Positions 1-64,000 of a stretch of 64,000 nucleotides of DNA are shown here, in pieces (position 1 is the first letter of the stretch; every line of letters starts with the position of its first letter). Made by a program: the position numbers and the translations under genes. A model generated the notes under the pieces. That model saw nothing but the letters and a program-made list of their open reading frames with translations, searched no databases and had not been told where the DNA came from. The stretch is from IMG/VR virus record IMGVR_UViG_3300028384_001500, positions 124,001-188,000 of that record; one strand, given 5' to 3'.

Positions 1-545
1 TCTTTAAATAGTTCTATTAGTGCATTTTTTCCTTTAAGAGCTCCTGATTCTATTTCTAAAGCTGAGTCTTTTCCATTAGCACTGACTAATCCTAAATGTT
101 GTGCCGCCTCTAATGCTTGGCCCGAAACCCCGCTTAAGGCTTCACCTGAAGCGTATGCAGCCTCTGTTATGCCGCCAAAAGTTTTTTGAACTTGTCGAAA
201 ATACAATACTTCGTCATCTAACTCTTTATTGTAGCTGCCTAATGCATTAAGGGCAATTTTTCCCATTTCCCCCACAGCTTTAAAAGATGCACCAAACACA
301 GCTGTCGCATTTGCCGATACTGACTTAATAAACTTTTTATTTTTTTCGCTTTCAGATTCTCTTTCATCGTCTCTTTCATCACTAGAACTAGAAAAATCAA
401 CGTCCGGAACGGTGTCATCACTACCTGAAGTAGATGTCGTGTCACCCGGTGAACTTGATCTTCTACCGGTGAACAGTCTTGAAACACTAGGGTCGGACAT
501 AGCTTCTATAAAAGCTTCTTTAATTTCGTCTTTTGTAATTGACAT
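1..545 (-). CDS. 5' part of a probable tape measure protein (runs off the window edge)
   Basis: Manual translation from ATG at 545 (MSITKDEIKEAFIEAMSDPSVSRLF...) stays open to position 1; Ala/Gly-rich helical character; directly follows tube and chaperone genes. Not in the ORF track. Confidence 0.6.
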   Translation of the reverse strand, partial: MSITKDEIKEAFIEAMSDPSVSRLFTGRRSSSPGDTTSTSGSDDTVPDVDFSSSSDERDDERESESEKNKKFIKSVSANATAVFGASFKAVGEMGKIALNALGSYNKELDDEVLYFRQVQKTFGGITEAAYASGEALSGVSGQALEAAQHLGLVSANGKDSALEIESGALKGKNALIELFK

Positions 546-571
546 AAATATTCCTGTTTAGATATAAATAT

Positions 572-842
572 CTATGTTCCTAACTTATTTTTAATACCAG
601 CTTCAAACTTATTTAGCATATCCATTTGGTTGTTACTATTACGATTTTTATTTCCACCGCTTCTAGCATCTTCAAATGCTTTGTTTTTATCGTCAAAATG
701 TTTAACAAGTCGGCGTAGAAACCAAGTACGATACCGTATTGGTAACTTATGCACCTCTGAATATGACATGTTAAGGTGAAGCTGGAGGGCGAAGAATTCT
801 TCTAGTATGTCTTCTCTCCAACTATGTACTGGGCCAAAAAAA
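572..842 (-). CDS. Tail assembly chaperone second frame (GT-like extension), or a small gene from ATG 769
   Basis: Frame ...FFGPVHSWREDILEEFFALQLHLNMSYSEVHKLPIRYRTWFLRRL overlaps the end of 822..1625 at a T7 run; sits between chaperone and tape measure. Confidence 0.6.
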
Positions 843-1625
843 CTCCGAATTAATCGGAAGCCCCATGTCATTATAATGATCGCAATTACTGCAATTATAC
901 TTCCAGCGCATATCAATGCCTGGTTCAGTATCTTTGATATGTTTTCTTAGTTTTCTACTATCCATTGCCGGCATATTTAAAACAAAATGCTTGATTTTAT
1001 TTTTATCTGTAATACCATCAATAGAAACAATTGTATTTTCTAAATAACTGGTAACAGAGTTATTATAAACTACACCCGCTGCTTTAAGTCTTTTTTCTGT
1101 AATTTCAATTTCTTTTTGATCATGCCCAGTTAAAAGTTTAAATTTTACTTCTTTTTTTGTAACAGGTAACACATAGGAAAATAAGTTTTTACCAGGCTCT
1201 ACTGGGTTTTCACTAAGGCGCCTAATAGATAACTGACTTAAGTCTACATCGACTTTGTTGTTTTTTCCGCACTTTTGACAATTGTGTTTTACTTTGTAGT
1301 CTGTACCATAACCTGTGATTCTAATAGAAACCATCAAAGAGTTTCTGTCGCCATCAATCATGTCGTTAACATTAATTGTTTTGTTAATCAAACAAGATTC
1401 AATAAGCTTTTCAATTACTGTACCATCTTTAATGTATGCCTGACTAGAAAGAATGTCTTCTTCACGCGCTGTCATTGCCTTTATTTGTAGGGTTTCTGTA
1501 TTATGTAAAATAGAGTCTGGGTGGTAAATTACTCCTTTTGACGGAAGAGGTACACTCTCAACTGGAACCTCCCATCCAAATTCGTCTTTTATAACGTTAC
1601 TACGTGGAATCATGTCATTGTTCAT
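822..1625 (-). CDS. Baseplate hub assembly / tail assembly chaperone (T4 gp26-like)
   Basis: LPSKG, MTAREEDIL, two CxxC pairs and C-terminal FFWP; follows the tail tube gene. Confidence 0.7.
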   Translation of the reverse strand: MNNDMIPRSNVIKDEFGWEVPVESVPLPSKGVIYHPDSILHNTETLQIKAMTAREEDILSSQAYIKDGTVIEKLIESCLINKTINVNDMIDGDRNSLMVSIRITGYGTDYKVKHNCQKCGKNNKVDVDLSQLSIRRLSENPVEPGKNLFSYVLPVTKKEVKFKLLTGHDQKEIEITEKRLKAAGVVYNNSVTSYLENTIVSIDGITDKNKIKHFVLNMPAMDSRKLRKHIKDTEPGIDMRWKYNCSNCDHYNDMGLPINSEFFWPST

Positions 1626-1644
1626 ATTTCTACTCCTAAATACA

Positions 1645-1678
1645 GAAAAAGCTTCTATAAATTATATAGAAGCTTCTC
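1645..1678 (-). terminator. Intrinsic terminator after the tail tube gene
   Basis: AGCTTCTATA-TAATT-TATAGAAGCT hairpin followed by TTTT on the minus strand. Confidence 0.6.
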
Positions 1679-1704
1679 TAAAAGTAAATAAAAATTAATT
1701 CTTC

Positions 1705-2196
1705 TTAGAACTGTAGTACACAATTGTCAACTTCTAGCGTTAAAGAAACTTTCATTAAGTCAGTTCCATCATAAGATAGACTTCCAAAGTTTGCTGATTG
1801 AATAATTGCACCTTTAATATCCCAAAGCTCAACAACTGTACCAATTGGATCTAACATTTTAAGTTGAAGATCACGCTTATAAAAATCAGCGTACCCTGCA
1901 CGACCTGAAACTGATTCGTAATGTGTTCTAACCCACTCCATAACTTGTTGCGCGCCTGATGGTGCAATTGGGTCATGAAGATCAACTGATATCGAGCCCC
2001 ACTTGATTTTACCGTCAGATATCATTCGATAACTATTAATAAACTTAATTTCTTGAGTTCCCATTGATACGTCTGGGCGTTTTGTTGACGTCACCAAAAA
2101 TGAATCAATACCTTCAATAGCTAGAACCCACCGGTAACCTCTTTTAGGTTCAAATTTATTTGGTAACATGTCTGTGACTGAAAGTGTTTCTGCCAT
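1705..2196 (-). CDS. Tail tube protein (gp19-like)
   Basis: 163 aa; FEPKR, W-x-WVR, LKMLDPIGTVVELWDIKGA; directly downstream of the sheath genes. Confidence 0.9.
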   Translation of the reverse strand: MAETLSVTDMLPNKFEPKRGYRWVLAIEGIDSFLVTSTKRPDVSMGTQEIKFINSYRMISDGKIKWGSISVDLHDPIAPSGAQQVMEWVRTHYESVSGRAGYADFYKRDLQLKMLDPIGTVVELWDIKGAIIQSANFGSLSYDGTDLMKVSLTLEVDNCVLQF

Positions 2197-2214
2197 TTTT
2201 TTCTCCTTATTCCT

Positions 2215-2225
2215 TTATATATATC
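2215..2225 (-). promoter_or_regulatory. Putative late promoter GATATATATAA (ATAnTTATA class)
   Basis: Identical copies at 11828..11838 and 13896..13906; variants upstream of other structural genes. Confidence 0.6.
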
Positions 2226-2231
2226 TATTAA

Positions 2232-5198
2232 TTAAAGATTTGAACCTGCATTTGTAACAACAAAATCAAGTGCAACAAATTCTACAGATCTAGTTGGTTG
2301 AATATAAATTTTTCCACGAATTGTATTGTTTTCAACGTCTGCCTGAGTTGTTGTTGACGTATCGATAACTGCCTTGTATCTATCAACGCCACTTTGCTCT
2401 TGAACTTTTTGCAAAATAGGATTAACCAGTGAAGTAAACTTCTCTAAGGTTTCTTCCCTATTTGGCTCAAATAATAAAGTATTGGCAACGTTTCTAACTT
2501 TTCTTCTAATGTCAATTAGTAATCTTCTTACGTTAATTCTATCTAGTGCAGAGTTTGCAGCTTGTAGAGTTTTCTGGCCCCAAATAGTTACACCAGTCCC
2601 AGGAAAAGCCGTGATAGGATTAATATCAGCTTCATATAGGTCATCAAGGTTTGTTCTGTTAAGTCTAACAGAAGCCATTTCTACGCTGTTTAAAGCACCT
2701 CTCGCAAAACCTGCCGGAGCAAACCAAGGGTGAGCAACTCTATCGTTAAGAGAATAAGCACCAAGAACTGCGACTGATGGTGGAACCTGAACAAGTGTGC
2801 CTGTGTCAGGATCGTTAACGACAACATCAGGAAAATATGAAGCTGCAAAAGAAGTATCAAGCGCTCTATTTTTAAACGAAGAAACTGTATTAAGTACGTG
2901 TGGCTTTTGTACAGATGAAGTAATTACTGTATTTACTTGATCTCGCTCCTCAATATCCATGACATAGAGAGCATCAAATCTTTCTTCAATTTTTTGAACA
3001 GCAAAGTCTGTTACAGATGCGTGTCTAAGGCCAGGTATCGCAAGAACTTGAATATCAACGTCAGTTTTTGAACTCATAATTTCTGTTGCTTTTCTATAAG
3101 CCGCTACCGTATTATCATTAACACCGTTGTCACCATCCATTTCTCTTTTAACTGCGTTGTTTGTTAATTTGTATCTGTCTGTATTAAATATATTTGTTCC
3201 GTTAAATCCGCCTTGTGCCATAAATGTAAATTTTGCAAACTTAACATTGCTTACTTTTCCTAAATCGTCAACAGTAAAGCCTCTTGTCTTGTTTGACTCG
3301 TTGGCTGCGATAACACCATTTCTAATATAGGAAGCGCTTAACCAATATTCTGGATCAGCAAGTGTATCTGATCCTGTTCTTACTTGAATATTTTCTAAAG
3401 AAAACTTATTATTATTAAAAGTGTCACTATCGATCACACTTCCATTTACGTCAGCAGCTCCTGCATTATCACCAACGGAGAAATTAAGTATATTTGTTCT
3501 ATGGCCAGGAAAATGTTTAACAAAAGACTGAAATGACTGATCTGGTAAGCCAATTAAATTAGGCTCGTTTGCGTCTGTCTTTCTAGTGGTTTGAACTCCC
3601 CAGAAAAGCCTAGAATCTGACTTCTTTTTAATACCTGTTCCTTGAGATACAGATTCTCTATACGGAATAGGAGGCTCAATCATGCCTCTAATTGAGTCTG
3701 CTGTCGTATAAATTCCACCGTTAATTCCGCCTAGTGATAATAAAGATCCGCTTGTTACTAAGTGATTAGGTCCTCTGAATCCCATAGGAAGTGCTGTCGC
3801 GTCAACATTTCCATTTTCAACATCATCAGACATTTCAACTCTGATATATCTAGATCTAACTGGGTGGTTTCCTTCAACAATTATCTTTTGACTATTTTTT
3901 GCAACATCAAAATTAAAGAAAATGTGTTGATCCCCAACAACACGCCCAACATACCTATCTGAACCTGGGTTTAATGACAGTCCTCTAAAAGATTCCAATA
4001 CAACCGGTTCTTCATCAGTATCGTTAAAGTCTCTAACAACTAAGTCAAAAGTACCGTATTGATCAATAGTTGACGATGATTTTCTAATATTTTCAATTGA
4101 AAATTTAAATCTATTAGATACATTTTCGCCTGATGACAACAAATGAATTTTAAATAAGTTTTTAGGATTTGCACCGTATGCTTGTGATATCACAAACGGT
4201 GTTTTCGCATTTGTAAATCTATCCTCGAAATCTTCAAAATTAGGTACTGTGCTAGAGCCTACGTTCCTGTCTAAAGATGAAGTCATTAACAAAACAATGT
4301 CTTCTTTTTCATCATTAGAACCGGGAGAATATTCACCTGCTGTAATAGCATTGCTACCTGTAACTACAGCAATATCTGGGTATATATCATAATGTGAATA
4401 AAGTAAATGCCCTTCTTCTTCAATTTTAAGAGGGTCTCTATTAAATACATTTGCAAAATAGTTTGGCGCCGTCATATCAAAAGAAGCAGTAACAACTGTT
4501 TTCTTTGCGCTGTCTGTGTTATTGTATCCATTCATTAACATTACAAATTCTTGCGTTGCTAAGTCAACTGACCCGGTAATATGACCTTGCTTGGAAGTTG
4601 TGGCAGTATTTCCTTTTGTTGGGGCATCAGTATACTGTGAAGCATTTCCGCTTAAGTGCAGAATTACACCACTTGGTGCCAACAAAACGCCTCTTAGAAT
4701 TGGTTTAGCTGCAGCTGAAGTTTGGATTCCAGCATCACTAAATATTGTAGATCCGTTTGACTCTGACATAAAACAGCCTAAAAAGTATGTTCTTCCTTTT
4801 ACATCACCATTTCCATTAGCTGCATATGGGTTGTTACCTAAGTTACCGTTGCTTTGGTAATTTTGATCACCTACCAAATAGCCTGCATTTGTAACTTTAC
4901 CTGTTGACGTGTTTCTTTGCAAACCATTACCTGCTCCAAGTACCCTCATGTAAGTAACAGCCTGAGCATTTGTTAACCACTGGTGAACAGCTATAGGCCC
5001 AAATTTTTCACCATCTGACTTTCCAAATGTAGTTGCAAAGTCCTTATAGTTTGCAAATGTCAAAGGAACAAACGCAGGTCCTTCATTAGCAGTCCCAATA
5101 ATTCCTGCAGGTACACCAACCGGTCCAGTTCGAGAAGGCTGACTTAAGTCAATTTCTCTAGTTTTAACTCCTGCTGATTTAAACGTTATTTCTGCCAT
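2232..5198 (-). CDS. Tail sheath protein, copy 1
   Basis: N-terminal SAGVKTREIDLS/GPAFVP; C-terminal PWFAPAGFARG, WGQKTLQ, LDRINVRRLL. Confidence 0.95.
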   Translation of the reverse strand: MAEITFKSAGVKTREIDLSQPSRTGPVGVPAGIIGTANEGPAFVPLTFANYKDFATTFGKSDGEKFGPIAVHQWLTNAQAVTYMRVLGAGNGLQRNTSTGKVTNAGYLVGDQNYQSNGNLGNNPYAANGNGDVKGRTYFLGCFMSESNGSTIFSDAGIQTSAAAKPILRGVLLAPSGVILHLSGNASQYTDAPTKGNTATTSKQGHITGSVDLATQEFVMLMNGYNNTDSAKKTVVTASFDMTAPNYFANVFNRDPLKIEEEGHLLYSHYDIYPDIAVVTGSNAITAGEYSPGSNDEKEDIVLLMTSSLDRNVGSSTVPNFEDFEDRFTNAKTPFVISQAYGANPKNLFKIHLLSSGENVSNRFKFSIENIRKSSSTIDQYGTFDLVVRDFNDTDEEPVVLESFRGLSLNPGSDRYVGRVVGDQHIFFNFDVAKNSQKIIVEGNHPVRSRYIRVEMSDDVENGNVDATALPMGFRGPNHLVTSGSLLSLGGINGGIYTTADSIRGMIEPPIPYRESVSQGTGIKKKSDSRLFWGVQTTRKTDANEPNLIGLPDQSFQSFVKHFPGHRTNILNFSVGDNAGAADVNGSVIDSDTFNNNKFSLENIQVRTGSDTLADPEYWLSASYIRNGVIAANESNKTRGFTVDDLGKVSNVKFAKFTFMAQGGFNGTNIFNTDRYKLTNNAVKREMDGDNGVNDNTVAAYRKATEIMSSKTDVDIQVLAIPGLRHASVTDFAVQKIEERFDALYVMDIEERDQVNTVITSSVQKPHVLNTVSSFKNRALDTSFAASYFPDVVVNDPDTGTLVQVPPSVAVLGAYSLNDRVAHPWFAPAGFARGALNSVEMASVRLNRTNLDDLYEADINPITAFPGTGVTIWGQKTLQAANSALDRINVRRLLIDIRRKVRNVANTLLFEPNREETLEKFTSLVNPILQKVQEQSGVDRYKAVIDTSTTTQADVENNTIRGKIYIQPTRSVEFVALDFVVTNAGSNL

Positions 5199-5220
5199 AA
5201 AAATTCTCCATTTATTTTAA

Positions 5221-8200
5221 TTATTCGAAACTTACACCTGAATTTGTAATAATAAAGTCAACTGCAATAAATTCAATTGCTCTAGTAGGAACTAAAACAA
5301 TTCTTCCGTTAAGTCTATTTTGTTCAATATCTTCAGCTGAATTATTTGATGCATCCATAACAACTTCAAATCTATCAACGCCTTGATTTAATTGAATTGA
5401 AGCCAACTGTGGTGTAACTTGTGCTACAAATCTAGATCTAGTTTGTGGTGTATTTTGCTCAAATATTAATTGATTTGCAATGTCTGACACAATTCTTTTT
5501 ACTTCTAAAAGCATTCTTCTTACGTTAACTCTATCTAAGGCAGATCTATTCTGTTGCAATGTTTTTTGACCAAAAATAACGAATCCACCATTAGGGAAAT
5601 TAGCAATAGGATTGATTCTAGCTTCGTATAAAATGTTCCTATCCTCTGCGTTGAGTCTTACTTCAGAATTAACAACGTTTAATAAAGCGCCTCTATTAAA
5701 ACCAGCAGGGGCAAACCATGGATAAGCAACTGAGTCATTATATCCCAAAGCTTTAATTGCTGCAATAGAAGCAGGTAAAGAGACATTTGTATTGTTAACA
5801 TCGTCTGCAAATATCATGTCTGGAAAATATGTTGCTGCATAACTATTATCAAAAGCACGTGCCTCAAATGCGTCAATCGTTTCTTGGACGCTTGGTCTTG
5901 TAGTAGCATCAAAAAGTCTGTTTCCGTTATCATCATAAGAAGGAATATCCATAATGTATATTGCCTTGCTATAATCACGAGTTAAGTCAGAAACAAAGTC
6001 TGTTACAAAAGAGTCTCTAATCCCTGGAATACCTACAACGTTAACACGTGTTGATAATGGGTCAGTCATGATCTTGGCTGCTTCCCTATAAGAGTTGATA
6101 ATATTGTTTTGTTTTCCTGAACCTGGCGATGAGTCAGCATGTAAGTTTTGATGTGTGTAAGTCCCTAATGCTTTGTTTCCTTTTCCACCCGCGTCCAAAG
6201 AAGATGCTTTATCATTCATTAGACGATTATCTTTATCGAGAATATTTAAACCATCAAAACCACCGTACATAATGTTAGTAAACTTTGCATAGTCTGTAAA
6301 TCTATTAAAGTATTTTGCACTTCTTGCAGCAGCTAATGTTGCAAATGTAATACGCTGTCTAGATCCAACATCATCGAGAATTGTGTAGTTTTTGGTTTCA
6401 AGGACACCATTTCTTAAGTAAGCAGCATCTTTAATATGCTCGTTAGCTGAACCTGTTACTTCGCTGGCAATAGAATCTTCAATTGTCGACGTGGTTGCAA
6501 TTTGATTAAATAGGGCAACATTTGCCAATGTAAACTTATTATTGTTAAATACATCTGCCCCAGAACCGGTAACTAAAGTATCTAATTTTTGAATTCCTAA
6601 GAGTTTACTATAGCTCTCAACTAACGGGTTTTTCTTTGAAGAAGCATTAGGTTGAAGTATTGCATTACCTATAGTACCTGTCAAAGGTAAAGTTTCTAGT
6701 TTAATACCCCAGAAAAATCTACTATCAGCCAACTCTAATGAACCAGCTTGACCGGTAAATCCAGCACTACTTGCAGCTGCACCTCTTGTTGACTTAAATC
6801 TAAAAGGAACGGGAGGCAAAATAGACCCCGTGAGGTGTTCTCCCGCAACCGCTGAAGATCCTAAAACTGCTCCTAGTCTTGATCTTAAAGATCCGCCTGA
6901 CAATGATGTGTCATCGTCAGTAAGATTATCTGTAGTTTTAAGTAACGGAAGTCCTCTAAACCCAAACGGCAATGTCTCCTTAGGGATTAAGTTATCTTCT
7001 ACGTTACTATTCATAACAATTCTAACAAATTGTGACTTATTAGGTCGCTTACCTTCAACATTAATTCTTCTTTCAGACTCTGACTCAGCATTAAAATTAT
7101 AATATGCTTTCATATCACCAATTTTATTAGCAACATAATTTTCGTCTTTAGGGTCAAGCGTACATTGTGAGTATTGCTCTAAGACTTTTAAGTCTGTGTC
7201 TGTATCATTATAGTCTCTTACTAATACAGTAAAAGTTCCGTAAGGATTCTTTTTGTTAGTTGATCGTCTTAAATTAGATATTGAAACTTTTACTCTTTTA
7301 TTTCCAATTTCACCGTCGTCTAACGCCTCAAAATGGAAAAGATCATATTCTTTAGTTCCAAATGGTTGCGAGATAAACGACGTCGTTTTTGCTGTTGTAT
7401 ATCTTGTATCGAATCTACCAAAAGCATCTCTAAATGATTGCCCGGTGTCTCCACTACTATTACTTGTTCCAGCTGAACCGGATACAATACCAACTGTACC
7501 TTTATTTGCTGTTCTTGTCACTCTAGCTATTTCATCTTCGACTGCAAAATCAGCATAAAAAAGATGCTGTTCTTCTTGGAATCTGTCTGGGTTTTTGTTT
7601 AAAAACTTACCAACATAATGTTTGCTTGACGGATTCAAAGAAGCAGTATAAATTTTAATTCCTACGTTTCCTTCGTCATTTCCAAAATCAGATCCAATAG
7701 CACTAGATAAAACTAGTTTAAACGTTCCTTGCGTTTCACTTCCATCATATGCACTAATTTCTGCTAAATCATCCGCAACGTTAGAAGTACTATATGCATT
7801 ATCATAATCAAGCAATTGAATTCTTGATCCTGTTGCTGTTAAAATCATACCCCTTACTAGGCGTATTGATGTAGATGTGTCAAACGAATCACTATCTGTA
7901 AATAGTGGATATCCTGCACTTTCATTTGCATTTACATCATGCGATGCAACAAGAAATTGCACAGAACCAGCATGTCTATTTTCACCTGTAACTGGGCTTG
8001 GAGTTTGTGCTGCTGCTGTCGTTCCTTTAATTCTAAATCCTGCACTTTTAACAGTACCTTGTGTTAACGTTGTCTGTATGTCACCAGTGGTATTTGCAGC
8101 TCCGGCACCAAGTACCCTTATATAAGTAACAGCTGTTCTATTTGAAAGCCACTCTTTAACTGCATAAGGCCCATATTGTTCCCTGTTAAGAGTACCAAAT

Positions 8201-8367
8201 TTTCTCTCAAAGTCTACAAATGAACCTAAAGTGACAGGAACAAATGCCGGTCCTTGGGTTGCTGTCCCAATGATCCCTGCAGGTACACCTTCGATTTCTA
8301 CTGTTCTCTGAGTTAAATCAATTTCTCTCTCGAAAAAACCCGGAGATCTAAATGTTTGTTCTGCCAT
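5221..8367 (-). CDS. Tail sheath protein, copy 2
   Basis: SPGFFEREIDLT, GPAFVP, PWFAPAGFNRG, FGQKTLQ, LDRVNVRRML; AGGAG RBS favours ATG 8367. Confidence 0.95.
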   Translation of the reverse strand: MAEQTFRSPGFFEREIDLTQRTVEIEGVPAGIIGTATQGPAFVPVTLGSFVDFERKFGTLNREQYGPYAVKEWLSNRTAVTYIRVLGAGAANTTGDIQTTLTQGTVKSAGFRIKGTTAAAQTPSPVTGENRHAGSVQFLVASHDVNANESAGYPLFTDSDSFDTSTSIRLVRGMILTATGSRIQLLDYDNAYSTSNVADDLAEISAYDGSETQGTFKLVLSSAIGSDFGNDEGNVGIKIYTASLNPSSKHYVGKFLNKNPDRFQEEQHLFYADFAVEDEIARVTRTANKGTVGIVSGSAGTSNSSGDTGQSFRDAFGRFDTRYTTAKTTSFISQPFGTKEYDLFHFEALDDGEIGNKRVKVSISNLRRSTNKKNPYGTFTVLVRDYNDTDTDLKVLEQYSQCTLDPKDENYVANKIGDMKAYYNFNAESESERRINVEGKRPNKSQFVRIVMNSNVEDNLIPKETLPFGFRGLPLLKTTDNLTDDDTSLSGGSLRSRLGAVLGSSAVAGEHLTGSILPPVPFRFKSTRGAAASSAGFTGQAGSLELADSRFFWGIKLETLPLTGTIGNAILQPNASSKKNPLVESYSKLLGIQKLDTLVTGSGADVFNNNKFTLANVALFNQIATTSTIEDSIASEVTGSANEHIKDAAYLRNGVLETKNYTILDDVGSRQRITFATLAAARSAKYFNRFTDYAKFTNIMYGGFDGLNILDKDNRLMNDKASSLDAGGKGNKALGTYTHQNLHADSSPGSGKQNNIINSYREAAKIMTDPLSTRVNVVGIPGIRDSFVTDFVSDLTRDYSKAIYIMDIPSYDDNGNRLFDATTRPSVQETIDAFEARAFDNSYAATYFPDMIFADDVNNTNVSLPASIAAIKALGYNDSVAYPWFAPAGFNRGALLNVVNSEVRLNAEDRNILYEARINPIANFPNGGFVIFGQKTLQQNRSALDRVNVRRMLLEVKRIVSDIANQLIFEQNTPQTRSRFVAQVTPQLASIQLNQGVDRFEVVMDASNNSAEDIEQNRLNGRIVLVPTRAIEFIAVDFIITNSGVSFE

Positions 8368-8389
8368 CAACTTCTCCTAAACTAACAAA

Positions 8390-8399
8390 TATAAGTATT
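8390..8399 (-). promoter_or_regulatory. Putative late promoter AATACTTATA
   Basis: About 20 nt upstream of the sheath start; matches the recurrent motif. Confidence 0.55.
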
Positions 8400-8425
8400 C
8401 ATTTTTTTGTGTAATATCTTTTTAA

Positions 8426-9628
8426 TTATTCATATTGTCTGTCAATATCTTTTACAATTCTAGATGACACAACAGACTCTCCTGTTCTAGAGTTAACATT
8501 TTTTACTTTTAAAAACTCTGTTGACCCTTCTGTTGAAAAAGGATTCTCCACAAACCTTTCAATTGACTCATTAGACTCTCCTCTTTGAATCTTTAAACTT
8601 TCTTGATTTGTAATTTCAGAAAGAACATGTCGCTCAAATCCTTCTTTTTTTGTTTCAGGTTGATAGTCTAATTTAACTGGCGATCCCGTATCTGAATATG
8701 TAAAATCAATTACTGGAGCTGACAAGTAACTTCTCATTTGCAAAGGGTTCCCAGGAACTTTTGTATTTAAAATATAGCCAGGAACAGTCAAATCAAAGCT
8801 ATACTTAATTATTCTCTCATCATCTGTCATACTGTCAAAATTATTTTCAAAATTAATATTGTCCCCAATAAATGCAACTAATTCATATCCTTCTTTTGTT
8901 TGCATTGCAAACTCACCACCAGGAACGTCAATTTTATTTAAAAAGTATTCAATCATTTGATTTCCTTGCTGCATATACTGACACCAAAATGTAATATTGT
9001 ACGTCATAGCAATAAAATAAGGATAAGGCACCTGAATAATTTCAAAAATATTAGTGTTGACGTCTGAGTTTAAGTTAACATAAGAAGATCTAGAAAACTG
9101 AAGATTGCTTTTCTCTCTTCTCGATGAAGATCTTCCTTCTTTCGCAGTTAAAGAATTGGCCGAATCTATAAAGTTACCACTTGAAGAAACATTGTCTTGA
9201 TTTCTTATACCTTGTTTATTTAAGATGTTTTGAAAATCTCTATCTTTCTCTGACAATCTTTTTTTAACAGAATAATTTGGTTGTGCCCTAAGTGATATTG
9301 GTGTTCCTTTACCACCTTGGCTGGACCCGATATCTATGTTTTGTCGTGTTATTGATATTAAAGGTAGAATATTTGTATTGTTTCTATCTCTTATTGGATT
9401 TTTTCTTCGTGTTAATGCAAATCTTTCACCAGTTGCAAAAATCACAGGCACGTTTTTTGTAACACCTTTTGATGTGACTTGAAAGTTTAATTTGCTGTCA
9501 AATAAATCAAACACTGTCCTGTCTATGTTTTCAATTCCAATAGAAGGAAAGTCAAAATTTTCTGGTACGTTATTTCCATCAAAATCTTTAATAATGACTT
9601 GCTTTGGTGGGATTCTTACTTTAGACAT
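8426..9628 (-). CDS. Tail completion / sheath stabiliser (gp15-like)
   Basis: VPVIFATGER, LPLISITR, PYPYFIAMTYNITFW; lies between neck and sheath genes. Confidence 0.65.
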   Translation of the reverse strand: MSKVRIPPKQVIIKDFDGNNVPENFDFPSIGIENIDRTVFDLFDSKLNFQVTSKGVTKNVPVIFATGERFALTRRKNPIRDRNNTNILPLISITRQNIDIGSSQGGKGTPISLRAQPNYSVKKRLSEKDRDFQNILNKQGIRNQDNVSSSGNFIDSANSLTAKEGRSSSRREKSNLQFSRSSYVNLNSDVNTNIFEIIQVPYPYFIAMTYNITFWCQYMQQGNQMIEYFLNKIDVPGGEFAMQTKEGYELVAFIGDNINFENNFDSMTDDERIIKYSFDLTVPGYILNTKVPGNPLQMRSYLSAPVIDFTYSDTGSPVKLDYQPETKKEGFERHVLSEITNQESLKIQRGESNESIERFVENPFSTEGSTEFLKVKNVNSRTGESVVSSRIVKDIDRQYE

Positions 9629-9631
9629 ATA

Positions 9632-10294
9632 TTACTCATCATAAAAAGACGATCCAACATTTGTATCGTCACCTTTGCTTGAAACTTCTTTTGGCCCGCT
9701 AATTGGTGTGTCTAGCACGCCATTTTTTTGTAGATCTCTCACATCGCCTGTTTTACCTAGGCGATTTTCTTCAAATCCACGTTGTTGGACAAAAGTATCT
9801 TGTACTGCATCGTCATCTAGATAACCTTCAGAAGTAGGCCCAAATATTTTCGCTAAAAATAAATCTTTCCTTGCTTGTCTTCCACTAATTGTTATAAATC
9901 TTTTATGCTCTATTTGCCCAAAAATAGTCTGACTTATGGGTGCTTTAACCACTTCAAAAAAAGTACTTCCGTAAGAAAAAAAGTCGCCTTCTAAAATCTC
10001 AATGCCTTTATCTAAAAGATCACGTGACTGTATATAAGCTTCAATAGTATAGTATTCTTCAGATCCAAATCGATCAGTCTTAATTTGTTGCGCCTCATAT
10101 TTAACCAAACAATCAAGTTCAATTGGTGATTCAAAGACTTTATCAGGGCTTTCCTCATAAATGTCATGTACTTTTGATTTAATCTCAGATATTTGAAAAA
10201 GATATATTTTTTGACCTATTACATCTTTAACTACTTCTTTGGCGATATCATTAATAAAATTCATTTCGCGTGGTGTTATAAAAAGTCTTGCCAT
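9632..10294 (-). CDS. Neck / head closure protein (gp14-like)
   Basis: DIYEES..K.F, FG, EGDFF motifs and synteny. Confidence 0.65.
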   Translation of the reverse strand: MARLFITPREMNFINDIAKEVVKDVIGQKIYLFQISEIKSKVHDIYEESPDKVFESPIELDCLVKYEAQQIKTDRFGSEEYYTIEAYIQSRDLLDKGIEILEGDFFSYGSTFFEVVKAPISQTIFGQIEHKRFITISGRQARKDLFLAKIFGPTSEGYLDDDAVQDTFVQQRGFEENRLGKTGDVRDLQKNGVLDTPISGPKEVSSKGDDTNVGSSFYDE

Positions 10295-10302
10295 GACATC
10301 TC

Positions 10303-11451
10303 CTAGAAAATTGTAATTACTTTACCGTTAGGTATTGGTACGTACTTAAGTTGTTTTTGTATTTGTTCTGCCCTTGTTGCTTGTGTTTCAATAAGCTTGT
10401 CATAAGTCATACTGTCTAGCATTTCTCTTAACTTATCTTTAAGTCCATCTCTATCAGACCTCCCGTTGCTAATCAAATCAGAACTATTTAAAGAAACATC
10501 AGAATTAGGTACAGGAATGCTTCCAAATTTACCCCTAATATAACCTAACTGCTCCATTGAAATAGCTAGCGTGTAACTTCTAATCCACTGGCGACCTATG
10601 CTATTAATGCGGTTATACTTGACATTGCCAAAAGGAAGATTACTCATATTTGATACACCGTGAACTGTATCATCGCGATAAGCAGGTGATGTTGGATCTG
10701 GGTACTGTCTAATTCTTAAGAATAATTTAGATTCTGTTGTAGGAATAGGATAAATTCTAAAATTTGTCCCCATAACTTTGTAAGAAAAATTAGATCTTCG
10801 CACTCTATTTGAAAGGTCTAGTTGCCCACCACGCAAAAGATCTTCGTATACAGGAAGAATATAAAAGACTGTTTCAGGTGTAAAAGACTCAAAGCTAAAC
10901 TCGTTATTAAGGTAATTAATTGCTGATGTTGTGTCAAAAAATCTGTATGCTGCTTGAGGATTATAGTGAAACACTTCTTCAATTTTAATCTTTCCTTTTG
11001 TATTGTCAAAAAGAAGTCCATTAGCCCCACTTAACTCTGTGTAAATATTGTAGTCTTGTCTTCCTACTTCTAGCTGTATCGATCCTGATAAAGAATTATA
11101 AGACCCACCAATTCCAGCTTCCATAGCATAAGGTTCAGCAAAACGACCTAGAAACTCTAGATTTTCTCTAATAAATTTTTCTTCGCCACCAGTCATGCTA
11201 CCTGTAGAAAAACCTAGATAACTAACTAATTGTGACTTAGCTTGATATTGGTTTAATATAGAACTATATTCTAAAGTTGCTTCTTCAAAGTTACCCCATA
11301 TCTGCTTTTTAGTAAGTTCAACTGATAATATATCATCACCTAACTTTCTTTTTACAAAGGTAACAATATTATCAGCTTCGGTAGAAAAATCAGATTCACT
11401 ATCGTATATACCAAAGGGTGTAGGATTAGATGTATTTTCAAAATTTGCCAC
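10303..11451 (-). CDS. Neck / head-tail adaptor protein (gp13-like)
   Basis: RKLG..VELT..Q, WIRSYTLA...LGYIRGKF; GTG start preceded by GAGG. Confidence 0.8.
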   Translation of the reverse strand: MANFENTSNPTPFGIYDSESDFSTEADNIVTFVKRKLGDDILSVELTKKQIWGNFEEATLEYSSILNQYQAKSQLVSYLGFSTGSMTGGEEKFIRENLEFLGRFAEPYAMEAGIGGSYNSLSGSIQLEVGRQDYNIYTELSGANGLLFDNTKGKIKIEEVFHYNPQAAYRFFDTTSAINYLNNEFSFESFTPETVFYILPVYEDLLRGGQLDLSNRVRRSNFSYKVMGTNFRIYPIPTTESKLFLRIRQYPDPTSPAYRDDTVHGVSNMSNLPFGNVKYNRINSIGRQWIRSYTLAISMEQLGYIRGKFGSIPVPNSDVSLNSSDLISNGRSDRDGLKDKLREMLDSMTYDKLIETQATRAEQIQKQLKYVPIPNGKVITIF

Positions 11452-11513
11452 GCTTTTACCTCATGTATTTAAATATAATTAGGCTAAAAACTCAACAAAT
11501 ACTTAATTTAATT

Positions 11514-11807
11514 TTATTGGTTGTCGTAGGCACCAGCCATGATATCTTGACAGCATTCCATGATAATTCTTTTTGTAATTGGGCACTCACAACATTCAAC
11601 TAAACACATAATTGCTGCACAACAGTCTTCACGTGAAACACAATTTTTTGTTGACTTCGTCATTGAATAGTTGTGACCCATGTCTGGTCTTGAATCTGGA
11701 AATCCCACAGGATTCATCCCGCCATGACCCATATTAGTCATACCCATCATTTTGAATTCTTTTAAAATCATTTTTCTAATATTAGAGCGATTAATATTTT
11801 TTTCCAT
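11514..11807 (-). CDS. Small Cys/Met-rich protein with a leader-like N terminus
   Basis: NRSNIRKMILKE N terminus; 9 Cys in the C-terminal half (CC, CCEC, CC); AAGGA RBS. Confidence 0.7.
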   Translation of the reverse strand: MEKNINRSNIRKMILKEFKMMGMTNMGHGGMNPVGFPDSRPDMGHNYSMTKSTKNCVSREDCCAAIMCLVECCECPITKRIIMECCQDIMAGAYDNQ

Positions 11808-11837
11808 GGTACATCCTTTTATTTCTATTATATATAT

Positions 11838-12242
11838 CTACTTATTTTTATATTTTCTTTTTGAATGCAACAGATCTTCTTCATGCCCGTCAACACCGTG
11901 TGACTCATGTGCTTCACCTAAATCATCGCTGTCTTTTACTTTCTCTAGTAAAATTGCAGGTATGTCAGTCTCAATTCCAATGCTAGGCCATTTTACATCA
12001 TATATTGCTATATGACCGCTTTCGTCCAGGCTGTGCCAGAGCACCTTTCCTATTTCATTTAAAGCAGAATCCTTCCGCTTAACATGAGTTAGTCATGTAT
12101 GGCCAATAATGTCATCAGCTGACTTGTCTCTTTTGGTTACATGGTCTAATCCGTAAGAGAACCCTTGTTCTTTACTAGCATAAGAAAGCCTATCTAATTC
12201 TTCTTTAATCAAACTTTTTAATTGGTTTTTTGTTAATTTCAT
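11838..12242 (-). CDS. Candidate selenoprotein, 134 aa, UGA at codon 50 (12093..12095) read as Sec
   Basis: ATG at 12242 overlaps the upstream stop (ATGA). Reads MKLTKNQLKSLIKEE...IIGHT-UGA-LTHVKRKDSALNEIGKVLWHSLDESGHIAIYDVKW..., in frame with track ORF 11838..12044. SECIS-like hairpin follows the UGA. Confidence 0.75.
12056..12086 (-). promoter_or_regulatory. Putative bacterial-type SECIS element
   Basis: CAUGUUAAGCGGAA-GGA-UUCUGCUUUAAAUG: 8-bp upper stem, bulged U, lower stem; G-starting apical loop begins 20 nt after the UGA. Confidence 0.7.
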
Positions 12243-12574
12243 TTTTTAGGCCCACCTTCTGTATATCCTGTGCAACTATTTGTTGCTTTACAAGAAAAGC
12301 CAAATGCGTGACAAAAAGCTGATGATTTATTCTTTGCAGTTACACCCGCCTCAATAGCTTCTTTTGATATATCATATGCAGCACAAGTTTTACAATATTT
12401 AACTTTGCCAAATTTATCTTCTAAAAACTCTTTTAAATCTTTGCGTTTTTTAGGATTACCGTATTTAGCATTTTTAATTGCTTTTTGTTTTCCGCCTTTG
12501 ACTTTCTTAAATGCATTGGCTTTTTTAGCAGCTTCTCTAATTAAATATTTTAGCTGCCCTAATGTAATTCTCAT
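12239..12574 (-). CDS. Leader-bearing small protein with a Cys cluster (HiPIP-like spacing)
   Basis: MRITLGQLKYLIRE leader; CKTC...FCHAFGFSCKATNSC. Confidence 0.75.
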   Translation of the reverse strand: MRITLGQLKYLIREAAKKANAFKKVKGGKQKAIKNAKYGNPKKRKDLKEFLEDKFGKVKYCKTCAAYDISKEAIEAGVTAKNKSSAFCHAFGFSCKATNSCTGYTEGGPKK

Positions 12575-13863
12575 TTTTTCTTTCTCATTCTTTTTGTTTT
12601 CTTTTTGCTAGCTTCTTTACGCTTTTTTGCATACTCGTATGCTTTTTTAAGACGCTTTTTCGTAGCAGGATCTTTTGCATTTTTATACGCAGCTCGTACA
12701 CGCTGGTGTATAAGATTAATTATCTGTGACTGTCGCTTATGACTTTTAGATTTAAAACTTTTTTTAGATAGCGTTTTTTTAATATCAGAAGCGGTTTTAA
12801 ATTTTACAGACACAGTATCCTTAGGATTTTCGTCTGTGTAGAGTCTTCTTCCACTACCTTTAGGTTTTTTACCTGTACCTACCTTTGGATCTTTTTTTTT
12901 TGACTCGCGCAAGTTTTCTTTTTTTGCTTTTTCTCGATTATAGGCTTCTATTTCTTCCGGGGTAGGTGAATTATTAAATGCATCTACAAAGTCAGATCTT
13001 CTGGTGCCTTGTATTCGATAATCGTCAAAATATACATTGTCTGTCCTAGATGTAAGCATGTTCCACACTTCTGCCATGGATTGTATACCTCTTTTTCGCC
13101 AAGAACTGGTTGTTCCAAAAGGATTGCGTGCCATGGCAGCAGCAGACTCAGGTGAAACTCCATTATAAAAGACGTCGTCAAGAACACCTTCCTCGTGGTA
13201 TAATTCTGAATAACAATCGTCATCCGGATCAGGTGTTAGGCCAAAAAAGTCCATTTCGTCACTTCCTTTCGCTGTGGTCTGCTTATAATACACACCTTGA
13301 TTCTCAGGAGCATTAACTTTAGAGTCAATAATGTTATTAATGACATCAGTGTTTCCACCTTCAAAGTCAGTTGTTATACCAGCTGGTGCAATTGGTGCGA
13401 CAACCTCACAATAATAAAAAATCAGGTCAAACATTAGATCGCCAATACCTCTGTTTTGGGCATTTACAGAAGTATAAATTGAACTAACTGAATATGTATT
13501 TGGTATACATTTAGCATCATGCCAGTATCTTACTTCTCCGTCTTCGTCTGCACCAACGGCGTCTTCTTCAACGCCCGGGCCTAATTTTCTTATGTAATGT
13601 ATTCTTTGATCGACGACTTCGTCATCTAATACTTTTAAAGGGTGTCCTTGCAATTGTCCTGTCAACTTAGTTAAGGTCGCTGACGCAATCAAGTCCCCTC
13701 CGTTAAAAAGGTCAAGTATTGTGATCTCTTCGTTGCCGTCATCTAAAGTTTCTTGATATCTTAAAGATAGACTAGGTAACGCTGCTAGTAGACTGTCATG
13801 TTGAGTAGTCTCAAGTATTATCTTTCTGATTGATTCTCTGATAAGTTTTCTTAATAAATTCAT
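12571..13863 (-). CDS. Leader-bearing protein with a GNAT-like domain and a basic C-terminal domain
   Basis: MNLLRKLIRE; VSSIYTSVNAQNRGIGDLMF resembles GNAT motif A (QxxGxG); Lys-rich tail GTGKKPKGSGRRLYTDENPKDTV after an internal LRE. Confidence 0.6.
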   Translation of the reverse strand: MNLLRKLIRESIRKIILETTQHDSLLAALPSLSLRYQETLDDGNEEITILDLFNGGDLIASATLTKLTGQLQGHPLKVLDDEVVDQRIHYIRKLGPGVEEDAVGADEDGEVRYWHDAKCIPNTYSVSSIYTSVNAQNRGIGDLMFDLIFYYCEVVAPIAPAGITTDFEGGNTDVINNIIDSKVNAPENQGVYYKQTTAKGSDEMDFFGLTPDPDDDCYSELYHEEGVLDDVFYNGVSPESAAAMARNPFGTTSSWRKRGIQSMAEVWNMLTSRTDNVYFDDYRIQGTRRSDFVDAFNNSPTPEEIEAYNREKAKKENLRESKKKDPKVGTGKKPKGSGRRLYTDENPKDTVSVKFKTASDIKKTLSKKSFKSKSHKRQSQIINLIHQRVRAAYKNAKDPATKKRLKKAYEYAKKRKEASKKKTKRMRKKK

Positions 13864-14032
13864 TAAAACGTCTCACGCGTGTTTTTACTATTCCTTTATA
13901 TATATCAAAGTACATATGCAAAATAAAAAGAAATACTAGTAGAAAGAATAAGTCCAACGGGAACATGTAATCATCCCATAATTTTTGCAATCTTTTTTTA
14001 ATGCCCATATTTTTATGTATACATTCTATACT

Positions 14033-14061
14033 AAAAAAGACGCCTCGAAAGACGTCTTTTT
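14033..14061 (-). terminator. Intrinsic terminator with UUCG loop
   Basis: AGACGTCT-TTCG-AGGCGTCT-TTTTT. Confidence 0.8.
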
Positions 14062-14081
14062 AATAAAACTTAAATTAGCTA

Positions 14082-14345
14082 TTAGGTTTGGCCACCTACT
14101 TCAGTACCATCACTATCTTGTGTTGGAACTGCATTATGTCTTTTAAGAGTACCATCTGACTCAAAAAACAAATACCAAGTTTCTCCTGTTGGTGCTTGCA
14201 AAGAAATATAAGATGGTTTGTTTGAATCAGATCCACATTTTAAATCAATGTGTCCTGCTTCTGCTGATCCTGAGACAGCAACTTCAAAGCCACCGCCTGA
14301 TAGCTGATGTAGACCTTTTGTGTCCGTTACGAGTACTTTTGGCAT
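14082..14345 (-). CDS. Small beta-rich protein, possible virion decoration protein
   Basis: 87 aa, AAGGAG RBS, own leader and terminator. Confidence 0.6.
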   Translation of the reverse strand: MPKVLVTDTKGLHQLSGGGFEVAVSGSAEAGHIDLKCGSDSNKPSYISLQAPTGETWYLFFESDGTLKRHNAVPTQDSDGTEVGGQT

Positions 14346-14366
14346 AATCTTCTCCTTTTATAAATT

Positions 14367-14423
14367 TGTCCACAAGATTCCGACACGACGGTGGGATCGC
14401 CTTTATGCTGTGTGCCGGGCCTG
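14367..14423 (-). ncRNA. Candidate structured 5' leader RNA (possible pseudoknot)
   Basis: GC-rich island in an AT-rich intergenic region; CCGGCAC/GUGUCGG stem, inner GGCG/CGUC hairpin whose loop CCAC is complementary to downstream GUGG. Confidence 0.45.
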
Positions 14424-14433
14424 TTTATATTTA

Positions 14434-14682
14434 TTAACTAAAAATTAATTTTTCTAACATTTCTTTATATTGAGGTCGCGTCATACCTTCTGGTCGCTCT
14501 TGCGTTCTTTTTTGCAAGTACTCCAAAATTTTGTCAACCCTAGGGTCAGCTCCACTTTTTGCTTTTGCTAGTTCCTTTTTAAGAGCTGCAACTTCTTTTT
14601 GCAAAGCAGCAACTTTTTTCTCTAGGTCTGCGTGTTTATGTTCTGGTGCAGCAGATGCTGCTGTAGTTTTCTTTGCTGGCAT
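14434..14682 (-). CDS. Small coiled-coil hypothetical protein
   Basis: GGAGG RBS; heptads LEKKVAALQKEVAALKKEL. Confidence 0.75.
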   Translation of the reverse strand: MPAKKTTAASAAPEHKHADLEKKVAALQKEVAALKKELAKAKSGADPRVDKILEYLQKRTQERPEGMTRPQYKEMLEKLIFS

Positions 14683-14763
14683 GTTTTCCTCCGTTTATTT
14701 GTTATATTATAACATGTCTAGTATAAATATAAATAATAATATCTTTTTTCCAGGAGGTCATAT

Positions 14764-15102
14764 ATGAAACCCATCATCATTCAAAACAGCAAAATACCTG
14801 TTTATTTGTCAATATTTATTAGCATTGGTGCAATTACTCTGTTCCCTTTTATTATCTCACGAGATGAAATGAGCGAAACCACAATAAGACATGAATGCAT
14901 ACACATAGAACAACAACGTGAGCTCTGGGTTGTTCCTTTTTATCTACTATATGGTTTTTATTGGCTCAAAGGAAAGTTGTCAGGAATGACAAACGACGAG
15001 GCTTATATGAATATTCCGTTTGAACAAGAAGCTTATCGAAAAATGTATGACAAAGAGTATTTAAAAACAAGAAAGCGTTTTGCCTGGAAGGAGTATGTTT
15101 AA
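14764..15102 (+). CDS. Small zincin-like metalloprotein; only credible plus-strand gene
   Basis: AGGAGG RBS; AITLFPFI, RHECIH (HExxH), PFEQEAY. Confidence 0.8.
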   Translation: MKPIIIQNSKIPVYLSIFISIGAITLFPFIISRDEMSETTIRHECIHIEQQRELWVVPFYLLYGFYWLKGKLSGMTNDEAYMNIPFEQEAYRKMYDKEYLKTRKRFAWKEYV

Positions 15103-15947
15103 TAAAGTTCATCTGCCCATGATGAGTCAAATTTTGATGCAGGCATAGAGCTGTATCCTAGTTCAATTCTTAGATTGTCCATAATATTCTCTGCTTTTTT
15201 ATAAGTCTTTTCTGAATGTAGTTCGCTTTCATTATAAAGACGTTGAAGCTGATAGAGGGCGTCTAAAAGAGAGTCCGATCCATCAATATCTTTAGCTGCC
15301 ATTCTTGACGTGACGTCTATCGCTGCAGGTAAAATGCGATCAATGCTGGAAGAAAATACATCATTTGATGCATCTAAACCTACTACTTTATATTTGTTTT
15401 TTACAACTTCTTGCTTCCATATTTTTTCAAAGTTTTTCTTACCGTTAGGGCTTAACTGCGCTACTAAATCATTTGGAAATTTAAGCGCGTCTCTAGAGTT
15501 GAAACCGTTAACAAAAGTATTTAATATTTCATAAATTTTTTCTTCTGGGGAACCACCATACGGTCTTTTAAATGGTGTTGATTTGCATAGCCACATAAAT
15601 CCTGGTGAATACTCACTTGTAGGTGGTGCTGGATTAATACCTATACCGGCAATTTGAACTAGTATTTTTTCACGGCTTGACTGGTACCATAAAGTTTTTT
15701 TACCACTTTTATCTTTGCATAAAAAAGCATAATTATTATGCCAGTTTTGACGGACTAGAAAGAATTCATCAATGACTAAATACTCTCTATAATAATCTTT
15801 TATTTTTTGTCTATCTTGTAGTTCAATTTTTGCAGCTTCAGCTTCAGCTTCAAGACGTCTTGTTTTCTTACTTTTAAAGAAGTCAAAAAATCCTTCATTT
15901 AACTCTTGATATATCACCTGCCGGAGTTGTTTTTTTGTCATTAACAT
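15099..15947 (-). CDS. Leader-bearing hypothetical protein
   Basis: MLMTKKQLRQVIYQELNEG N terminus. Confidence 0.75.
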   Translation of the reverse strand: MLMTKKQLRQVIYQELNEGFFDFFKSKKTRRLEAEAEAAKIELQDRQKIKDYYREYLVIDEFFLVRQNWHNNYAFLCKDKSGKKTLWYQSSREKILVQIAGIGINPAPPTSEYSPGFMWLCKSTPFKRPYGGSPEEKIYEILNTFVNGFNSRDALKFPNDLVAQLSPNGKKNFEKIWKQEVVKNKYKVVGLDASNDVFSSSIDRILPAAIDVTSRMAAKDIDGSDSLLDALYQLQRLYNESELHSEKTYKKAENIMDNLRIELGYSSMPASKFDSSWADELY

Positions 15948-15950
15948 GTT

Positions 15951-16484
15951 TTAAATCCATTCATCGCTAAAACTATCTTCTTCAATATCAGGTGTCCATC
16001 CCGGGCTATATCTTTGAATTGCTGCGTCGTTTAATTCACCCACATATCTTCCATCGTACAAGTCTTCAACATCAATAATATGTGTAAAGGGAGCGAATCC
16101 AGGACGAGGTGTTCTTAAAAGATTAAGAACTTCACCAACTAAATCCTCGTTTTCTGGATAATGATTTTGTCCTAGAGAATTGTCAAACCTCTTTTGCTTA
16201 ACAACTAGACTTACACCGTTTGGAGATCTAGGTGGCTTAGGTATCTCTATGTGTGTTTCATAAACACTTAAGACTTCACTAAACATTTGTGCAAACTCAA
16301 GTGTGGCAAAATCAGGGTTCTGTATATACGTAAAAAGATAACCGTTTGGTCCGGGCTGTTGATATATGCTAACAGCTCGCATGCCTGGCTTTTTTAAGTG
16401 AGGTGGAAAGTTAACTGGGTATGATTCATAGCCACCAATAGACTCAAATATTAACTTTCTTAACTGTGATATTGTTATTTTCAT
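15951..16484 (-). CDS. Leader-bearing hypothetical protein
   Basis: MKITISQLRKLIFES N terminus. Confidence 0.8.
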   Translation of the reverse strand: MKITISQLRKLIFESIGGYESYPVNFPPHLKKPGMRAVSIYQQPGPNGYLFTYIQNPDFATLEFAQMFSEVLSVYETHIEIPKPPRSPNGVSLVVKQKRFDNSLGQNHYPENEDLVGEVLNLLRTPRPGFAPFTHIIDVEDLYDGRYVGELNDAAIQRYSPGWTPDIEEDSFSDEWI

Positions 16485-16493
16485 TGGAATCTC

Positions 16494-17888
16494 TCAAGTA
16501 AGTTGCATGTATTGCTCAAATTTTGGTCTTAAAGAATGTACAGGATTCATACCTATTTCTGCTTTAAAGGCTCCATTCTTCCATTTTTTAATTTCTATTT
16601 TTTCTAAACTAAAATATTCTTTAAATATACCGTACCTTTTAATAGCGTATCTAAACCATAATCCAACTAGTTTATTGCATAATTCATTATGTCTGTCTAG
16701 CAAGCTTTGCAAGTCTATTCCAATTTTTTGCAAACTATATGCATCTTCATACATTGCTTTAATTTGATCCTGTCCTTGCTTTTTAATTTTGTTAATACTT
16801 TCTTGACATCTATTGTAAAAGTGATTAATAACACTGGACTTTCTTTTAAAAGATATATCTTTTTTTGTCATATTTTTGTAACTTGCCTTTTCATGTTTAT
16901 TAGTGGTACTTGATCGAATACGTGCAACTCTCATCATTCCCACTACCCATGCTTCTATTTCTATCTTAGTAAAATAATAATATACTAAAAAGAGTGGTGG
17001 ATTACGATACTTATTATATGAATCAAATATCACAGGAGATAATCTTAAAAAATCTTCTGCCAAATAACCTAGCTGGTCTTTGATTGGCGAAATTCTTTTT
17101 ATACTTTTTACAAAATCATTAGTTTTTTTCAAAAAATCACGATCGTGAAGTTCTCCCATTTTGTCAACCACTAGCATTTCTCGTTTAGTTTTTAAATAAA
17201 ACGACTTGACCAGACTAGAATACTTCATTAATCCTTCACTCTCATCATATTGCCTATCAAGATAACTTATTTCGCTAGCCTCGGGAGCGTCTCTTAAATC
17301 AACTTTATTAAACTCATTAGATTGCTTAAAGTGATGTATTTCATGAAAAGCAGTTGATTGGAATTGTTCAATTACTTCATTAATACCACCGTAATTGTTT
17401 CTTTCTCTGTCATCAAAGGCTGCAAAACCTGGATGTATTCCAAGCGTCAAAGTTAATGTATTGTCGTAAGGGTTGTATCCACCACCACCCGGGAAGAACT
17501 TAAGACCTTCTAAAAAACCCGCGCTGTTATATCCTGAATAACGAATCTTAATTTTTAAGCCATCAAGTTTGTTTATAGATGAATTCTTATTCAGTGTTTT
17601 CTTTTTTGCGTTCTCTAATATTTCTTCACTTTCTTCTGATAGTTCTGAAAAAGCGTTTTTAATATCGTCAGTTACTTTTTTGTAATTTCCGCTATCTAGA
17701 TTACTCTCCAACCAAAAGTCTGTCGATTTTACATTTTTATTTAATGATTCTATTTTTTTAATTTTTTCTACTATCGCATTGATAGTTTCCCGGACAAGTA
17801 TTCCAGTACCTTGAGCGTCTCTCCTGGAAGCTTCTTTTAAAACAGATTTACATATTAATTTTCTCAATTTACTTCTTGTAATTTTCAT
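16494..17888 (-). CDS. Leader-bearing zincin-like metallopeptidase
   Basis: MKITRSKLRKLI..LKE; GGGYNP, FHEIHHFKQ, downstream YYFTKIEIEAW (third-ligand Glu). Confidence 0.65.
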   Translation of the reverse strand: MKITRSKLRKLICKSVLKEASRRDAQGTGILVRETINAIVEKIKKIESLNKNVKSTDFWLESNLDSGNYKKVTDDIKNAFSELSEESEEILENAKKKTLNKNSSINKLDGLKIKIRYSGYNSAGFLEGLKFFPGGGGYNPYDNTLTLTLGIHPGFAAFDDRERNNYGGINEVIEQFQSTAFHEIHHFKQSNEFNKVDLRDAPEASEISYLDRQYDESEGLMKYSSLVKSFYLKTKREMLVVDKMGELHDRDFLKKTNDFVKSIKRISPIKDQLGYLAEDFLRLSPVIFDSYNKYRNPPLFLVYYYFTKIEIEAWVVGMMRVARIRSSTTNKHEKASYKNMTKKDISFKRKSSVINHFYNRCQESINKIKKQGQDQIKAMYEDAYSLQKIGIDLQSLLDRHNELCNKLVGLWFRYAIKRYGIFKEYFSLEKIEIKKWKNGAFKAEIGMNPVHSLRPKFEQYMQLT

Positions 17889-18697
17889 TAGTAGGCCCCT
17901 TCTACACCACCGTCAATTATAACAAACCGGCCATCTTCTAGGCTTCTTCCAATATTTCCGTAACCTAGATCATTAATGTCATTTTCACTCATAACGTGCA
18001 ATAATAATTGCATGTCCGGGCAATTAAGAATTAAACTTTTTATACTTTCCAACCCTATACTTTCAAGCATACCAGTAACATGAGAATTATTAGCAAACAT
18101 ATAATTAGTCACTGTATTTAACCCATCATTAACAATTTCTTCAATTGTCCAATCGTCATAATTTATATCGTCAGGTAGAAAGGTCATAAATATAGACCCT
18201 ATTAATGAAATATTACCGGTAGTATTGTCAGAATATCGGTTAAATTCTTGCGATAATCTTTGCATACTTTTAAAGCTGCTAATAACTGCTTCTCCTAACC
18301 CATAAGGCGTGTGGATAGGAGGTGTGTTTTCAACAATAAGCCATCTAAACTCTGGGTCATGCACATAAACCTTTGGAAATATTTTGGTATAGCGGTTAAA
18401 TAAATCTATTTCTTTTTTATTGTATTTTACACCGCTATCGTTTCCTATGTCAATGTGAGCAACTTTTGCGACTAAGCCAGGCCGTCCATTAATTTCATAG
18501 ACACCGCGATAACTACCTGCGCCAATATTATCACCAATATTTTCCTCTAGCCAGCCGGGTAATTCTGGATATAGTCTTGAGTCAGCTTTTTCAGGATTAT
18601 CCATTAAACGAGTAATAGTTGGGCCAAAATGCTTTCTTTCTCGATCTGTAAAAGACTCCCATATTAATTGCTTTAACTGACTTCTTGTTATTTTCAT
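17888..18697 (-). CDS. Leader-bearing protein-kinase-like protein
   Basis: IGAGSYRGVY (Gly loop), VAKVA (Lys), helix-C Glu, NDLGYGNIG (catalytic loop), IIDGG (DFG-like). Confidence 0.75.
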   Translation of the reverse strand: MKITRSQLKQLIWESFTDRERKHFGPTITRLMDNPEKADSRLYPELPGWLEENIGDNIGAGSYRGVYEINGRPGLVAKVAHIDIGNDSGVKYNKKEIDLFNRYTKIFPKVYVHDPEFRWLIVENTPPIHTPYGLGEAVISSFKSMQRLSQEFNRYSDNTTGNISLIGSIFMTFLPDDINYDDWTIEEIVNDGLNTVTNYMFANNSHVTGMLESIGLESIKSLILNCPDMQLLLHVMSENDINDLGYGNIGRSLEDGRFVIIDGGVEGAY

Positions 18698-19386
18698 TAG
18701 TAAAATACGCCGTGTTGATTTGCAACTTTTTCAGGTAGCTTGTTAAGTCTTTTCATGGTAGGACTAAAATCGCCTTCTTTGCCAGAAACGATATTCATAA
18801 GCCTGTAATAGCCAGGGATATTTTGTAAAGTTTCAATAACATCCCAGTATTCTGGATAATCAGACGACTTAAGTAGTTCTTTAATCTCTACATTCATTTG
18901 ATGTTCAATTTGATCAACATGCTCGGTATAGTCTGTTTTTCCACCGTAATATGGGCTACCTTTTTGAAGGGCTGTATTATCTTTATAAGAATCTCCAACT
19001 TCTATCGCATCAAATGCTTTATCCATTTCATCATGTGCATAATCTCTTAGCGCTAATTCATCTTCGGTAAATCCAAAAGGTTTAAATTCACCTTGATCAC
19101 CAACCATGTCAGCCAATTGTACACCTTGATTCATACTAGCTATTTGTTTTTCATCAAAAGACGATCGTCCACGAGAGTCTATACCGTGTTTTAATCTATC
19201 TGGGGCAAAAGATCTAAGTCTTTCATCACTCTGTGCGTCTAAAAAGTCTTTTTTTGCATCGTGAGTGTGAAAAGCTTTCATGTGAGGACTACCTGGATCG
19301 TTAGTAGTGTCAAATGCATCACCTTCTGGATTAACATAAATTGTTTCTTTGATAAGTTTTCTTAATTGCTTTCTTGTTATTTTCAT
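18697..19386 (-). CDS. Leader-bearing hypothetical protein
   Basis: True start is likely ATG 19386 (MKITRKQLRKLIKET), in ATGA overlap with the upstream stop; the track start 19464 is over-extended. Confidence 0.75.
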   Translation of the reverse strand: MKITRKQLRKLIKETIYVNPEGDAFDTTNDPGSPHMKAFHTHDAKKDFLDAQSDERLRSFAPDRLKHGIDSRGRSSFDEKQIASMNQGVQLADMVGDQGEFKPFGFTEDELALRDYAHDEMDKAFDAIEVGDSYKDNTALQKGSPYYGGKTDYTEHVDQIEHQMNVEIKELLKSSDYPEYWDVIETLQNIPGYYRLMNIVSGKEGDFSPTMKRLNKLPEKVANQHGVFY

Positions 19387-20003
19387 TGTATTTTTACTCC
19401 TAGCCAAAGGCCTTGTGCTGCTTGTCTTACATACCCTTCTAAAAGATGCGCAGGTATAACCCACTTAAGAGGTTTTTGTTCAGGCATTATTCTCATATCT
19501 ATTCTGCCGCGAGTCATTGTGATACGAGTTTCTTGCTGTTTTATATAATTAATCTGACCTCTGTCAGATACTGTAGAAGTGCTTGCAAGGGTCATGTCTG
19601 GGTTAAACAATAGCATTTGCACTACAGTTTCATGATCGTCAATTGTGATAATCGTTATAATCGTTTCAACTAACATATGATTATTTTGATTTGCACATGC
19701 CTTGGCGTCCAATAAATAATTGCAATTATCGTATGCATAATCGATTGTATCTTTATCGTATACTTTAACAATAGATTTTTGTCCTAGGCGATCCCAAGTA
19801 CCTCGATCATTTTTTATTTTTCCGTCTTTCCAGTACGTGCTGTTATAGGCATAGACAGATTTGCTGCTTAAAGTCCCTTCTGTTTCTGCAGATACATTGA
19901 CGATTTTTGGCGTTGATATATACACCTCTAGGCCGCTGTGTTCTTCTACAACAATCGTCGTTTGCGCAAATGCCATTAAAATTATCAAAGCGTATAGTAA
20001 CAT
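19383..20003 (-). CDS. Hypothetical protein with a signal-peptide-like N terminus
   Basis: MLLYALIILMAFAQ; GAGGAG RBS. Confidence 0.7.
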   Translation of the reverse strand: MLLYALIILMAFAQTTIVVEEHSGLEVYISTPKIVNVSAETEGTLSSKSVYAYNSTYWKDGKIKNDRGTWDRLGQKSIVKVYDKDTIDYAYDNCNYLLDAKACANQNNHMLVETIITIITIDDHETVVQMLLFNPDMTLASTSTVSDRGQINYIKQQETRITMTRGRIDMRIMPEQKPLKWVIPAHLLEGYVRQAAQGLWLGVKIQ

Positions 20004-20016
20004 TCATTCTCCTCAT

Positions 20017-20622
20017 TTAATATTCTTCTGAGTCTTCTTCAGGGTCAATTCCAATTGGCTCACCTTTTTTATTTAACATTTTTGGCATTCGAATGTCTCC
20101 TGATGTTAAAGCTTCAAATCCCACGTTAAATTCACTGTATCCGGATTTAATCTCAATATCAAATTCTGCAGCTGCTTGGATCGGTATCTCTGTAATTGCT
20201 CTAAATGTTGCTACGTATTCATTGTAAGGCATGCCGTAACCCTTGATACCCTTCAAGCCGTTCGAATAAGACAGATTTAATTGTTCACCTATATAATTAA
20301 ATAAGATTTGTACACGAGGAATGCTAGAAGTATTTCCTCTTTGTACGCTATAAGGGACTTTATTGTCATCTACATATTTCATTGCTAAAATTAAATCTTT
20401 TACCAGCATCCGATAGAGATCAGGTTTGTATTTAATAAGTGGGTGTATTAGCTTGATAGCATGTTCCATTATTTTGCCAAAAAATAACGCTGACAAAAAG
20501 GGTGGATAAAGTAATGCATTATATGGGGTTTGCTGCACAGACTCCGGATCCCAAGACATCAATTTAATTTGATCATATCCGTCTTCAATTACTTCAAGAC
20601 TAGAAAGCTCATCCATCGGCAA
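20017..20622 (-). CDS. Hypothetical protein, possibly the frameshifted C terminus of 20609..23044
   Basis: No clear RBS; overlaps the upstream ORF; its frame is open further upstream (QVDLAKLLIKYLPMDEL). Confidence 0.55.
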   Translation of the reverse strand: MPMDELSSLEVIEDGYDQIKLMSWDPESVQQTPYNALLYPPFLSALFFGKIMEHAIKLIHPLIKYKPDLYRMLVKDLILAMKYVDDNKVPYSVQRGNTSSIPRVQILFNYIGEQLNLSYSNGLKGIKGYGMPYNEYVATFRAITEIPIQAAAEFDIEIKSGYSEFNVGFEALTSGDIRMPKMLNKKGEPIGIDPEEDSEEY

Positions 20623-23044
20623 ATATTTTATAAGCAGCTTTGCCAGGTCTACTTGAAATACTGTTTATCATTGTTTTGTAAGATTCCTTAACGTCCTCAG
20701 GTTTATTCATGTAACGCATATAATATTGAATCTGTTCTGCAGGATCTGGTATAAAATTCATTTGTTGCACAACACCGCTATCAAGCAATTCTTTTCTAAA
20801 TGGCGTTAATATCCTGCACAATTCTGTATAGTACTTTGTAAATTCAGATATAGCTTTAGATGTACCGATATCAAAACCCGGTATTTTGGCTAGTACAGGC
20901 AACAGATCTCTAAAGACATAATTATACTGCGTGCGAGACCTTAAAAGTGCATCTGTTGCCAACTCAATTAACTCTATTGCCCTAGGAGGAAGTTCGTAAT
21001 CACCTTTAATATGACCCATTATAGGAAAGTGCATCTTAGGTAAAATTGATGCACCCATTTTTATCATATCACCGTCAATATCACTTCCGCTAAATCCATA
21101 GTCTTCTGCTTTCTCAAAAGTCTCTTCCATGATAGGTAAAAATTTATCAAGAATATATTTTTTAACTTCGACACTACTGTTTCCATGATCAAGCATGTTT
21201 TTCATGGCACTAACTAATTCCTTAAGTGCATCAGACATTTGCTTGGACTCAGGTGTAAGATAAAACCCAAATATTTCTTGGATCCTATCATTTAGAACGT
21301 CATCGAATTTACCTGCAAGTATCATTTCTTCAAATTTGCGGTGTGCAGTTCCGACTTGATAGGAACCTGATGTTAATCGCTTTAAAGACTCTGAAATTGC
21401 GGGAATTAACCATGGCAGCTTATGATTGTGAAGAATGCCTTCCATGTTGTCGGTTACTTTAGAAATAAGTAGTTCGCAAATTGATGGATTAAAAACGACA
21501 GATGAAGCGAAAAAATTGGTAAAGAGATTTAAAGATCCTCCTGTAGATCTAAATTGGGATTTTGGTACAAAATCCCACTGGGTTTGATCAGTCATTGGTG
21601 GGTCAAGAAGACCACGCATTTCATAGTCATTTTTTAGTTTTTCAATTATATTATTTCTTTTGTCTTGTGACTCTTTTGAGTGTGGATCAAAAAGAAGGTC
21701 GTCAGTTAGAGTGAGATATGCAATACTTTCTTTAACTTTTTTACTTACTTCTGCATGCGCAGAGCCGATTAGCGATATAACAATATATGGGAATATTCCT
21801 TCTGTTGCCAATTCTGACTGAGCCATTCTGCTGTCTTTAACACGCGGTACATTTCTCATGTAGATATAGTCTAAAACAGAAGAGCTAAGATGAGTACTTC
21901 TAAGAACATTCATTACAAAAGCCATTCGATGGTTTGGTTCAGCTAGTGTTGATAAATGTTCTTTAAAGACTGTTTTGTTTCTTGCACGTGCTCTCAAAGG
22001 TTTTATATCTTGCATACCTATATTTTGTTGCTGTGCCCTATCCTCTTGTGACACACTAGAACCTTCTAAGCCTCCCGGGCCTTTAACAGCAAAGTGACCT
22101 TTAATGTATCTAATTATTTTCTGAGTTGTTTCAGGACCTAAAACTTGAATAAGACTGTCTTCTGTGACGCCATGCTGATTTCCCCAGACACTGGCACCTC
22201 CTGCATTACCAGGAAGCACAATACTGTCTGGGCCTGACCCATTAAAACCAATTGAAAAATTATCATTATATACATTTGGATCATTATAACACTGGTGTTG
22301 TGGGTATAAATTCCTATTGTCGTAAGGCCTGTCAGGTTTTTGTTTGGCTACGTAGTAAAGTGTAATACCTTGTCTAGTATAAGTTTGCCAATGTCCTCCA
22401 TAAACAGTACACCATGCGTTAACACCAATTGCTTGAGCACCTGCCATTGTGTACGGTCTAAGAATATCCCAACCGTCGATTTCCATGTGTCTAATTAGAC
22501 CTAATCCTCCAGAGACGTCTTCGTTTAAGTCCCCACCAATTGCAGCATATTTTTGCGCAATTGCTTCCTCAGCTGCCAATTTAGCATTACCAGAGGAATC
22601 TTCACCTTTAGTCGCTACTCTGTCTTTGCCTACTAGTTTTTCATATGCTTTATTGTTTTTTTGTATAAAGCGAGCATCAATATCGTCAATAATCCCGATT
22701 AGTGTTTTGTAATCAGGAATATTATTAGGATCTAGGTACTCATCGGGTAACACACCTTTTTGCTGGGAGTACTTTTCATGCATAAGCACACAAAAAATAA
22801 TTTGTCCATAGCTAAAATTTTGATATAAAACAAAATTACCGGTCTCATCAGATATAAACTGCCCTATCATTTTATCTAAAAAGCGAAGATACTTGTTTTT
22901 GTTGCGTATCATATTAATCGCTTCTGCATATCCGTACTCCGGCTTATTCATTGCTGGGTATTTATCTAATATGTCTTTGGCTTTAATTTCAAGCAACAAA
23001 GCTTCAAAAATAAGTTTTCTAAAAATTCTACGTGTTAATAACAT
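20609..23044 (-). CDS. Large leader-bearing hypothetical protein
   Basis: MLLTRRIFRKLIFEALLLE; internal AWCTVYGGHWQTY..LYYV motif of a type seen in large-phage proteins. Confidence 0.75.
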   Translation of the reverse strand: MLLTRRIFRKLIFEALLLEIKAKDILDKYPAMNKPEYGYAEAINMIRNKNKYLRFLDKMIGQFISDETGNFVLYQNFSYGQIIFCVLMHEKYSQQKGVLPDEYLDPNNIPDYKTLIGIIDDIDARFIQKNNKAYEKLVGKDRVATKGEDSSGNAKLAAEEAIAQKYAAIGGDLNEDVSGGLGLIRHMEIDGWDILRPYTMAGAQAIGVNAWCTVYGGHWQTYTRQGITLYYVAKQKPDRPYDNRNLYPQHQCYNDPNVYNDNFSIGFNGSGPDSIVLPGNAGGASVWGNQHGVTEDSLIQVLGPETTQKIIRYIKGHFAVKGPGGLEGSSVSQEDRAQQQNIGMQDIKPLRARARNKTVFKEHLSTLAEPNHRMAFVMNVLRSTHLSSSVLDYIYMRNVPRVKDSRMAQSELATEGIFPYIVISLIGSAHAEVSKKVKESIAYLTLTDDLLFDPHSKESQDKRNNIIEKLKNDYEMRGLLDPPMTDQTQWDFVPKSQFRSTGGSLNLFTNFFASSVVFNPSICELLISKVTDNMEGILHNHKLPWLIPAISESLKRLTSGSYQVGTAHRKFEEMILAGKFDDVLNDRIQEIFGFYLTPESKQMSDALKELVSAMKNMLDHGNSSVEVKKYILDKFLPIMEETFEKAEDYGFSGSDIDGDMIKMGASILPKMHFPIMGHIKGDYELPPRAIELIELATDALLRSRTQYNYVFRDLLPVLAKIPGFDIGTSKAISEFTKYYTELCRILTPFRKELLDSGVVQQMNFIPDPAEQIQYYMRYMNKPEDVKESYKTMINSISSRPGKAAYKIFADG

Positions 23045-23062
23045 ACATCTCTCAACTATACT

Positions 23063-23091
23063 AAAAAAGGTTAGAAACCTGTTCTAACCTT
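23063..23091 (-). terminator. Intrinsic terminator
   Basis: AAGGTTAGAA-CAGGT-TTCTAACCTT-TTTT. Confidence 0.75.
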
Positions 23092-23121
23092 AATTATCTG
23101 ATAAACGACGTTTAATCTAGA

Positions 23122-23334
23122 TTACTTTGTCTGTACAAACTGGTATAGTTTATCAGCCTCAGCAATGATTTCTTCAGTGGTTGGCATTGTTGGCCATGTA
23201 ACTGTTGTTGCGTCTAGTAGATCTCTGTCACAAAGATAGCGAATTCTTTCTAGTTCTTGGTGATACTGATTTTGCAAGATACCTTCCGCTTGTGATAATA
23301 AACCCGCTCTAAGGGTATAAGGATTTCCACTCAT
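23122..23334 (-). CDS. Small phage hypothetical protein
   Basis: AGGAGG RBS; NPYTLR..LL..A...PTTEEIIAEADKLYQFV; flanked by terminators. Confidence 0.75.
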   Translation of the reverse strand: MSGNPYTLRAGLLSQAEGILQNQYHQELERIRYLCDRDLLDATTVTWPTMPTTEEIIAEADKLYQFVQTK

Positions 23335-23414
23335 ATTTCCTCCTGTGTGTATGTAGTGTGTGAAATTGTGCGATATGCACGTTAAATATTAGCCTATAAT
23401 AATAAAATGTAAAC

Positions 23415-23446
23415 AAAAAAAGACGCCTTCCGAAGAAGACGCCTCT
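23415..23446 (-). terminator. Terminator after the major capsid gene (cUUCGg loop)
   Basis: AGGCGTCTTC-TTCG-GAAGGCGTCT-TTTTTT. Confidence 0.85.
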
Positions 23447-23468
23447 TTATTACCAGAAGGTGTTTGGA

Positions 23469-25418
23469 TTAGATTACATCCATATCCAAGCAAGTAACTG
23501 TTCCGTAGAAGTCGGCGCGAACCATTTTCTTTCCGTAACGAGTCATTACACCTTTTCTTGGTGTAAAGTCTTCTGGTGCGAAGATCGTTGGAGTTACGAT
23601 TAATGGTACGTACGGAGCATAGACGTATCCAGACTCTAAGTAAGAACCACCTTTGTAACCTACAAGGATCTTGTTGCGTGGGAAGTAAGGATCTTTGTAA
23701 ACAGTAAATCTGTTAGAAAGAGAACCAATTGCTTCAGCACCAATGTTAGAGATAGCTGCTTGACCTTGACCATCAATTTTGATAGAAGGCTTGTACAATA
23801 CAGAAGCTTCGAAGATAGTAGCAACTTCAGGCGAAACCACGATAAAGTTAGCAGAACCACGAAGTGTCTTTCTGTGAATTTCGTTTGCTACGTCGATGAT
23901 GGTTTCAACAAGAGTTTCATACCATTCACGAACTGTACCAGTGAAAGCAGGACCTGGGTTAAGTGAAGAAGTTCTAGCGATTTCTGCACCTGTTCTCTTG
24001 TTAAGGAATTTACCTGGAGAACGCGACCAGAAGAAGTTAGCACCTTTTGCTTCAACCAAGAGGTCGTTAAGGATTTCACGATCGATTTCCAATGCAATCT
24101 GCTCAGAAAGAATTTGAGTCAATTCAACTTCAGCATCCATTGAGTGATATGCATTCAAGTCTTGAGCGAGTTCTGGAGACCAGCGAGCTCTTAACTTACG
24201 AGTTGTAGCTGTAACAGCAATTGACTCGATCTTGATATCAATCTCTGGAATTACCGGTTCTGGTACAGAGTTAAAGTTAGACTCAAATGATGGAATAACT
24301 AAAGTAGTACCTTCGCCACTTGAGGTTTGATTTTGAACTGAGTCAGCAACTGGGAATGAAGCTGTTAAGTGCATTGCAGCATTTAAAACGTCAGCGTCAC
24401 CAGAAGCGCTTCCACCATCAGCGTGTTGCATCACCATCAAGATACCAGTGTTAGCAGCAGTAATGTCAGCTAATGGGTCTGGAGTAAATGTAATCGCATC
24501 ACGAGCACCAGACATAGTTCCTAACTGGTTAAGGCGTCGAACATTAAGAATATTAGTTCCGCCTTGGATAGTTGGACCAGGAACTGTGAAACCGTTAGTT
24601 GTAGTTTCAGCTGAGAAAAGAGCAACTTGCTTAACTTGAGTTGCGTCAAATCTTCTTTCAGTTGATGCATCTTCAATAACACGTGAAGCTGAAAGTACCA
24701 AGAAAGAGTACTCGTTGTCACCGTTGTTGATTCTAGTCAACAATTGTGGATCGAATTGTAGTAATTTAGCATCAGCACCGCTAGTTCCTGCTACGCCTGT
24801 AGAGCTAGCAGATTGAGCTGCACCAGTACCAAAAGAACCGATCATAGCAAGAGGATTTTCAGATTCAACCAATTTATAAGTTCCGTGAACTTTTGAGTAA
24901 GCTGTACCCACCAAATCATATTGACCACCAGTTGCATCAGAACCGGTACGAATAGACTTACCTACTGGATTATTATAGATTGAATCACCGCGTGAGTAAG
25001 TAGAAGCAACAGTATCGGTTAAGTTACCAGCTGCATCAACACCAGCATCACCACCAACGTCAGATCCGTAAGTGTAGTCTAAGTAGAAAAGAAGACCAGA
25101 TGGAAGTGACATAGGCTGGATAGATACTAATTCGTTAGCAACTAATCCACCGAATACACGACGTACGATTGGGAAAGCGATGTTAGTGAAACCATCAATG
25201 TTTGATCCACCGTTACCACCACCTAAAGTGTTTGCCTCACGAAGAACTTGTGCAGCTTGGTTTTCCATTAAGCGTGCCATGTTTTCGCGGCCGTGACCCT
25301 CAAGTCCTCTTAAAAGACCTGTGCGAGTCCATTTTTCTTGAATTCTGCTAGCTTCGGCACCTACGTGACGATCGCGAATCCCTTCAGTTAATTGATTTAA
25401 AGTAAATGATCTACTCAT
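23469..25418 (-). CDS. Major capsid protein (T4 gp23-like)
   Basis: VSIQPMSLPSGLLFYL, TRKLRARWSPELAQDLNAYH, EIDREIL, YAPYVPL, FTPRKGVMTRY. Confidence 0.97.
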   Translation of the reverse strand: MSRSFTLNQLTEGIRDRHVGAEASRIQEKWTRTGLLRGLEGHGRENMARLMENQAAQVLREANTLGGGNGGSNIDGFTNIAFPIVRRVFGGLVANELVSIQPMSLPSGLLFYLDYTYGSDVGGDAGVDAAGNLTDTVASTYSRGDSIYNNPVGKSIRTGSDATGGQYDLVGTAYSKVHGTYKLVESENPLAMIGSFGTGAAQSASSTGVAGTSGADAKLLQFDPQLLTRINNGDNEYSFLVLSASRVIEDASTERRFDATQVKQVALFSAETTTNGFTVPGPTIQGGTNILNVRRLNQLGTMSGARDAITFTPDPLADITAANTGILMVMQHADGGSASGDADVLNAAMHLTASFPVADSVQNQTSSGEGTTLVIPSFESNFNSVPEPVIPEIDIKIESIAVTATTRKLRARWSPELAQDLNAYHSMDAEVELTQILSEQIALEIDREILNDLLVEAKGANFFWSRSPGKFLNKRTGAEIARTSSLNPGPAFTGTVREWYETLVETIIDVANEIHRKTLRGSANFIVVSPEVATIFEASVLYKPSIKIDGQGQAAISNIGAEAIGSLSNRFTVYKDPYFPRNKILVGYKGGSYLESGYVYAPYVPLIVTPTIFAPEDFTPRKGVMTRYGKKMVRADFYGTVTCLDMDVI

Positions 25419-25455
25419 GTTAATTCTCCTTTTGAAAGTAGTTTCTATTTATTTT

Positions 25456-26919
25456 TTATAAACCTGCCAAACGTTGCCATCTACTCAACTCATTGTTGGA
25501 AGACGTTGCGTTTGCCTGTGAAGAAGTAGTTGGGCGAGAAGAACTTCCAAAAACACGAGATTCTGAGATAGTGCTTCTAGTACCACCGGTACTTCTAAAC
25601 GTTTCAGTTAATGACTTATACAAAGATTTTGCTTCAGTCAAAGATTGTGCTTCATCCAAAGCCTTAATAACAGACTTTTTCTGACTTTCGTTAAGACTTT
25701 TGTTCTGCAACAATTTGTTAACATACAAAAGCTTTGCATTAAATAAATTGAGATCTTCCAACTGTTCACGAAGAGAATTAACAGCTCCTCTGTATTTATT
25801 CAGTTTCTCTGACTGAGATCGATTTTGACGTCTCAGCTGGCGAATTGCCTCGTTAAGCTTGTTGATTTGTGGTGGGTTTGTGAACACATCTTGTCCTTCT
25901 TTTCCGCCACCAAAAGCACCCTTAACACCTGCTTTTTTGTTGCCCGTTCCGCCATATGCACCGTTGACACCAGCTTTGCTGCCGCCTTTTCCACCGAAGT
26001 GGTGATCCATTTTACCTTCACGAACTAACCTTTTAACTCTGTTGATTTCTTGGCGAAGAACACGTGGATCAACATTAAAAACTTCGTCCAACTGTTCCTC
26101 TTCACCTTCCGGATCTTCCATGTCCATGCCTTCCATGTCATCCATCTCTGGCATATCCATGTCCATGTCTTCCATACCCATACCAGCACCACCTGCACCA
26201 ACATCTAATTCAAGTTCTGCAATTAGACCTTCAACGGCAGCTGCAACTTCATCTTTTGAAAGCATTGCATCGTCGCCCATGTCTTCACCTTCCATGTCGT
26301 CCATCTCTGGCATATCCATGTCAGCGTCCATTTCTGGTGCTTCTTCTTCGTCTTGTTCTAATAAAGCTGAAAACTGCTCATAAAGTTCTGCCATTTCATC
26401 TGTCTCATCGATGTCATCTTCGTACATGCCCATGCCTTCGTTTGCTTCTTCAGCTTCTAATGATTCCCTTAATGTTCTAAGGTCAACTTCGTAATATTTT
26501 CTAGACATTTTTTCTCCTCTTTTGCTAGATAATTTATTAGCACTTTCATCAAGCTTGTGCGATAAATTTAACAGCTTCTCTCTTTGGTTATCATCCATTG
26601 AGGAAACTGCACCTTTTACAGCACTAAAAAGTGCTTTTTGTGACTTAGACTCATTTAGAGAATCTAAATTTTCTTCACCAATTAAGTTGACTAAAGAAGC
26701 CAATGCTCCTTCGTCAAGATAAACTTCTTCGTCAAGGCTTTCAGAAGTGTCATCATCTTCTGTTTCTTCACTCTCTTTTTCACCTTCAAGCAGCTGCTCT
26801 TCAATAAACTCTCTAATTTGAGGAGTTACTGATTCAAGAATTGCTTTTTTCGCATTTTCTTCTGCAACTTCTTTAAGTTTTTTTGCGTCTGCAATTGCTT
26901 CTTCAAATAATTTGCTCAT
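25456..26919 (-). CDS. Prohead core / scaffold protein (gp22-like)
   Basis: Highly acidic, coiled-coil, many (L/I)xE sites, NLFNAKLLY, C-terminal RWQRLAGL; GAGG RBS favours ATG 26919. Confidence 0.85.
   Translation of the reverse strand: MSKLFEEAIADAKKLKEVAEENAKKAILESVTPQIREFIEEQLLEGEKESEETEDDDTSESLDEEVYLDEGALASLVNLIGEENLDSLNESKSQKALFSAVKGAVSSMDDNQREKLLNLSHKLDESANKLSSKRGEKMSRKYYEVDLRTLRESLEAEEANEGMGMYEDDIDETDEMAELYEQFSALLEQDEEEAPEMDADMDMPEMDDMEGEDMGDDAMLSKDEVAAAVEGLIAELELDVGAGGAGMGMEDMDMDMPEMDDMEGMDMEDPEGEEEQLDEVFNVDPRVLRQEINRVKRLVREGKMDHHFGGKGGSKAGVNGAYGGTGNKKAGVKGAFGGGKEGQDVFTNPPQINKLNEAIRQLRRQNRSQSEKLNKYRGAVNSLREQLEDLNLFNAKLLYVNKLLQNKSLNESQKKSVIKALDEAQSLTEAKSLYKSLTETFRSTGGTRSTISESRVFGSSSRPTTSSQANATSSNNELSRWQRLAGL
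26129..26322. repeat. 35-bp direct repeat (26129..26163 and 26288..26322) encoding DMDMPEMDDMEG
   Basis: ccttccatgtc(a/g)tccatctctggcatatccatgtc occurs twice with one mismatch. Confidence 0.85.
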
Positions 26920-26959
26920 AAGATTAACCTCTGTATGCAATTAATTATTACGATATTTT

Positions 26960-27565
26960 TTAAATATCATAAAAATTGTTATTTATCTCATTAATAAATG
27001 ATCTTAGTCTATTAATATTAGATGTGTGCTTATTCAAGGATCGCTCATGTTGATCAATAATATCGTCTAAAGACATAATATTACTGTCGCTTTCATAGTG
27101 TCGTGGTAAAGGAGCTCTTGAAGTACCGTATTGAGTTGCAGTCATATCAACTCTAGGTCGACTATATATTTTTGGGTATGTCGTAGATGACATAGAAGTC
27201 TTTGTAACCTTTTGCCCTTTAGAACCTCTATAAGTTAAATTAGGTGACAACCCTTGTACAACCGTGTTTGTGTGGTTGCTATACTCTGCCAAGTTTGTAT
27301 ATGCACCGGTATAATTGCTTTGACGGTTTGCCTTGTGACCAATGTCTACATAAGGTCTATTACCATCTATTTTTGAGATTATATCTATATCTTCGTCTTC
27401 TATGTCTTCGACGTCATAAGTGTCAGGCTCATCATATATTCCATAATCGCCCCCTAAAGAATACTCGCTGCCCAAAGGTCCATTTTTGAGTTGACCGTAA
27501 CCTTGCCCAAGTTTTGAGTCGGCAGGGCCAAAATATAATTCATATAATTTGCTACGCTTTCCCAT
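26960..27565 (-). CDS. Hypothetical head-region protein
   Basis: 201-aa ORF in the head operon. Confidence 0.65.
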   Translation of the reverse strand: MGKRSKLYELYFGPADSKLGQGYGQLKNGPLGSEYSLGGDYGIYDEPDTYDVEDIEDEDIDIISKIDGNRPYVDIGHKANRQSNYTGAYTNLAEYSNHTNTVVQGLSPNLTYRGSKGQKVTKTSMSSTTYPKIYSRPRVDMTATQYGTSRAPLPRHYESDSNIMSLDDIIDQHERSLNKHTSNINRLRSFINEINNNFYDI

Positions 27566-28064
27566 CAGAACCCAAATAAGATCTACCAGAAATATAATTA
27601 CCTAGTAATGTTTGTTTAGCTATTTCTTTAGATGTTTCTGAAGGTGATACTAATCCTCCTTTTCCGCTACCAAACTCTATGTTAAATTGAGGGTTTGGTA
27701 ATTCACCTGCATACTCAGGCATGTCAGCAGCATTAATACTACCTGGCCCAGGAGACGTCAAGTTAGGAACATAAGGCGAAGCAGGAAGACCTCCTCCACC
27801 CGTTTCTACATCTTCTAAATTAGGAACTGGATTTTGTGAATTACCTTTAAAATCTCGATCAAAAGAATTTATACCGTGACCGTTGACAACAACACCATCT
27901 AAAGCTAGTTTTTGATACAGTTTTTTTCTTTCTTCGTCTGTCATTTCGCCAGTTAGAATAGGAGAGTGTGGAAAAGATGCTTTGATGTTTGCGTCATTTC
28001 TTGCACCTTTTGATTTATTAGGAGCCGGCGAAGTCTGTACTATTGTCTGTCTTTGTTCTGGCAT
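27552..28064 (-). CDS. Hypothetical Pro/Gly-rich head-region protein
   Basis: GGGGLPASPYVPNLTSPGPGS; operonic position. Confidence 0.7.
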   Translation of the reverse strand: MPEQRQTIVQTSPAPNKSKGARNDANIKASFPHSPILTGEMTDEERKKLYQKLALDGVVVNGHGINSFDRDFKGNSQNPVPNLEDVETGGGGLPASPYVPNLTSPGPGSINAADMPEYAGELPNPQFNIEFGSGKGGLVSPSETSKEIAKQTLLGNYISGRSYLGSDGKA

Positions 28065-28065
28065 T

Positions 28066-28275
28066 TTATTTTCCTTTGATCTTTTTGATTAAAACTTTTT
28101 TCATTTCATGAAGTTGCTTAGCTTCCTTTAAAGACTTCATTTGATAATTTTTTATCTTCTTTAAAAGGCGCAAAGATTCAAGGAGTTTTTTATTTTGCTC
28201 CATTTCAATTTTTTGACGCTCTTCTTTAATTAGTCTTTTAATAGTTTGTGGTGTCAGCTTAAAAACTTTTCTCAT
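28066..28275 (-). CDS. Small basic protein with a leader-like N terminus
   Basis: KLTPQTIKRLIKEE; AGGAG RBS. Confidence 0.7.
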   Translation of the reverse strand: MRKVFKLTPQTIKRLIKEERQKIEMEQNKKLLESLRLLKKIKNYQMKSLKEAKQLHEMKKVLIKKIKGK

Positions 28276-28320
28276 GACAATTCTCCTGTTTGCATCAATA
28301 AGTATCTATAAAAACAAAAT

Positions 28321-28872
28321 TTATCTATTTCTAATTGAAGGTGCAAAAGCTAAATTGGCCCACTTGCTCGATGCGCCACCAAACAATTCTTCAGGTAAAG
28401 ACTGATCAACGACTTTTGCTGCATGATCTCCTTGTGCAGAAACTGCCGGGCCTGACGGTCTTGACCCTTCTTTTTGCTCCCTAAGTGTTGTTGCTGCTGT
28501 GTCTGCAAATATATCACTCATAATTGGATCGTCTGTAATACCTTGAACTGTTTTTGTTATAGCATCACTTCTATTATTTTTTGCTGCACTATCTACGCCC
28601 ATCTTAATAGAATCTAAATATGAAGGCCTTCTAGTAGGTCTAGGTTTTCTAGCACTTGTCACTTGTGTTGCATGGTGAGAAAGATTTGAGTCAGAAATAT
28701 TTCTTGTTCTAGTTTGCGGTGTAGAGTTTTCATATGCTTCATGCAAGGTACCTCTTAGTTCTCTAGCCTCGCTAAGTGTTGCAACATTATTTCCTACTAA
28801 ACCTTCTGCCAATATTTCAAGTAAGCATTCTTTGACAATTGATTTCATTGCCTTTCTTGTTTTATTATTCAT
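28321..28872 (-). CDS. Hypothetical prohead-associated protein
   Basis: MKSIVKECLLEILAEG; directly downstream of the protease gene. Confidence 0.7.
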   Translation of the reverse strand: MNNKTRKAMKSIVKECLLEILAEGLVGNNVATLSEARELRGTLHEAYENSTPQTRTRNISDSNLSHHATQVTSARKPRPTRRPSYLDSIKMGVDSAAKNNRSDAITKTVQGITDDPIMSDIFADTAATTLREQKEGSRPSGPAVSAQGDHAAKVVDQSLPEELFGGASSKWANLAFAPSIRNR

Positions 28873-29475
28873 TTACCACCTCAGAATTTCATTAAACATT
28901 CTATCAATTTTATCTGTCTGGTTAAAAAATTTGTCTAAATCTTTTCTTTGTATCTTGTGTTCTTTAAGCATAAAAGCACCTGGCGTACTAGGTTCAGATA
29001 CCATATCAAAGCAAATTAATTGAAAATCATCTTGAACAACTTGGTTTCCACCTTTTGACACCGTCGAACCAACGCCTCTTGATGATATCCCTAAGGTTAC
29101 ACCACTTTCAATAAGCGACTGAATAATTTTTCCACTAGGTGTGTCTAAAATTTCAATTCTTCCGTATACGTCATCACCTTTCATATAGGCTTCTCTTACA
29201 ATATGGCTAACATTTTTAAGTTCAACTACAGAAGAGTCTGGGTGATCGCATTCACCTAATGCTCTATTTTCTCTAATCATTTTTTGATAATTCATAATTT
29301 CTCTTTCTAAAATAGGCCTAGGGTAAACTCTTCCGTTTTGGTTAAGTGTGTTTGCTCTCTGAATGACGCCTGATAACATTATCTTTCCACCAAACTTTTC
29401 TCTTGATTCTTTAATCATTTCTTTTGAACACTGGATAGGTGTCCATTCTCTTAAAACATTTAAATCATTAGCCAT
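28873..29475 (-). CDS. Prohead protease (gp21-like)
   Basis: NQNGRVYP, ALGECDHP, VSHIV, LGISSRGVGS, FDMVSEPSTPGA. Confidence 0.95.
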   Translation of the reverse strand: MANDLNVLREWTPIQCSKEMIKESREKFGGKIMLSGVIQRANTLNQNGRVYPRPILEREIMNYQKMIRENRALGECDHPDSSVVELKNVSHIVREAYMKGDDVYGRIEILDTPSGKIIQSLIESGVTLGISSRGVGSTVSKGGNQVVQDDFQLICFDMVSEPSTPGAFMLKEHKIQRKDLDKFFNQTDKIDRMFNEILRW

Positions 29476-29476
29476 G

Positions 29477-30319
29477 TTACTTTACCTCTTTTTTAATTTC
29501 TGATATCATTTTTGTAAGTGTTAAAAACTTAACAACATTTTGATCATCAACTTCTTGAGAAGAAAGTGTTTTAATTTTTTGTCTTACTTCGTCAAGTTTG
29601 TTTAGTAAATATTTGTTATCAGTTGTGTCTTCAAATTTTTCCAAAGATCTAAGTGCTTCTATTTTTTTAGTTTCAAAAAATTGCTCTAACTGGTTGTCTT
29701 TTTTATCAGAGAGAAACACATAACCTTCGATAATTCTTTTTTGATCGCTTGATAGGCTTCCTCCATAGTGTTTATTAAACTTTTCTGTCAATATTTTTAA
29801 AACTAAACGATCATTATGGGAAGCATTTATTTTATTTTCCTCATTTAAAGATACTTTTTCTTTTAACATGATCGACCCTAAGCGAGTTTCTAAATCAACA
29901 AGACTTTTAATATCTTTTTCTGACTTTCGCCATTCGTTCAGGGTTAATTGAATCACTCCTAAGTCTCTGTAGTTGTCAACATTTCTATAATAAAAATCTT
30001 TGTCTTTGATTTGGTAATTGATATCTTTTAGTAACATTGACTTTTGACGATCTAAAGTCTTTTCATTTAGCTGTTTGCTAGCAATCTTCGCCTCATTTAA
30101 AATGGAAGCAACAGTATGTGTATTTGTAATGTTAGATTGTGCCAGTGCATTAAAAAGTCTAAACTCTTTATAAAGGTCTGTCCCTTTTTTAAAATGCTTT
30201 TCAATAAGTTTTGTGGCAACTTTAGCTTCTTTCTTATTACCTTCAATTAATTTTGTAGCTACATGCTTAAGCAAAAGCTCGTAAACAATACCTACATTTC
30301 TTTTTTTATTATGTTTCAT
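29477..30319 (-). CDS. Hypothetical protein between portal and protease
   Basis: MKHNKKRNVGIVYELL; helical; head operon. Confidence 0.75.
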   Translation of the reverse strand: MKHNKKRNVGIVYELLLKHVATKLIEGNKKEAKVATKLIEKHFKKGTDLYKEFRLFNALAQSNITNTHTVASILNEAKIASKQLNEKTLDRQKSMLLKDINYQIKDKDFYYRNVDNYRDLGVIQLTLNEWRKSEKDIKSLVDLETRLGSIMLKEKVSLNEENKINASHNDRLVLKILTEKFNKHYGGSLSSDQKRIIEGYVFLSDKKDNQLEQFFETKKIEALRSLEKFEDTTDNKYLLNKLDEVRQKIKTLSSQEVDDQNVVKFLTLTKMISEIKKEVK

Positions 30320-32264
30320 CGTCTTCTTCTCCTGATGAATTATTCTCAGAAATTATTATAGAATTCGTTTTTCTACTACCATAAGTATTATCAAAACGCT
30401 GTAAAGTTGATTTTAATGTATCATTAATTTTTGCGTTAACAGAAATTTGCTCGTCAAGATATTTATCTAAATTAAAATCATCATCAGACTCAAGCAAGTC
30501 TTTTGCTGAAGGTGCTTTTATGGATTTTTTAAGATCATAATTTAATTTACTCATTCCTGCATCAATTTCTTGATCTCTTTTTCTAGTCTTTCCAAACTTT
30601 TTTACACTACTTCCGCCTGTATTTAGACTACTTCCTTTGTTAATAACTAAGTCTTCATCAAATTTATTTTCTTCGTCCTCTTCTAATCCATCAACGTTTA
30701 GTTCAATTAGTTTTTGAATTTTAACAGGAAGTTCGTCATCTTCAATTGACTGTTGCTCTGAGAGTGCGCCTAGGTCAATACCCCCTCCGCCTAGTTCAAC
30801 ATTACCTCCGTCAAATTGAGGTAGCCCGGCTGCTGGATTTTCTGGCCCATCAGGAGTAGTTAGTTGTGTTGCTTCAATTGAAAGATCACTTATTTTATCG
30901 TCTCTAAGACCTGATTGAACTGCTTCAATTTCTTCATCAGAAAGTCTTAAAATATTTTTTTGAACCCATCTTCTATCCACTAACCCTGCAGTTTGTAGTG
31001 CTGATGCTGCTGTTGTAAATCTTCCGTTGTAAAGCTCTAATTTTTGCTGCTGCGCGATTGTTGATGGGTTTGACAACATTAATTTAAAGTCTAATAAATC
31101 TTCATCACTAAAGCCATTACAATAAAGATGAACAATTGCTATCTTGTTCATTTCTGATAATACAGTTCTTTGAATTCTTGCAATTGTACGACTAAATCTA
31201 ATATCTTCTTGGGAGAGTGTTGCCTTAGCACCTAGACCTTCATCATAACCTAGATACGCCTTAGGTATTTTAAGTGCAGCAAACAATTTCTTTTGAATAT
31301 ATTCTACATCTTGTGTTTCTCCGGCGATAGTATCTCCGCCAAGAGGTTCAATTTTTGTACCACTATCTCCACCACGTACAGGAATAAAATAATCTTCATC
31401 AATTGAAAGTGGATTATATCTTAAATCCACTCGTCCAGTTTGCTTATCTACAATTGACGTGCGTTTTAACGAAGATTGTGCTTGTTCCATGTAGTTTGCA
31501 ACTTCTTCTGGCGGGACATTTCCAACATCAATGTAAAATATTCTACGACCTGGTGCTCTAACAATTCTGTGTACTAACATTGCGTCTTCTAATAAGATCA
31601 TTTGGCGCCAAATCCTTCTAGCAGGTTCTAGAACTGATGACCCGTACGGTAAAAATGCATCATTTCCTAAAAGTCTCATATGAGAAACTTGCCAATTTTC
31701 TAATACTTGATTACCTTGTGTCACCCATCTAAAACGAACTGCCATTGGATCATTAGGGTCAAAGCCCTCTTCTCTTTCTACTTCAGATATAGGCAATGGA
31801 AAACAGTTAATCACACCGTGTTTAGGGTGCACATCGTTAAATAAAAAACAATCACCATATTTAACTAAATTCCTAACCCAAGATGACATGTTAAATTCTA
31901 CATTAAGTGTATCATAAAACAATTCTGTAAGGATCTGTTGTATTTTAGAATTATCAGAGTAAATATGTAAAGTCTTACCTGCTTCGTCAGCTGACACTGA
32001 TTCTTCTGAATAAATGTCTAAAGCGCTAGCTATTTCAGGTGTATATTCCATTTCAGAAAAATCTGAATACCTTGCCATTCTGTCATAAGTTCCGTATGCA
32101 GACATTGCGTTGCTATAAACCGTTGACTGATTTTTCTTAAATTGATCAAACGCTGATGATGTGTAGTTTTTATCTGTGTTTTTAAGCACGTTTCTTCTTA
32201 CAACAGGCCCACTTCTAAATAATCGTGTCAGTCTTTGAAAGAGATTTCTATCATTTTTTGCCAT
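30309..32264 (-). CDS. Portal protein (gp20-like)
   Basis: LLEDAMLVHRIVRAPGRRIFYIDVGNVP, EDYFIPVRG, DVEYIQKKLFAALKIP. Confidence 0.97.
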   Translation of the reverse strand: MAKNDRNLFQRLTRLFRSGPVVRRNVLKNTDKNYTSSAFDQFKKNQSTVYSNAMSAYGTYDRMARYSDFSEMEYTPEIASALDIYSEESVSADEAGKTLHIYSDNSKIQQILTELFYDTLNVEFNMSSWVRNLVKYGDCFLFNDVHPKHGVINCFPLPISEVEREEGFDPNDPMAVRFRWVTQGNQVLENWQVSHMRLLGNDAFLPYGSSVLEPARRIWRQMILLEDAMLVHRIVRAPGRRIFYIDVGNVPPEEVANYMEQAQSSLKRTSIVDKQTGRVDLRYNPLSIDEDYFIPVRGGDSGTKIEPLGGDTIAGETQDVEYIQKKLFAALKIPKAYLGYDEGLGAKATLSQEDIRFSRTIARIQRTVLSEMNKIAIVHLYCNGFSDEDLLDFKLMLSNPSTIAQQQKLELYNGRFTTAASALQTAGLVDRRWVQKNILRLSDEEIEAVQSGLRDDKISDLSIEATQLTTPDGPENPAAGLPQFDGGNVELGGGGIDLGALSEQQSIEDDELPVKIQKLIELNVDGLEEDEENKFDEDLVINKGSSLNTGGSSVKKFGKTRKRDQEIDAGMSKLNYDLKKSIKAPSAKDLLESDDDFNLDKYLDEQISVNAKINDTLKSTLQRFDNTYGSRKTNSIIISENNSSGEEDDET

Positions 32265-32273
32265 TTATACTTC

Positions 32274-33899
32274 CTAAAATAACCATTTATGTTCTTTAAT
32301 ATTTATTCTGTTTTTTGCTGAATTTACAAATGGGTTGCTTTTTGGCCCAGATGATCTATTTTGTTCAGCGTTTGATCCTTTACTAAATATTGTTACCGGA
32401 GATGAAACGCCTTCTGGAGAGTCTTCGTAAGGTGTTGTGTTTCTAGACATAGCCTTAAGCATTGCATCGTTAATTGCCTTTGAATTCTTGCTATAATCAG
32501 CAGATGCATCAAATAGCCAAGTTCCAATTGCAAGACTCATAACTAGGTCATCATTGTAACCTCTTCTAGCAGAAGCTCTTCCGTTGTTACCTACTGCAAA
32601 CACCTTTAACTCCTCATAGAACCTACTAGAGTATACAGCGAGTTGCTTGTTTCTTAAAACTTCTTCAAGTTTAGTTAGTATTGTTCCTCTTGTTTTGCCG
32701 TTTGTGTTAAAACCTGCGACGTCAGGTGTTTGTTTCGGAACATACTCACCAATATAAACACCTTTTCTTCGTTTATAATAGAGCCTAGGATATTTAAGCT
32801 CTTGAAGTTTAAGTATTGTTGCGTATCCGTAACTATTGTTTTCAGGGCAAACCAAAGCCTTATTGTACTTTAGGCCGTATGTATTAATAAGCTCAGCAAA
32901 TTTATCTGGTCGTATCTTACCTTTATACTCAGCTATGACCTCTGAGTTATTAACATCAATAATGTGAAATGTTGAAAAATCTTTTGCGTCGCCTCTAGCT
33001 ACATCTGCAGATATTACGTATTCGTTCTCTGACAAAGGCTGTTTCCAGATCCATACGTTATTATCTGGGCCTTCTCTCATTTTAGGAGGGGTTACAATAC
33101 CCCCTAACCATTCAATGGTCACACTGTCCAAATACGTTTCACCAGAGACAGCAAAGTCGCATAGGTATTCTTGTGCAATTTGCCTTTTAGAAAGGTTAGC
33201 TGTTACTTGTTTAAACCACTCTTCACCACGTTCAGGGTGTTCATCCCACATAATCTTAATAGGATTGAATTCATTTAGGCCGGCTTCTGCTTCTGTATAT
33301 AATTTATGATACTGACCGCCTACGCCATTTGGAGTTGATAGGATAATTACTCGACCACCAGTAGAAATTGTGGGGTAAATACCTGTCCAGATAGTATCAA
33401 AGTTTCTTACAAAGGCAGCTTCATCAACTATAAGGAGTGATAGTGCTTCAGAGCGACCGGCGTCTTCCGAGGTTGGTATTGCCTTAATTTGAGAGCCATG
33501 TGAGAATATAATCTCTTGCTTATTGTTTGAAACAATTTCGGGCAATAACATCCACTTAGGAAGTGACTTAATCATTGTCTTTACTTTGATAATAAAGTTT
33601 TGTGCAACTTTTAGTTTTGTTGCAATAATAAGAATATTTTTTTCTTTTTTAAATATCGCCATCCAAACTGAATAAGCAGCAACAAGTGTAGAAAGACCCA
33701 ACTGCCTTGATTTAAGCACAATATTAAATCTATGTTCATTAAAATCTTCTGTGCATGCCTCTTGAAAAGGAAACATCTCAAAAGGAATAAGACCTTTAAC
33801 AGGATGCTGAATTTTTACATAGTTCTTAAAAAAATAGTTAGGATCTTTTCCGCACTTAATAATTTCTGATACTTGCGCTTTTTTAGTTAGTTTGGCCAT
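32274..33899 (-). CDS. terL: Terminase large subunit
   Basis: KSRQLGLST (Walker A), LLIVDEAAF (Walker B), STPNG, nuclease ADVARG and DDLVMS. Confidence 0.97.
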   Translation of the reverse strand: MAKLTKKAQVSEIIKCGKDPNYFFKNYVKIQHPVKGLIPFEMFPFQEACTEDFNEHRFNIVLKSRQLGLSTLVAAYSVWMAIFKKEKNILIIATKLKVAQNFIIKVKTMIKSLPKWMLLPEIVSNNKQEIIFSHGSQIKAIPTSEDAGRSEALSLLIVDEAAFVRNFDTIWTGIYPTISTGGRVIILSTPNGVGGQYHKLYTEAEAGLNEFNPIKIMWDEHPERGEEWFKQVTANLSKRQIAQEYLCDFAVSGETYLDSVTIEWLGGIVTPPKMREGPDNNVWIWKQPLSENEYVISADVARGDAKDFSTFHIIDVNNSEVIAEYKGKIRPDKFAELINTYGLKYNKALVCPENNSYGYATILKLQELKYPRLYYKRRKGVYIGEYVPKQTPDVAGFNTNGKTRGTILTKLEEVLRNKQLAVYSSRFYEELKVFAVGNNGRASARRGYNDDLVMSLAIGTWLFDASADYSKNSKAINDAMLKAMSRNTTPYEDSPEGVSSPVTIFSKGSNAEQNRSSGPKSNPFVNSAKNRINIKEHKWLF

Positions 33900-34342
33900 T
33901 AATTAATCTCAAAAAATGCTCTTCTATAAACATATGCTTGTCTAGTCTCTGCATAGTGATTAATCATTTGGACGTCAGTTGTTCTTTTATTTTTGTCTTC
34001 TTTAGTCTTTAAAGCTCTTCCAGCATTTTCTTTCTTTTTAAACTCTTTTTTAAGACTAGACATGTATTTATTAATGTGTTGATTAAGCTCACTTTCAGTT
34101 TGACTAATTACTTGATGTTGATGGCCGTGTGGACCTAGATTTACAATGCACAAAGATGTAACACAAAGAGAATTTCCTTGTAAGCTAGCTTTTGTTGCAA
34201 CAGATGAGGTATTACCGGGTCCTGTGGGTGTATATCCTAATCCCATGCCAGGTGTCTTCTCTCCGTAATTAGTACTGCTTTTTCCGTAAGTATCGTTAAT
34301 AAGATTACCTAAGGTATTTAATTCTTCAAAATTTAGCGACAT
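33899..34342 (-). CDS. Hypothetical protein
   Basis: 147-aa ORF coupled to terL; GGAG upstream. Confidence 0.7.
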   Translation of the reverse strand: MSLNFEELNTLGNLINDTYGKSSTNYGEKTPGMGLGYTPTGPGNTSSVATKASLQGNSLCVTSLCIVNLGPHGHQHQVISQTESELNQHINKYMSSLKKEFKKKENAGRALKTKEDKNKRTTDVQMINHYAETRQAYVYRRAFFEIN

Positions 34343-34354
34343 ATGCCTCTCCTT

Positions 34355-34609
34355 TTAATTTTTATAAAGTTTACGCTTTATAGATATATAACTTCTAACA
34401 TCAGTTTTATTAGGACGCCAGCCATTTTTCCATTCATTTCTTCTAGACTCAGCAAAGTTAAGATAACAATCATTACAACAATTGTATTCTCTATTTTTTT
34501 CAAAATCTTCAGAAGAAGCCAATGGGAACTGACAAACCGGACAATAAAAATTTTCTTTTTTAAAATTGCCAATTACTTTAATTTTAGGGCTGGTAGACAT
34601 ACGAATCAA
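34355..34609 (-). CDS. Small zinc-finger protein
   Basis: CPVC...CCNDC, WKNGWRP. Confidence 0.7.
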   Translation of the reverse strand: MIRMSTSPKIKVIGNFKKENFYCPVCQFPLASSEDFEKNREYNCCNDCYLNFAESRRNEWKNGWRPNKTDVRSYISIKRKLYKN

Positions 34610-37600
34610 CTCCTTTTCTCATGATATCGATGTTATTGTCAACGACGTCTTTAATCTCATCAATGTGAGATATTACTACAATATTTTTAAACCACTTTTT
34701 AAGGGTATGTAATAACTTACCACAAGCTTCTAAGTTTGTTTCATCTAGCGCACCAAAACCTTCATCAATCATCAGCATGTTTGTCTTGGGAAGAGAAGAT
34801 ACGTTAATTAAGGCTACTCTAATTGCAAGGGATGCCATCATTTTTTCCATACCAGATCCAAGCTCTATAATTCTCTTACTATCTCCGTAGTTAATAAATA
34901 TATCCATTGTGTTGCTATCTAGGTCAGCTTCTAGATCTACTGTAAACCCAACAACCCCTTTTAAAATTTTAGATATCTCTGTGTTAATCTGGGGTAGCAT
35001 GGCGTGTATAATTTGCACAGGTATACCTTTGTTTGATGTTGCCTGTATAAAAAGATCATATACTCTTAAAGCTTTGCTAATCTTTTCATATTCTTTCTTT
35101 TGTTTGACTAGCACATTTTTTTCTGCTTTTTCTTTTGCCAATTTTGTAATCATTCCTGTTCTTTTGGCGTCTGATTCTCTAATTAGACTATTTGTTTGGC
35201 TAATTCTTTTTTCTGCAAGAATATGTGCATTATCTGTTTCTTGACTATCATAGCGTTCTTTTAAGTCTTTGTATTCTTTTTCAAATGTCAAAATATTAGG
35301 CTTAAGATTGTCGATGTCTTTTTCATAACCTTTAATTTTTATCTTAATCGATGATATTGACGTGACTAGTTCAGACTTTTTCTGCAATATTGCATTGTAT
35401 TTGTCCAATTCTTCACTGTAATCTTTTCTTCCTAATTTTCTAAAAGCAGCCTTAAGATCGTCTACTTTTACTTTAAGCGCCGTTACTTTGTCTCGCTGTT
35501 TTTCTAGTTTTCTTTTATTTGAGTGAGACTCTTTTATAAACTTGCATTTAGGAAACTGATCACCACAAGGCACTTCTTTCAACTTTTCCACAGACTTTTC
35601 AATAAATGATAGTTCTTTTCTTTCGTATTTTAAATCGCTTTGCATTGAAGAAAGCAAAGACTCAATTTGTTTTTGGGCATCTCTTTTTTCTCTTATCTCA
35701 TCTGGGTTAATGTTACTTAAAAACAGATCTACTTTAGATATTTTTTGGTCTGTTTCAAATATTTCATCTTTTAAGTTATCCCGCTTAGTTATTAAATTTT
35801 CCAAAGACTTAGTTGCCACGTTCCATTTCTGCTCGGCAATTGATACTTGTGCGCCGGTTATGTAATCAGGTTTGACATTTGAATGTAAATCCTTTACATA
35901 GGCTTCATAGTCTTCTCTTAACTTTTCTAGCTTTTCTTCTTCTTTCTTAATAGACGTCTTTATTTCACTAATAGAGTACTCCTTTAGACCTATTTGTTTA
36001 TCCCAGTCACCTTTATTTAAGGTTTGTGCCTGCTGTTTAAGTGAAGCTGCTTCTTTTTTTGCATACTCATTCATTCCGTCAAAAACAGTTAAATCTAAAA
36101 AGTTTGCTAAAATAGCTTTTCTTGCACTGGCTTTTTCTTTAATAAAATTGTTCATATCACCCTGTGAGGCTAATGAAGTCATCAAAAACTCTTCAGGCCC
36201 ACCAATCATACCTCTAATAATCTTTTCTGTTTCTCTGCGTTGCTCTTCAGTAAGATCTTCTATGATATCACCCGACTTATCAAGTTTGTAAAACTTAAGT
36301 GTTGTAGGTGCCCAAACATTTTTCTTTGTCTGTTTCTTGACTGTTTGCCTAATAATTCGATACGGTACGTTATTAATTGATATATCTAATTCTGCCTTGC
36401 AAGAATTTTTTCTTGTATTAATCAAATGGATATTTTTAATTGAGCCTCGATCTGAGGTGTTAAATAGAGTGTATGCAATAGTACCAATAATAGATGACTT
36501 ACCTCTAGCATTTCTGCCAAAGATACCTGTGATGCCGGGCAAGTTTTCAAAATTAATAAAATTTCCGTCTTTGTAAGAAAAGCAATTATCAAACTTAAGA
36601 CTATTAATCGACCACCTGACATTTCTTAAATCCCTATCAGATTGTGCTATTTCTGAAAGACTTCTATCGACTAAGTCGTCTAGTTTTGTTAGATCATTAT
36701 CTGACAAATTGTTACTTTTATAATACTCTCTAATCAATTCCTTATGCTTATCAGGGCTTCGCAAGTCAATTGACATTGTTTTACCTGAGCTTGTTTGAAT
36801 TGTATCTGATTCAAACTTTGATTCAACTTTAAAAACAACCTCAGAAGCAGCCTTTTGCTTTGTTAGTATTTTTTGAAGCCTTCTTGCATCAGCTTGACTA
36901 ATGTAGTTATCAGCACGAATTCTAAATCTTGAAAGATTAGGATACTCTTTGCATTTATTGTACGTCTTTTGTACGTCACCTTGCCAATCAACTGTTACAA
37001 AATGATATCTGTTTTCAACAGGGTAGAACTGACATGTAAAATTGTCAGCATCTTTAATATCCCATAGTAAAAACCCTTTTTCGTTATCTTCACCAAAGTT
37101 TTGCTGAATTGTAGATCCGCAGTAGGCAATGGTTTCTTTTTTATTTAAGAACTGTCGTTTGTGAATGTCACCTAGCATTGCAAAGTCATATGATTTAAAG
37201 AGATCTAATGTAGACTCGCCTTCTAGTTGCCAGTCTACATCAGTAAGACTACCTCTTACAGCACCGTGATACAATGCAATGCTGACATTGTCTTTTGACG
37301 GTTTTGCCTTAAAGAAGTTTTCTTCATCAAAGCAAGATAACACACACCATTCAAACCCTGGAGCAAACTCATAAGTACCCGACTTTTTGTACAGGCGTAT
37401 CCTAGGGTTGTCTAATGCTTCAATAATAGGTGTAATAGCATCTTGCCTATCTCTATTTAGTATAAGGCCGTCATGGTTTCCGAGAATGACATGTGTTGGT
37501 GCTATTTTAGCCAGGCCATTAAACCACCAACACAAGTTTTGTATTAACTCTGGGGATATTCCTTGGGTCTTAGAATGTACAATATCACCACCTACATAGA

Positions 37601-37715
37601 TAATATCAGGCTGCAGCTCTTCAGCTTGCCTAAATAGGTCTTTAAATGCTAAAACGTATTCTTGATGGCGAGAAAGTCCTCGCCAGTGGATATCAGCTAT
37701 GTGTAGTATTTTCAT
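34584..37715 (-). CDS. Fused SbcD/Mre11 nuclease + SbcC/Rad50 ATPase (gp47-gp46-like)
   Basis: ADIH, GGDIVH, GNHD, GDIH phosphoesterase motifs; GRNARGKSS Walker A, coiled coil with CGDQFPKC, GSGME signature, IDEGFGALD, ISH. Confidence 0.92.
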   Translation of the reverse strand: MKILHIADIHWRGLSRHQEYVLAFKDLFRQAEELQPDIIYVGGDIVHSKTQGISPELIQNLCWWFNGLAKIAPTHVILGNHDGLILNRDRQDAITPIIEALDNPRIRLYKKSGTYEFAPGFEWCVLSCFDEENFFKAKPSKDNVSIALYHGAVRGSLTDVDWQLEGESTLDLFKSYDFAMLGDIHKRQFLNKKETIAYCGSTIQQNFGEDNEKGFLLWDIKDADNFTCQFYPVENRYHFVTVDWQGDVQKTYNKCKEYPNLSRFRIRADNYISQADARRLQKILTKQKAASEVVFKVESKFESDTIQTSSGKTMSIDLRSPDKHKELIREYYKSNNLSDNDLTKLDDLVDRSLSEIAQSDRDLRNVRWSINSLKFDNCFSYKDGNFINFENLPGITGIFGRNARGKSSIIGTIAYTLFNTSDRGSIKNIHLINTRKNSCKAELDISINNVPYRIIRQTVKKQTKKNVWAPTTLKFYKLDKSGDIIEDLTEEQRRETEKIIRGMIGGPEEFLMTSLASQGDMNNFIKEKASARKAILANFLDLTVFDGMNEYAKKEAASLKQQAQTLNKGDWDKQIGLKEYSISEIKTSIKKEEEKLEKLREDYEAYVKDLHSNVKPDYITGAQVSIAEQKWNVATKSLENLITKRDNLKDEIFETDQKISKVDLFLSNINPDEIREKRDAQKQIESLLSSMQSDLKYERKELSFIEKSVEKLKEVPCGDQFPKCKFIKESHSNKRKLEKQRDKVTALKVKVDDLKAAFRKLGRKDYSEELDKYNAILQKKSELVTSISSIKIKIKGYEKDIDNLKPNILTFEKEYKDLKERYDSQETDNAHILAEKRISQTNSLIRESDAKRTGMITKLAKEKAEKNVLVKQKKEYEKISKALRVYDLFIQATSNKGIPVQIIHAMLPQINTEISKILKGVVGFTVDLEADLDSNTMDIFINYGDSKRIIELGSGMEKMMASLAIRVALINVSSLPKTNMLMIDEGFGALDETNLEACGKLLHTLKKWFKNIVVISHIDEIKDVVDNNIDIMRKGVDSYVYQP

Positions 37716-37725
37716 ATTGGAGTCC

Positions 37726-39084
37726 TTATTCTTTCATTACCACTTTGGTATCTTTTTTGTCAATTTGGAATTGTGGTTCGCACCCTGGTATTATAACCCA
37801 GCATCTTTTAGATTTACAAGGTTTTGGTTTAGGTGCATAGCCATCAGTCATAATAATATAGCCATCATATTTAGCAATATGCTTTCTAAAGTGATCCTCG
37901 ACACAGTTAAAACAAGTACCTCCGCCCCTAGTTCTATATGCTTTTCGAACTGTTTTATTCTTTTTCCAGACAAACTCACTCTCTTCATCGACTGCTGTAT
38001 CGAAGTGATAGATGGTAAACGTTACCCGTTTTGCCAATTCATTAAGTGTATTGAATAGTAATTGCAATTCATGATCGCCAACGGATCCGGATTGGTCAAT
38101 ATAGACTGCAATGTTAGATGTGTAACTTGTTTTTCGACCTGGATGAATGTATGGGTATTTCTTATTAATACGCTTATAAGTTCTAGAGCGATTAGCTTTT
38201 TGCTTAGAACCACAGAAATATCTCAATACATTTCGCCAGTCGATTTCATCGGAAAACATTGCTTGGATTTCCCCTTGCATGCTAGCTCCAACTGAACCCC
38301 ATGAACGATTTTTGTTTGCTCGATTTGCAGCTTTTTTAACAATCTCTTTAATTTTAGCATCGGCCATGGCTTTTTCAGCATCAGTAAGCTCTTCATCAAA
38401 GTGATGATCAAAACCTTGACCGGGCTGACCGTTACCAAATCCGTGTTCGCAAGAGCCATTCCCTCCACCACCAGAACCTTCGTCATCACCAGAACCATCT
38501 TCAGAACCATCACCAGAACCACACATTGGACAGCTACCTGTGCCTTTTTGCCCCATAGACTCCTGAATGGCATCTTGAATATCTTCATCAGACATGATTT
38601 TTTCCATGTACCATTCAGATGCCTTATTTAAAGGTAGCGATTTGATAAAGTCACTCATTTGGATTTGTTCTGGCGTTGGGGTATAATCTTTAGGAAATAC
38701 TGTTGCTTGGCCAGGAACTAATCCGCCGTCAGGTAATTCATCAAGCGGTATTGTTGAGTTAATTGCCAAATCAGTTGCAATATTCCACATGAGGTGTGGC
38801 TTTTGCTTTCTACCTGTAACATGTTTATAAATCAAATGATAACATTCGTGCTTAAGTAATCCAAACACTTTTTTTGTTGTTAGCTTGCCAACAAAGTCTG
38901 GGTTCCAATGCAGAGTAAATTCTCCTCCGGAACATGAAACACCAGCTGTTGGTATGGCATAGGTTTTTTGTCGACGAATATGACTCATTATATCTGAAAA
39001 GAAAGGCTCATTTAATAAGAATTTAAGCATAATCTTTTTAAATCTTTCATCAGTTAATTCTTCTTTTGTTAAGGCATCTACCAT
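37726..39084 (-). CDS. Metallopeptidase-like + vWA domain protein (DUF2201-type)
   Basis: KHECYH, WNIATDLAIN, IDQSGSV (MIDAS), GGGT, MTDG. Confidence 0.85.
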   Translation of the reverse strand: MVDALTKEELTDERFKKIMLKFLLNEPFFSDIMSHIRRQKTYAIPTAGVSCSGGEFTLHWNPDFVGKLTTKKVFGLLKHECYHLIYKHVTGRKQKPHLMWNIATDLAINSTIPLDELPDGGLVPGQATVFPKDYTPTPEQIQMSDFIKSLPLNKASEWYMEKIMSDEDIQDAIQESMGQKGTGSCPMCGSGDGSEDGSGDDEGSGGGGNGSCEHGFGNGQPGQGFDHHFDEELTDAEKAMADAKIKEIVKKAANRANKNRSWGSVGASMQGEIQAMFSDEIDWRNVLRYFCGSKQKANRSRTYKRINKKYPYIHPGRKTSYTSNIAVYIDQSGSVGDHELQLLFNTLNELAKRVTFTIYHFDTAVDEESEFVWKKNKTVRKAYRTRGGGTCFNCVEDHFRKHIAKYDGYIIMTDGYAPKPKPCKSKRCWVIIPGCEPQFQIDKKDTKVVMKE

Positions 39085-39106
39085 GTTTCCTCCTGTGGTT
39101 GTTTAT

Positions 39107-39134
39107 ATTATACACTAAGGTATGTGCTGTTACA
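39107..39134 (-). promoter_or_regulatory. TGTAAC-N16-TATAAT promoter
   Basis: One of three identical-architecture copies. Confidence 0.75.
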
Positions 39135-39147
39135 TTATTAGAGGTTA

Positions 39148-40212
39148 TTAGATATCGTTTGCTGCATTAACAACTTTAACAACCTTACCACCTAAGAATT
39201 TGTGGAACTTTTTGATATTGTCAAGGTGTTTTGTTTCCATTAACATGTTCATAAAGTTAACCAACATTTCATCGGAACAACTATCAATAAATGATGAGGC
39301 TGTCTTTGCTTGAGTAACCGTTACATCATTTGTTTTTAAATAAGTAATTGTGATACTCAATAAGTCATTCTTTTTATCGTTTGTCAACTTATCAATTCGG
39401 CTTTTGACACCACCTTTGTCATTATGATAACGATTAAGCAAGTCTTTTGCACTAAACTTTGATTGGTGGTTTTTGACATAGTCACTAAAAGCAACTGTGC
39501 CAGCCTCGCCAATAAAACCTAACCCGATAGAGAAGATAAGACTGTCATAATCTTCACCACAGTGTGTAGATGGATCTAGGTTTGCGTGTTTAAGTGCTTT
39601 ATCAAATCGAGCCCATGATGCAGGATTAGGATAAACAATACCTGGTTCAAATGTACCAGTATGACGAAGTCGAGCAGGATATTTCTTAATAAACCCAATA
39701 GTAAGAGGGTCAATATTACCAACATTTTCAGCCCATTCTAACCAGTCATCAGTTGTTGGTTCTAAGTCAATAGACCAAAAACGACGAAGAAGAGCAGGAT
39801 CCATTTCAGTAACTTGGTAGTCGCTGCCTTCATTAACTGCTGCATAGACACGGGTTTCTGGGTGGAGCTTGTGACCGTTAAGTTCTCGATCCAATACAAT
39901 TTGGAAAGCACATTGTTGTACTTCTAAAGTTGCACGGTTAAGCTCATCGAAGAATAAGACTCGAGGTTCATTACAAGCTTCAATAAACCAATTGACTGGT
40001 GCAAATCTTGTTGTGCCATCGACCAATTCTGGAAGACCAATGAGGTCACCCTCTGTCATGTATGAAAGTCGTCGATCCAATACTTCTAATCCGATTTCTT
40101 TACCAATTTGGTGAAAGATATGTGATTTACCAATACCGGTTGGTCCTTTTACTAATACTGAAATTTCTGGTGGAAGGTTTGATACTACTTTTACGAAGGT
40201 TTTGATATCCAT
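39148..40212 (-). CDS. MoxR-like AAA+ ATPase
   Basis: GPTGIGKS, DLIGLP, LFFDELNRA, MDPALLRRF, NPASW. Confidence 0.9.
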   Translation of the reverse strand: MDIKTFVKVVSNLPPEISVLVKGPTGIGKSHIFHQIGKEIGLEVLDRRLSYMTEGDLIGLPELVDGTTRFAPVNWFIEACNEPRVLFFDELNRATLEVQQCAFQIVLDRELNGHKLHPETRVYAAVNEGSDYQVTEMDPALLRRFWSIDLEPTTDDWLEWAENVGNIDPLTIGFIKKYPARLRHTGTFEPGIVYPNPASWARFDKALKHANLDPSTHCGEDYDSLIFSIGLGFIGEAGTVAFSDYVKNHQSKFSAKDLLNRYHNDKGGVKSRIDKLTNDKKNDLLSITITYLKTNDVTVTQAKTASSFIDSCSDEMLVNFMNMLMETKHLDNIKKFHKFLGGKVVKVVNAANDI

Positions 40213-40243
40213 TATATCTCCTGGATGATTAGGTTGTGGTTAT

Positions 40244-40271
40244 ATTATATACAATTTTTATCATGGTTACA
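40244..40271 (-). promoter_or_regulatory. TGTAAC-N16-TATAAT promoter
   Basis: Same hexamers and spacing as the copies at 39107 and 40827. Confidence 0.75.
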
Positions 40272-40274
40272 TTT

Positions 40275-40796
40275 TTAGTCAACTTCAATTTTCTTAAGCC
40301 CTTTAGCGTATATCCATCTAAACCCACCTGTGGTAAGTATTTGATATTGTGTGTTATCTGTAACTACCCTTGAACCTGTATAATCGGCAATACCTCGATT
40401 ATCAATAGACTCTTTAACAATTATACCATATAAGTCTTCGCTTGCACCGTAGAGTCGACCTGGAAGTACAACTAAGTCTCCAATACCGCAGTTCCATTTC
40501 ATCTGTCGTCGTCTAGTTTTTGGTATCTTGCCTTTTACTTCTTTTTTAATCTTTCTAAGCTTTTGCTTTTGAGTTTGTTGAAGTTGACCTGATTGAGCTG
40601 CTTCTTGTCTTTGTTTTTCTAGGGCTGCTTTAACTTCTGCAAGAGTTGTTGGTACTTTTTCCTCTTCTGGTTGCTGTGTATTGCCACTTTCTTTTAAGCC
40701 AAGTTCTTCAATTTTCTTTTGGGCTTCTTCCTCAGCTTTTTGCTTACGAACTTTTTCTTTAATGGCTTTTAATTGTTGTCTATTTAACTTTGCCAT
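40275..40796 (-). CDS. Hypothetical protein: charged N terminus plus SH3/KOW-like C terminus
   Basis: AGGAGG RBS; IGDLVVL...GIIV beta pattern. Confidence 0.7.
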   Translation of the reverse strand: MAKLNRQQLKAIKEKVRKQKAEEEAQKKIEELGLKESGNTQQPEEEKVPTTLAEVKAALEKQRQEAAQSGQLQQTQKQKLRKIKKEVKGKIPKTRRRQMKWNCGIGDLVVLPGRLYGASEDLYGIIVKESIDNRGIADYTGSRVVTDNTQYQILTTGGFRWIYAKGLKKIEVD

Positions 40797-40826
40797 AACT
40801 ACCTCCTAAATTGGTTGGACAATACT

Positions 40827-40854
40827 ATTATATATGGTAGTATGTGCAGTTACA
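40827..40854 (-). promoter_or_regulatory. TGTAAC-N16-TATAAT promoter
   Basis: Third copy; shares spacer GCACATAC with the 39107 copy. Confidence 0.75.
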
Positions 40855-40857
40855 CTT

Positions 40858-42126
40858 TTACAAAAGTTTGTTAATTTTATCAGGTTGCATGTGCGCAACA
40901 ATATTATCTATGTACCTGTCACCAATCATGGTATTGACCTTTTCAAAGTCAAAATCACAATCTGATGCTAGTATAATCCTACCAGAACGACCGTTACCGT
41001 CACAAAATGGATGTATGTATTCATAAAGAATATGTCGTAACCACGGATGACTAGAGTGCGCATGACATTTCTTAAGCTTTTGATTTAATTCATAAGGTTC
41101 CGGATATTGACACCCTGATGGTGAACTATGTGAATAGTTTCTAAACTCACCCGGTGATCCTTTCTCTAATATATTTTGATCAAAACACTTGTGAATATGA
41201 CAGATTTTATGATTATTGTCAATCTTACCTAGTTTATTTGCCATGACTAAACCGTTAATCTGAGAATTGATGTGAGGGCAGTTTGTAATATGTTTAGGTG
41301 GTACGCCCATCATTAAGTATTTTGCTGCTTCAAAGCAGTCGCTATATTCTAAATTAAACTTTTCAATTCCTGACGTTCTTTGCAAGAAATAAGCCAGATC
41401 ATGACATGTATCTTTGAGATTGTCACTTTTAGATCTAAGTTTTTCTGCAAAATTTTTATAATGTTTTTTAGATAGAGTCTTGTCAATATTACTAGCATTT
41501 TCGTTGTTGAATATATCAGCTAACGTTTCTCCTATAAGCCTTCCGTATTCTACATCTGTTGGATAGTGTACAGCATTTTCTATTCTTGACTGCCCTATTA
41601 ACGATGATAAGGTTTGCAAATCTTGTTTTATTTCTGGTATCGCATTTGAAAGTACATCACAAAGAAAGTATGCAATTGCTGTATGCCCGGATGGAAACGA
41701 CGGTGACTTTTTATATTTAACTTTCAAGTCTTTGTCAGCATCTTTAAGATAATGTATAGGGCGAGGCCTATTATTGTCATATTTTAATTTTAAAACAACG
41801 GTATCAACGTCGTCTAAAACATCCTTAATTTTCTTCCAGTCTATGTTTCGATATCCGTTTTCTTTACAATAAGACCTAAATATGTCTTCAACACTATCAT
41901 CAGAGTTTTTAAGAAAAGAAGTCGACATGCAAGGATTATTATGACACCGTTGGACTTCTTCTATGTCTGATTTAAATCCTTTTGTATTTTCAGCTGGGTG
42001 CTTTAAGACAGGTAATCTATCCATGCAATCGTGGGGAAGATATCTATATCTTCTGGACATTCTATCAGCATGCCCTTTATCAATATCTAATTTTGTTTCC
42101 TCAAATAGATTTAAAATAGATCTCAT
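40858..42126 (-). CDS. PAP2-family phosphatase fused to a Fic domain
   Basis: KYDNNRPRP, SFPSGH, SRIENAVHYPTD (three PAP2 motifs); C-terminal HPFCDGNGRSGR (canonical Fic motif). Confidence 0.85.
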   Translation of the reverse strand: MRSILNLFEETKLDIDKGHADRMSRRYRYLPHDCMDRLPVLKHPAENTKGFKSDIEEVQRCHNNPCMSTSFLKNSDDSVEDIFRSYCKENGYRNIDWKKIKDVLDDVDTVVLKLKYDNNRPRPIHYLKDADKDLKVKYKKSPSFPSGHTAIAYFLCDVLSNAIPEIKQDLQTLSSLIGQSRIENAVHYPTDVEYGRLIGETLADIFNNENASNIDKTLSKKHYKNFAEKLRSKSDNLKDTCHDLAYFLQRTSGIEKFNLEYSDCFEAAKYLMMGVPPKHITNCPHINSQINGLVMANKLGKIDNNHKICHIHKCFDQNILEKGSPGEFRNYSHSSPSGCQYPEPYELNQKLKKCHAHSSHPWLRHILYEYIHPFCDGNGRSGRIILASDCDFDFEKVNTMIGDRYIDNIVAHMQPDKINKLL

Positions 42127-42845
42127 TAATACTCATCGTGAAAGTCATAGTCTAAAGAGTGATATACTTCTGATATATCATCTGCAATTTGTGCAATTTT
42201 TGTACGTTGCCAGTCATCTAATTCATATCCGTCAGGGATCATTTGTAAAAGTTTTTGTGAGTATTTTGCAACCTTATACAATGACGGTTTTGCCATGTAA
42301 TTATTATTGTGATATTTATGCCCGTCTAATTTACCGTCATGATCATGATGATGTTTATACGCATCGACTGCATATCCTGCTCCAGTTAAAGTACCTAAAG
42401 CATTACCAATCATACCCATTGTATCTATTGAATAATCTGATCCGTCGTCTGAGCATCCTGCACATGTGCCGCATCCGCAACCTCCTTCATTCAGCATTTC
42501 ACCCATGTAACCGCATTCCATGCATTCACCTTCGTACATTGAACCACCACATTGCTCACACATTTTGCCTTCTAAAATAGAAGACTCCATTGCACCACAC
42601 TGTTCACACATGCCTTCAAATACTGAGTTGCTTCCACACTTGTGACAGCTACTTCCTCCACCGAAGTCATCAAAAGAGTCGACATGTTTTGTTAAATTTA
42701 GATTATGAGGAGCACGTGCTTGTGAACGATATCCTGTATCTCTGTAGCTGTCTTTTCCTCGGGCGATTAATGCGTCTTCTCCTACCATTTTTGCCATTTC
42801 TTGCATGATCAAACGCCTAATCATGTTTTTTGATAATTTGCTCAT
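42126..42845 (-). CDS. Leader-bearing Cys-rich protein with zinc-ribbon-like repeats and a helical C-terminal domain
   Basis: KLSKNMIRRLIMQE; repeated CxxCG; His-rich linker. Confidence 0.7.
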   Translation of the reverse strand: MSKLSKNMIRRLIMQEMAKMVGEDALIARGKDSYRDTGYRSQARAPHNLNLTKHVDSFDDFGGGSSCHKCGSNSVFEGMCEQCGAMESSILEGKMCEQCGGSMYEGECMECGYMGEMLNEGGCGCGTCAGCSDDGSDYSIDTMGMIGNALGTLTGAGYAVDAYKHHHDHDGKLDGHKYHNNNYMAKPSLYKVAKYSQKLLQMIPDGYELDDWQRTKIAQIADDISEVYHSLDYDFHDEY

Positions 42846-42853
42846 TTTATCTC

Positions 42854-43819
42854 CTAAAATATAGATCCTGAACTGATATTCTTTATTAAATATTCAATTC
42901 TATCAGATATTTCATACTTCTTGGCGTTTTGTATATAAAATTTTACTTCTTCCTTTGTCATGTCACCAAAGTCTTTTTCTTTATGATCACATATTTTAAC
43001 ATCAATACCAAAAGAAGTTAAGTTTTTTGCTATTTTCATTGTTTTCTGGATAGCATCAGGGTCCATACCTAGAATAACAGAAGAATTATTTTTTACTATT
43101 TTTTGAAAAACATAGTGACTTTCATCAATCCAACTTCCTAAAATAGGTATAGTATTCTCAATTGACTTTATTGCGTCAAAAACACCTTCTACCAAAACGA
43201 TAGGTTGCGACCAATCTATTAAATGCTCATTAAAAATAATTTCTGTTTTCTTTCCGTCACAATTTTTGTATTTTCTAAAAGAATTTTCATCATAACTTCT
43301 TGATAGGTAGAAGTTAAGTTTCATGTCTTCTGAAAATGACGGAATGATAATTCTGTTAATATATTCGCTTTCGTTACTTATTCCTATTTTAAACCTTAAA
43401 AGATCATCAGAATTACATCCTCGTTTGTGCAGATAACGTTTAGCAATCTTACCTTGAATCGTATTGTCTAAATATAATAACTTAAAGTCTGAAGGAAGTC
43501 TGATTATTACTTCTTTTTGTTTTTCTACTTCTTGTTGTAGGTTAAATGCTTCGGATAACTTTGCTTTAGTCTGTGTGTCAATGTGAGCATTTTTAAATGC
43601 AAATGACGCAACATTTTTACCTTTTGACTCGCAAACCCAACAGTGATATATTCCTTTTTCTAAACATATTGATAACTTTTTCTTTTTTGAGCTAGTTCTG
43701 CTATTTTCTTTACATATCGGACAAGAAACAGATACATTTTTACCGCTATTTGCTAAAGATGATTCACCAAATGCAGCCTCAATTAAAGATATTTTTTCTT
43801 GCTTTGTCGTAATTTCCAT
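42854..43819 (-). CDS. DNA primase
   Basis: CPIC...HCWVC zinc finger, RIIIP, KYKN, TOPRIM VEGVFDA and DPDA. Confidence 0.9.
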   Translation of the reverse strand: MEITTKQEKISLIEAAFGESSLANSGKNVSVSCPICKENSRTSSKKKKLSICLEKGIYHCWVCESKGKNVASFAFKNAHIDTQTKAKLSEAFNLQQEVEKQKEVIIRLPSDFKLLYLDNTIQGKIAKRYLHKRGCNSDDLLRFKIGISNESEYINRIIIPSFSEDMKLNFYLSRSYDENSFRKYKNCDGKKTEIIFNEHLIDWSQPIVLVEGVFDAIKSIENTIPILGSWIDESHYVFQKIVKNNSSVILGMDPDAIQKTMKIAKNLTSFGIDVKICDHKEKDFGDMTKEEVKFYIQNAKKYEISDRIEYLIKNISSGSIF

Positions 43820-43843
43820 ATTACAACAGTAACTAGTTACTAT

Positions 43844-44383
43844 TTAAATTACAAAATAAGCTTTACCAATTACATAAGCATCAGCCATATCATAACAAGC
43901 GTCCAGTCTTCTAACTTGTCCTTTATTTCTACCTGATTTAAGAATTTTAGTTGGCCAGGACAACTCAGGCCTGTCATTCATTACCCATTCAAGCACTTTT
44001 TCTTTTGTTGTTTTAGACTTATCTTTTTTATCTATTTTAAGATTGACTGATTTTCTAGCAGTGTTAACATTGATTGCTTCTGACTCTAGTCCAAACAGCT
44101 CATAACATATCCATCTAACTGTACCATTAAATTGTGCTAGCGTCATTAGCGTCTTAGCAGAAGATAATCCTGGCCTAAAAGCTTGTAAATTTTCTTCAAC
44201 AGCTATATATTTAATTTCGTAATTCTCTTTGATTTTAGACATTACACGTTTAATTTCTTTAGCTTTTTCATAAAAGCCTTTATGTTTACGTAAGTCAATA
44301 TAGTTAATTAATTCTAGATCATTCTGATCATTAAAAATACAATATCCGGTACAGCTAGTTGATATATCTAGTGACAATAGCAT
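43844..44383 (-). CDS. RuvC-like Holliday junction resolvase
   Basis: LSLDISTSCTG, AVEE, DMADAYVIG. Confidence 0.85.
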   Translation of the reverse strand: MLLSLDISTSCTGYCIFNDQNDLELINYIDLRKHKGFYEKAKEIKRVMSKIKENYEIKYIAVEENLQAFRPGLSSAKTLMTLAQFNGTVRWICYELFGLESEAINVNTARKSVNLKIDKKDKSKTTKEKVLEWVMNDRPELSWPTKILKSGRNKGQVRRLDACYDMADAYVIGKAYFVI

Positions 44384-46731
44384 TAAAAATCCTCTTTTAG
44401 TCTTATAACAAATTCATCTTCTTCAGTCTTAAAAATAGGCTGTGAAAAGTTTGCTTTCATTATAATATTAAAGTTATTGTCATGAATGTTAACTGTAGTA
44501 ACGTATAGAGTGGATAAATCTTCATCGTTTGCACCATTTGAAGGTTGTATTACCTCAAAAGTTGGGTTTGAAGATGATGTAAACAATTCTTTAAATGCCG
44601 GAATATTTAATATCATTGTATGCAGGTTTTGTTCACCTCTAAATGTCACGTTTGTCTCATTCTTATTAAAGAATAAAAGGTGAGGTGACTTAACAACAGC
44701 CATCCCTTCATCATACAGTACAGTTCCTACATTATTCCATTTAGCATGCGGTGTTAAAGAGTCAGCACGATATAATGATCCGCGCTCATTATCTTTAAGT
44801 TTAATTTTAATTTTACCATCCGAACCTGTTAAGTCTTTTTCATATAACTCAAATGATCCAGGATGGATTCTGTTACCGTAATAAAGATTAGATATATCGT
44901 ATATAACAATTTCATTACTACTTCTATCACGTGTTCTCTGTGCTATTGTTAGAACTGCACCTTGATTCACACCTGGATTCTGAGAACTAGCAGACATCAC
45001 CTTGTCATAAAAACTTCCGCTCGTTGCAACTAAGCCCGGGTATAAAGAACTGCTAGGTATTAAATTCTCTAAACTAATAATAGAGTAGTCTGCTAAGCCC
45101 GCAGTCTTTAATGGGTCTTGATGAAACTTTCCGCTAGCCGACATAGGTGATGAAGATAATGCATAAAAGTTAGGTGTAAACAATCCATTATCATTTGGCA
45201 ATATTGTCATGTTTCTTTTTTTGTGAGATCCGGTGTGATAAATAAACTGATCTGCAGTTATATTTTCTATAGTTTGATCAAAGACTTCAGGAAAAAGACC
45301 AAAAAGCCTAGGATTCGTTTCATTAACAAATTCTCGGGTAAAATTCTCTAAATTAATAGACTTGCCGTTTGCACCGTAAGAAAAAGCAACATTAAAAGGA
45401 TCGTCAGTTGTGCTGGTAATTTTTTGAAAAGGTGAAACTAGCACCTCTCTTTCAGGTGTGGTTGGGTAAAAGAAAGGTGGGACATAGAATACTAAATTGT
45501 TAAAATTAGAAGGCCCTCTATTTTTAGCTTCTTCTCGTTCTGTTTCTAATATTGTTTCAGGGTTTGACAAGACTTTGTTATATAGTTTTATTTCGTGAAT
45601 TTCAGCATTTAGAGGGTGCGAAAAAGTATCATCATTAACTGATGGCGCGCTTCCCGGGTGATTAATACTAGTAAAACCTTCTGTGGTTGATAAGTCATCT
45701 CTGAGTAAATTTGCTAAATTTGAATCTGTGCCATTATAGTAGTTACCAACAACAACACCTGAAGGTTCCAAGTCTTCATTAGCAGATAAGGATGAAGAAG
45801 GTACATAAAAATTAGTTTCATTATCATCGATAAATATTGATCCTGATGAATTATTTTTAGTATTACCCCATTGAATACAAATATGGTGCCAATTATTTTT
45901 GGTCAAAGAGTGTGATGAAGTAAATATTAAGTCATTAGGATAATTACCTGCCGGGCTCGAAAGATTAATTTCTGAAGGTTTAGTATCAGCACTTTGACTA
46001 AGTTGCAATAAAACTTTAAAATCGTTCGGATTATTGTCTTTATCCAGTGAAGACCCGGAAACTATTGACACAGCAATCGAAGAAGAAATGTGAAAAACAG
46101 TTCCTGACTTGTAATCTGAATTAGTATATCTAGGATTAATCCAAAAATTTAAACTAAATTCATCAGGAAGACTGTATACTCCTGTTCCATTTTCAGAAAC
46201 GTTAGGGTATATCAACGCCGATCCAGTAGGAACAGTATCGCTAGTAAAAAAATTAAGAGTGTGATAATTTGAGTAAGTAAAAGCGCAGTTGTCATATCTA
46301 TGTTGATGATGAGGCATTAACACGTTTTTTACAATATTTTTAACTGTCCTGTTTGAGTTAAAGAGAACAGGCATGTCAAACCTAAACATGTCAATTGTTT
46401 TAGTAAATTTTTCAATCTTATCTGCATTATTAACTGTGTCCAAATAAGACTGTGCTAGCCCCAAAGACATTGTATTGTTTTGTAGTGTATTAAGTACATT
46501 TTGAGGACTGGTGTAGAGAGAAATTAAAGCTTCGCCTAAAGTAACGGTACCATCATTATTTAAATCAAAATTAGAAGGAACTGCTTGTTTTAAACACTTT
46601 GATCTGTGAGGGGCAACAAAATTAGAACCGGTAACTCCTCCTCCCACAGATGAAGATATAAAACTTACATTGGGCTTAAGATTAAGCCCAACATACTCAA
46701 AATTGTTTTTGTCTATTTTAACAAATGACAT
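44383..46731 (-). CDS. Baseplate/tail structural protein with a LamG-like domain
   Basis: FSLNFWINP, NNWHHICIQW, EIHEIKLYN; C terminus paralogous to 46740..47933. Confidence 0.65.
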   Translation of the reverse strand: MSFVKIDKNNFEYVGLNLKPNVSFISSSVGGGVTGSNFVAPHRSKCLKQAVPSNFDLNNDGTVTLGEALISLYTSPQNVLNTLQNNTMSLGLAQSYLDTVNNADKIEKFTKTIDMFRFDMPVLFNSNRTVKNIVKNVLMPHHQHRYDNCAFTYSNYHTLNFFTSDTVPTGSALIYPNVSENGTGVYSLPDEFSLNFWINPRYTNSDYKSGTVFHISSSIAVSIVSGSSLDKDNNPNDFKVLLQLSQSADTKPSEINLSSPAGNYPNDLIFTSSHSLTKNNWHHICIQWGNTKNNSSGSIFIDDNETNFYVPSSSLSANEDLEPSGVVVGNYYNGTDSNLANLLRDDLSTTEGFTSINHPGSAPSVNDDTFSHPLNAEIHEIKLYNKVLSNPETILETEREEAKNRGPSNFNNLVFYVPPFFYPTTPEREVLVSPFQKITSTTDDPFNVAFSYGANGKSINLENFTREFVNETNPRLFGLFPEVFDQTIENITADQFIYHTGSHKKRNMTILPNDNGLFTPNFYALSSSPMSASGKFHQDPLKTAGLADYSIISLENLIPSSSLYPGLVATSGSFYDKVMSASSQNPGVNQGAVLTIAQRTRDRSSNEIVIYDISNLYYGNRIHPGSFELYEKDLTGSDGKIKIKLKDNERGSLYRADSLTPHAKWNNVGTVLYDEGMAVVKSPHLLFFNKNETNVTFRGEQNLHTMILNIPAFKELFTSSSNPTFEVIQPSNGANDEDLSTLYVTTVNIHDNNFNIIMKANFSQPIFKTEEDEFVIRLKEDF

Positions 46732-46739
46732 TGATTACC

Positions 46740-47933
46740 TTAAAAGTCTAGTCTAACTCTAAAGGTCAAATCTTTTTCATCGTTCTTTTCTACCGGGCGA
46801 CTCAATTTTGCAACAGCTAAAAGTTCTTCATTTGCATCATAAAGACCTACAGTTGTAACAAAAGAAAATGACTTTTGAATATCTTCTTGGCCTGAATCGA
46901 TTACTCTAATTCTTCCTTCTGAGTTAGTATAAGATGGGTTTGTTGAGAAATTGAACTCATCTGCTGTTGCTCTACAAAAGTAAAGAGTAGAGTTAATTTT
47001 TGTATTATTTTGAAAAGTTAATGTTGTGTTTGAACCTGAACCAAATCGAGTTGCTGAAATATGCTCCAATACATCATCAATAGAAGCTGAAACTACAAAA
47101 TCAGGAATAAAGGCTCCCGACATTGGTGTAGATGATACTGATCCTACTGAGCTAATTGAACCGGTCATTATCTGGTTTCCATTAAACACCTTTTTCATGT
47201 CAAAAACTGCGACTCCTTGCTGGTAAAACATAAGGCCTACTGTTTCAGAAGTGTTTGCTGCGTTAACAATATTACCCACATCGCCACCTGTTGATGATCT
47301 TTCGACACTAGTTGAGGATCCTACGTCAGTAAAGATGGCTGATCCGGTTGTGGGATTCGTTGCTGTAATCGTTAAATTAACTGGGTTTGCGTCAGTTACA
47401 TGCCCATTTGATGAACTTTGAAACATTTTAATTGCAAAAGTCTCTCTTTTAACGCCATCTCGCACAAAAAGTCTTTTAAAAGAAATAAACAATGCTTCAT
47501 CAATTTCATCTGTTCCTGCTGTAGCATTTGAAAAAGGCGCAGTAAATCTTTCAGTACTACTCCCTAAAAGAAGCTGAGAAAACTGTTTATAAATGTTGAC
47601 TTTTTCACGCATCATTAATGACTGGGATGGGAAGAGAAACTTACCATTTGCATCTATATCTGATCTAGATCCTGTAACTGCCTCACTGTTATAGTAAAGG
47701 CCCATTGTTACATCAAAAAGCTCATTTGCAGTTTGAAGTGTGTAATTTTGATCATAGACTGTATGAAACAAAGACGAGGTAACAGCATTGTCACCTGAAC
47801 TAGTTACAAATACTTGGAATTTTTTTCTAGTATTTGATCCGGAAATATCCTCTTCTACAAAATCGACTAATTGATTCAAGACAGATGTTGTTTCTTTAAT
47901 GTCATCTGAAGATATTGTTTTAAATGTTGCCAT
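46740..47933 (-). CDS. Baseplate / tail-fibre attachment structural protein
   Basis: C-terminal TTVGLYDANEELLAVAKLSRPVEK...RVRLDF. Confidence 0.65.
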   Translation of the reverse strand: MATFKTISSDDIKETTSVLNQLVDFVEEDISGSNTRKKFQVFVTSSGDNAVTSSLFHTVYDQNYTLQTANELFDVTMGLYYNSEAVTGSRSDIDANGKFLFPSQSLMMREKVNIYKQFSQLLLGSSTERFTAPFSNATAGTDEIDEALFISFKRLFVRDGVKRETFAIKMFQSSSNGHVTDANPVNLTITATNPTTGSAIFTDVGSSTSVERSSTGGDVGNIVNAANTSETVGLMFYQQGVAVFDMKKVFNGNQIMTGSISSVGSVSSTPMSGAFIPDFVVSASIDDVLEHISATRFGSGSNTTLTFQNNTKINSTLYFCRATADEFNFSTNPSYTNSEGRIRVIDSGQEDIQKSFSFVTTVGLYDANEELLAVAKLSRPVEKNDEKDLTFRVRLDF

Positions 47934-47944
47934 GCTTTATTCCT

Positions 47945-48670
47945 TTAGTTTTCTATTCTTACTTCAAAAGTTGATGTAATACCTGAATTTATACCAGTTA
48001 CTTTAATAAATGTCTTGATAAAGTTTCCACCCGAAGTACTATATACGTTAAATGTTGTATCTGTCATTTCTTTAAGCGACAAGTTGAAAGAAGTTGTTGC
48101 GCTTACATTTCCTGCGCCTACACTTGCTCCTTTTTCATAAACAGAGATATTATCAGTATAAACAATATCAGGCGATTCATTGTCAATTTTTAAGAAAATG
48201 TTGTTAACTTCAATTCTAAATGAACTATCTATTAACTGAACATCAACATCAGGCGTTCCTGCAGCTGGTGAAACCTCTATATTAATAGTTTTTGTTTTGT
48301 TTGCGCCTGTTGCATTAGTTCGCTTAAAGACTGGAATTGATGCGCCTGTACCTGTTACTGTCTCTGTATTGGCAGTGATTGTAAATTGTGGAAAATGTGT
48401 GACAAATTCATTATCAATACTGACTAATTTATTTTTCAAGGCAAGACTTCCTGCTGTTAATGCCTCTAAAATAGGTGTGTTTTTCTCAATTTTTTCCTTG
48501 CCAACAGTCCTCCCAAAGTGCTCAATTAACTCGTAGTCTACTTCATCGTCTCCTAAAGCAAATTGAAATACTTGAAAAGATCCATCGTTTCTTGCTAACG
48601 CTCTTCTTCCTGCATCAGTCAATACAGCATCAACAATAATATTGTTGGTAGAATGATCTAAAAATCCCAT
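47945..48670 (-). CDS. Baseplate/tail structural protein
   Basis: DAVLTDAGRRALA..FALGDDEVDY..PILEA. Confidence 0.65.
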   Translation of the reverse strand: MGFLDHSTNNIIVDAVLTDAGRRALARNDGSFQVFQFALGDDEVDYELIEHFGRTVGKEKIEKNTPILEALTAGSLALKNKLVSIDNEFVTHFPQFTITANTETVTGTGASIPVFKRTNATGANKTKTINIEVSPAAGTPDVDVQLIDSSFRIEVNNIFLKIDNESPDIVYTDNISVYEKGASVGAGNVSATTSFNLSLKEMTDTTFNVYSTSGGNFIKTFIKVTGINSGITSTFEVRIEN

Positions 48671-48728
48671 GTAATTCTCCGGTTATTTTTGTATAATTAT
48701 ATGTTTAATTATCAGCGTAGTAAATTTT

Positions 48729-50816
48729 TTATTCAACACCGTATTGAAAACTTACATTTTTATCAGAAAAGTTTGCCGGACTTACTTCAAAAAAGTTTTC
48801 ACCTATTCCGTTAGGGCTAGCAAAGTTTTGTAATTTAATGTTGACAACTTGATCTTTTTGATTATCGACGTTAATTAGCTGCATTTTATACCTAGCTTTT
48901 TTAGGATCAATTGCTAATAAACCTAAATCAATTTCAGAAACTAGCTCGTTATTTAGATTGTTTAACCTCTTGTACTTGGTCACTTTATAATGATCCGGAT
49001 CTAAAAATACATTAATTCTATCATAGCCACTTACTTTTATACAGTCTTCAAAAGCGTCAACATTTAAAAGAATATTAGGGTAAGGCTTAGGGGCACCTTC
49101 CCTACTAATGACTTTTCTATGAACTCTATTTGTATATCTATCTCTTTCAACTTGAAGCTGAGGCCCATAATTAGAACTCATTCCGTGTGCATCGACACAA
49201 GCAACAGTATATATTGGTTTTTCTCCTTCTTTATGAGTCATATCGACAAAAGAAAGCCTAGGACCGTCCAATGTTTCTATACTTTCATCAATTGCAATCT
49301 CTGAAACTCCGCCTTTTATAATAGAATCGTCAAAGTTGTACTCTTTTAAAAGTGTAAAAGGTTGACTGGTGCTAAATCTTTTAAATATTTGAAATCGCTT
49401 AATGTCTCTCTGCTTATTTAGCGGAAATTGCCAAGTTATTCTAGGTTTAATGACATCAAAGTCAAAAGTAATCCTCATTGAATTAGGAGGTGGTGGAGGT
49501 ACTTTTTCAACGCAAGTTACGCCTGCCAATACGCCTTCAGACGCCATTAACATTGTAGCCAGCACATTTTGATTTAGTGAGCTGTCATCTTTATGTTCAC
49601 TGCTAGCAATTACTTTAACGGAACACAAACTTCTAATTTTATAAAAATAACTACCACCGTACCTTACATCATTATCAATCGCATATGTTGAACTGTGACC
49701 TTGAATAAAAAGACGATTAACAAAATTAACAGATTCATTAGGGAGTATTTCATATTTTTCAATGATATATCCAACAAACTTAATCTCTGGGAATTTCTTT
49801 ATGAATTCATTAATAAAACTCTGAGGCCCGGAAATTTCTTTTTGAGAAATTGCATCAACTTGCAAGTCATAATCAGCCTCTCCAAAAGTATTTGCCGGAG
49901 GAATAGAAGAAAGAATCTCAGACTTAATATCTCTAGAAAATTTTTCTAAACTTCTAATTTCGTCTTGGTAAACGTTGTCAGGAACTATAGTTGAATTTGA
50001 AATGACGTCTGCCATTAAAAGATTATTAAATTGAACAGAAAAAGATTGTTTTCCGATTGGGTCATTTGCAAAGTTGGCAATTTCTGGAGAGACGTCAGAA
50101 GGAGCCAAAGTATAACCCTCAGAAGCCATATTTGTCATAGCTTCAACAATTAGCTTCTTATCTGTACCTTCAAGCCCTCCCTTGTCTTTAAGAGTTGAAT
50201 GCAAAAGTTCAGCTGATTCTTTTTGCGATAATCTTTCTGTTGGTAAGTCATAAAAAAACGCTGACCCCTTGAGAATAGAATAGATATTTGATTCTTTTCC
50301 TGTGTCTATTAATTCTACACCTGTAAATATCTCTGACGAGGTTGTTCCTTCTGCAACGATTTTATTTAAAGAGTTTTGAAAATCAAAGTCTAGCTGATTG
50401 ATTGGTATTGTGTTTATTAGGCTATTTTCGACTTTAGGCGGCTTAATTTCAATTTTAACGTATCTTGGTAATTTTTTATTTTTTACCTGATGAAATATAT
50501 CTGCTGTATTACTTGCGTCTAAACTAACTAGTCTTTCGTTAAAGTTTTCTTTTCCATTTCTTACTCTTTCATCTCTAGTAAAATAATTATAAACAAAAGT
50601 TGCTTTTGCTGAAACAATTTCTGGTAAGTTTATTTTATCAGCTGGCCTACTAGTAAACGTGTCATAAGGCGTTGCCTTAGATCCGTAATTTTCTAATGCC
50701 AGTGCAACCAAGTCTTTCTCTAAATTATCAACAGTGCCTGCTATGCTAGGAGGTAAAACTTTTGCCTCACCTAAGTTTGAATTTACAGCTAATGTTTTGC
50801 TAAAATAAGTACTCAT
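48729..50816 (-). CDS. Putative virion structural protein with Fn3/Ig-like folds
   Basis: DNDVRYGGSYFYKIR, PPPPP linker, ITWQ, YTVACVDAHGMSS. Confidence 0.55.
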   Translation of the reverse strand: MSTYFSKTLAVNSNLGEAKVLPPSIAGTVDNLEKDLVALALENYGSKATPYDTFTSRPADKINLPEIVSAKATFVYNYFTRDERVRNGKENFNERLVSLDASNTADIFHQVKNKKLPRYVKIEIKPPKVENSLINTIPINQLDFDFQNSLNKIVAEGTTSSEIFTGVELIDTGKESNIYSILKGSAFFYDLPTERLSQKESAELLHSTLKDKGGLEGTDKKLIVEAMTNMASEGYTLAPSDVSPEIANFANDPIGKQSFSVQFNNLLMADVISNSTIVPDNVYQDEIRSLEKFSRDIKSEILSSIPPANTFGEADYDLQVDAISQKEISGPQSFINEFIKKFPEIKFVGYIIEKYEILPNESVNFVNRLFIQGHSSTYAIDNDVRYGGSYFYKIRSLCSVKVIASSEHKDDSSLNQNVLATMLMASEGVLAGVTCVEKVPPPPPNSMRITFDFDVIKPRITWQFPLNKQRDIKRFQIFKRFSTSQPFTLLKEYNFDDSIIKGGVSEIAIDESIETLDGPRLSFVDMTHKEGEKPIYTVACVDAHGMSSNYGPQLQVERDRYTNRVHRKVISREGAPKPYPNILLNVDAFEDCIKVSGYDRINVFLDPDHYKVTKYKRLNNLNNELVSEIDLGLLAIDPKKARYKMQLINVDNQKDQVVNIKLQNFASPNGIGENFFEVSPANFSDKNVSFQYGVE

Positions 50817-50827
50817 TAATCATTCCT

Positions 50828-53800
50828 TTATTTGTCAAAGTCATCTGGAAGTAAAGAAACTGTAACAGAATAATTATATACTTCCGGAAAATTTTCATTA
50901 ATTGATCTTGCATATTTCAAAATGGAAGAGTCTTTAGACTGACTCACACCAGCTACGTCTCTTAAATTAATTAAATTTTCATAAGCTCTACTAACTTTAT
51001 CAGGTCTTTGAATTTTACTGGTAATGTGATGACTAATAGGATCATCAAATATTTTAAAATTTGAGTCAAGTATAAAGTCTTTTTCGTTAACTAAGATTGA
51101 ATACACTTTATCGAAAGACTTAGGTGAGATAACCTTTTTAAACCTATTTTCAAAAGAAAAAGGCAAAGACTGCTTAAGTATCTTTGTCAATCTAAAGACT
51201 TCACTTTTTAACTGAATATCAGACTCTGTGTTTGGATATAGTTTGCTTAAAAGTTCTAAGACCCTTAAGTATTCATCAGATATGTTTGCACCCAATGAAC
51301 TTTCAGAAGTCATGTTAAAATTTATAGGTTGGGGCAGTAATAAAAAACTGTCTTCGTCAAAATTTAGACCGGTCGTTAACTTAGAGTACTCTTTTAAGAC
51401 ATAGTCAAACAAATGATTAATTAGCAAGTCTTTGTTTTTAAAAGCTTTTCCTGTGCCTACTTTTCCTGATCTTCCAGGTAAACCTGCCAACAAAGCTTTA
51501 CCAAATCCTTTTTTTGTATTTTTAATTAGTCCACCACTTTCATTAATAAAAACCCTAGAAACCTCCAGACTATTAAGAAGTTGATTAAATGTCATATCGT
51601 CTCTAAAATCTTTTAGATGCGATGATAATTCAAAATTATTAGGATTATAATCTAGTATGTTGGCACTGACGTCAAATACAAAGTTTTTTGGAAAAAAGCT
51701 ATATTCCGGATAAAAATGGCTTTTCTTGTAAACACTAATACAAATAAAATTGCTATCTAAGTACCTAATATCATCTGTTTCTTGAAAAGCATTAAGTCGC
51801 AAAGATGATATCATTGAGTTTGTAATTCCTACATTTAATATTGATTTACTACCTCTTTTTTCACTTTTTAAGAAGCCGTAACCTTGCTCACTTAATACTT
51901 TGCCCACCAGTCTATTCTTTTTTGCCAAAAATCTTATGTCTTTAGGAAAAAGAGACTCACTATTAGTTTCATAATTCTTTTGAAAAGAAGCTAGCATTAG
52001 GCTTGCTGTATCATCATTATTTAGAGTCAAAGAATCTTCGTACACTTTTAACTTTTTTAGAGAAGATATTGCTAATAATGTCTTCTTAGGTATTGTTTTT
52101 TCACCTATGCTGGACACACTTCCTTCTATTGTATTAAGCGCATAAGATTTAGACTTCTCTAAAGAGTTTGCATGAATATTAAATAATGAAACACAGTCTC
52201 TTATTCTTTTTTGTCTTATAAAAACGCGCTTGTAGAGGTCGTTAACAATATTTTTTGCAGAATCATAAGCTTCTTTCCCACCTGAAGACTCAAAAATATT
52301 GTTTAGTTCGTTTCCACGAAGTGCAGCAATAACAGCTTTTATTTGATTACTGTGTACTCCTAATGTTAACCCTCCATCGTCATCAGTTTTAGCCGTTGCT
52401 TGCAGCGTTAGTTTTAAAAGATTGTGAACATAAGAAAACCAAATTAAAGATCTTTGCACAGCAGAAAACTGAACTATTGACCCGGTAACGGCTGGGTTCT
52501 TTTTACCTCTAATTTTATCATCTTTATTTTCATCTTTAACAAAAAAAGAATTAATTCTTTCTTCTCCACTAGGTGTCCTATAAGGTATTGATCCTTGTTT
52601 TCCTACTGCTTCTGATAAATTGCGATTTTCACCTAAAATAATTTTTTTAATTGAATTTCTAAATAAAGTGTAAAAACCGTAACCTTTAGTGTTTGCAGAG
52701 TGATTATACCTGTAATTCCTTATTGTTCTTAAGCGTGCTCCTGGTGCAAAAGTTTCAGAGAAAACATTGTCTAATTTATTGTGATTCATTTTAATTTTTA
52801 GATTAGAATTACTCTTATCATCAACAGTGCTATTTAAGTATTTCCCTTGATTAATTGCACCACTAACTTTATTTTTATTAGTTAAGTCACCATCTTCTGC
52901 AAGTACAACTTTAAACTTTTCATTTGAATTGTGAAATTTTCTTTTTCCTACACCGCCATTTCTATAATCAATGTTGCAAATATCTTTTAAAAAGTAATCT
53001 GCCAAGTCTTCACAGTAGTATTGCACAAATGCTGCAATCGTTTCAAAAACTTTTTCGGTCGGTGTGTTTCCTAAATCTTCTCTATTAATAATGCTTCTTT
53101 CATTGTCATTATTTTTTTGTCGGTTGCCTATATCAAAAACAAATCCCCAAAACATACTAGCAAAAAGCTTTGTCATTTTATCAGGTGGAAGATCAGATAA
53201 GAATATTGACAAGAGTGGTATTTTGCTAATTTTTCTGTCATCATAATCTTCTAACATTGCTTTTAAATCGTCAGCCAGCGCATTATTCATATCTTGCAAA
53301 TAAGTGACAACTGAATTATTTTTAAGATAGCTGAAATTTGTCATTCCTTTGGTGCTATTTAAGGCCACCTGACTATCTGGAATCATTGTGAGAATGTCAG
53401 ATTGCAATGATTTTGATAATGACTTATAAGTAGAAGTAAAGTTATTAATATCAGAAAAGTCTATGTTGTTGTTAGTGTTGTTAGAAATGCCTGACGCAAC
53501 TATAGGGTTTTCAATAAAAAACTGAGTCGCCGGAATCAATCCTTTGCCATTTTTGTTCACTTCTTTTTTTGTCGACTCAATCGGAGAATAAAAAACACTG
53601 TTGTTAATTTCTGAAGACCCTGCCTGATTTTTTTCTTTTACACCTGCTATCTGTGCACCAAATATTCCAAACCCTTGTAAACTTTCATTAAAATCAGGAA
53701 GCCCTGTCCTTTGGATGTTATTGTCATCATTATCTACGCTTATTATGCTGTTTGGTACCCCTAAAACATCGCTAAGATAACTTCTAATTAAACCAGGATT

Positions 53801-55099
53801 GTTTGATCCGTAGTTGTTTCTTATCTGCAACTTACTGTTTACATTGTTAGTACTACAAACAAAGCTAATGTAATCATACGATAACGCAGCTAGCAGCTCA
53901 TTAATACTCGTAGTTTTATCAGAAACAGAATCACCTGCTGCATCAGATATTTTACCAAATACAGAATTTAAAAATGAATATGACATTGGTTTATGATCAA
54001 TTTGCAAACCTAGAGTTTTATATTCGTTGCTTAGTCCAGATTTTGCACCTGCAAACATACTTCTTAAATTAATTTGCTTAAGCTCAGATATGGCCTCTTC
54101 TAGATCACCCTCAATTCCATATCTAATTTCTCCCGGATCAACTTCTAAATAACCGTCATCTAAAGATGTTGCAGTTTCTAAGACAGTGCTAGAATCTTTT
54201 AACAATATTAAGCTGGCCAGTTGGGACAATGTATTTGCAAACATATCAGTGTCAGAGTTAAGCCCAGATCGATATAGGCTTAATAAACTCTTAGGGATAT
54301 TTGATTCATTATTAAGTAATGTCTCAGCTGAAGCGTATGCACGCTTAAGTGCATTTTCATCAAAAGCATTTGCTTGATCAAATGATTCGTTTTTATAAAA
54401 ATTTTCTATGGACCAAACAGAAGACAAATATTCGTCAATTGATGAAACCCTACCCACATACTTAATAATTTCCTCAATTATGTTTTCATAGATAATATAC
54501 TCTATCATTCCTAGAAAAAACGGGTGATTTGTATTTCTATTTACAATATCTTTTGTACTTTGCGTTGCTTGTTCTTTTAAGGATGTGGTTATATTTTTAA
54601 AAGTTTTCTGTATATCTTCGTCAGCGTCGTTATCAAAATTTAAAGCTACTATATTTTTTACTTCTTGGATAAAAGATTTTTCACTTAACTCTGGATACAT
54701 TTTATTTAAAACTAATTCAGCAGTTTGAATTATATATTCCCTTATTTGGCGATGAAGCTCCATCAATCTTGCAACATTAGTTACAGACACCTGTTTTCCA
54801 TCACCTAAATTATAATTTATAGTATTTTTATTTGTATCGTCTAGATCACCAGTTGCAAAAGGAATGAATTCAGAAATGCCGACAATTTCAGATCTTAACA
54901 TATTTAGGCCTTTACTTTGGAGCCTAACATATCTTACTGTTGTGTCTTCATCAGTAAATGCGATAGCGCCTTCTTTTGTTTGGGGTGGGCGATCTTGATA
55001 CTCTTTAAGCGATACTATCATTTTTCCCATTGAGGCTGGAATTTTAACTTCCTGATTTGTACTTAAACTAATTTTTGATTTATTAAGTTTTAATGGCAT
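50828..55099 (-). CDS. Large hypothetical protein, probably virion-associated
   Basis: 1423-aa uninterrupted ORF in the tail/baseplate operon. Confidence 0.6.
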   Translation of the reverse strand: MPLKLNKSKISLSTNQEVKIPASMGKMIVSLKEYQDRPPQTKEGAIAFTDEDTTVRYVRLQSKGLNMLRSEIVGISEFIPFATGDLDDTNKNTINYNLGDGKQVSVTNVARLMELHRQIREYIIQTAELVLNKMYPELSEKSFIQEVKNIVALNFDNDADEDIQKTFKNITTSLKEQATQSTKDIVNRNTNHPFFLGMIEYIIYENIIEEIIKYVGRVSSIDEYLSSVWSIENFYKNESFDQANAFDENALKRAYASAETLLNNESNIPKSLLSLYRSGLNSDTDMFANTLSQLASLILLKDSSTVLETATSLDDGYLEVDPGEIRYGIEGDLEEAISELKQINLRSMFAGAKSGLSNEYKTLGLQIDHKPMSYSFLNSVFGKISDAAGDSVSDKTTSINELLAALSYDYISFVCSTNNVNSKLQIRNNYGSNNPGLIRSYLSDVLGVPNSIISVDNDDNNIQRTGLPDFNESLQGFGIFGAQIAGVKEKNQAGSSEINNSVFYSPIESTKKEVNKNGKGLIPATQFFIENPIVASGISNNTNNNIDFSDINNFTSTYKSLSKSLQSDILTMIPDSQVALNSTKGMTNFSYLKNNSVVTYLQDMNNALADDLKAMLEDYDDRKISKIPLLSIFLSDLPPDKMTKLFASMFWGFVFDIGNRQKNNDNERSIINREDLGNTPTEKVFETIAAFVQYYCEDLADYFLKDICNIDYRNGGVGKRKFHNSNEKFKVVLAEDGDLTNKNKVSGAINQGKYLNSTVDDKSNSNLKIKMNHNKLDNVFSETFAPGARLRTIRNYRYNHSANTKGYGFYTLFRNSIKKIILGENRNLSEAVGKQGSIPYRTPSGEERINSFFVKDENKDDKIRGKKNPAVTGSIVQFSAVQRSLIWFSYVHNLLKLTLQATAKTDDDGGLTLGVHSNQIKAVIAALRGNELNNIFESSGGKEAYDSAKNIVNDLYKRVFIRQKRIRDCVSLFNIHANSLEKSKSYALNTIEGSVSSIGEKTIPKKTLLAISSLKKLKVYEDSLTLNNDDTASLMLASFQKNYETNSESLFPKDIRFLAKKNRLVGKVLSEQGYGFLKSEKRGSKSILNVGITNSMISSLRLNAFQETDDIRYLDSNFICISVYKKSHFYPEYSFFPKNFVFDVSANILDYNPNNFELSSHLKDFRDDMTFNQLLNSLEVSRVFINESGGLIKNTKKGFGKALLAGLPGRSGKVGTGKAFKNKDLLINHLFDYVLKEYSKLTTGLNFDEDSFLLLPQPINFNMTSESSLGANISDEYLRVLELLSKLYPNTESDIQLKSEVFRLTKILKQSLPFSFENRFKKVISPKSFDKVYSILVNEKDFILDSNFKIFDDPISHHITSKIQRPDKVSRAYENLINLRDVAGVSQSKDSSILKYARSINENFPEVYNYSVTVSLLPDDFDK

Positions 55100-55103
55100 G
55101 CTT

Positions 55104-57875
55104 TTACTCTATAATTTGTGCTGTTACTAGTCTTGGTAACAATATTCTTCCCGACTTAAGAAAAGGAACAACATAGTATTCTATTACGCCTTGTGCACCT
55201 GCGTGTTCAATTAAGTAAGAATAGCTTTTAGTTCTTTGATAATTGTCATTACTATGCGCTGCTCCATCTAAATATACATTGTTTCCTTCTTTAATAAAAA
55301 CTGCATAAAAATCAACGACTGAATCACCCTCAACGTCAAAGCTTAAATCATAGTATTTTTTTGTAATAGAATTATAGGATTCTCTTTCAATTAAGGCGTG
55401 TTGAATTTCTAATATATCTCCGTTTAATAAAGTAACATCTGTTCCTGAAGTACTTCTATTACTGCCTCCCACTTCAATATAAGCTATGTCACCTGTGGAA
55501 GAGTCAGCAAATATGTCTGCACCGTTATTTTGAACTATTTTCTTAGGGTCTCTAATTAAGCCTTTTTTGAAAACTTGTCTGTCATTAAACTTGTTTCTTT
55601 TTGCTGAGAAAACTTTATCGTTTCTATTTCTTGCATTTGATCTTGCAGCAGCTGAGACAAAATTAACAGACTTTGATATCGTATATTTTGCGAGAGAGTT
55701 TAATTGTGCATTAATACTATCAATTGCTTCGCTAGCTGGTTTAACTCTAGGTATTAGTTTATAAGTAACATCAGACAACAAAGGAGCCTCTTTATCTTCA
55801 AAAAAGCACATTCCTGATTCATTAGCAGTTACTTTTCCTATTGTTTTAGAGTCACCTGTGTCGTTGTCGATTCTTTGTATTTCAATAGAATAAACTAAAC
55901 CTTGCGCATCTTTTACTTTTTTAAGTTCATCACTAAATATGTCAAAAAGGTTTCCAAACATGTTTTTAATGACTTTATCTATTTCATTTTCAATTTTTTC
56001 AATTTTAAAACTTATCGATATGCTTCTCGTAGGTTGTTCAAAGACATCTCTAGTAAAACTTTCTAAACTATCAAAAGACTCATCTATAACATTAGTGTCA
56101 GATATTAATACTGTCTCAGTTCTGGCTTCAAACTTTTCGATAAAATAGTCTGAAGCCAATTTTCTTTCTCCGTTTGACATTATACATTCTACAACATACA
56201 TGTATGCTTTTCCCTCAAAGACATCACTATCAAAAAAGCTAATATTTTGTTTTCCTGAGGTTTTTTCTAGATAACTAAAGTCGTTATTATTTCCTTCCAA
56301 ATCTTTAGTTGTTAAAAGTTTGCCTTTTGCTGATCCCTTAAATCTGTATTTTTTTAAACAAACAGCAGCTATATTTTCTGATATATCGTAAATATTAACA
56401 TTAAATCCACGCCCACTTTCATCAATTTTTGCAATTAATTTTAAACTTGGAAAGTTCAAAGATCTTCTATTTCCTGACATGCTTTTACTTGATATTGACT
56501 TTGAATTTTGATATTGCTTGTCTCTGTAATTTAATGTTGATCGATAGAATATTGATGATGACCTATTAAAGTTAATAGGTTGTCTAGGGTTAGCATCTAC
56601 AACCCCGTCATTTAAAGTAGCAGTGTTTTTTGGAAAAACACCTATATTGCTAGCTATTTTTTTATAAAAAGAATCTAGCTTACCTTGTGATCTATTAATA
56701 GTTTTAGCTTCAATGTCAATACTTGCATAGTTTTTATTGTCTAAGTTAGAAACTGTGAGTTTAGAAACACCTGTAGGTTTTCTTAAAGTTGAAAGTTTAA
56801 CAATAGTACTTTGCTCTTTTACTTGGTCAGTTAGCGCTTTGACGCTAAAAGGTACAGATTGAGCTTGAATATTTAAACCGCCTAATGATTTAGCTATAAA
56901 AAGAATATAACCGTTTTTTCCAATTTTTAGCAGTTCGTCCTTACTAATAGAACCTACTATTTCAATAATTTTATAATTCTCAGTTTTTTCTACTTTACTA
57001 AATTGATATTTCTGACCAGATAAAAGATTAATCTCTTCAACAAGAGTGTTGTTTATGTCTTTAAAAAATGCCGGAACTTTAATTGTTGTATTTTTAATTC
57101 CTTTTCTTTCTTGATTAAAAGACCTTTTACCTATCGGATTTTCGTAATATCTAATAGGATCGATATCACTATCAATTAAATTATTGTACGTGTTTAAAAA
57201 AGTATCTAAATTAGATCCTCGAGATCTTTTAATATTTTGATCTATTCTGTCGTCCAAAGATTTAATTTGTAGAACTTTTTTATTACTACTTAAAGTATTT
57301 GTTAGTTTTGCGCGAGCAATATTAAAAGATCCAATTTTTTTTGCGCTTTCATATATATCGTTGTTTTTTGATAGCATAAAATTAGCGCTGTTTCTAGAAC
57401 TTCTAACTAGTGCTTTAGTATCTAAAATTACTTTTGAATTGACTCCAGATGTCAACCTGTTCTTATTAGATATTTTGTTTTTTTCTTTTTTTTCTCTTGC
57501 TCTTCGCCTTCTCTCTTTTCTTCTTTGTTGTCTTTTTGATGATTCTAAAAATGACTTAGTTGTATTATCTTTTGTTTGAGCGTCAACTTCTTTATCAAGA
57601 ATATTAGCGGCAACGACATTTGTCTGAGTCATTTTTCCTAATGTTCTGTAATAAGATAAATCTTTTGAAGATAAACGTGCATCAATTTTTTCACATTCAA
57701 CTTCATTAATGGTATCAAGATTAATTCTGCAAAATAATTTAATAGTCAGTATTGACTTATCTCTACCATCTCTGTCTTTTACAATGTTTTCTTTAAGAAT
57801 ACGTGGCTGCAACTTGTCATTGCTATTTTCGTTTGCTAAAATTTTATATTTTTTAATTGGGTTTCTAATAAACAT
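55104..57875 (-). CDS. Large hypothetical virion protein with Fn3-like segments and a basic patch
   Basis: FFDSDVFEGKAYMYVV; KRQQRRKERRRRAREKKEK. Confidence 0.55.
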   Translation of the reverse strand: MFIRNPIKKYKILANENSNDKLQPRILKENIVKDRDGRDKSILTIKLFCRINLDTINEVECEKIDARLSSKDLSYYRTLGKMTQTNVVAANILDKEVDAQTKDNTTKSFLESSKRQQRRKERRRRAREKKEKNKISNKNRLTSGVNSKVILDTKALVRSSRNSANFMLSKNNDIYESAKKIGSFNIARAKLTNTLSSNKKVLQIKSLDDRIDQNIKRSRGSNLDTFLNTYNNLIDSDIDPIRYYENPIGKRSFNQERKGIKNTTIKVPAFFKDINNTLVEEINLLSGQKYQFSKVEKTENYKIIEIVGSISKDELLKIGKNGYILFIAKSLGGLNIQAQSVPFSVKALTDQVKEQSTIVKLSTLRKPTGVSKLTVSNLDNKNYASIDIEAKTINRSQGKLDSFYKKIASNIGVFPKNTATLNDGVVDANPRQPINFNRSSSIFYRSTLNYRDKQYQNSKSISSKSMSGNRRSLNFPSLKLIAKIDESGRGFNVNIYDISENIAAVCLKKYRFKGSAKGKLLTTKDLEGNNNDFSYLEKTSGKQNISFFDSDVFEGKAYMYVVECIMSNGERKLASDYFIEKFEARTETVLISDTNVIDESFDSLESFTRDVFEQPTRSISISFKIEKIENEIDKVIKNMFGNLFDIFSDELKKVKDAQGLVYSIEIQRIDNDTGDSKTIGKVTANESGMCFFEDKEAPLLSDVTYKLIPRVKPASEAIDSINAQLNSLAKYTISKSVNFVSAAARSNARNRNDKVFSAKRNKFNDRQVFKKGLIRDPKKIVQNNGADIFADSSTGDIAYIEVGGSNRSTSGTDVTLLNGDILEIQHALIERESYNSITKKYYDLSFDVEGDSVVDFYAVFIKEGNNVYLDGAAHSNDNYQRTKSYSYLIEHAGAQGVIEYYVVPFLKSGRILLPRLVTAQIIE

Positions 57876-57877
57876 GC

Positions 57878-58933
57878 TTAATCCATTACGATTGTAAATA
57901 TATTGACAAATGTGGGCGTATTAAAATCATCTAAAAAAGTTTTACCTACGTAGAATATTTGCTTTTGAATTCTTCCATTTTCATCTGATTCATCTTCAAA
58001 TATTCCTGCGTCAACTATATCCAACTTTTGCATTGTTGGCCCTAAAGAATCTTCAAATAGCTGAATTAAAAGATTGTTTTCTGTTGACGTTTTGTTAAAC
58101 CTTATAGTTTTGTTTTCTTTTTTAGACTGCTTAATATTAGGAAGCTTCCCATTGATAAGTAGCTTTCTACTCTTTTTATTAATGCCTATTGCATTTTTTC
58201 TGATATCATTGTCATTTCCAAGAGGTGACATGTCTGATTCGCTAAAAACTTCATAACCAATTCTAGCCTTAATATCATCCCATGTTTCTCTTGATCTAGA
58301 TCTGATATCTGTATATGTACCATAGTTTGATCCATCTGTATTTACGGGAGGTAAAAACTGAAAATTTTCTAAGTGTGTAAGTTTTGGATCAATAAAAAAA
58401 GGATCAGCTTTATTAACATTTATTGTTTCTTTATAAGGGCTGCCGCCAAAAGGTTGCTCGTTATTGATTGTAAAAACTATCTCTGTATTATCAACTTCAA
58501 ATTCATTGTTGTCTCTTTTATCGTTTGTCCCTATGAAGTAATTTTTTTTAAAATGATTAAGCGAAGTGTCTAAAACAGAATTTTGCCCCACATCAAAACT
58601 ACTGCCTGTTACAGCATTTAAACTTAGCTTTTGCGCGTTATTAGTGTCTTTTAGAAAAATATTGTTCCCAACAATAGATCCAGTCGGCGAAAAGTTAAAA
58701 CTTATTAATTTTCCACTGTCATCTTTTTCTAAAACTATTGAGTTTTCTGGTCTTTCCATTACTTCAAAATAAAGTCTTTGTGATATATCATCTTTATGTG
58801 ATTTGTCGTAAAATGCATTGCAGTCTGAAAGTGAAGCAAACTCAGCTTTAAGCTCTCCCGCAGCAATTTGGCGCTTACCTTCTTGTGTGACAACTAAGTC
58901 TATGAATCTTGTTTTTTTATCTAGAATTCCCAT
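57878..58933 (-). CDS. Baseplate structural protein, N-terminal paralog of 47945..48670
   Basis: MGILDKKTRFIDLVVTQEGKRQIA vs MGFLDHSTNNIIVDAVLTDAGRRALA. Confidence 0.6.
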   Translation of the reverse strand: MGILDKKTRFIDLVVTQEGKRQIAAGELKAEFASLSDCNAFYDKSHKDDISQRLYFEVMERPENSIVLEKDDSGKLISFNFSPTGSIVGNNIFLKDTNNAQKLSLNAVTGSSFDVGQNSVLDTSLNHFKKNYFIGTNDKRDNNEFEVDNTEIVFTINNEQPFGGSPYKETINVNKADPFFIDPKLTHLENFQFLPPVNTDGSNYGTYTDIRSRSRETWDDIKARIGYEVFSESDMSPLGNDNDIRKNAIGINKKSRKLLINGKLPNIKQSKKENKTIRFNKTSTENNLLIQLFEDSLGPTMQKLDIVDAGIFEDESDENGRIQKQIFYVGKTFLDDFNTPTFVNIFTIVMD

Positions 58934-58950
58934 ATTTGTTTCCTGTTAAC

Positions 58951-58960
58951 TATAACTATC
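58951..58960 (-). promoter_or_regulatory. Putative late promoter GATAGTTATA
   Basis: 17 nt upstream of ATG 58933; matches the recurrent motif. Confidence 0.55.
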
Positions 58961-58976
58961 TTGCCTATAAAAAACC

Positions 58977-61900
58977 TTAACCACAATGATAAGTACACGC
59001 CAGTAGTTTAGACTTGAACCCAAGATTACTATCTACGTCTATCGTTGAAAAGTCAATTGATTCTGTTGCTTTTGCAACTGTAAAGTTTTTTAAACTATCA
59101 CTATCTTGCTTCATTCCATGACCTTCCCTATTGCTGCTGCATATATAATCACCAACCTCAATATTTCCATTTTCGTCTGTAACAAGTAACATTCCTTCAC
59201 CGACAGCATTATAACAATGTAGACTGCCGGAAACAAATGAGTTATATTCATCCCAAAGCCCGGTATAAACTCCTACTACTGCTTTATCTTTTGCAGACGT
59301 TGTTGTTTCAAATTCTACCCAAGCGTTAGATATATCGTTTGGCGAGTTTGATTTATGGACAACATTGCCGGTCGATTTTACAATACTACCTAGTTTATAA
59401 TCTAAACTTCCGCTTAACTTTACACCCGGGTGATTTCCCGTGAAAGTTCCGTATATGACTTCGCTGTGTATACTACCTACAAGTGTTCCATTCTGAGTAA
59501 AAGTAATCCAATAATTAGTCGTACCCATAGACTGATCAGCTGAGTCTATTCTCATTATTCTTTGGCCTGTTCCCATAATTGTATCGTTAGAGTCAATGTA
59601 AAACATTCCAACTTTATCACCTGATCCGTCTGTAGTATTGTATGCACTAGTAAATCTTGCAAAAGTATTACCGCTATCAGCAATGTATAACTCGTTTCCT
59701 CCTGCATCCAACGTAATGTCACCTGATACGTCTAAAGTATAATCACCAGTTACAGCAGCTGTCACACCTGAGAGTTGAGGTATATTATATGCAAGTTTAG
59801 TTACACCTGCTGATTTAAAAGTTATATCTGCGCCCCCGGCATCCAACGTAATGTCACCTGAAACATCTAGTGTAAGATTTCCTGTTGCATCAATTGAATC
59901 ATTTGTCCCATCAACGTTAAAACCTAGATAATTATTACCTCCATCACCAAAGTAAATTTGACCGCCATCTGCATCTAAAGTAATATCGCCAGTACAATCT
60001 AGTGTAAAATTACCTGCAACATCCATTTCAGGAGTACTATCTAGATTAAATGTCATCCTAGTTGTGTTATTATTTTTAAGCACAACTTGAGGCACAACGT
60101 CTGTTGCATTTAAAATTATACCACTTCCTGTTATTGCGTACGCACCAGTTGTTTCTATTCCAACCGGGTCGACACCAGAACCTCCGATATTGTATGTGAT
60201 TCTTGTATTTCCAGAATCTTTAAAATAAATTTGATCACCGCCGGCGTCTAGTGTAATATCTCCTGACGCGTCAATAATGTATGCGCCAACAACATCAACC
60301 TCTACAGCACCGGCGTTTGGAATATTATGTGTTAACTTTGTAATACCGCCTGATTTAAAGACAATGTCAGTACCAGCAGCGTCCAATATAATATCTGTAG
60401 AAGCGTCTAGCGTCATATCTCCTGTTGAATATATTCCTAATGGGCTTGGAGATATAATTCTAGGTGTTGAGTCTAATTCAAATGTTAACTCTGTCACTCC
60501 TGACCCATTAAATTTAATTTCATCACTACCTGCGTCAAAAGTTAATCCACCACTCCCAGTCAATGCATAATTTCCAACAACATCTACTTCAACTGCACCT
60601 AGTTGAGGAATATTGTAAGTTAATTTTGTAGTACCGCTATCTTTAAAATAAATCTGATCACCGGCTGCATCTAGCGTAATATCTCCAGAAGAGTCTAGAG
60701 TTATACTCCCGTCTGCAGACAAGCTCATATTACCTGATGTGCCATCATTATCGTAGGTTGACAGTGTTGTACTTCCGTTTGCAGCAACTTGAATTCTAAA
60801 ATAATCGTTTGAATTGGTGTCGTCATAAATTGACATGGAAGTGTTATCCATGTCAAAAAGAAAATGATTGGTTCCGCCATCCTTAAAATCTATTTGACCG
60901 CCACCCGCATCGATGACGATGTCACCTCCGCAGTCAATAGTAAAGTTACCATTAATATCTAATTCAGGTGTTGAATCTAGATTAAATGTAAATCGTGTAT
61001 TGCCTTGACCGTCATCCATAGTTATCTGATCACCGTCTGCTGATAGAGCAATATCCCCGGAAGCATCTAAAGTGATATCACCAGTTGCATTTAAATCAAT
61101 ATATCCATCAATGTTTGCAATTAATCGAGCATTTGATGCAGCATTATCTACTGTCGTTAAAGTAACACCGCCGTTAGGTACAACCTGGATGTCAAAATAA
61201 TCACCGGTGTCTGCATCGTCTCTCATTCTAAATCGACCGTTGTCTAAGTCAAAATTAAAAATTGTGTTATTACTATTATCAACAAAGTTTATGTCACCTG
61301 TTAAACTATCAAGTGTAATAGAACCATCGACTTCAAAAGTCAAGTCGCCACTGGTTCCGTCATTGTCATTTGTTGATATTGTACTGGCACCATTTGTGTC
61401 CACTTTAAATTTTAAATAGTCACTGCTAGTTACATCATCATAGATTGTTAGTTCTGTATTGTCCATGTCAAAAAGAAAGTGTGTAGAAGTACTATCTTTT
61501 ATTGTTAAAGAACCTCCATCTGCGTTAAGAACCATTGTTCCTGATCCGTCAATAGTAAAGTTACCTGTGACGTCTATTGTTGGAGTTGCATCTAAATTAA
61601 ATCTAAATCTTTCATTGCCGGCGGCTTTAAAATAAATTTGATCCCCGTCAGCATCTAGTATAATATCCCCTGCCACGTCAAGGGTTAACTGACCTGAAGC
61701 AACATCAATTTCAGCGTCGTCTGTAAAGTTAATATTCCCTTCAAGGTGCAAATCTTGCCATGCAGCCGTTGTAGATCCTAAGTCATAGGTGTCGTCTGCA
61801 CCAGGCAATATCCTACCTGTCACAGTTAAGTCGCTACCGTCAAACGTCAAATTTGTTTCGGCATTCATCCCATCGGTACCAGTTGCAGTTACAATTCTGT

Positions 61901-62588
61901 TATTTGCACCATTACTCATGAAATCAGAGACGTCGACAGCAAATTGCATATCGTAAGGATCAGCATCTGTACCGTCTGAAGTGTCTGTCCAGTTAATCTC
62001 AATGCCAGTTCCTTCTCTAAATTTTACTTCTTTATTCTCTGTAATTGTTACTTCTGTACCAGCTCCGTCTTCTAAAACAAATCCTGAACCCATTGTATTT
62101 TCTGTTACAAAACCACTGTCATTGTTAAAACCTGATAAATTAATGCTCCCTTTAGTCAACTTTTTATGAACGTTGCTGTTATTGACTACAACAAAATGAT
62201 CTCCATCACCATCAGTTGTTGATGTTGGTATTTCTGAAAGATCTAGCTGTATATATGGTGTTGATGTTGGTGTAGTAATATCCAACCCAGTCCCAACAGA
62301 TACTTCTGTTACTGTTCCGACTGCCTCACCAGAAGATGCATCGATTGTAATTTGTCCATTAGAAGCAGATGTAATTGTTATGTTGTCACCGGCAACTAAA
62401 TAAGACTTACCTTGGCGTGTGTGGTGTATTGAACCGCTTATAGTTGATGCGAATTCGTCACTAGACAAACCTACTTGTAGTGTATTTGGAAAGATTACTT
62501 TATTAATATTACCTGCAGAATTAATCTCTTTAAACGATTGCGTTTTTTTAATATCGTCGACACTTTTCTTGCTAGTGTTTTTACCCAT
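58977..62588 (-). CDS. Tail fibre with repeated beta units and a C-terminal chaperone/autocleavage-like domain
   Basis: About 13 GDITLDAxGxxIxFK repeats; C-terminal FTGNH...AVGEG...NGNIEVGDYICSS..GHGMKQ (peptidase G2-like). Confidence 0.8.
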   Translation of the reverse strand: MGKNTSKKSVDDIKKTQSFKEINSAGNINKVIFPNTLQVGLSSDEFASTISGSIHHTRQGKSYLVAGDNITITSASNGQITIDASSGEAVGTVTEVSVGTGLDITTPTSTPYIQLDLSEIPTSTTDGDGDHFVVVNNSNVHKKLTKGSINLSGFNNDSGFVTENTMGSGFVLEDGAGTEVTITENKEVKFREGTGIEINWTDTSDGTDADPYDMQFAVDVSDFMSNGANNRIVTATGTDGMNAETNLTFDGSDLTVTGRILPGADDTYDLGSTTAAWQDLHLEGNINFTDDAEIDVASGQLTLDVAGDIILDADGDQIYFKAAGNERFRFNLDATPTIDVTGNFTIDGSGTMVLNADGGSLTIKDSTSTHFLFDMDNTELTIYDDVTSSDYLKFKVDTNGASTISTNDNDGTSGDLTFEVDGSITLDSLTGDINFVDNSNNTIFNFDLDNGRFRMRDDADTGDYFDIQVVPNGGVTLTTVDNAASNARLIANIDGYIDLNATGDITLDASGDIALSADGDQITMDDGQGNTRFTFNLDSTPELDINGNFTIDCGGDIVIDAGGGQIDFKDGGTNHFLFDMDNTSMSIYDDTNSNDYFRIQVAANGSTTLSTYDNDGTSGNMSLSADGSITLDSSGDITLDAAGDQIYFKDSGTTKLTYNIPQLGAVEVDVVGNYALTGSGGLTFDAGSDEIKFNGSGVTELTFELDSTPRIISPSPLGIYSTGDMTLDASTDIILDAAGTDIVFKSGGITKLTHNIPNAGAVEVDVVGAYIIDASGDITLDAGGDQIYFKDSGNTRITYNIGGSGVDPVGIETTGAYAITGSGIILNATDVVPQVVLKNNNTTRMTFNLDSTPEMDVAGNFTLDCTGDITLDADGGQIYFGDGGNNYLGFNVDGTNDSIDATGNLTLDVSGDITLDAGGADITFKSAGVTKLAYNIPQLSGVTAAVTGDYTLDVSGDITLDAGGNELYIADSGNTFARFTSAYNTTDGSGDKVGMFYIDSNDTIMGTGQRIMRIDSADQSMGTTNYWITFTQNGTLVGSIHSEVIYGTFTGNHPGVKLSGSLDYKLGSIVKSTGNVVHKSNSPNDISNAWVEFETTTSAKDKAVVGVYTGLWDEYNSFVSGSLHCYNAVGEGMLLVTDENGNIEVGDYICSSNREGHGMKQDSDSLKNFTVAKATESIDFSTIDVDSNLGFKSKLLACTYHCG
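59680..61690 (-). repeat. Degenerate coding repeats of the tail fibre
   Basis: Recurrent GDITLDA(G/D/A)G(D/G)QIYFK; DNA repeat gcatccaacgtaatgtcacctga near 59704 and 59839. Confidence 0.75.
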
Positions 62589-64000
62589 TATACAACCTCG
62601 ACAGTTTCTGTTCCATACGTTCTGTTTCTTGCAGTATTATCATCAAAGAAAGGCAAAGAAGACGTTGCAAATAAGCTTAAATTAGAGCTTTGAAATAACT
62701 CCTCCGAGGTGCCGTCAATATCGCCTGCTTTAATTAAACTAAACTTTCTAAAGTTTAAATTTTCTTCATCGTAATCATCTTCAACAAATTTAATTCTTAC
62801 AGCAGCTTCTGTAATAGTTTGGTTGCCCCTTTCAATTACTCTTTTAAATTTACCATCTAAACCTTGACGTAGATTATCAATGTAAAAACCGTAGTGTTTT
62901 TTATTAAAATAATACTTTGGTCTACCACCTAAATTTTTAATTCCGGTGCCAGGTAGCATTAAAGTTGTTGCTAAAGTTTGAGCCACACCATAAGCGTTTA
63001 GATTACCACTTCCGTTATCTGTTAAATTTTTCTGGAATTTTGTATCAGCATCGCTAAACTGCCTATCCGGATCCACAAAACTTTCAAATCTATTAATTTG
63101 TGGTAAAAGTAAGTTTTTTCCAAAGTCATTATTAAATCGACTAGTTAATGTTGAATTTGTAGTAAACTGTGTAATACTTAATACATTACCTGGGTATATA
63201 AAAGCAGGTATTGGTAAAGCGTCACTATAGGGCTTAGCTTTGATTCTTTGTATTGGGTTTATTCCTATAACATAATTAGCATGAGTAGTATTTAATAGGT
63301 TATCATCAAAAAAAGCTATATTTCTACCTATAACATAAGATACATTATTGTCAGTATCAAGTGTAGAAAAAGAAAATTGATCAGAAAAACTACCAGTTAA
63401 CTCACCCCTTGTTTCAATCTGCCACTGATCGATCACCGGTTCACTTCCAATAACCTCATGCACTACATTTGATGTAAGGTTTTGATTCAGACCTTCGTGG
63501 AATTCTTTACCGTCTTTTACTTGCGAACCAAACAATTCTATATTTGTTATTCCTTTTAAAGTCATACTAAATTCATCAAACTCATCGTCACCCGAACCAA
63601 TCCCGGCATCGGATTTCCTAGGTAGCGGATATTGCCAGCCAATAATTAATTCATCTTCAGGAAATATTAAATAAGGTGAAGTTCGATCAAAAGAATTTAA
63701 ACCTGCTATTTTTAAAGTTTTTGTCAACTCTGTTGTCAATCCGTCTGCTATATTAATTTCTTTTGTTTCTAATAATGTCAAATTAGGATTAAATGCTGAA
63801 CTAATATTTCTACTCAAACTATTAACTGTTATTGGTGTTCTTCCTCCTGCAGAATCTAATATTACCGTGTAATCTGTTCCACTTTTACCTATGTCAAATG
63901 TAGAAAAAACATCTTGGGATATAATGGGGCTTCGACATGGAAATTCCATGGTTAGTTGATTTATTTCTAAATTATTAGTGCTTGACGTTATTGTTAAAAG
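62588..64000 (-). CDS. 3' part of a large virion structural protein (starts beyond the window)
   Basis: Frame is open from 64000 through 63949 (LLTITSSTNNLEINQLTMEF...); SPYLIFPEDELIIGWQ, FQSSNLSLFATSSLPFFD. Confidence 0.65.
   Translation of the reverse strand, partial: LLTITSSTNNLEINQLTMEFPCRSPIISQDVFSTFDIGKSGTDYTVILDSAGGRTPITVNSLSRNISSAFNPNLTLLETKEINIADGLTTELTKTLKIAGLNSFDRTSPYLIFPEDELIIGWQYPLPRKSDAGIGSGDDEFDEFSMTLKGITNIELFGSQVKDGKEFHEGLNQNLTSNVVHEVIGSEPVIDQWQIETRGELTGSFSDQFSFSTLDTDNNVSYVIGRNIAFFDDNLLNTTHANYVIGINPIQRIKAKPYSDALPIPAFIYPGNVLSITQFTTNSTLTSRFNNDFGKNLLLPQINRFESFVDPDRQFSDADTKFQKNLTDNGSGNLNAYGVAQTLATTLMLPGTGIKNLGGRPKYYFNKKHYGFYIDNLRQGLDGKFKRVIERGNQTITEAAVRIKFVEDDYDEENLNFRKFSLIKAGDIDGTSEELFQSSNLSLFATSSLPFFDDNTARNRTYGTETVEVV

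Follow-up and report, generated by a model that had tools for sequence, protein, structure and literature searches.

What might a marine bacteriophage do with a protein in which a PAP2 phosphatase is joined to a Fic domain? The question is raised by a gene in a 64,000-nucleotide stretch of DNA (hereafter the window; positions 124,001 to 188,000 of the IMG/VR virus record IMGVR_UViG_3300028384_001500) from an uncultured 237-kb marine T4-like myovirus. Fic enzymes are familiar among bacterial toxins and secreted effectors, and have recently been recognised in defence against phages; to our knowledge, their use by phages is almost unstudied apart from P1 Doc. The reading that we prefer overall, with a probability of roughly 0.45, is that the protein (referred to as PAP2-Fic) is a two-domain effector that would be packaged in the phage head, injected, and act on phosphoryl or nucleotidyl marks.

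Gene and domain architecture of PAP2-Fic

The gene is a single open frame without an internal stop on the minus strand (the first-pass annotation named no strand), and its translation starts with MRSILNLFEE, as that annotation had read it. The standard genetic code sufficed. Its features, in window positions, are as follows:

40858..42126, minus strand: PAP2-Fic ORF, 422 aa plus stop (stop codon at 40858-40860), ATG start
42094..42126, minus strand: N-terminal peptide MRSILNLFEET, residues 1-11, in a register like that of the T4 capsid-targeting sequence (CTS)
41506..42093, minus strand: soluble class-A (PhoN-type) PAP2 half, residues 12-207 (Pfam PF01569, PDB profile, VIA)
41758..41784, minus strand: PAP2 motif 1, KYDNNRPRP (K115, R122, P123), invariant in a 114-sequence alignment and verified by translation
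41683..41694, minus strand: PAP2 motif 2, PSGH (residues 145-148), invariant in the same alignment and verified by translation
41554..41589, minus strand: PAP2 motif 3, SRIENAVHYPTD (residues 180-191; R181, H187, D191), verified by translation
41419..41505, minus strand: helical linker, residues 208-236, the least conserved segment
40861..41418, minus strand: Fic half, residues 237-422 (Pfam PF02661, VIA, BLASTP)
41359..41376, minus strand: inhibitory-helix-type motif TSGIEK (T251..E255), family consensus T-N-x-I-E-[N/G/..]
40978..41013, minus strand: Fic catalytic motif HPFCDGNGRSGR (residues 372-383, H372..R383), verified by translation

Translation, Pfam and conservation bear out the initial description of all three PAP2 motifs and an intact Fic motif in one 422-aa chain. 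The Pfam scores of 51.1 bits for PF01569 and 31.5 bits for PF02661 exceed the respective gathering cut-offs (27.2 and 24 bits) and lie far beyond chance for both halves, and the catalytic residues of both show little or no variation in 114-125 full-length homologues, down to 38% identity. The structure prediction proposed with the first-pass annotation gave an AF2 model (pLDDT 92.5, pTM 0.89) in which phosphatase and Fic folds were matched. The identity and integrity of the two domains are, in our judgement, hardly in doubt.

The concern that an assembly or gene-calling artefact had fused two separate genes is conceivable in principle, as split variants occur in nature and PAP2 and Fic could have been mis-joined. 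Against it stand the stop-free frame across both domains, the confidence of the AF2 model as one chain with a structured linker, and 194 independent homologues from JGI, ENA, Tara, NCBI and Logan assemblies, with the synteny around the gene kept in eight long viral contigs. Because independent assemblies carry the fusion, the artefact reading is already refuted, and we give it a negligible probability.

The PAP2 half contains the complete class-A signature set (KX6RP, PSGH and SRX5HX3D); in the family alignment, R181, H187 and D191 of motif 3 are invariant and position 180 is either S or T. This half matches PhoN at 3e-16 in a PDB profile search, and in VIA reaches Z 18-19.6 against 8yc1, 1eoi, 2a96 and 7f17, above its scores against membrane PAP2 proteins (Z ~15) and vanadium haloperoxidases (Z 14-16). 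No signal peptide or membrane segment was found in PAP2-Fic, the maximum Kyte-Doolittle value of a 19-aa window being 0.94. On sequence and model, this half is a histidine phosphatase of the PhoN type (class A), soluble, with no signal for export and with predicted activity.

The named comparators for this half are the class A acid phosphatases of Salmonella (PhoN, 2a96/2akc), Escherichia blattae (EB-NSAP, 1d2t/1eoi), P. aeruginosa (7f17) and Shigella (8yc1), with which it shares the same three motifs, the catalytic Lys, Arg, His and Asp, and the same all-helical fold (rmsd ~3 Å over ~196-200 of ~220 residues) at an identity of merely ~18-22%. Whereas these enzymes are periplasmic, PAP2-Fic has no signal peptide and so would be cytoplasmic or virion-borne. 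Further, unlike them, its PAP2 half is covalently joined to a Fic domain, and the structural alignment ranges run into the Fic half, up to residues 307-314; judging from these ranges only, a helix of the Fic half may fill the place of the phosphatase C-terminal helix.

The Fic motif HxFx(D/E)GNGRxxR is kept in 124 of 125 PAP2-Fic homologues. In VIA, the Fic half matches CdFic 4x2d (Z 15.4) and FICD (Z 15.3) over ~170-180 residues, in agreement with the PDB profile search, and it is homologous end to end with free-standing phage Fic proteins of ~200 aa, two of which, L010 and L011, match it in BLASTP at 35% identity (2e-40) and 31% identity (4e-32), respectively. TSGIEK aligns with SNKIEG and SNEIED of such standalone phage proteins (canonical SNxIEG). 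Position 251 is T or S in 120/125 homologues and position 255 is E in 119/125; the residue after E255 is variable, being N or G in just 50/125. The PADLOC SoFic defence model matches the Fic half from residue 251 on, and the structural alignment to FICD, by an offset of 21 that is read from alignment ranges only, would place E255 on FICD E234. From sequence and model, the Fic half is predicted to be a minimal class-II Glu-gated Fic, with the E255 helix just N-terminal of the core. Because of this conserved inhibitory-type Glu, AMPylation is neither the sole nor the default activity to be expected; FICD, a Fic enzyme that bears such a Glu, is able to remove AMP as well as to add it.

With the class II enzymes human FICD/HYPE, Clostridioides difficile CdFic (4x2d) and Shewanella SoFic, the Fic half has in common the HPFx(D/E)GNGRxxR motif, the Fic core fold and an N-terminal [ST]xxxE motif in the same chain. 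It differs from them in being minimal (~185 aa, without TPR or wHTH partner domains), phage-encoded and fused to PAP2, and in its variable residue after the Glu. A class I toxin-antitoxin layout of the FicT/FicA or VbhT/VbhA kind was not found, as there is no small upstream antitoxin and the motif lies inside the Fic chain. The protein encoded upstream was considered as an antitoxin and rejected: its sole [ST]xxxE[GN]-type motif, SSILEG, lies in an insertion missing from 7/7 homologues.

Distribution, neighbours and probable coupling of the two halves

The 194 homologues, at ~40-95% identity and in ~25 clusters at 50%, come from independent marine assemblies; all are viral and marine, and most of the 120 listed are full length with both domains. 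Among the matches listed from 185k prokaryote genomes there was no full-length relative and only weak single-domain matches, and an exhaustive search, which gave 23,674 profile hits, also backs the absence of the fusion from cellular genomes. Likewise, BFVD gave no two-domain match, INPHARED phages had no near-DNA match and weak protein matches to PAP2 alone, and the pairing was not found in the UniProt-viral, cellular and cultured-phage sets searched. A search of sequencing runs returned word shares of <=0.08 in marine, seawater and estuary metagenomes, with no match among RNA runs. By these searches, PAP2-Fic belongs to a single clade of large T4-like myoviruses, all marine and uncultured.

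Our literature search found PAP2, Fic domain and phage together in no paper, and the architecture is not listed in surveys of Fic, PAP2, jumbo phages or polyvalent proteins (PMC5512222). The pairing, initially described as unusual, is thus also genuine and intact, confined to viral sequences and, as far as our search found, undescribed in print. As to whether it is common and already characterised, the architecture recurs in marine viromes and comes without characterisation; because it is recurrent yet uncharacterised, the finding stands.

Two genes flank PAP2-Fic on the same strand:

42126..42845, minus strand: upstream coupled partner, 239 aa; recurrent leader MSKLSKNMIRRLIMQE at the N-terminus, a variable zinc-ribbon region rich in Cys in the middle and a highly conserved C-terminal domain of ~60 aa
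40275..40796, minus strand: downstream 173-aa lysine-rich protein, syntenic in 6/8 relatives

PAP2-Fic had been described as coupled to a leader-bearing gene, and on both counts this was correct. The stop of the upstream ORF overlaps the PAP2-Fic ATG as TAATG, and PAP2-Fic has no Shine-Dalgarno sequence of its own while both neighbours have strong ones; the N-terminal leader of the upstream protein recurs in 20/303 ORFs of the virus against ~1.9 expected. The ESM Atlas model of the upstream partner is poor and resembles a double zinc ribbon only faintly, and the score of 0.00 in a complex prediction of the two proteins carries no weight either way. The downstream lysine-rich protein also adjoins a Fic-only variant (L171). 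The wider neighbourhood is one of replication and recombination genes (primase, RuvC, SbcCD), outside the head module.

The exhaustive profile search further yielded a natural split variant, in which a PAP2 ORF and a Fic ORF are adjacent in the same slot and the linker is replaced by a 111-nt intergenic spacer. This adjacency argues that the halves work together, and we consider their functional coupling highly probable. In the model the halves are predicted to pack rigidly, and pTM, the alignment ranges (which run into residues 308-311) and the split-gene adjacency together suggest that both sites may act on one target. Within ±10 kb of the 151 single-domain loci listed, the two domains were absent as separate genes.

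The N-terminal peptide and the head module

Residues 1-11 are predicted to be disordered (pLDDT 56), yet they form the best-conserved segment of the protein: their mean identity of 0.59 exceeds that of PAP2 (0.55), Fic (0.48) and the linker (0.32). The N-terminal consensus is M-K/R-S-I-x-x-L-F-E/D-E-T, with L7 in 113/125, F8 in 120/125 and T11 in 107/125 homologues. T4 IPII/IPIII start with MKTYQEFIAE, and this peptide and MRSILNLFEET share a register of hydrophobic residues at positions 4, 7 and 8 and Glu at position 10. In the T4 CTS, residues 4 and 7 serve targeting and residues 8 and 10 cleavage (PMC9026906), and the packaging of diverse effectors behind a CTS is an established concept for T4-type phages (PMC3012670, PMC9026906). 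The CTS-like pattern is present in 64/125 homologues in its strict form and in 102/125 in its relaxed form. Across the virus it occurs at the N-termini of 2/303 ORFs against ~1 expected by chance, so the match of a single sequence is not significant; the weight of the likeness would rest on conservation within the family and on a match in the scaffold slot (roughly p ~0.03).

The head module of the virus is of T4 type, with a gp20-type portal, a gp21-type protease and a gp23-type major capsid protein. The cultured phages closest by portal infect Flavobacterium and Microcystis. Two of its genes bear on PAP2-Fic:

28873..29475, minus strand: gp21-type prohead core serine protease (Peptidase_S77, 96.4 bits; phrog_207)
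25456..26919, minus strand: acidic ORF in the gp22/scaffold slot, between the protease and the major capsid protein

Read from an internal ATG, the scaffold-slot protein starts with MSKLFEEA, an N-terminus conserved in four relatives. In the ~80.8k-aa ORF set, LFEE is confined to PAP2-Fic and the scaffold-slot protein, once in each and N-terminal in both. The same PAP2 module forms part of a Phage_portal fusion in another phage, next to the large terminase subunit (TerL). The canonical leader is borne by a PAP2-module protein (P0232) and by the closest Fic-only relative (L011). A broader statement, attributing the leader to every standalone homologue, was dropped, as the strict regex was found in 1/70 viral (L011) and 1/81 cellular sequences.

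PAP2-Fic itself has an N-terminus other than the main leader with its 20 members; when the 237-kb genome was scanned with a PSSM of this N-terminus, a second copy was not found. A search with two leader-bearing proteins found no match in INPHARED phages. The T4 late-promoter motif TATAAATA occurs 3 times against 8 expected, with none on the coding strand, and is uninformative.

The early suggestion that PAP2-Fic may be packaged is supported indirectly by the CTS-like N-terminus, the gp21-type protease, the LFEE of the scaffold-slot protein and the portal-PAP2 fusion; to packaging itself we would give somewhat less than even odds. The T4 internal head proteins and Alt, CTS-bearing cargo that is injected along with the DNA, are alike in the T4-type head module and in the N-terminal register of ~10 residues, and T4 Alt is an enzyme that covalently modifies host proteins upon entry (PMC9026906). 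In contrast to Alt, PAP2-Fic would bring a phosphatase and a Fic domain in place of an ADP-ribosyltransferase, with homology confined to the short peptide.

Candidate functions

Under our preferred reading, PAP2-Fic would be translated by coupling with its leader-bearing zinc-ribbon partner, and the conserved CTS-like N-terminal peptide would recruit it into the prohead core, where the gp21-type protease may trim it after Glu9/10; protein and DNA would then be injected together. Once inside the new host cell, its two active sites would jointly process phosphate-ester marks: the Fic site might place an NMP onto a hydroxyl or, with the Glu in place, remove one, and the PAP2 site might hydrolyse a phosphomonoester or a terminal pyrophosphate on the same target or on a nucleotide by-product. 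The target would be a host protein or a phospho/nucleotidyl mark generated by a defence system, and the role would be either a take-over like that of T4 Alt or counter-defence, by a different chemistry. Whether the substrate is a protein rather than a nucleotide or RNA seems to us an even call.

PAP2-Fic could instead be a counter-defence enzyme for RNA ends or nucleotide signals, with both sites acting on nucleic-acid ends or small nucleotides and not on proteins, which we hold to be somewhat unlikely. Candidate substrates would be tRNA 3' ends or anticodon-loop breaks bearing phosphate, pyrophosphate or extra nucleotides, and also alarmone or cyclic-nucleotide signals; the PAP2 site would heal by taking phosphate or pyrophosphate off and the Fic site would add or remove an NMP, which would fit either packaging or early expression. 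The closest relatives of the Fic module are fused to a PolyA_pol/CCA-adding nucleotidyltransferase (P0178), to 2H phosphoesterases of the LigT/Acb1 type (P0249, P0253) and to an ATP-dependent ligase nucleotidyltransferase domain (P0276), and relatives of the PAP2 module to NUDIX (two proteins), to an AAA_33-type P-loop kinase (P0185) and to a RelA/SpoT-type HD hydrolase (P0232). That the closest module relatives are fused to RNA or nucleotide enzymes points away from a protein substrate, and the genomic neighbours are nucleic-acid enzymes as well. However, every characterised canonical Fic enzyme that we know of, with the motif HPFx(D/E)GNGRxxR, modifies protein hydroxyls, and the partner domains are known from single cluster representatives only. 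Domains fused within polyvalent proteins, moreover, often have unrelated targets (PMC5512222), so that fusions are a weak guide to substrate. Chemistry beyond phosphatase activity is on record in the PAP2 superfamily, where LnaB and SidL (MCF1-SHE, PAP2-related) transfer AMP, SidL onto a metabolite, and diffusible PAP2 clades are found in conflict systems (PMC13431035). The PAP2 half belongs to the same superfamily as these two enzymes but retains the phosphatase motifs and not the S-H-E triad, and the architecture tables of that paper contain no Fic fusion. An injected 'eraser' of RNA or nucleotide marks, in which the Fic domain of PAP2-Fic, and those of the small phage Fic proteins from which it derives, would not be protein-directed, is improbable; if true, it would strip the phosphate, pyrophosphate or NMP marks placed on tRNA ends by host abortive-infection toxins, or destroy nucleotide alarms, and a Fic enzyme delivered from the head would be the first canonical one to act on a nucleic acid or a nucleotide. 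T4 Pnkp, which goes with an RNA ligase, is a bifunctional end-healing kinase/phosphatase composed of a P-loop kinase and a HAD phosphatase. As a bifunctional phosphoryl-transfer enzyme of a T4-type phage, it may serve as a functional analogue if the substrate is RNA; the folds are unrelated, and the link of PAP2-Fic to RNA consists of domain-fusion associations only.

A non-packaged intracellular enzyme, made after infection, could AMPylate or deAMPylate a protein of the host or of the phage, for example gyrase/topoisomerase IV, EF-Tu or RNA polymerase, and its conserved N-terminus would then serve partner binding, stability or translation initiation. The location of the gene within a replication/recombination block, the lack of statistical significance of the CTS pattern alone and the match of the Fic half to the SoFic defence model all favour this, as do known bacterial Fic toxins, which act on GyrB/ParE, with Fic-antitoxin complexes also able to deAMPylate (PMC13327609). 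We regard it as rather improbable, given a disordered N-terminal peptide that is more conserved than the catalytic domains, the LFEE common to PAP2-Fic and the scaffold-slot protein, the portal-PAP2 fusion elsewhere and the leader on relatives. Far less probable still is an auxiliary metabolic gene, with the PAP2 half scavenging phosphate from nucleotides or organophosphates in P-poor sea water and a merely regulatory Fic half. The marine habitat, the broad phosphomonoesterase activity of class-A acid phosphatases and the JGI label of one homologue, 'acid phosphatase (class A)', agree with such a role, but external substrates would be out of reach of a protein that has neither a signal peptide nor a membrane segment, the catalytic motif of the Fic half is kept just as strictly as those of the PAP2 half, and the module partners elsewhere are conflict-type enzymes or a portal and not transport or Pho-regulon proteins.

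What is new here comprises the predicted Glu-gated class-II Fic, the split variant, the CTS-like N-terminus, the gp21-type prohead protease together with the LFEE of the scaffold-slot protein, and the portal-PAP2 fusion. A clade of abundant marine large phages retains a putatively Glu-gated Fic, fused or adjacent to a predicted soluble histidine phosphatase. Should the reading as a head-packaged, injected effector be true, the few phage-injected enzymes known so far, headed by the T4 ADP-ribosyltransferase Alt, would be joined by one with a new chemistry, and the Fic field would gain a compact model with two active sites for coupled phosphoryl/nucleotidyl editing; the N-terminal peptide, together with the 20-member leader family, would become a handle for predicting capsid cargo in uncultured T4-like phages.

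Polyvalent proteins offer a further comparison, since they combine several effector enzymes in one polypeptide that probably accompanies the DNA into the cell (Iyer et al., 2017; PMC5512222). Unlike them, PAP2-Fic has two domains only and no MuF, peptidase or DNA-binding header, and both PAP2 and Fic go unmentioned in the polyvalent survey (PMC5512222) and in a jumbo-phage survey. Larger viral multi-domain proteins, of up to 1526 aa, do contain a PAP2 module or a Fic module.

The PAP2-Fic fusion and its carriers

The PAP2 phosphatase-Fic fusion described in the first-pass annotation was confirmed by translation as one open frame with an ATG start, encoding 422 aa and beginning MRSILNLFEE, in which all the motifs named there are present at verified coordinates; the sole correction concerns its strand, which is minus. 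Pfam places the PAP2 domain at residues 110-203 (51.1 bits; cut-off 27.2) and the Fic domain at residues 307-386 (31.5 bits; cut-off 24).

The PAP2-Fic fusion and its motifs, located by translation
40858-42126, minus strand, PAP2-Fic open reading frame
K115..R122-P123, minus strand, PAP2 motif 1, KYDNNRPRP
Residues 145-148, minus strand, PAP2 motif 2, PSGH
Residues 180-191, minus strand, PAP2 motif 3, SRIENAVHYPTD
Residues 372-383, minus strand, Fic motif, HPFCDGNGRSGR

A word-index search returned 194 relatives from JGI, ENA, Tara, NCBI, and Logan assemblies, with identities from 95% down to about 40%, whose contigs reach 220 kb; of the 120 listed, most are 405-441 aa long and contain both Pfam domains. 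An exhaustive profile search across 1.84 billion cluster representatives found about 25 full-length PAP2-Fic clusters and, after these, fragments and proteins with a single domain. Across 125 full-length members, K115, R122, P123, PSGH, R181, H187, and D191 of the PAP2 domain and H372, F374, D376, G377, N378, G379, R380, and R383 of the Fic domain are invariant or nearly so, and the only variation in PAP2 motif 3 is a replacement of Ser by Thr. As relatives occur in independent assemblies with the catalytic residues of both domains kept, an assembly artefact, which the annotation had considered, is excluded.

Two PAP2+Fic clusters in the ESM Atlas (54 and 156 members) are both 100% viral. Among the matches listed from 185,579 prokaryotic species genomes there were only weak single-domain ones, INPHARED phages gave no full-length PAP2-Fic match, and BFVD gave no two-domain PAP2+Fic match. 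A literature search found no paper that brings together PAP2, a Fic domain, and phage, and the architecture is absent from surveys of Fic enzymes, the PAP2 superfamily, jumbo phages, and polyvalent proteins. It is therefore recurrent in viral sequences and nowhere characterised in the literature searched. The earlier interpretation is supported in part. Both kinds of enzyme are known, and PAP2-Fic is a new, uncharacterised combination of them that, within the searches made, is confined to a single marine T4-like phage clade.

The carrier's IMG/VR record is linear, 236,652 bp long, and about 77% complete, with a GC content of about 35% and all ORFs of at least 120 aa (nested ones excluded) on one strand. 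Among cultured phages, Microcystis phage Mel-JY01 and Flavobacterium phage immuto have the portals closest to its gp20-type portal (about 40% identity). Its other T4-type genes for head and packaging encode a large terminase subunit, a major capsid protein of the gp23 type, and a prohead serine protease of the gp21 type (Peptidase_S77). This gene set identifies it as an uncultured, distantly T4-like large myovirus; the names of Tara samples and the metagenome labels attached to sequencing runs fit a marine habitat, and the sequencing-run search found no near-identical run. The major capsid protein (649 aa; 23469-25418, minus strand) matches the gp23 type only at residues about 375-632 and thus has a long N-terminal extension, the start of which, MSRSFTLNQLTEG, is kept in relatives. 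The whole window has fewer matches to the T4 late-promoter core TATAAATA than expected (three vs. about eight), with none on the coding strand, and no tRNA gene was found within the 64 kb.

Predicted structure and putative Glu gate

Structure prediction, which the annotation had proposed, gave a confident model (AlphaFold2, 114-sequence alignment; pLDDT 92.5, pTM 0.89). In this model, the N-terminal half best matches the class-A nonspecific acid phosphatases 8yc1, 1eoi, 2a96, and 7f17 (Z 18-19.6, rmsd about 3 A over about 196-200 residues), and is closer to these than to vanadium haloperoxidases or membrane PAP2 enzymes; sequence analysis of the fusion found neither a signal peptide nor a membrane segment. 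For the C-terminal half, the matches are CdFic (Z 15.4) and FICD (Z 15.3). As the phosphatase alignments extend to residues about 308-311 and the pTM is high, the model suggests a phosphatase domain completed by a helix from the Fic half, and this would yield a rigid two-domain body.

A split variant occupies the same syntenic slot in two Tara assemblies (L169 181-999 and L170 133-927), where the C-terminal end of the upstream partner protein is followed by a complete 203-aa PAP2-only ORF starting MSFFKSLFKETK, a 111-nt spacer in place of the linker, and an ORF that opens with the start of the Fic half. In a further contig (L171), a Fic-only ORF with SNKIEG precedes a homologue of the 173-aa gene found downstream of the fusion. 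Conservation within the fusion is lowest in the linker (mean identity 0.32 vs. 0.55 for PAP2 and 0.48 for Fic). Taken together, the adjacency of the halves in the split form, their fusion elsewhere, and an interface predicted to be rigid speak for a single functional unit.

The motif T251-N-x-I-E255, with T or S in 120 and E in 119 of 125 members, lies shortly before the Fic core. Free-standing phage Fic proteins of ~200 aa, whose homology spans residues about 235-410 (35% identity at 2e-40; 31% at 4e-32), have a canonical SNxIEG exactly at this site, the PADLOC SoFic model match begins at residue 251, and the alignment ranges of the predicted model to FICD (model 234.. onto FICD 213..) place E255 on FICD E234. 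By the usual classification of Fic proteins, reportedly that of Engel et al. in 2012, the Fic half would belong to class II and be putatively Glu-gated. Glu-bearing FICD and a Fic-antitoxin complex are reported to remove AMP as well, so that AMPylation would be one among the possible activities of PAP2-Fic.

Probably coupled partner and possible packaging

The gene order around PAP2-Fic is retained across eight IMG/VR contigs. A homologue of the Cys-rich protein lies directly upstream of PAP2-Fic in seven of these, and BLAST detected none in the eighth (L007). In the two most divergent contigs, the 173-aa, MoxR, and DUF2201 genes are missing and the Cys-rich and PAP2-Fic pair is retained; the MoxR/DUF2201 pair is present in the other six relatives.

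Gene order on the coding strand (minus)
1, primase
2, 42126-42845, 239-aa Cys-rich partner protein
3, 40858-42126, PAP2-Fic
4, 173-aa lysine-rich protein
5 and 6, 37726-40212, MoxR-type AAA ATPase (AAA_5) and DUF2201 metallopeptidase/VWA protein
7, 34584-37715, SbcCD fusion: SbcD (Metallophos) and SbcC (AAA_23 / SbcC Walker B) in one 1043-aa polypeptide, 57-91% identity across the clade

The partner stop overlaps the PAP2-Fic start codon (TAATG), and PAP2-Fic has no ribosome-binding site of its own, while both neighbours have strong ones; translational coupling is thus very likely. This agrees with the coupling to a leader-bearing gene noticed earlier, as the partner is among the 20 leader ORFs described below. 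Its middle is hypervariable and Cys-rich, with CxxC pairs and with indels from one relative to another, the ~60 residues at its C-terminus are nearly invariant (..NNYMAKPSLYKVAKY..DDISEVYHSLDYDF), and the searches made yielded no family or fold assignment.

In T4, residues 4 and 7 of the 10-residue capsid-targeting sequence (CTS) serve targeting, and residues 8 and 10 serve cleavage by gp21 after Glu; a 7-residue N-terminal propeptide is removed from Alt (PMC9026906; PMC3012670). T4 IPII and IPIII begin MKTYQEFIAE. In PAP2-Fic, positions 4, 7, and 8 are likewise hydrophobic and position 10 is Glu, and the carrier encodes a gp21-type protease that matches such processing. Residues 1-11 have low model confidence (pLDDT 56), yet are the best-conserved segment (mean identity 0.59), with the family consensus M-[KR]-S-[IL]-x-x-L-F-[ED]-E-T. 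Within about 80,800 ORF residues, LFEE is found at two places only: in the fusion and in the N-terminal MSKLFEEA of an acidic ORF that occupies the gp22/scaffold slot between protease and major capsid protein. This ORF (25456-26940, minus strand; internal ATG at 26919) has many (L/I)xE sites and is probably coiled-coil; MSK[LI]FEEA is kept in four relatives, and the TTG start given for it is probably wrong.

A distinct leader, about MK(I/L)T(R/K)(R/K)QLRx(L/I)IxE(S/A), opens 20 of 303 virus ORFs, vs. about 1.9 expected by chance. Six of the 20 are located within the head module or shortly downstream of it, and the coupled partner is another. As the leader ends in (L/I)-x-E, the pattern of T4 gp21 cleavage sites, these ORFs may encode an extensive group of core proteins or cargo packaged in the head.

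Leader ORFs in the window
12571-13863, minus strand, leader motif
15099-15947, minus strand, leader motif
15951-16484, minus strand, leader motif
17888-18697, minus strand, leader motif
20609-23044, minus strand, leader motif
28066-28275, minus strand, leader motif
42126-42845, minus strand, leader motif (partner protein)

Homologues of the two modules also speak for possible packaging. In other viruses, an 843-aa portal protein (P0224, PF04860; L166 5145-7676), adjoining a GpA-type terminase on a 28.6-kb contig, ends in the same PAP2 module; a 381-aa protein (P0232, L168 174-1319) combines the canonical MKITKRQLRKFIRES leader, a RelA/SpoT-type, alarmone-hydrolase-like HD domain, and the PAP2 module; and the closest Fic-only relative (L011) opens with the canonical leader. 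By chance alone, about one in 303 N-termini would show the bare CTS pattern, the strict leader is rare among standalone homologues, and the PAP2-Fic gene lies outside the head module. Weighing these N-terminal and genomic features, we put the probability that PAP2-Fic is packaged in the phage head at roughly 0.45. Standalone viral PAP2 ORFs (PAP2-only L013, L016, L017, L024-L026, and L028; also L018, L035, L036, and L038) have other recurrent N-termini, e.g., MxWxxILK... or MLLNE(I/E)IxRIKxLM, several followed by very basic stretches, which may be lineage-specific leaders of virion cargo.

Substrate and proposed role

A protein target for PAP2-Fic would follow the precedent of Fic enzymes, with Alt as a functional parallel; to our knowledge, all characterised canonical Fic enzymes act on protein hydroxyls. 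Alternatively, the domain fusions of the closest module relatives may point to nucleotides or RNA. Fic-module relatives from the profile search are fused to a CCA-adding/poly(A) polymerase domain (P0178), 2H phosphoesterases (twice, P0249 and P0253, one Acb1-like), and a ligase nucleotidyltransferase domain (P0276), and PAP2-module relatives to NUDIX (twice), a P-loop kinase, and an alarmone-type HD hydrolase (P0232); one PAP2-module relative from the same search (P0185) combines NUDIX, DUF4269, and a P-loop kinase. PAP2-superfamily relatives also transfer AMP, one onto a metabolite (PMC13431035). However, the fused domains of multi-effector proteins may have unrelated targets (PMC5512222), so the association with nucleotides or RNA is suggestive only. 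The role that we consider most likely for PAP2-Fic is that of a capsid-delivered, Glu-gated, two-site editor, which would act on phosphoryl and nucleotidyl marks at the onset of infection.
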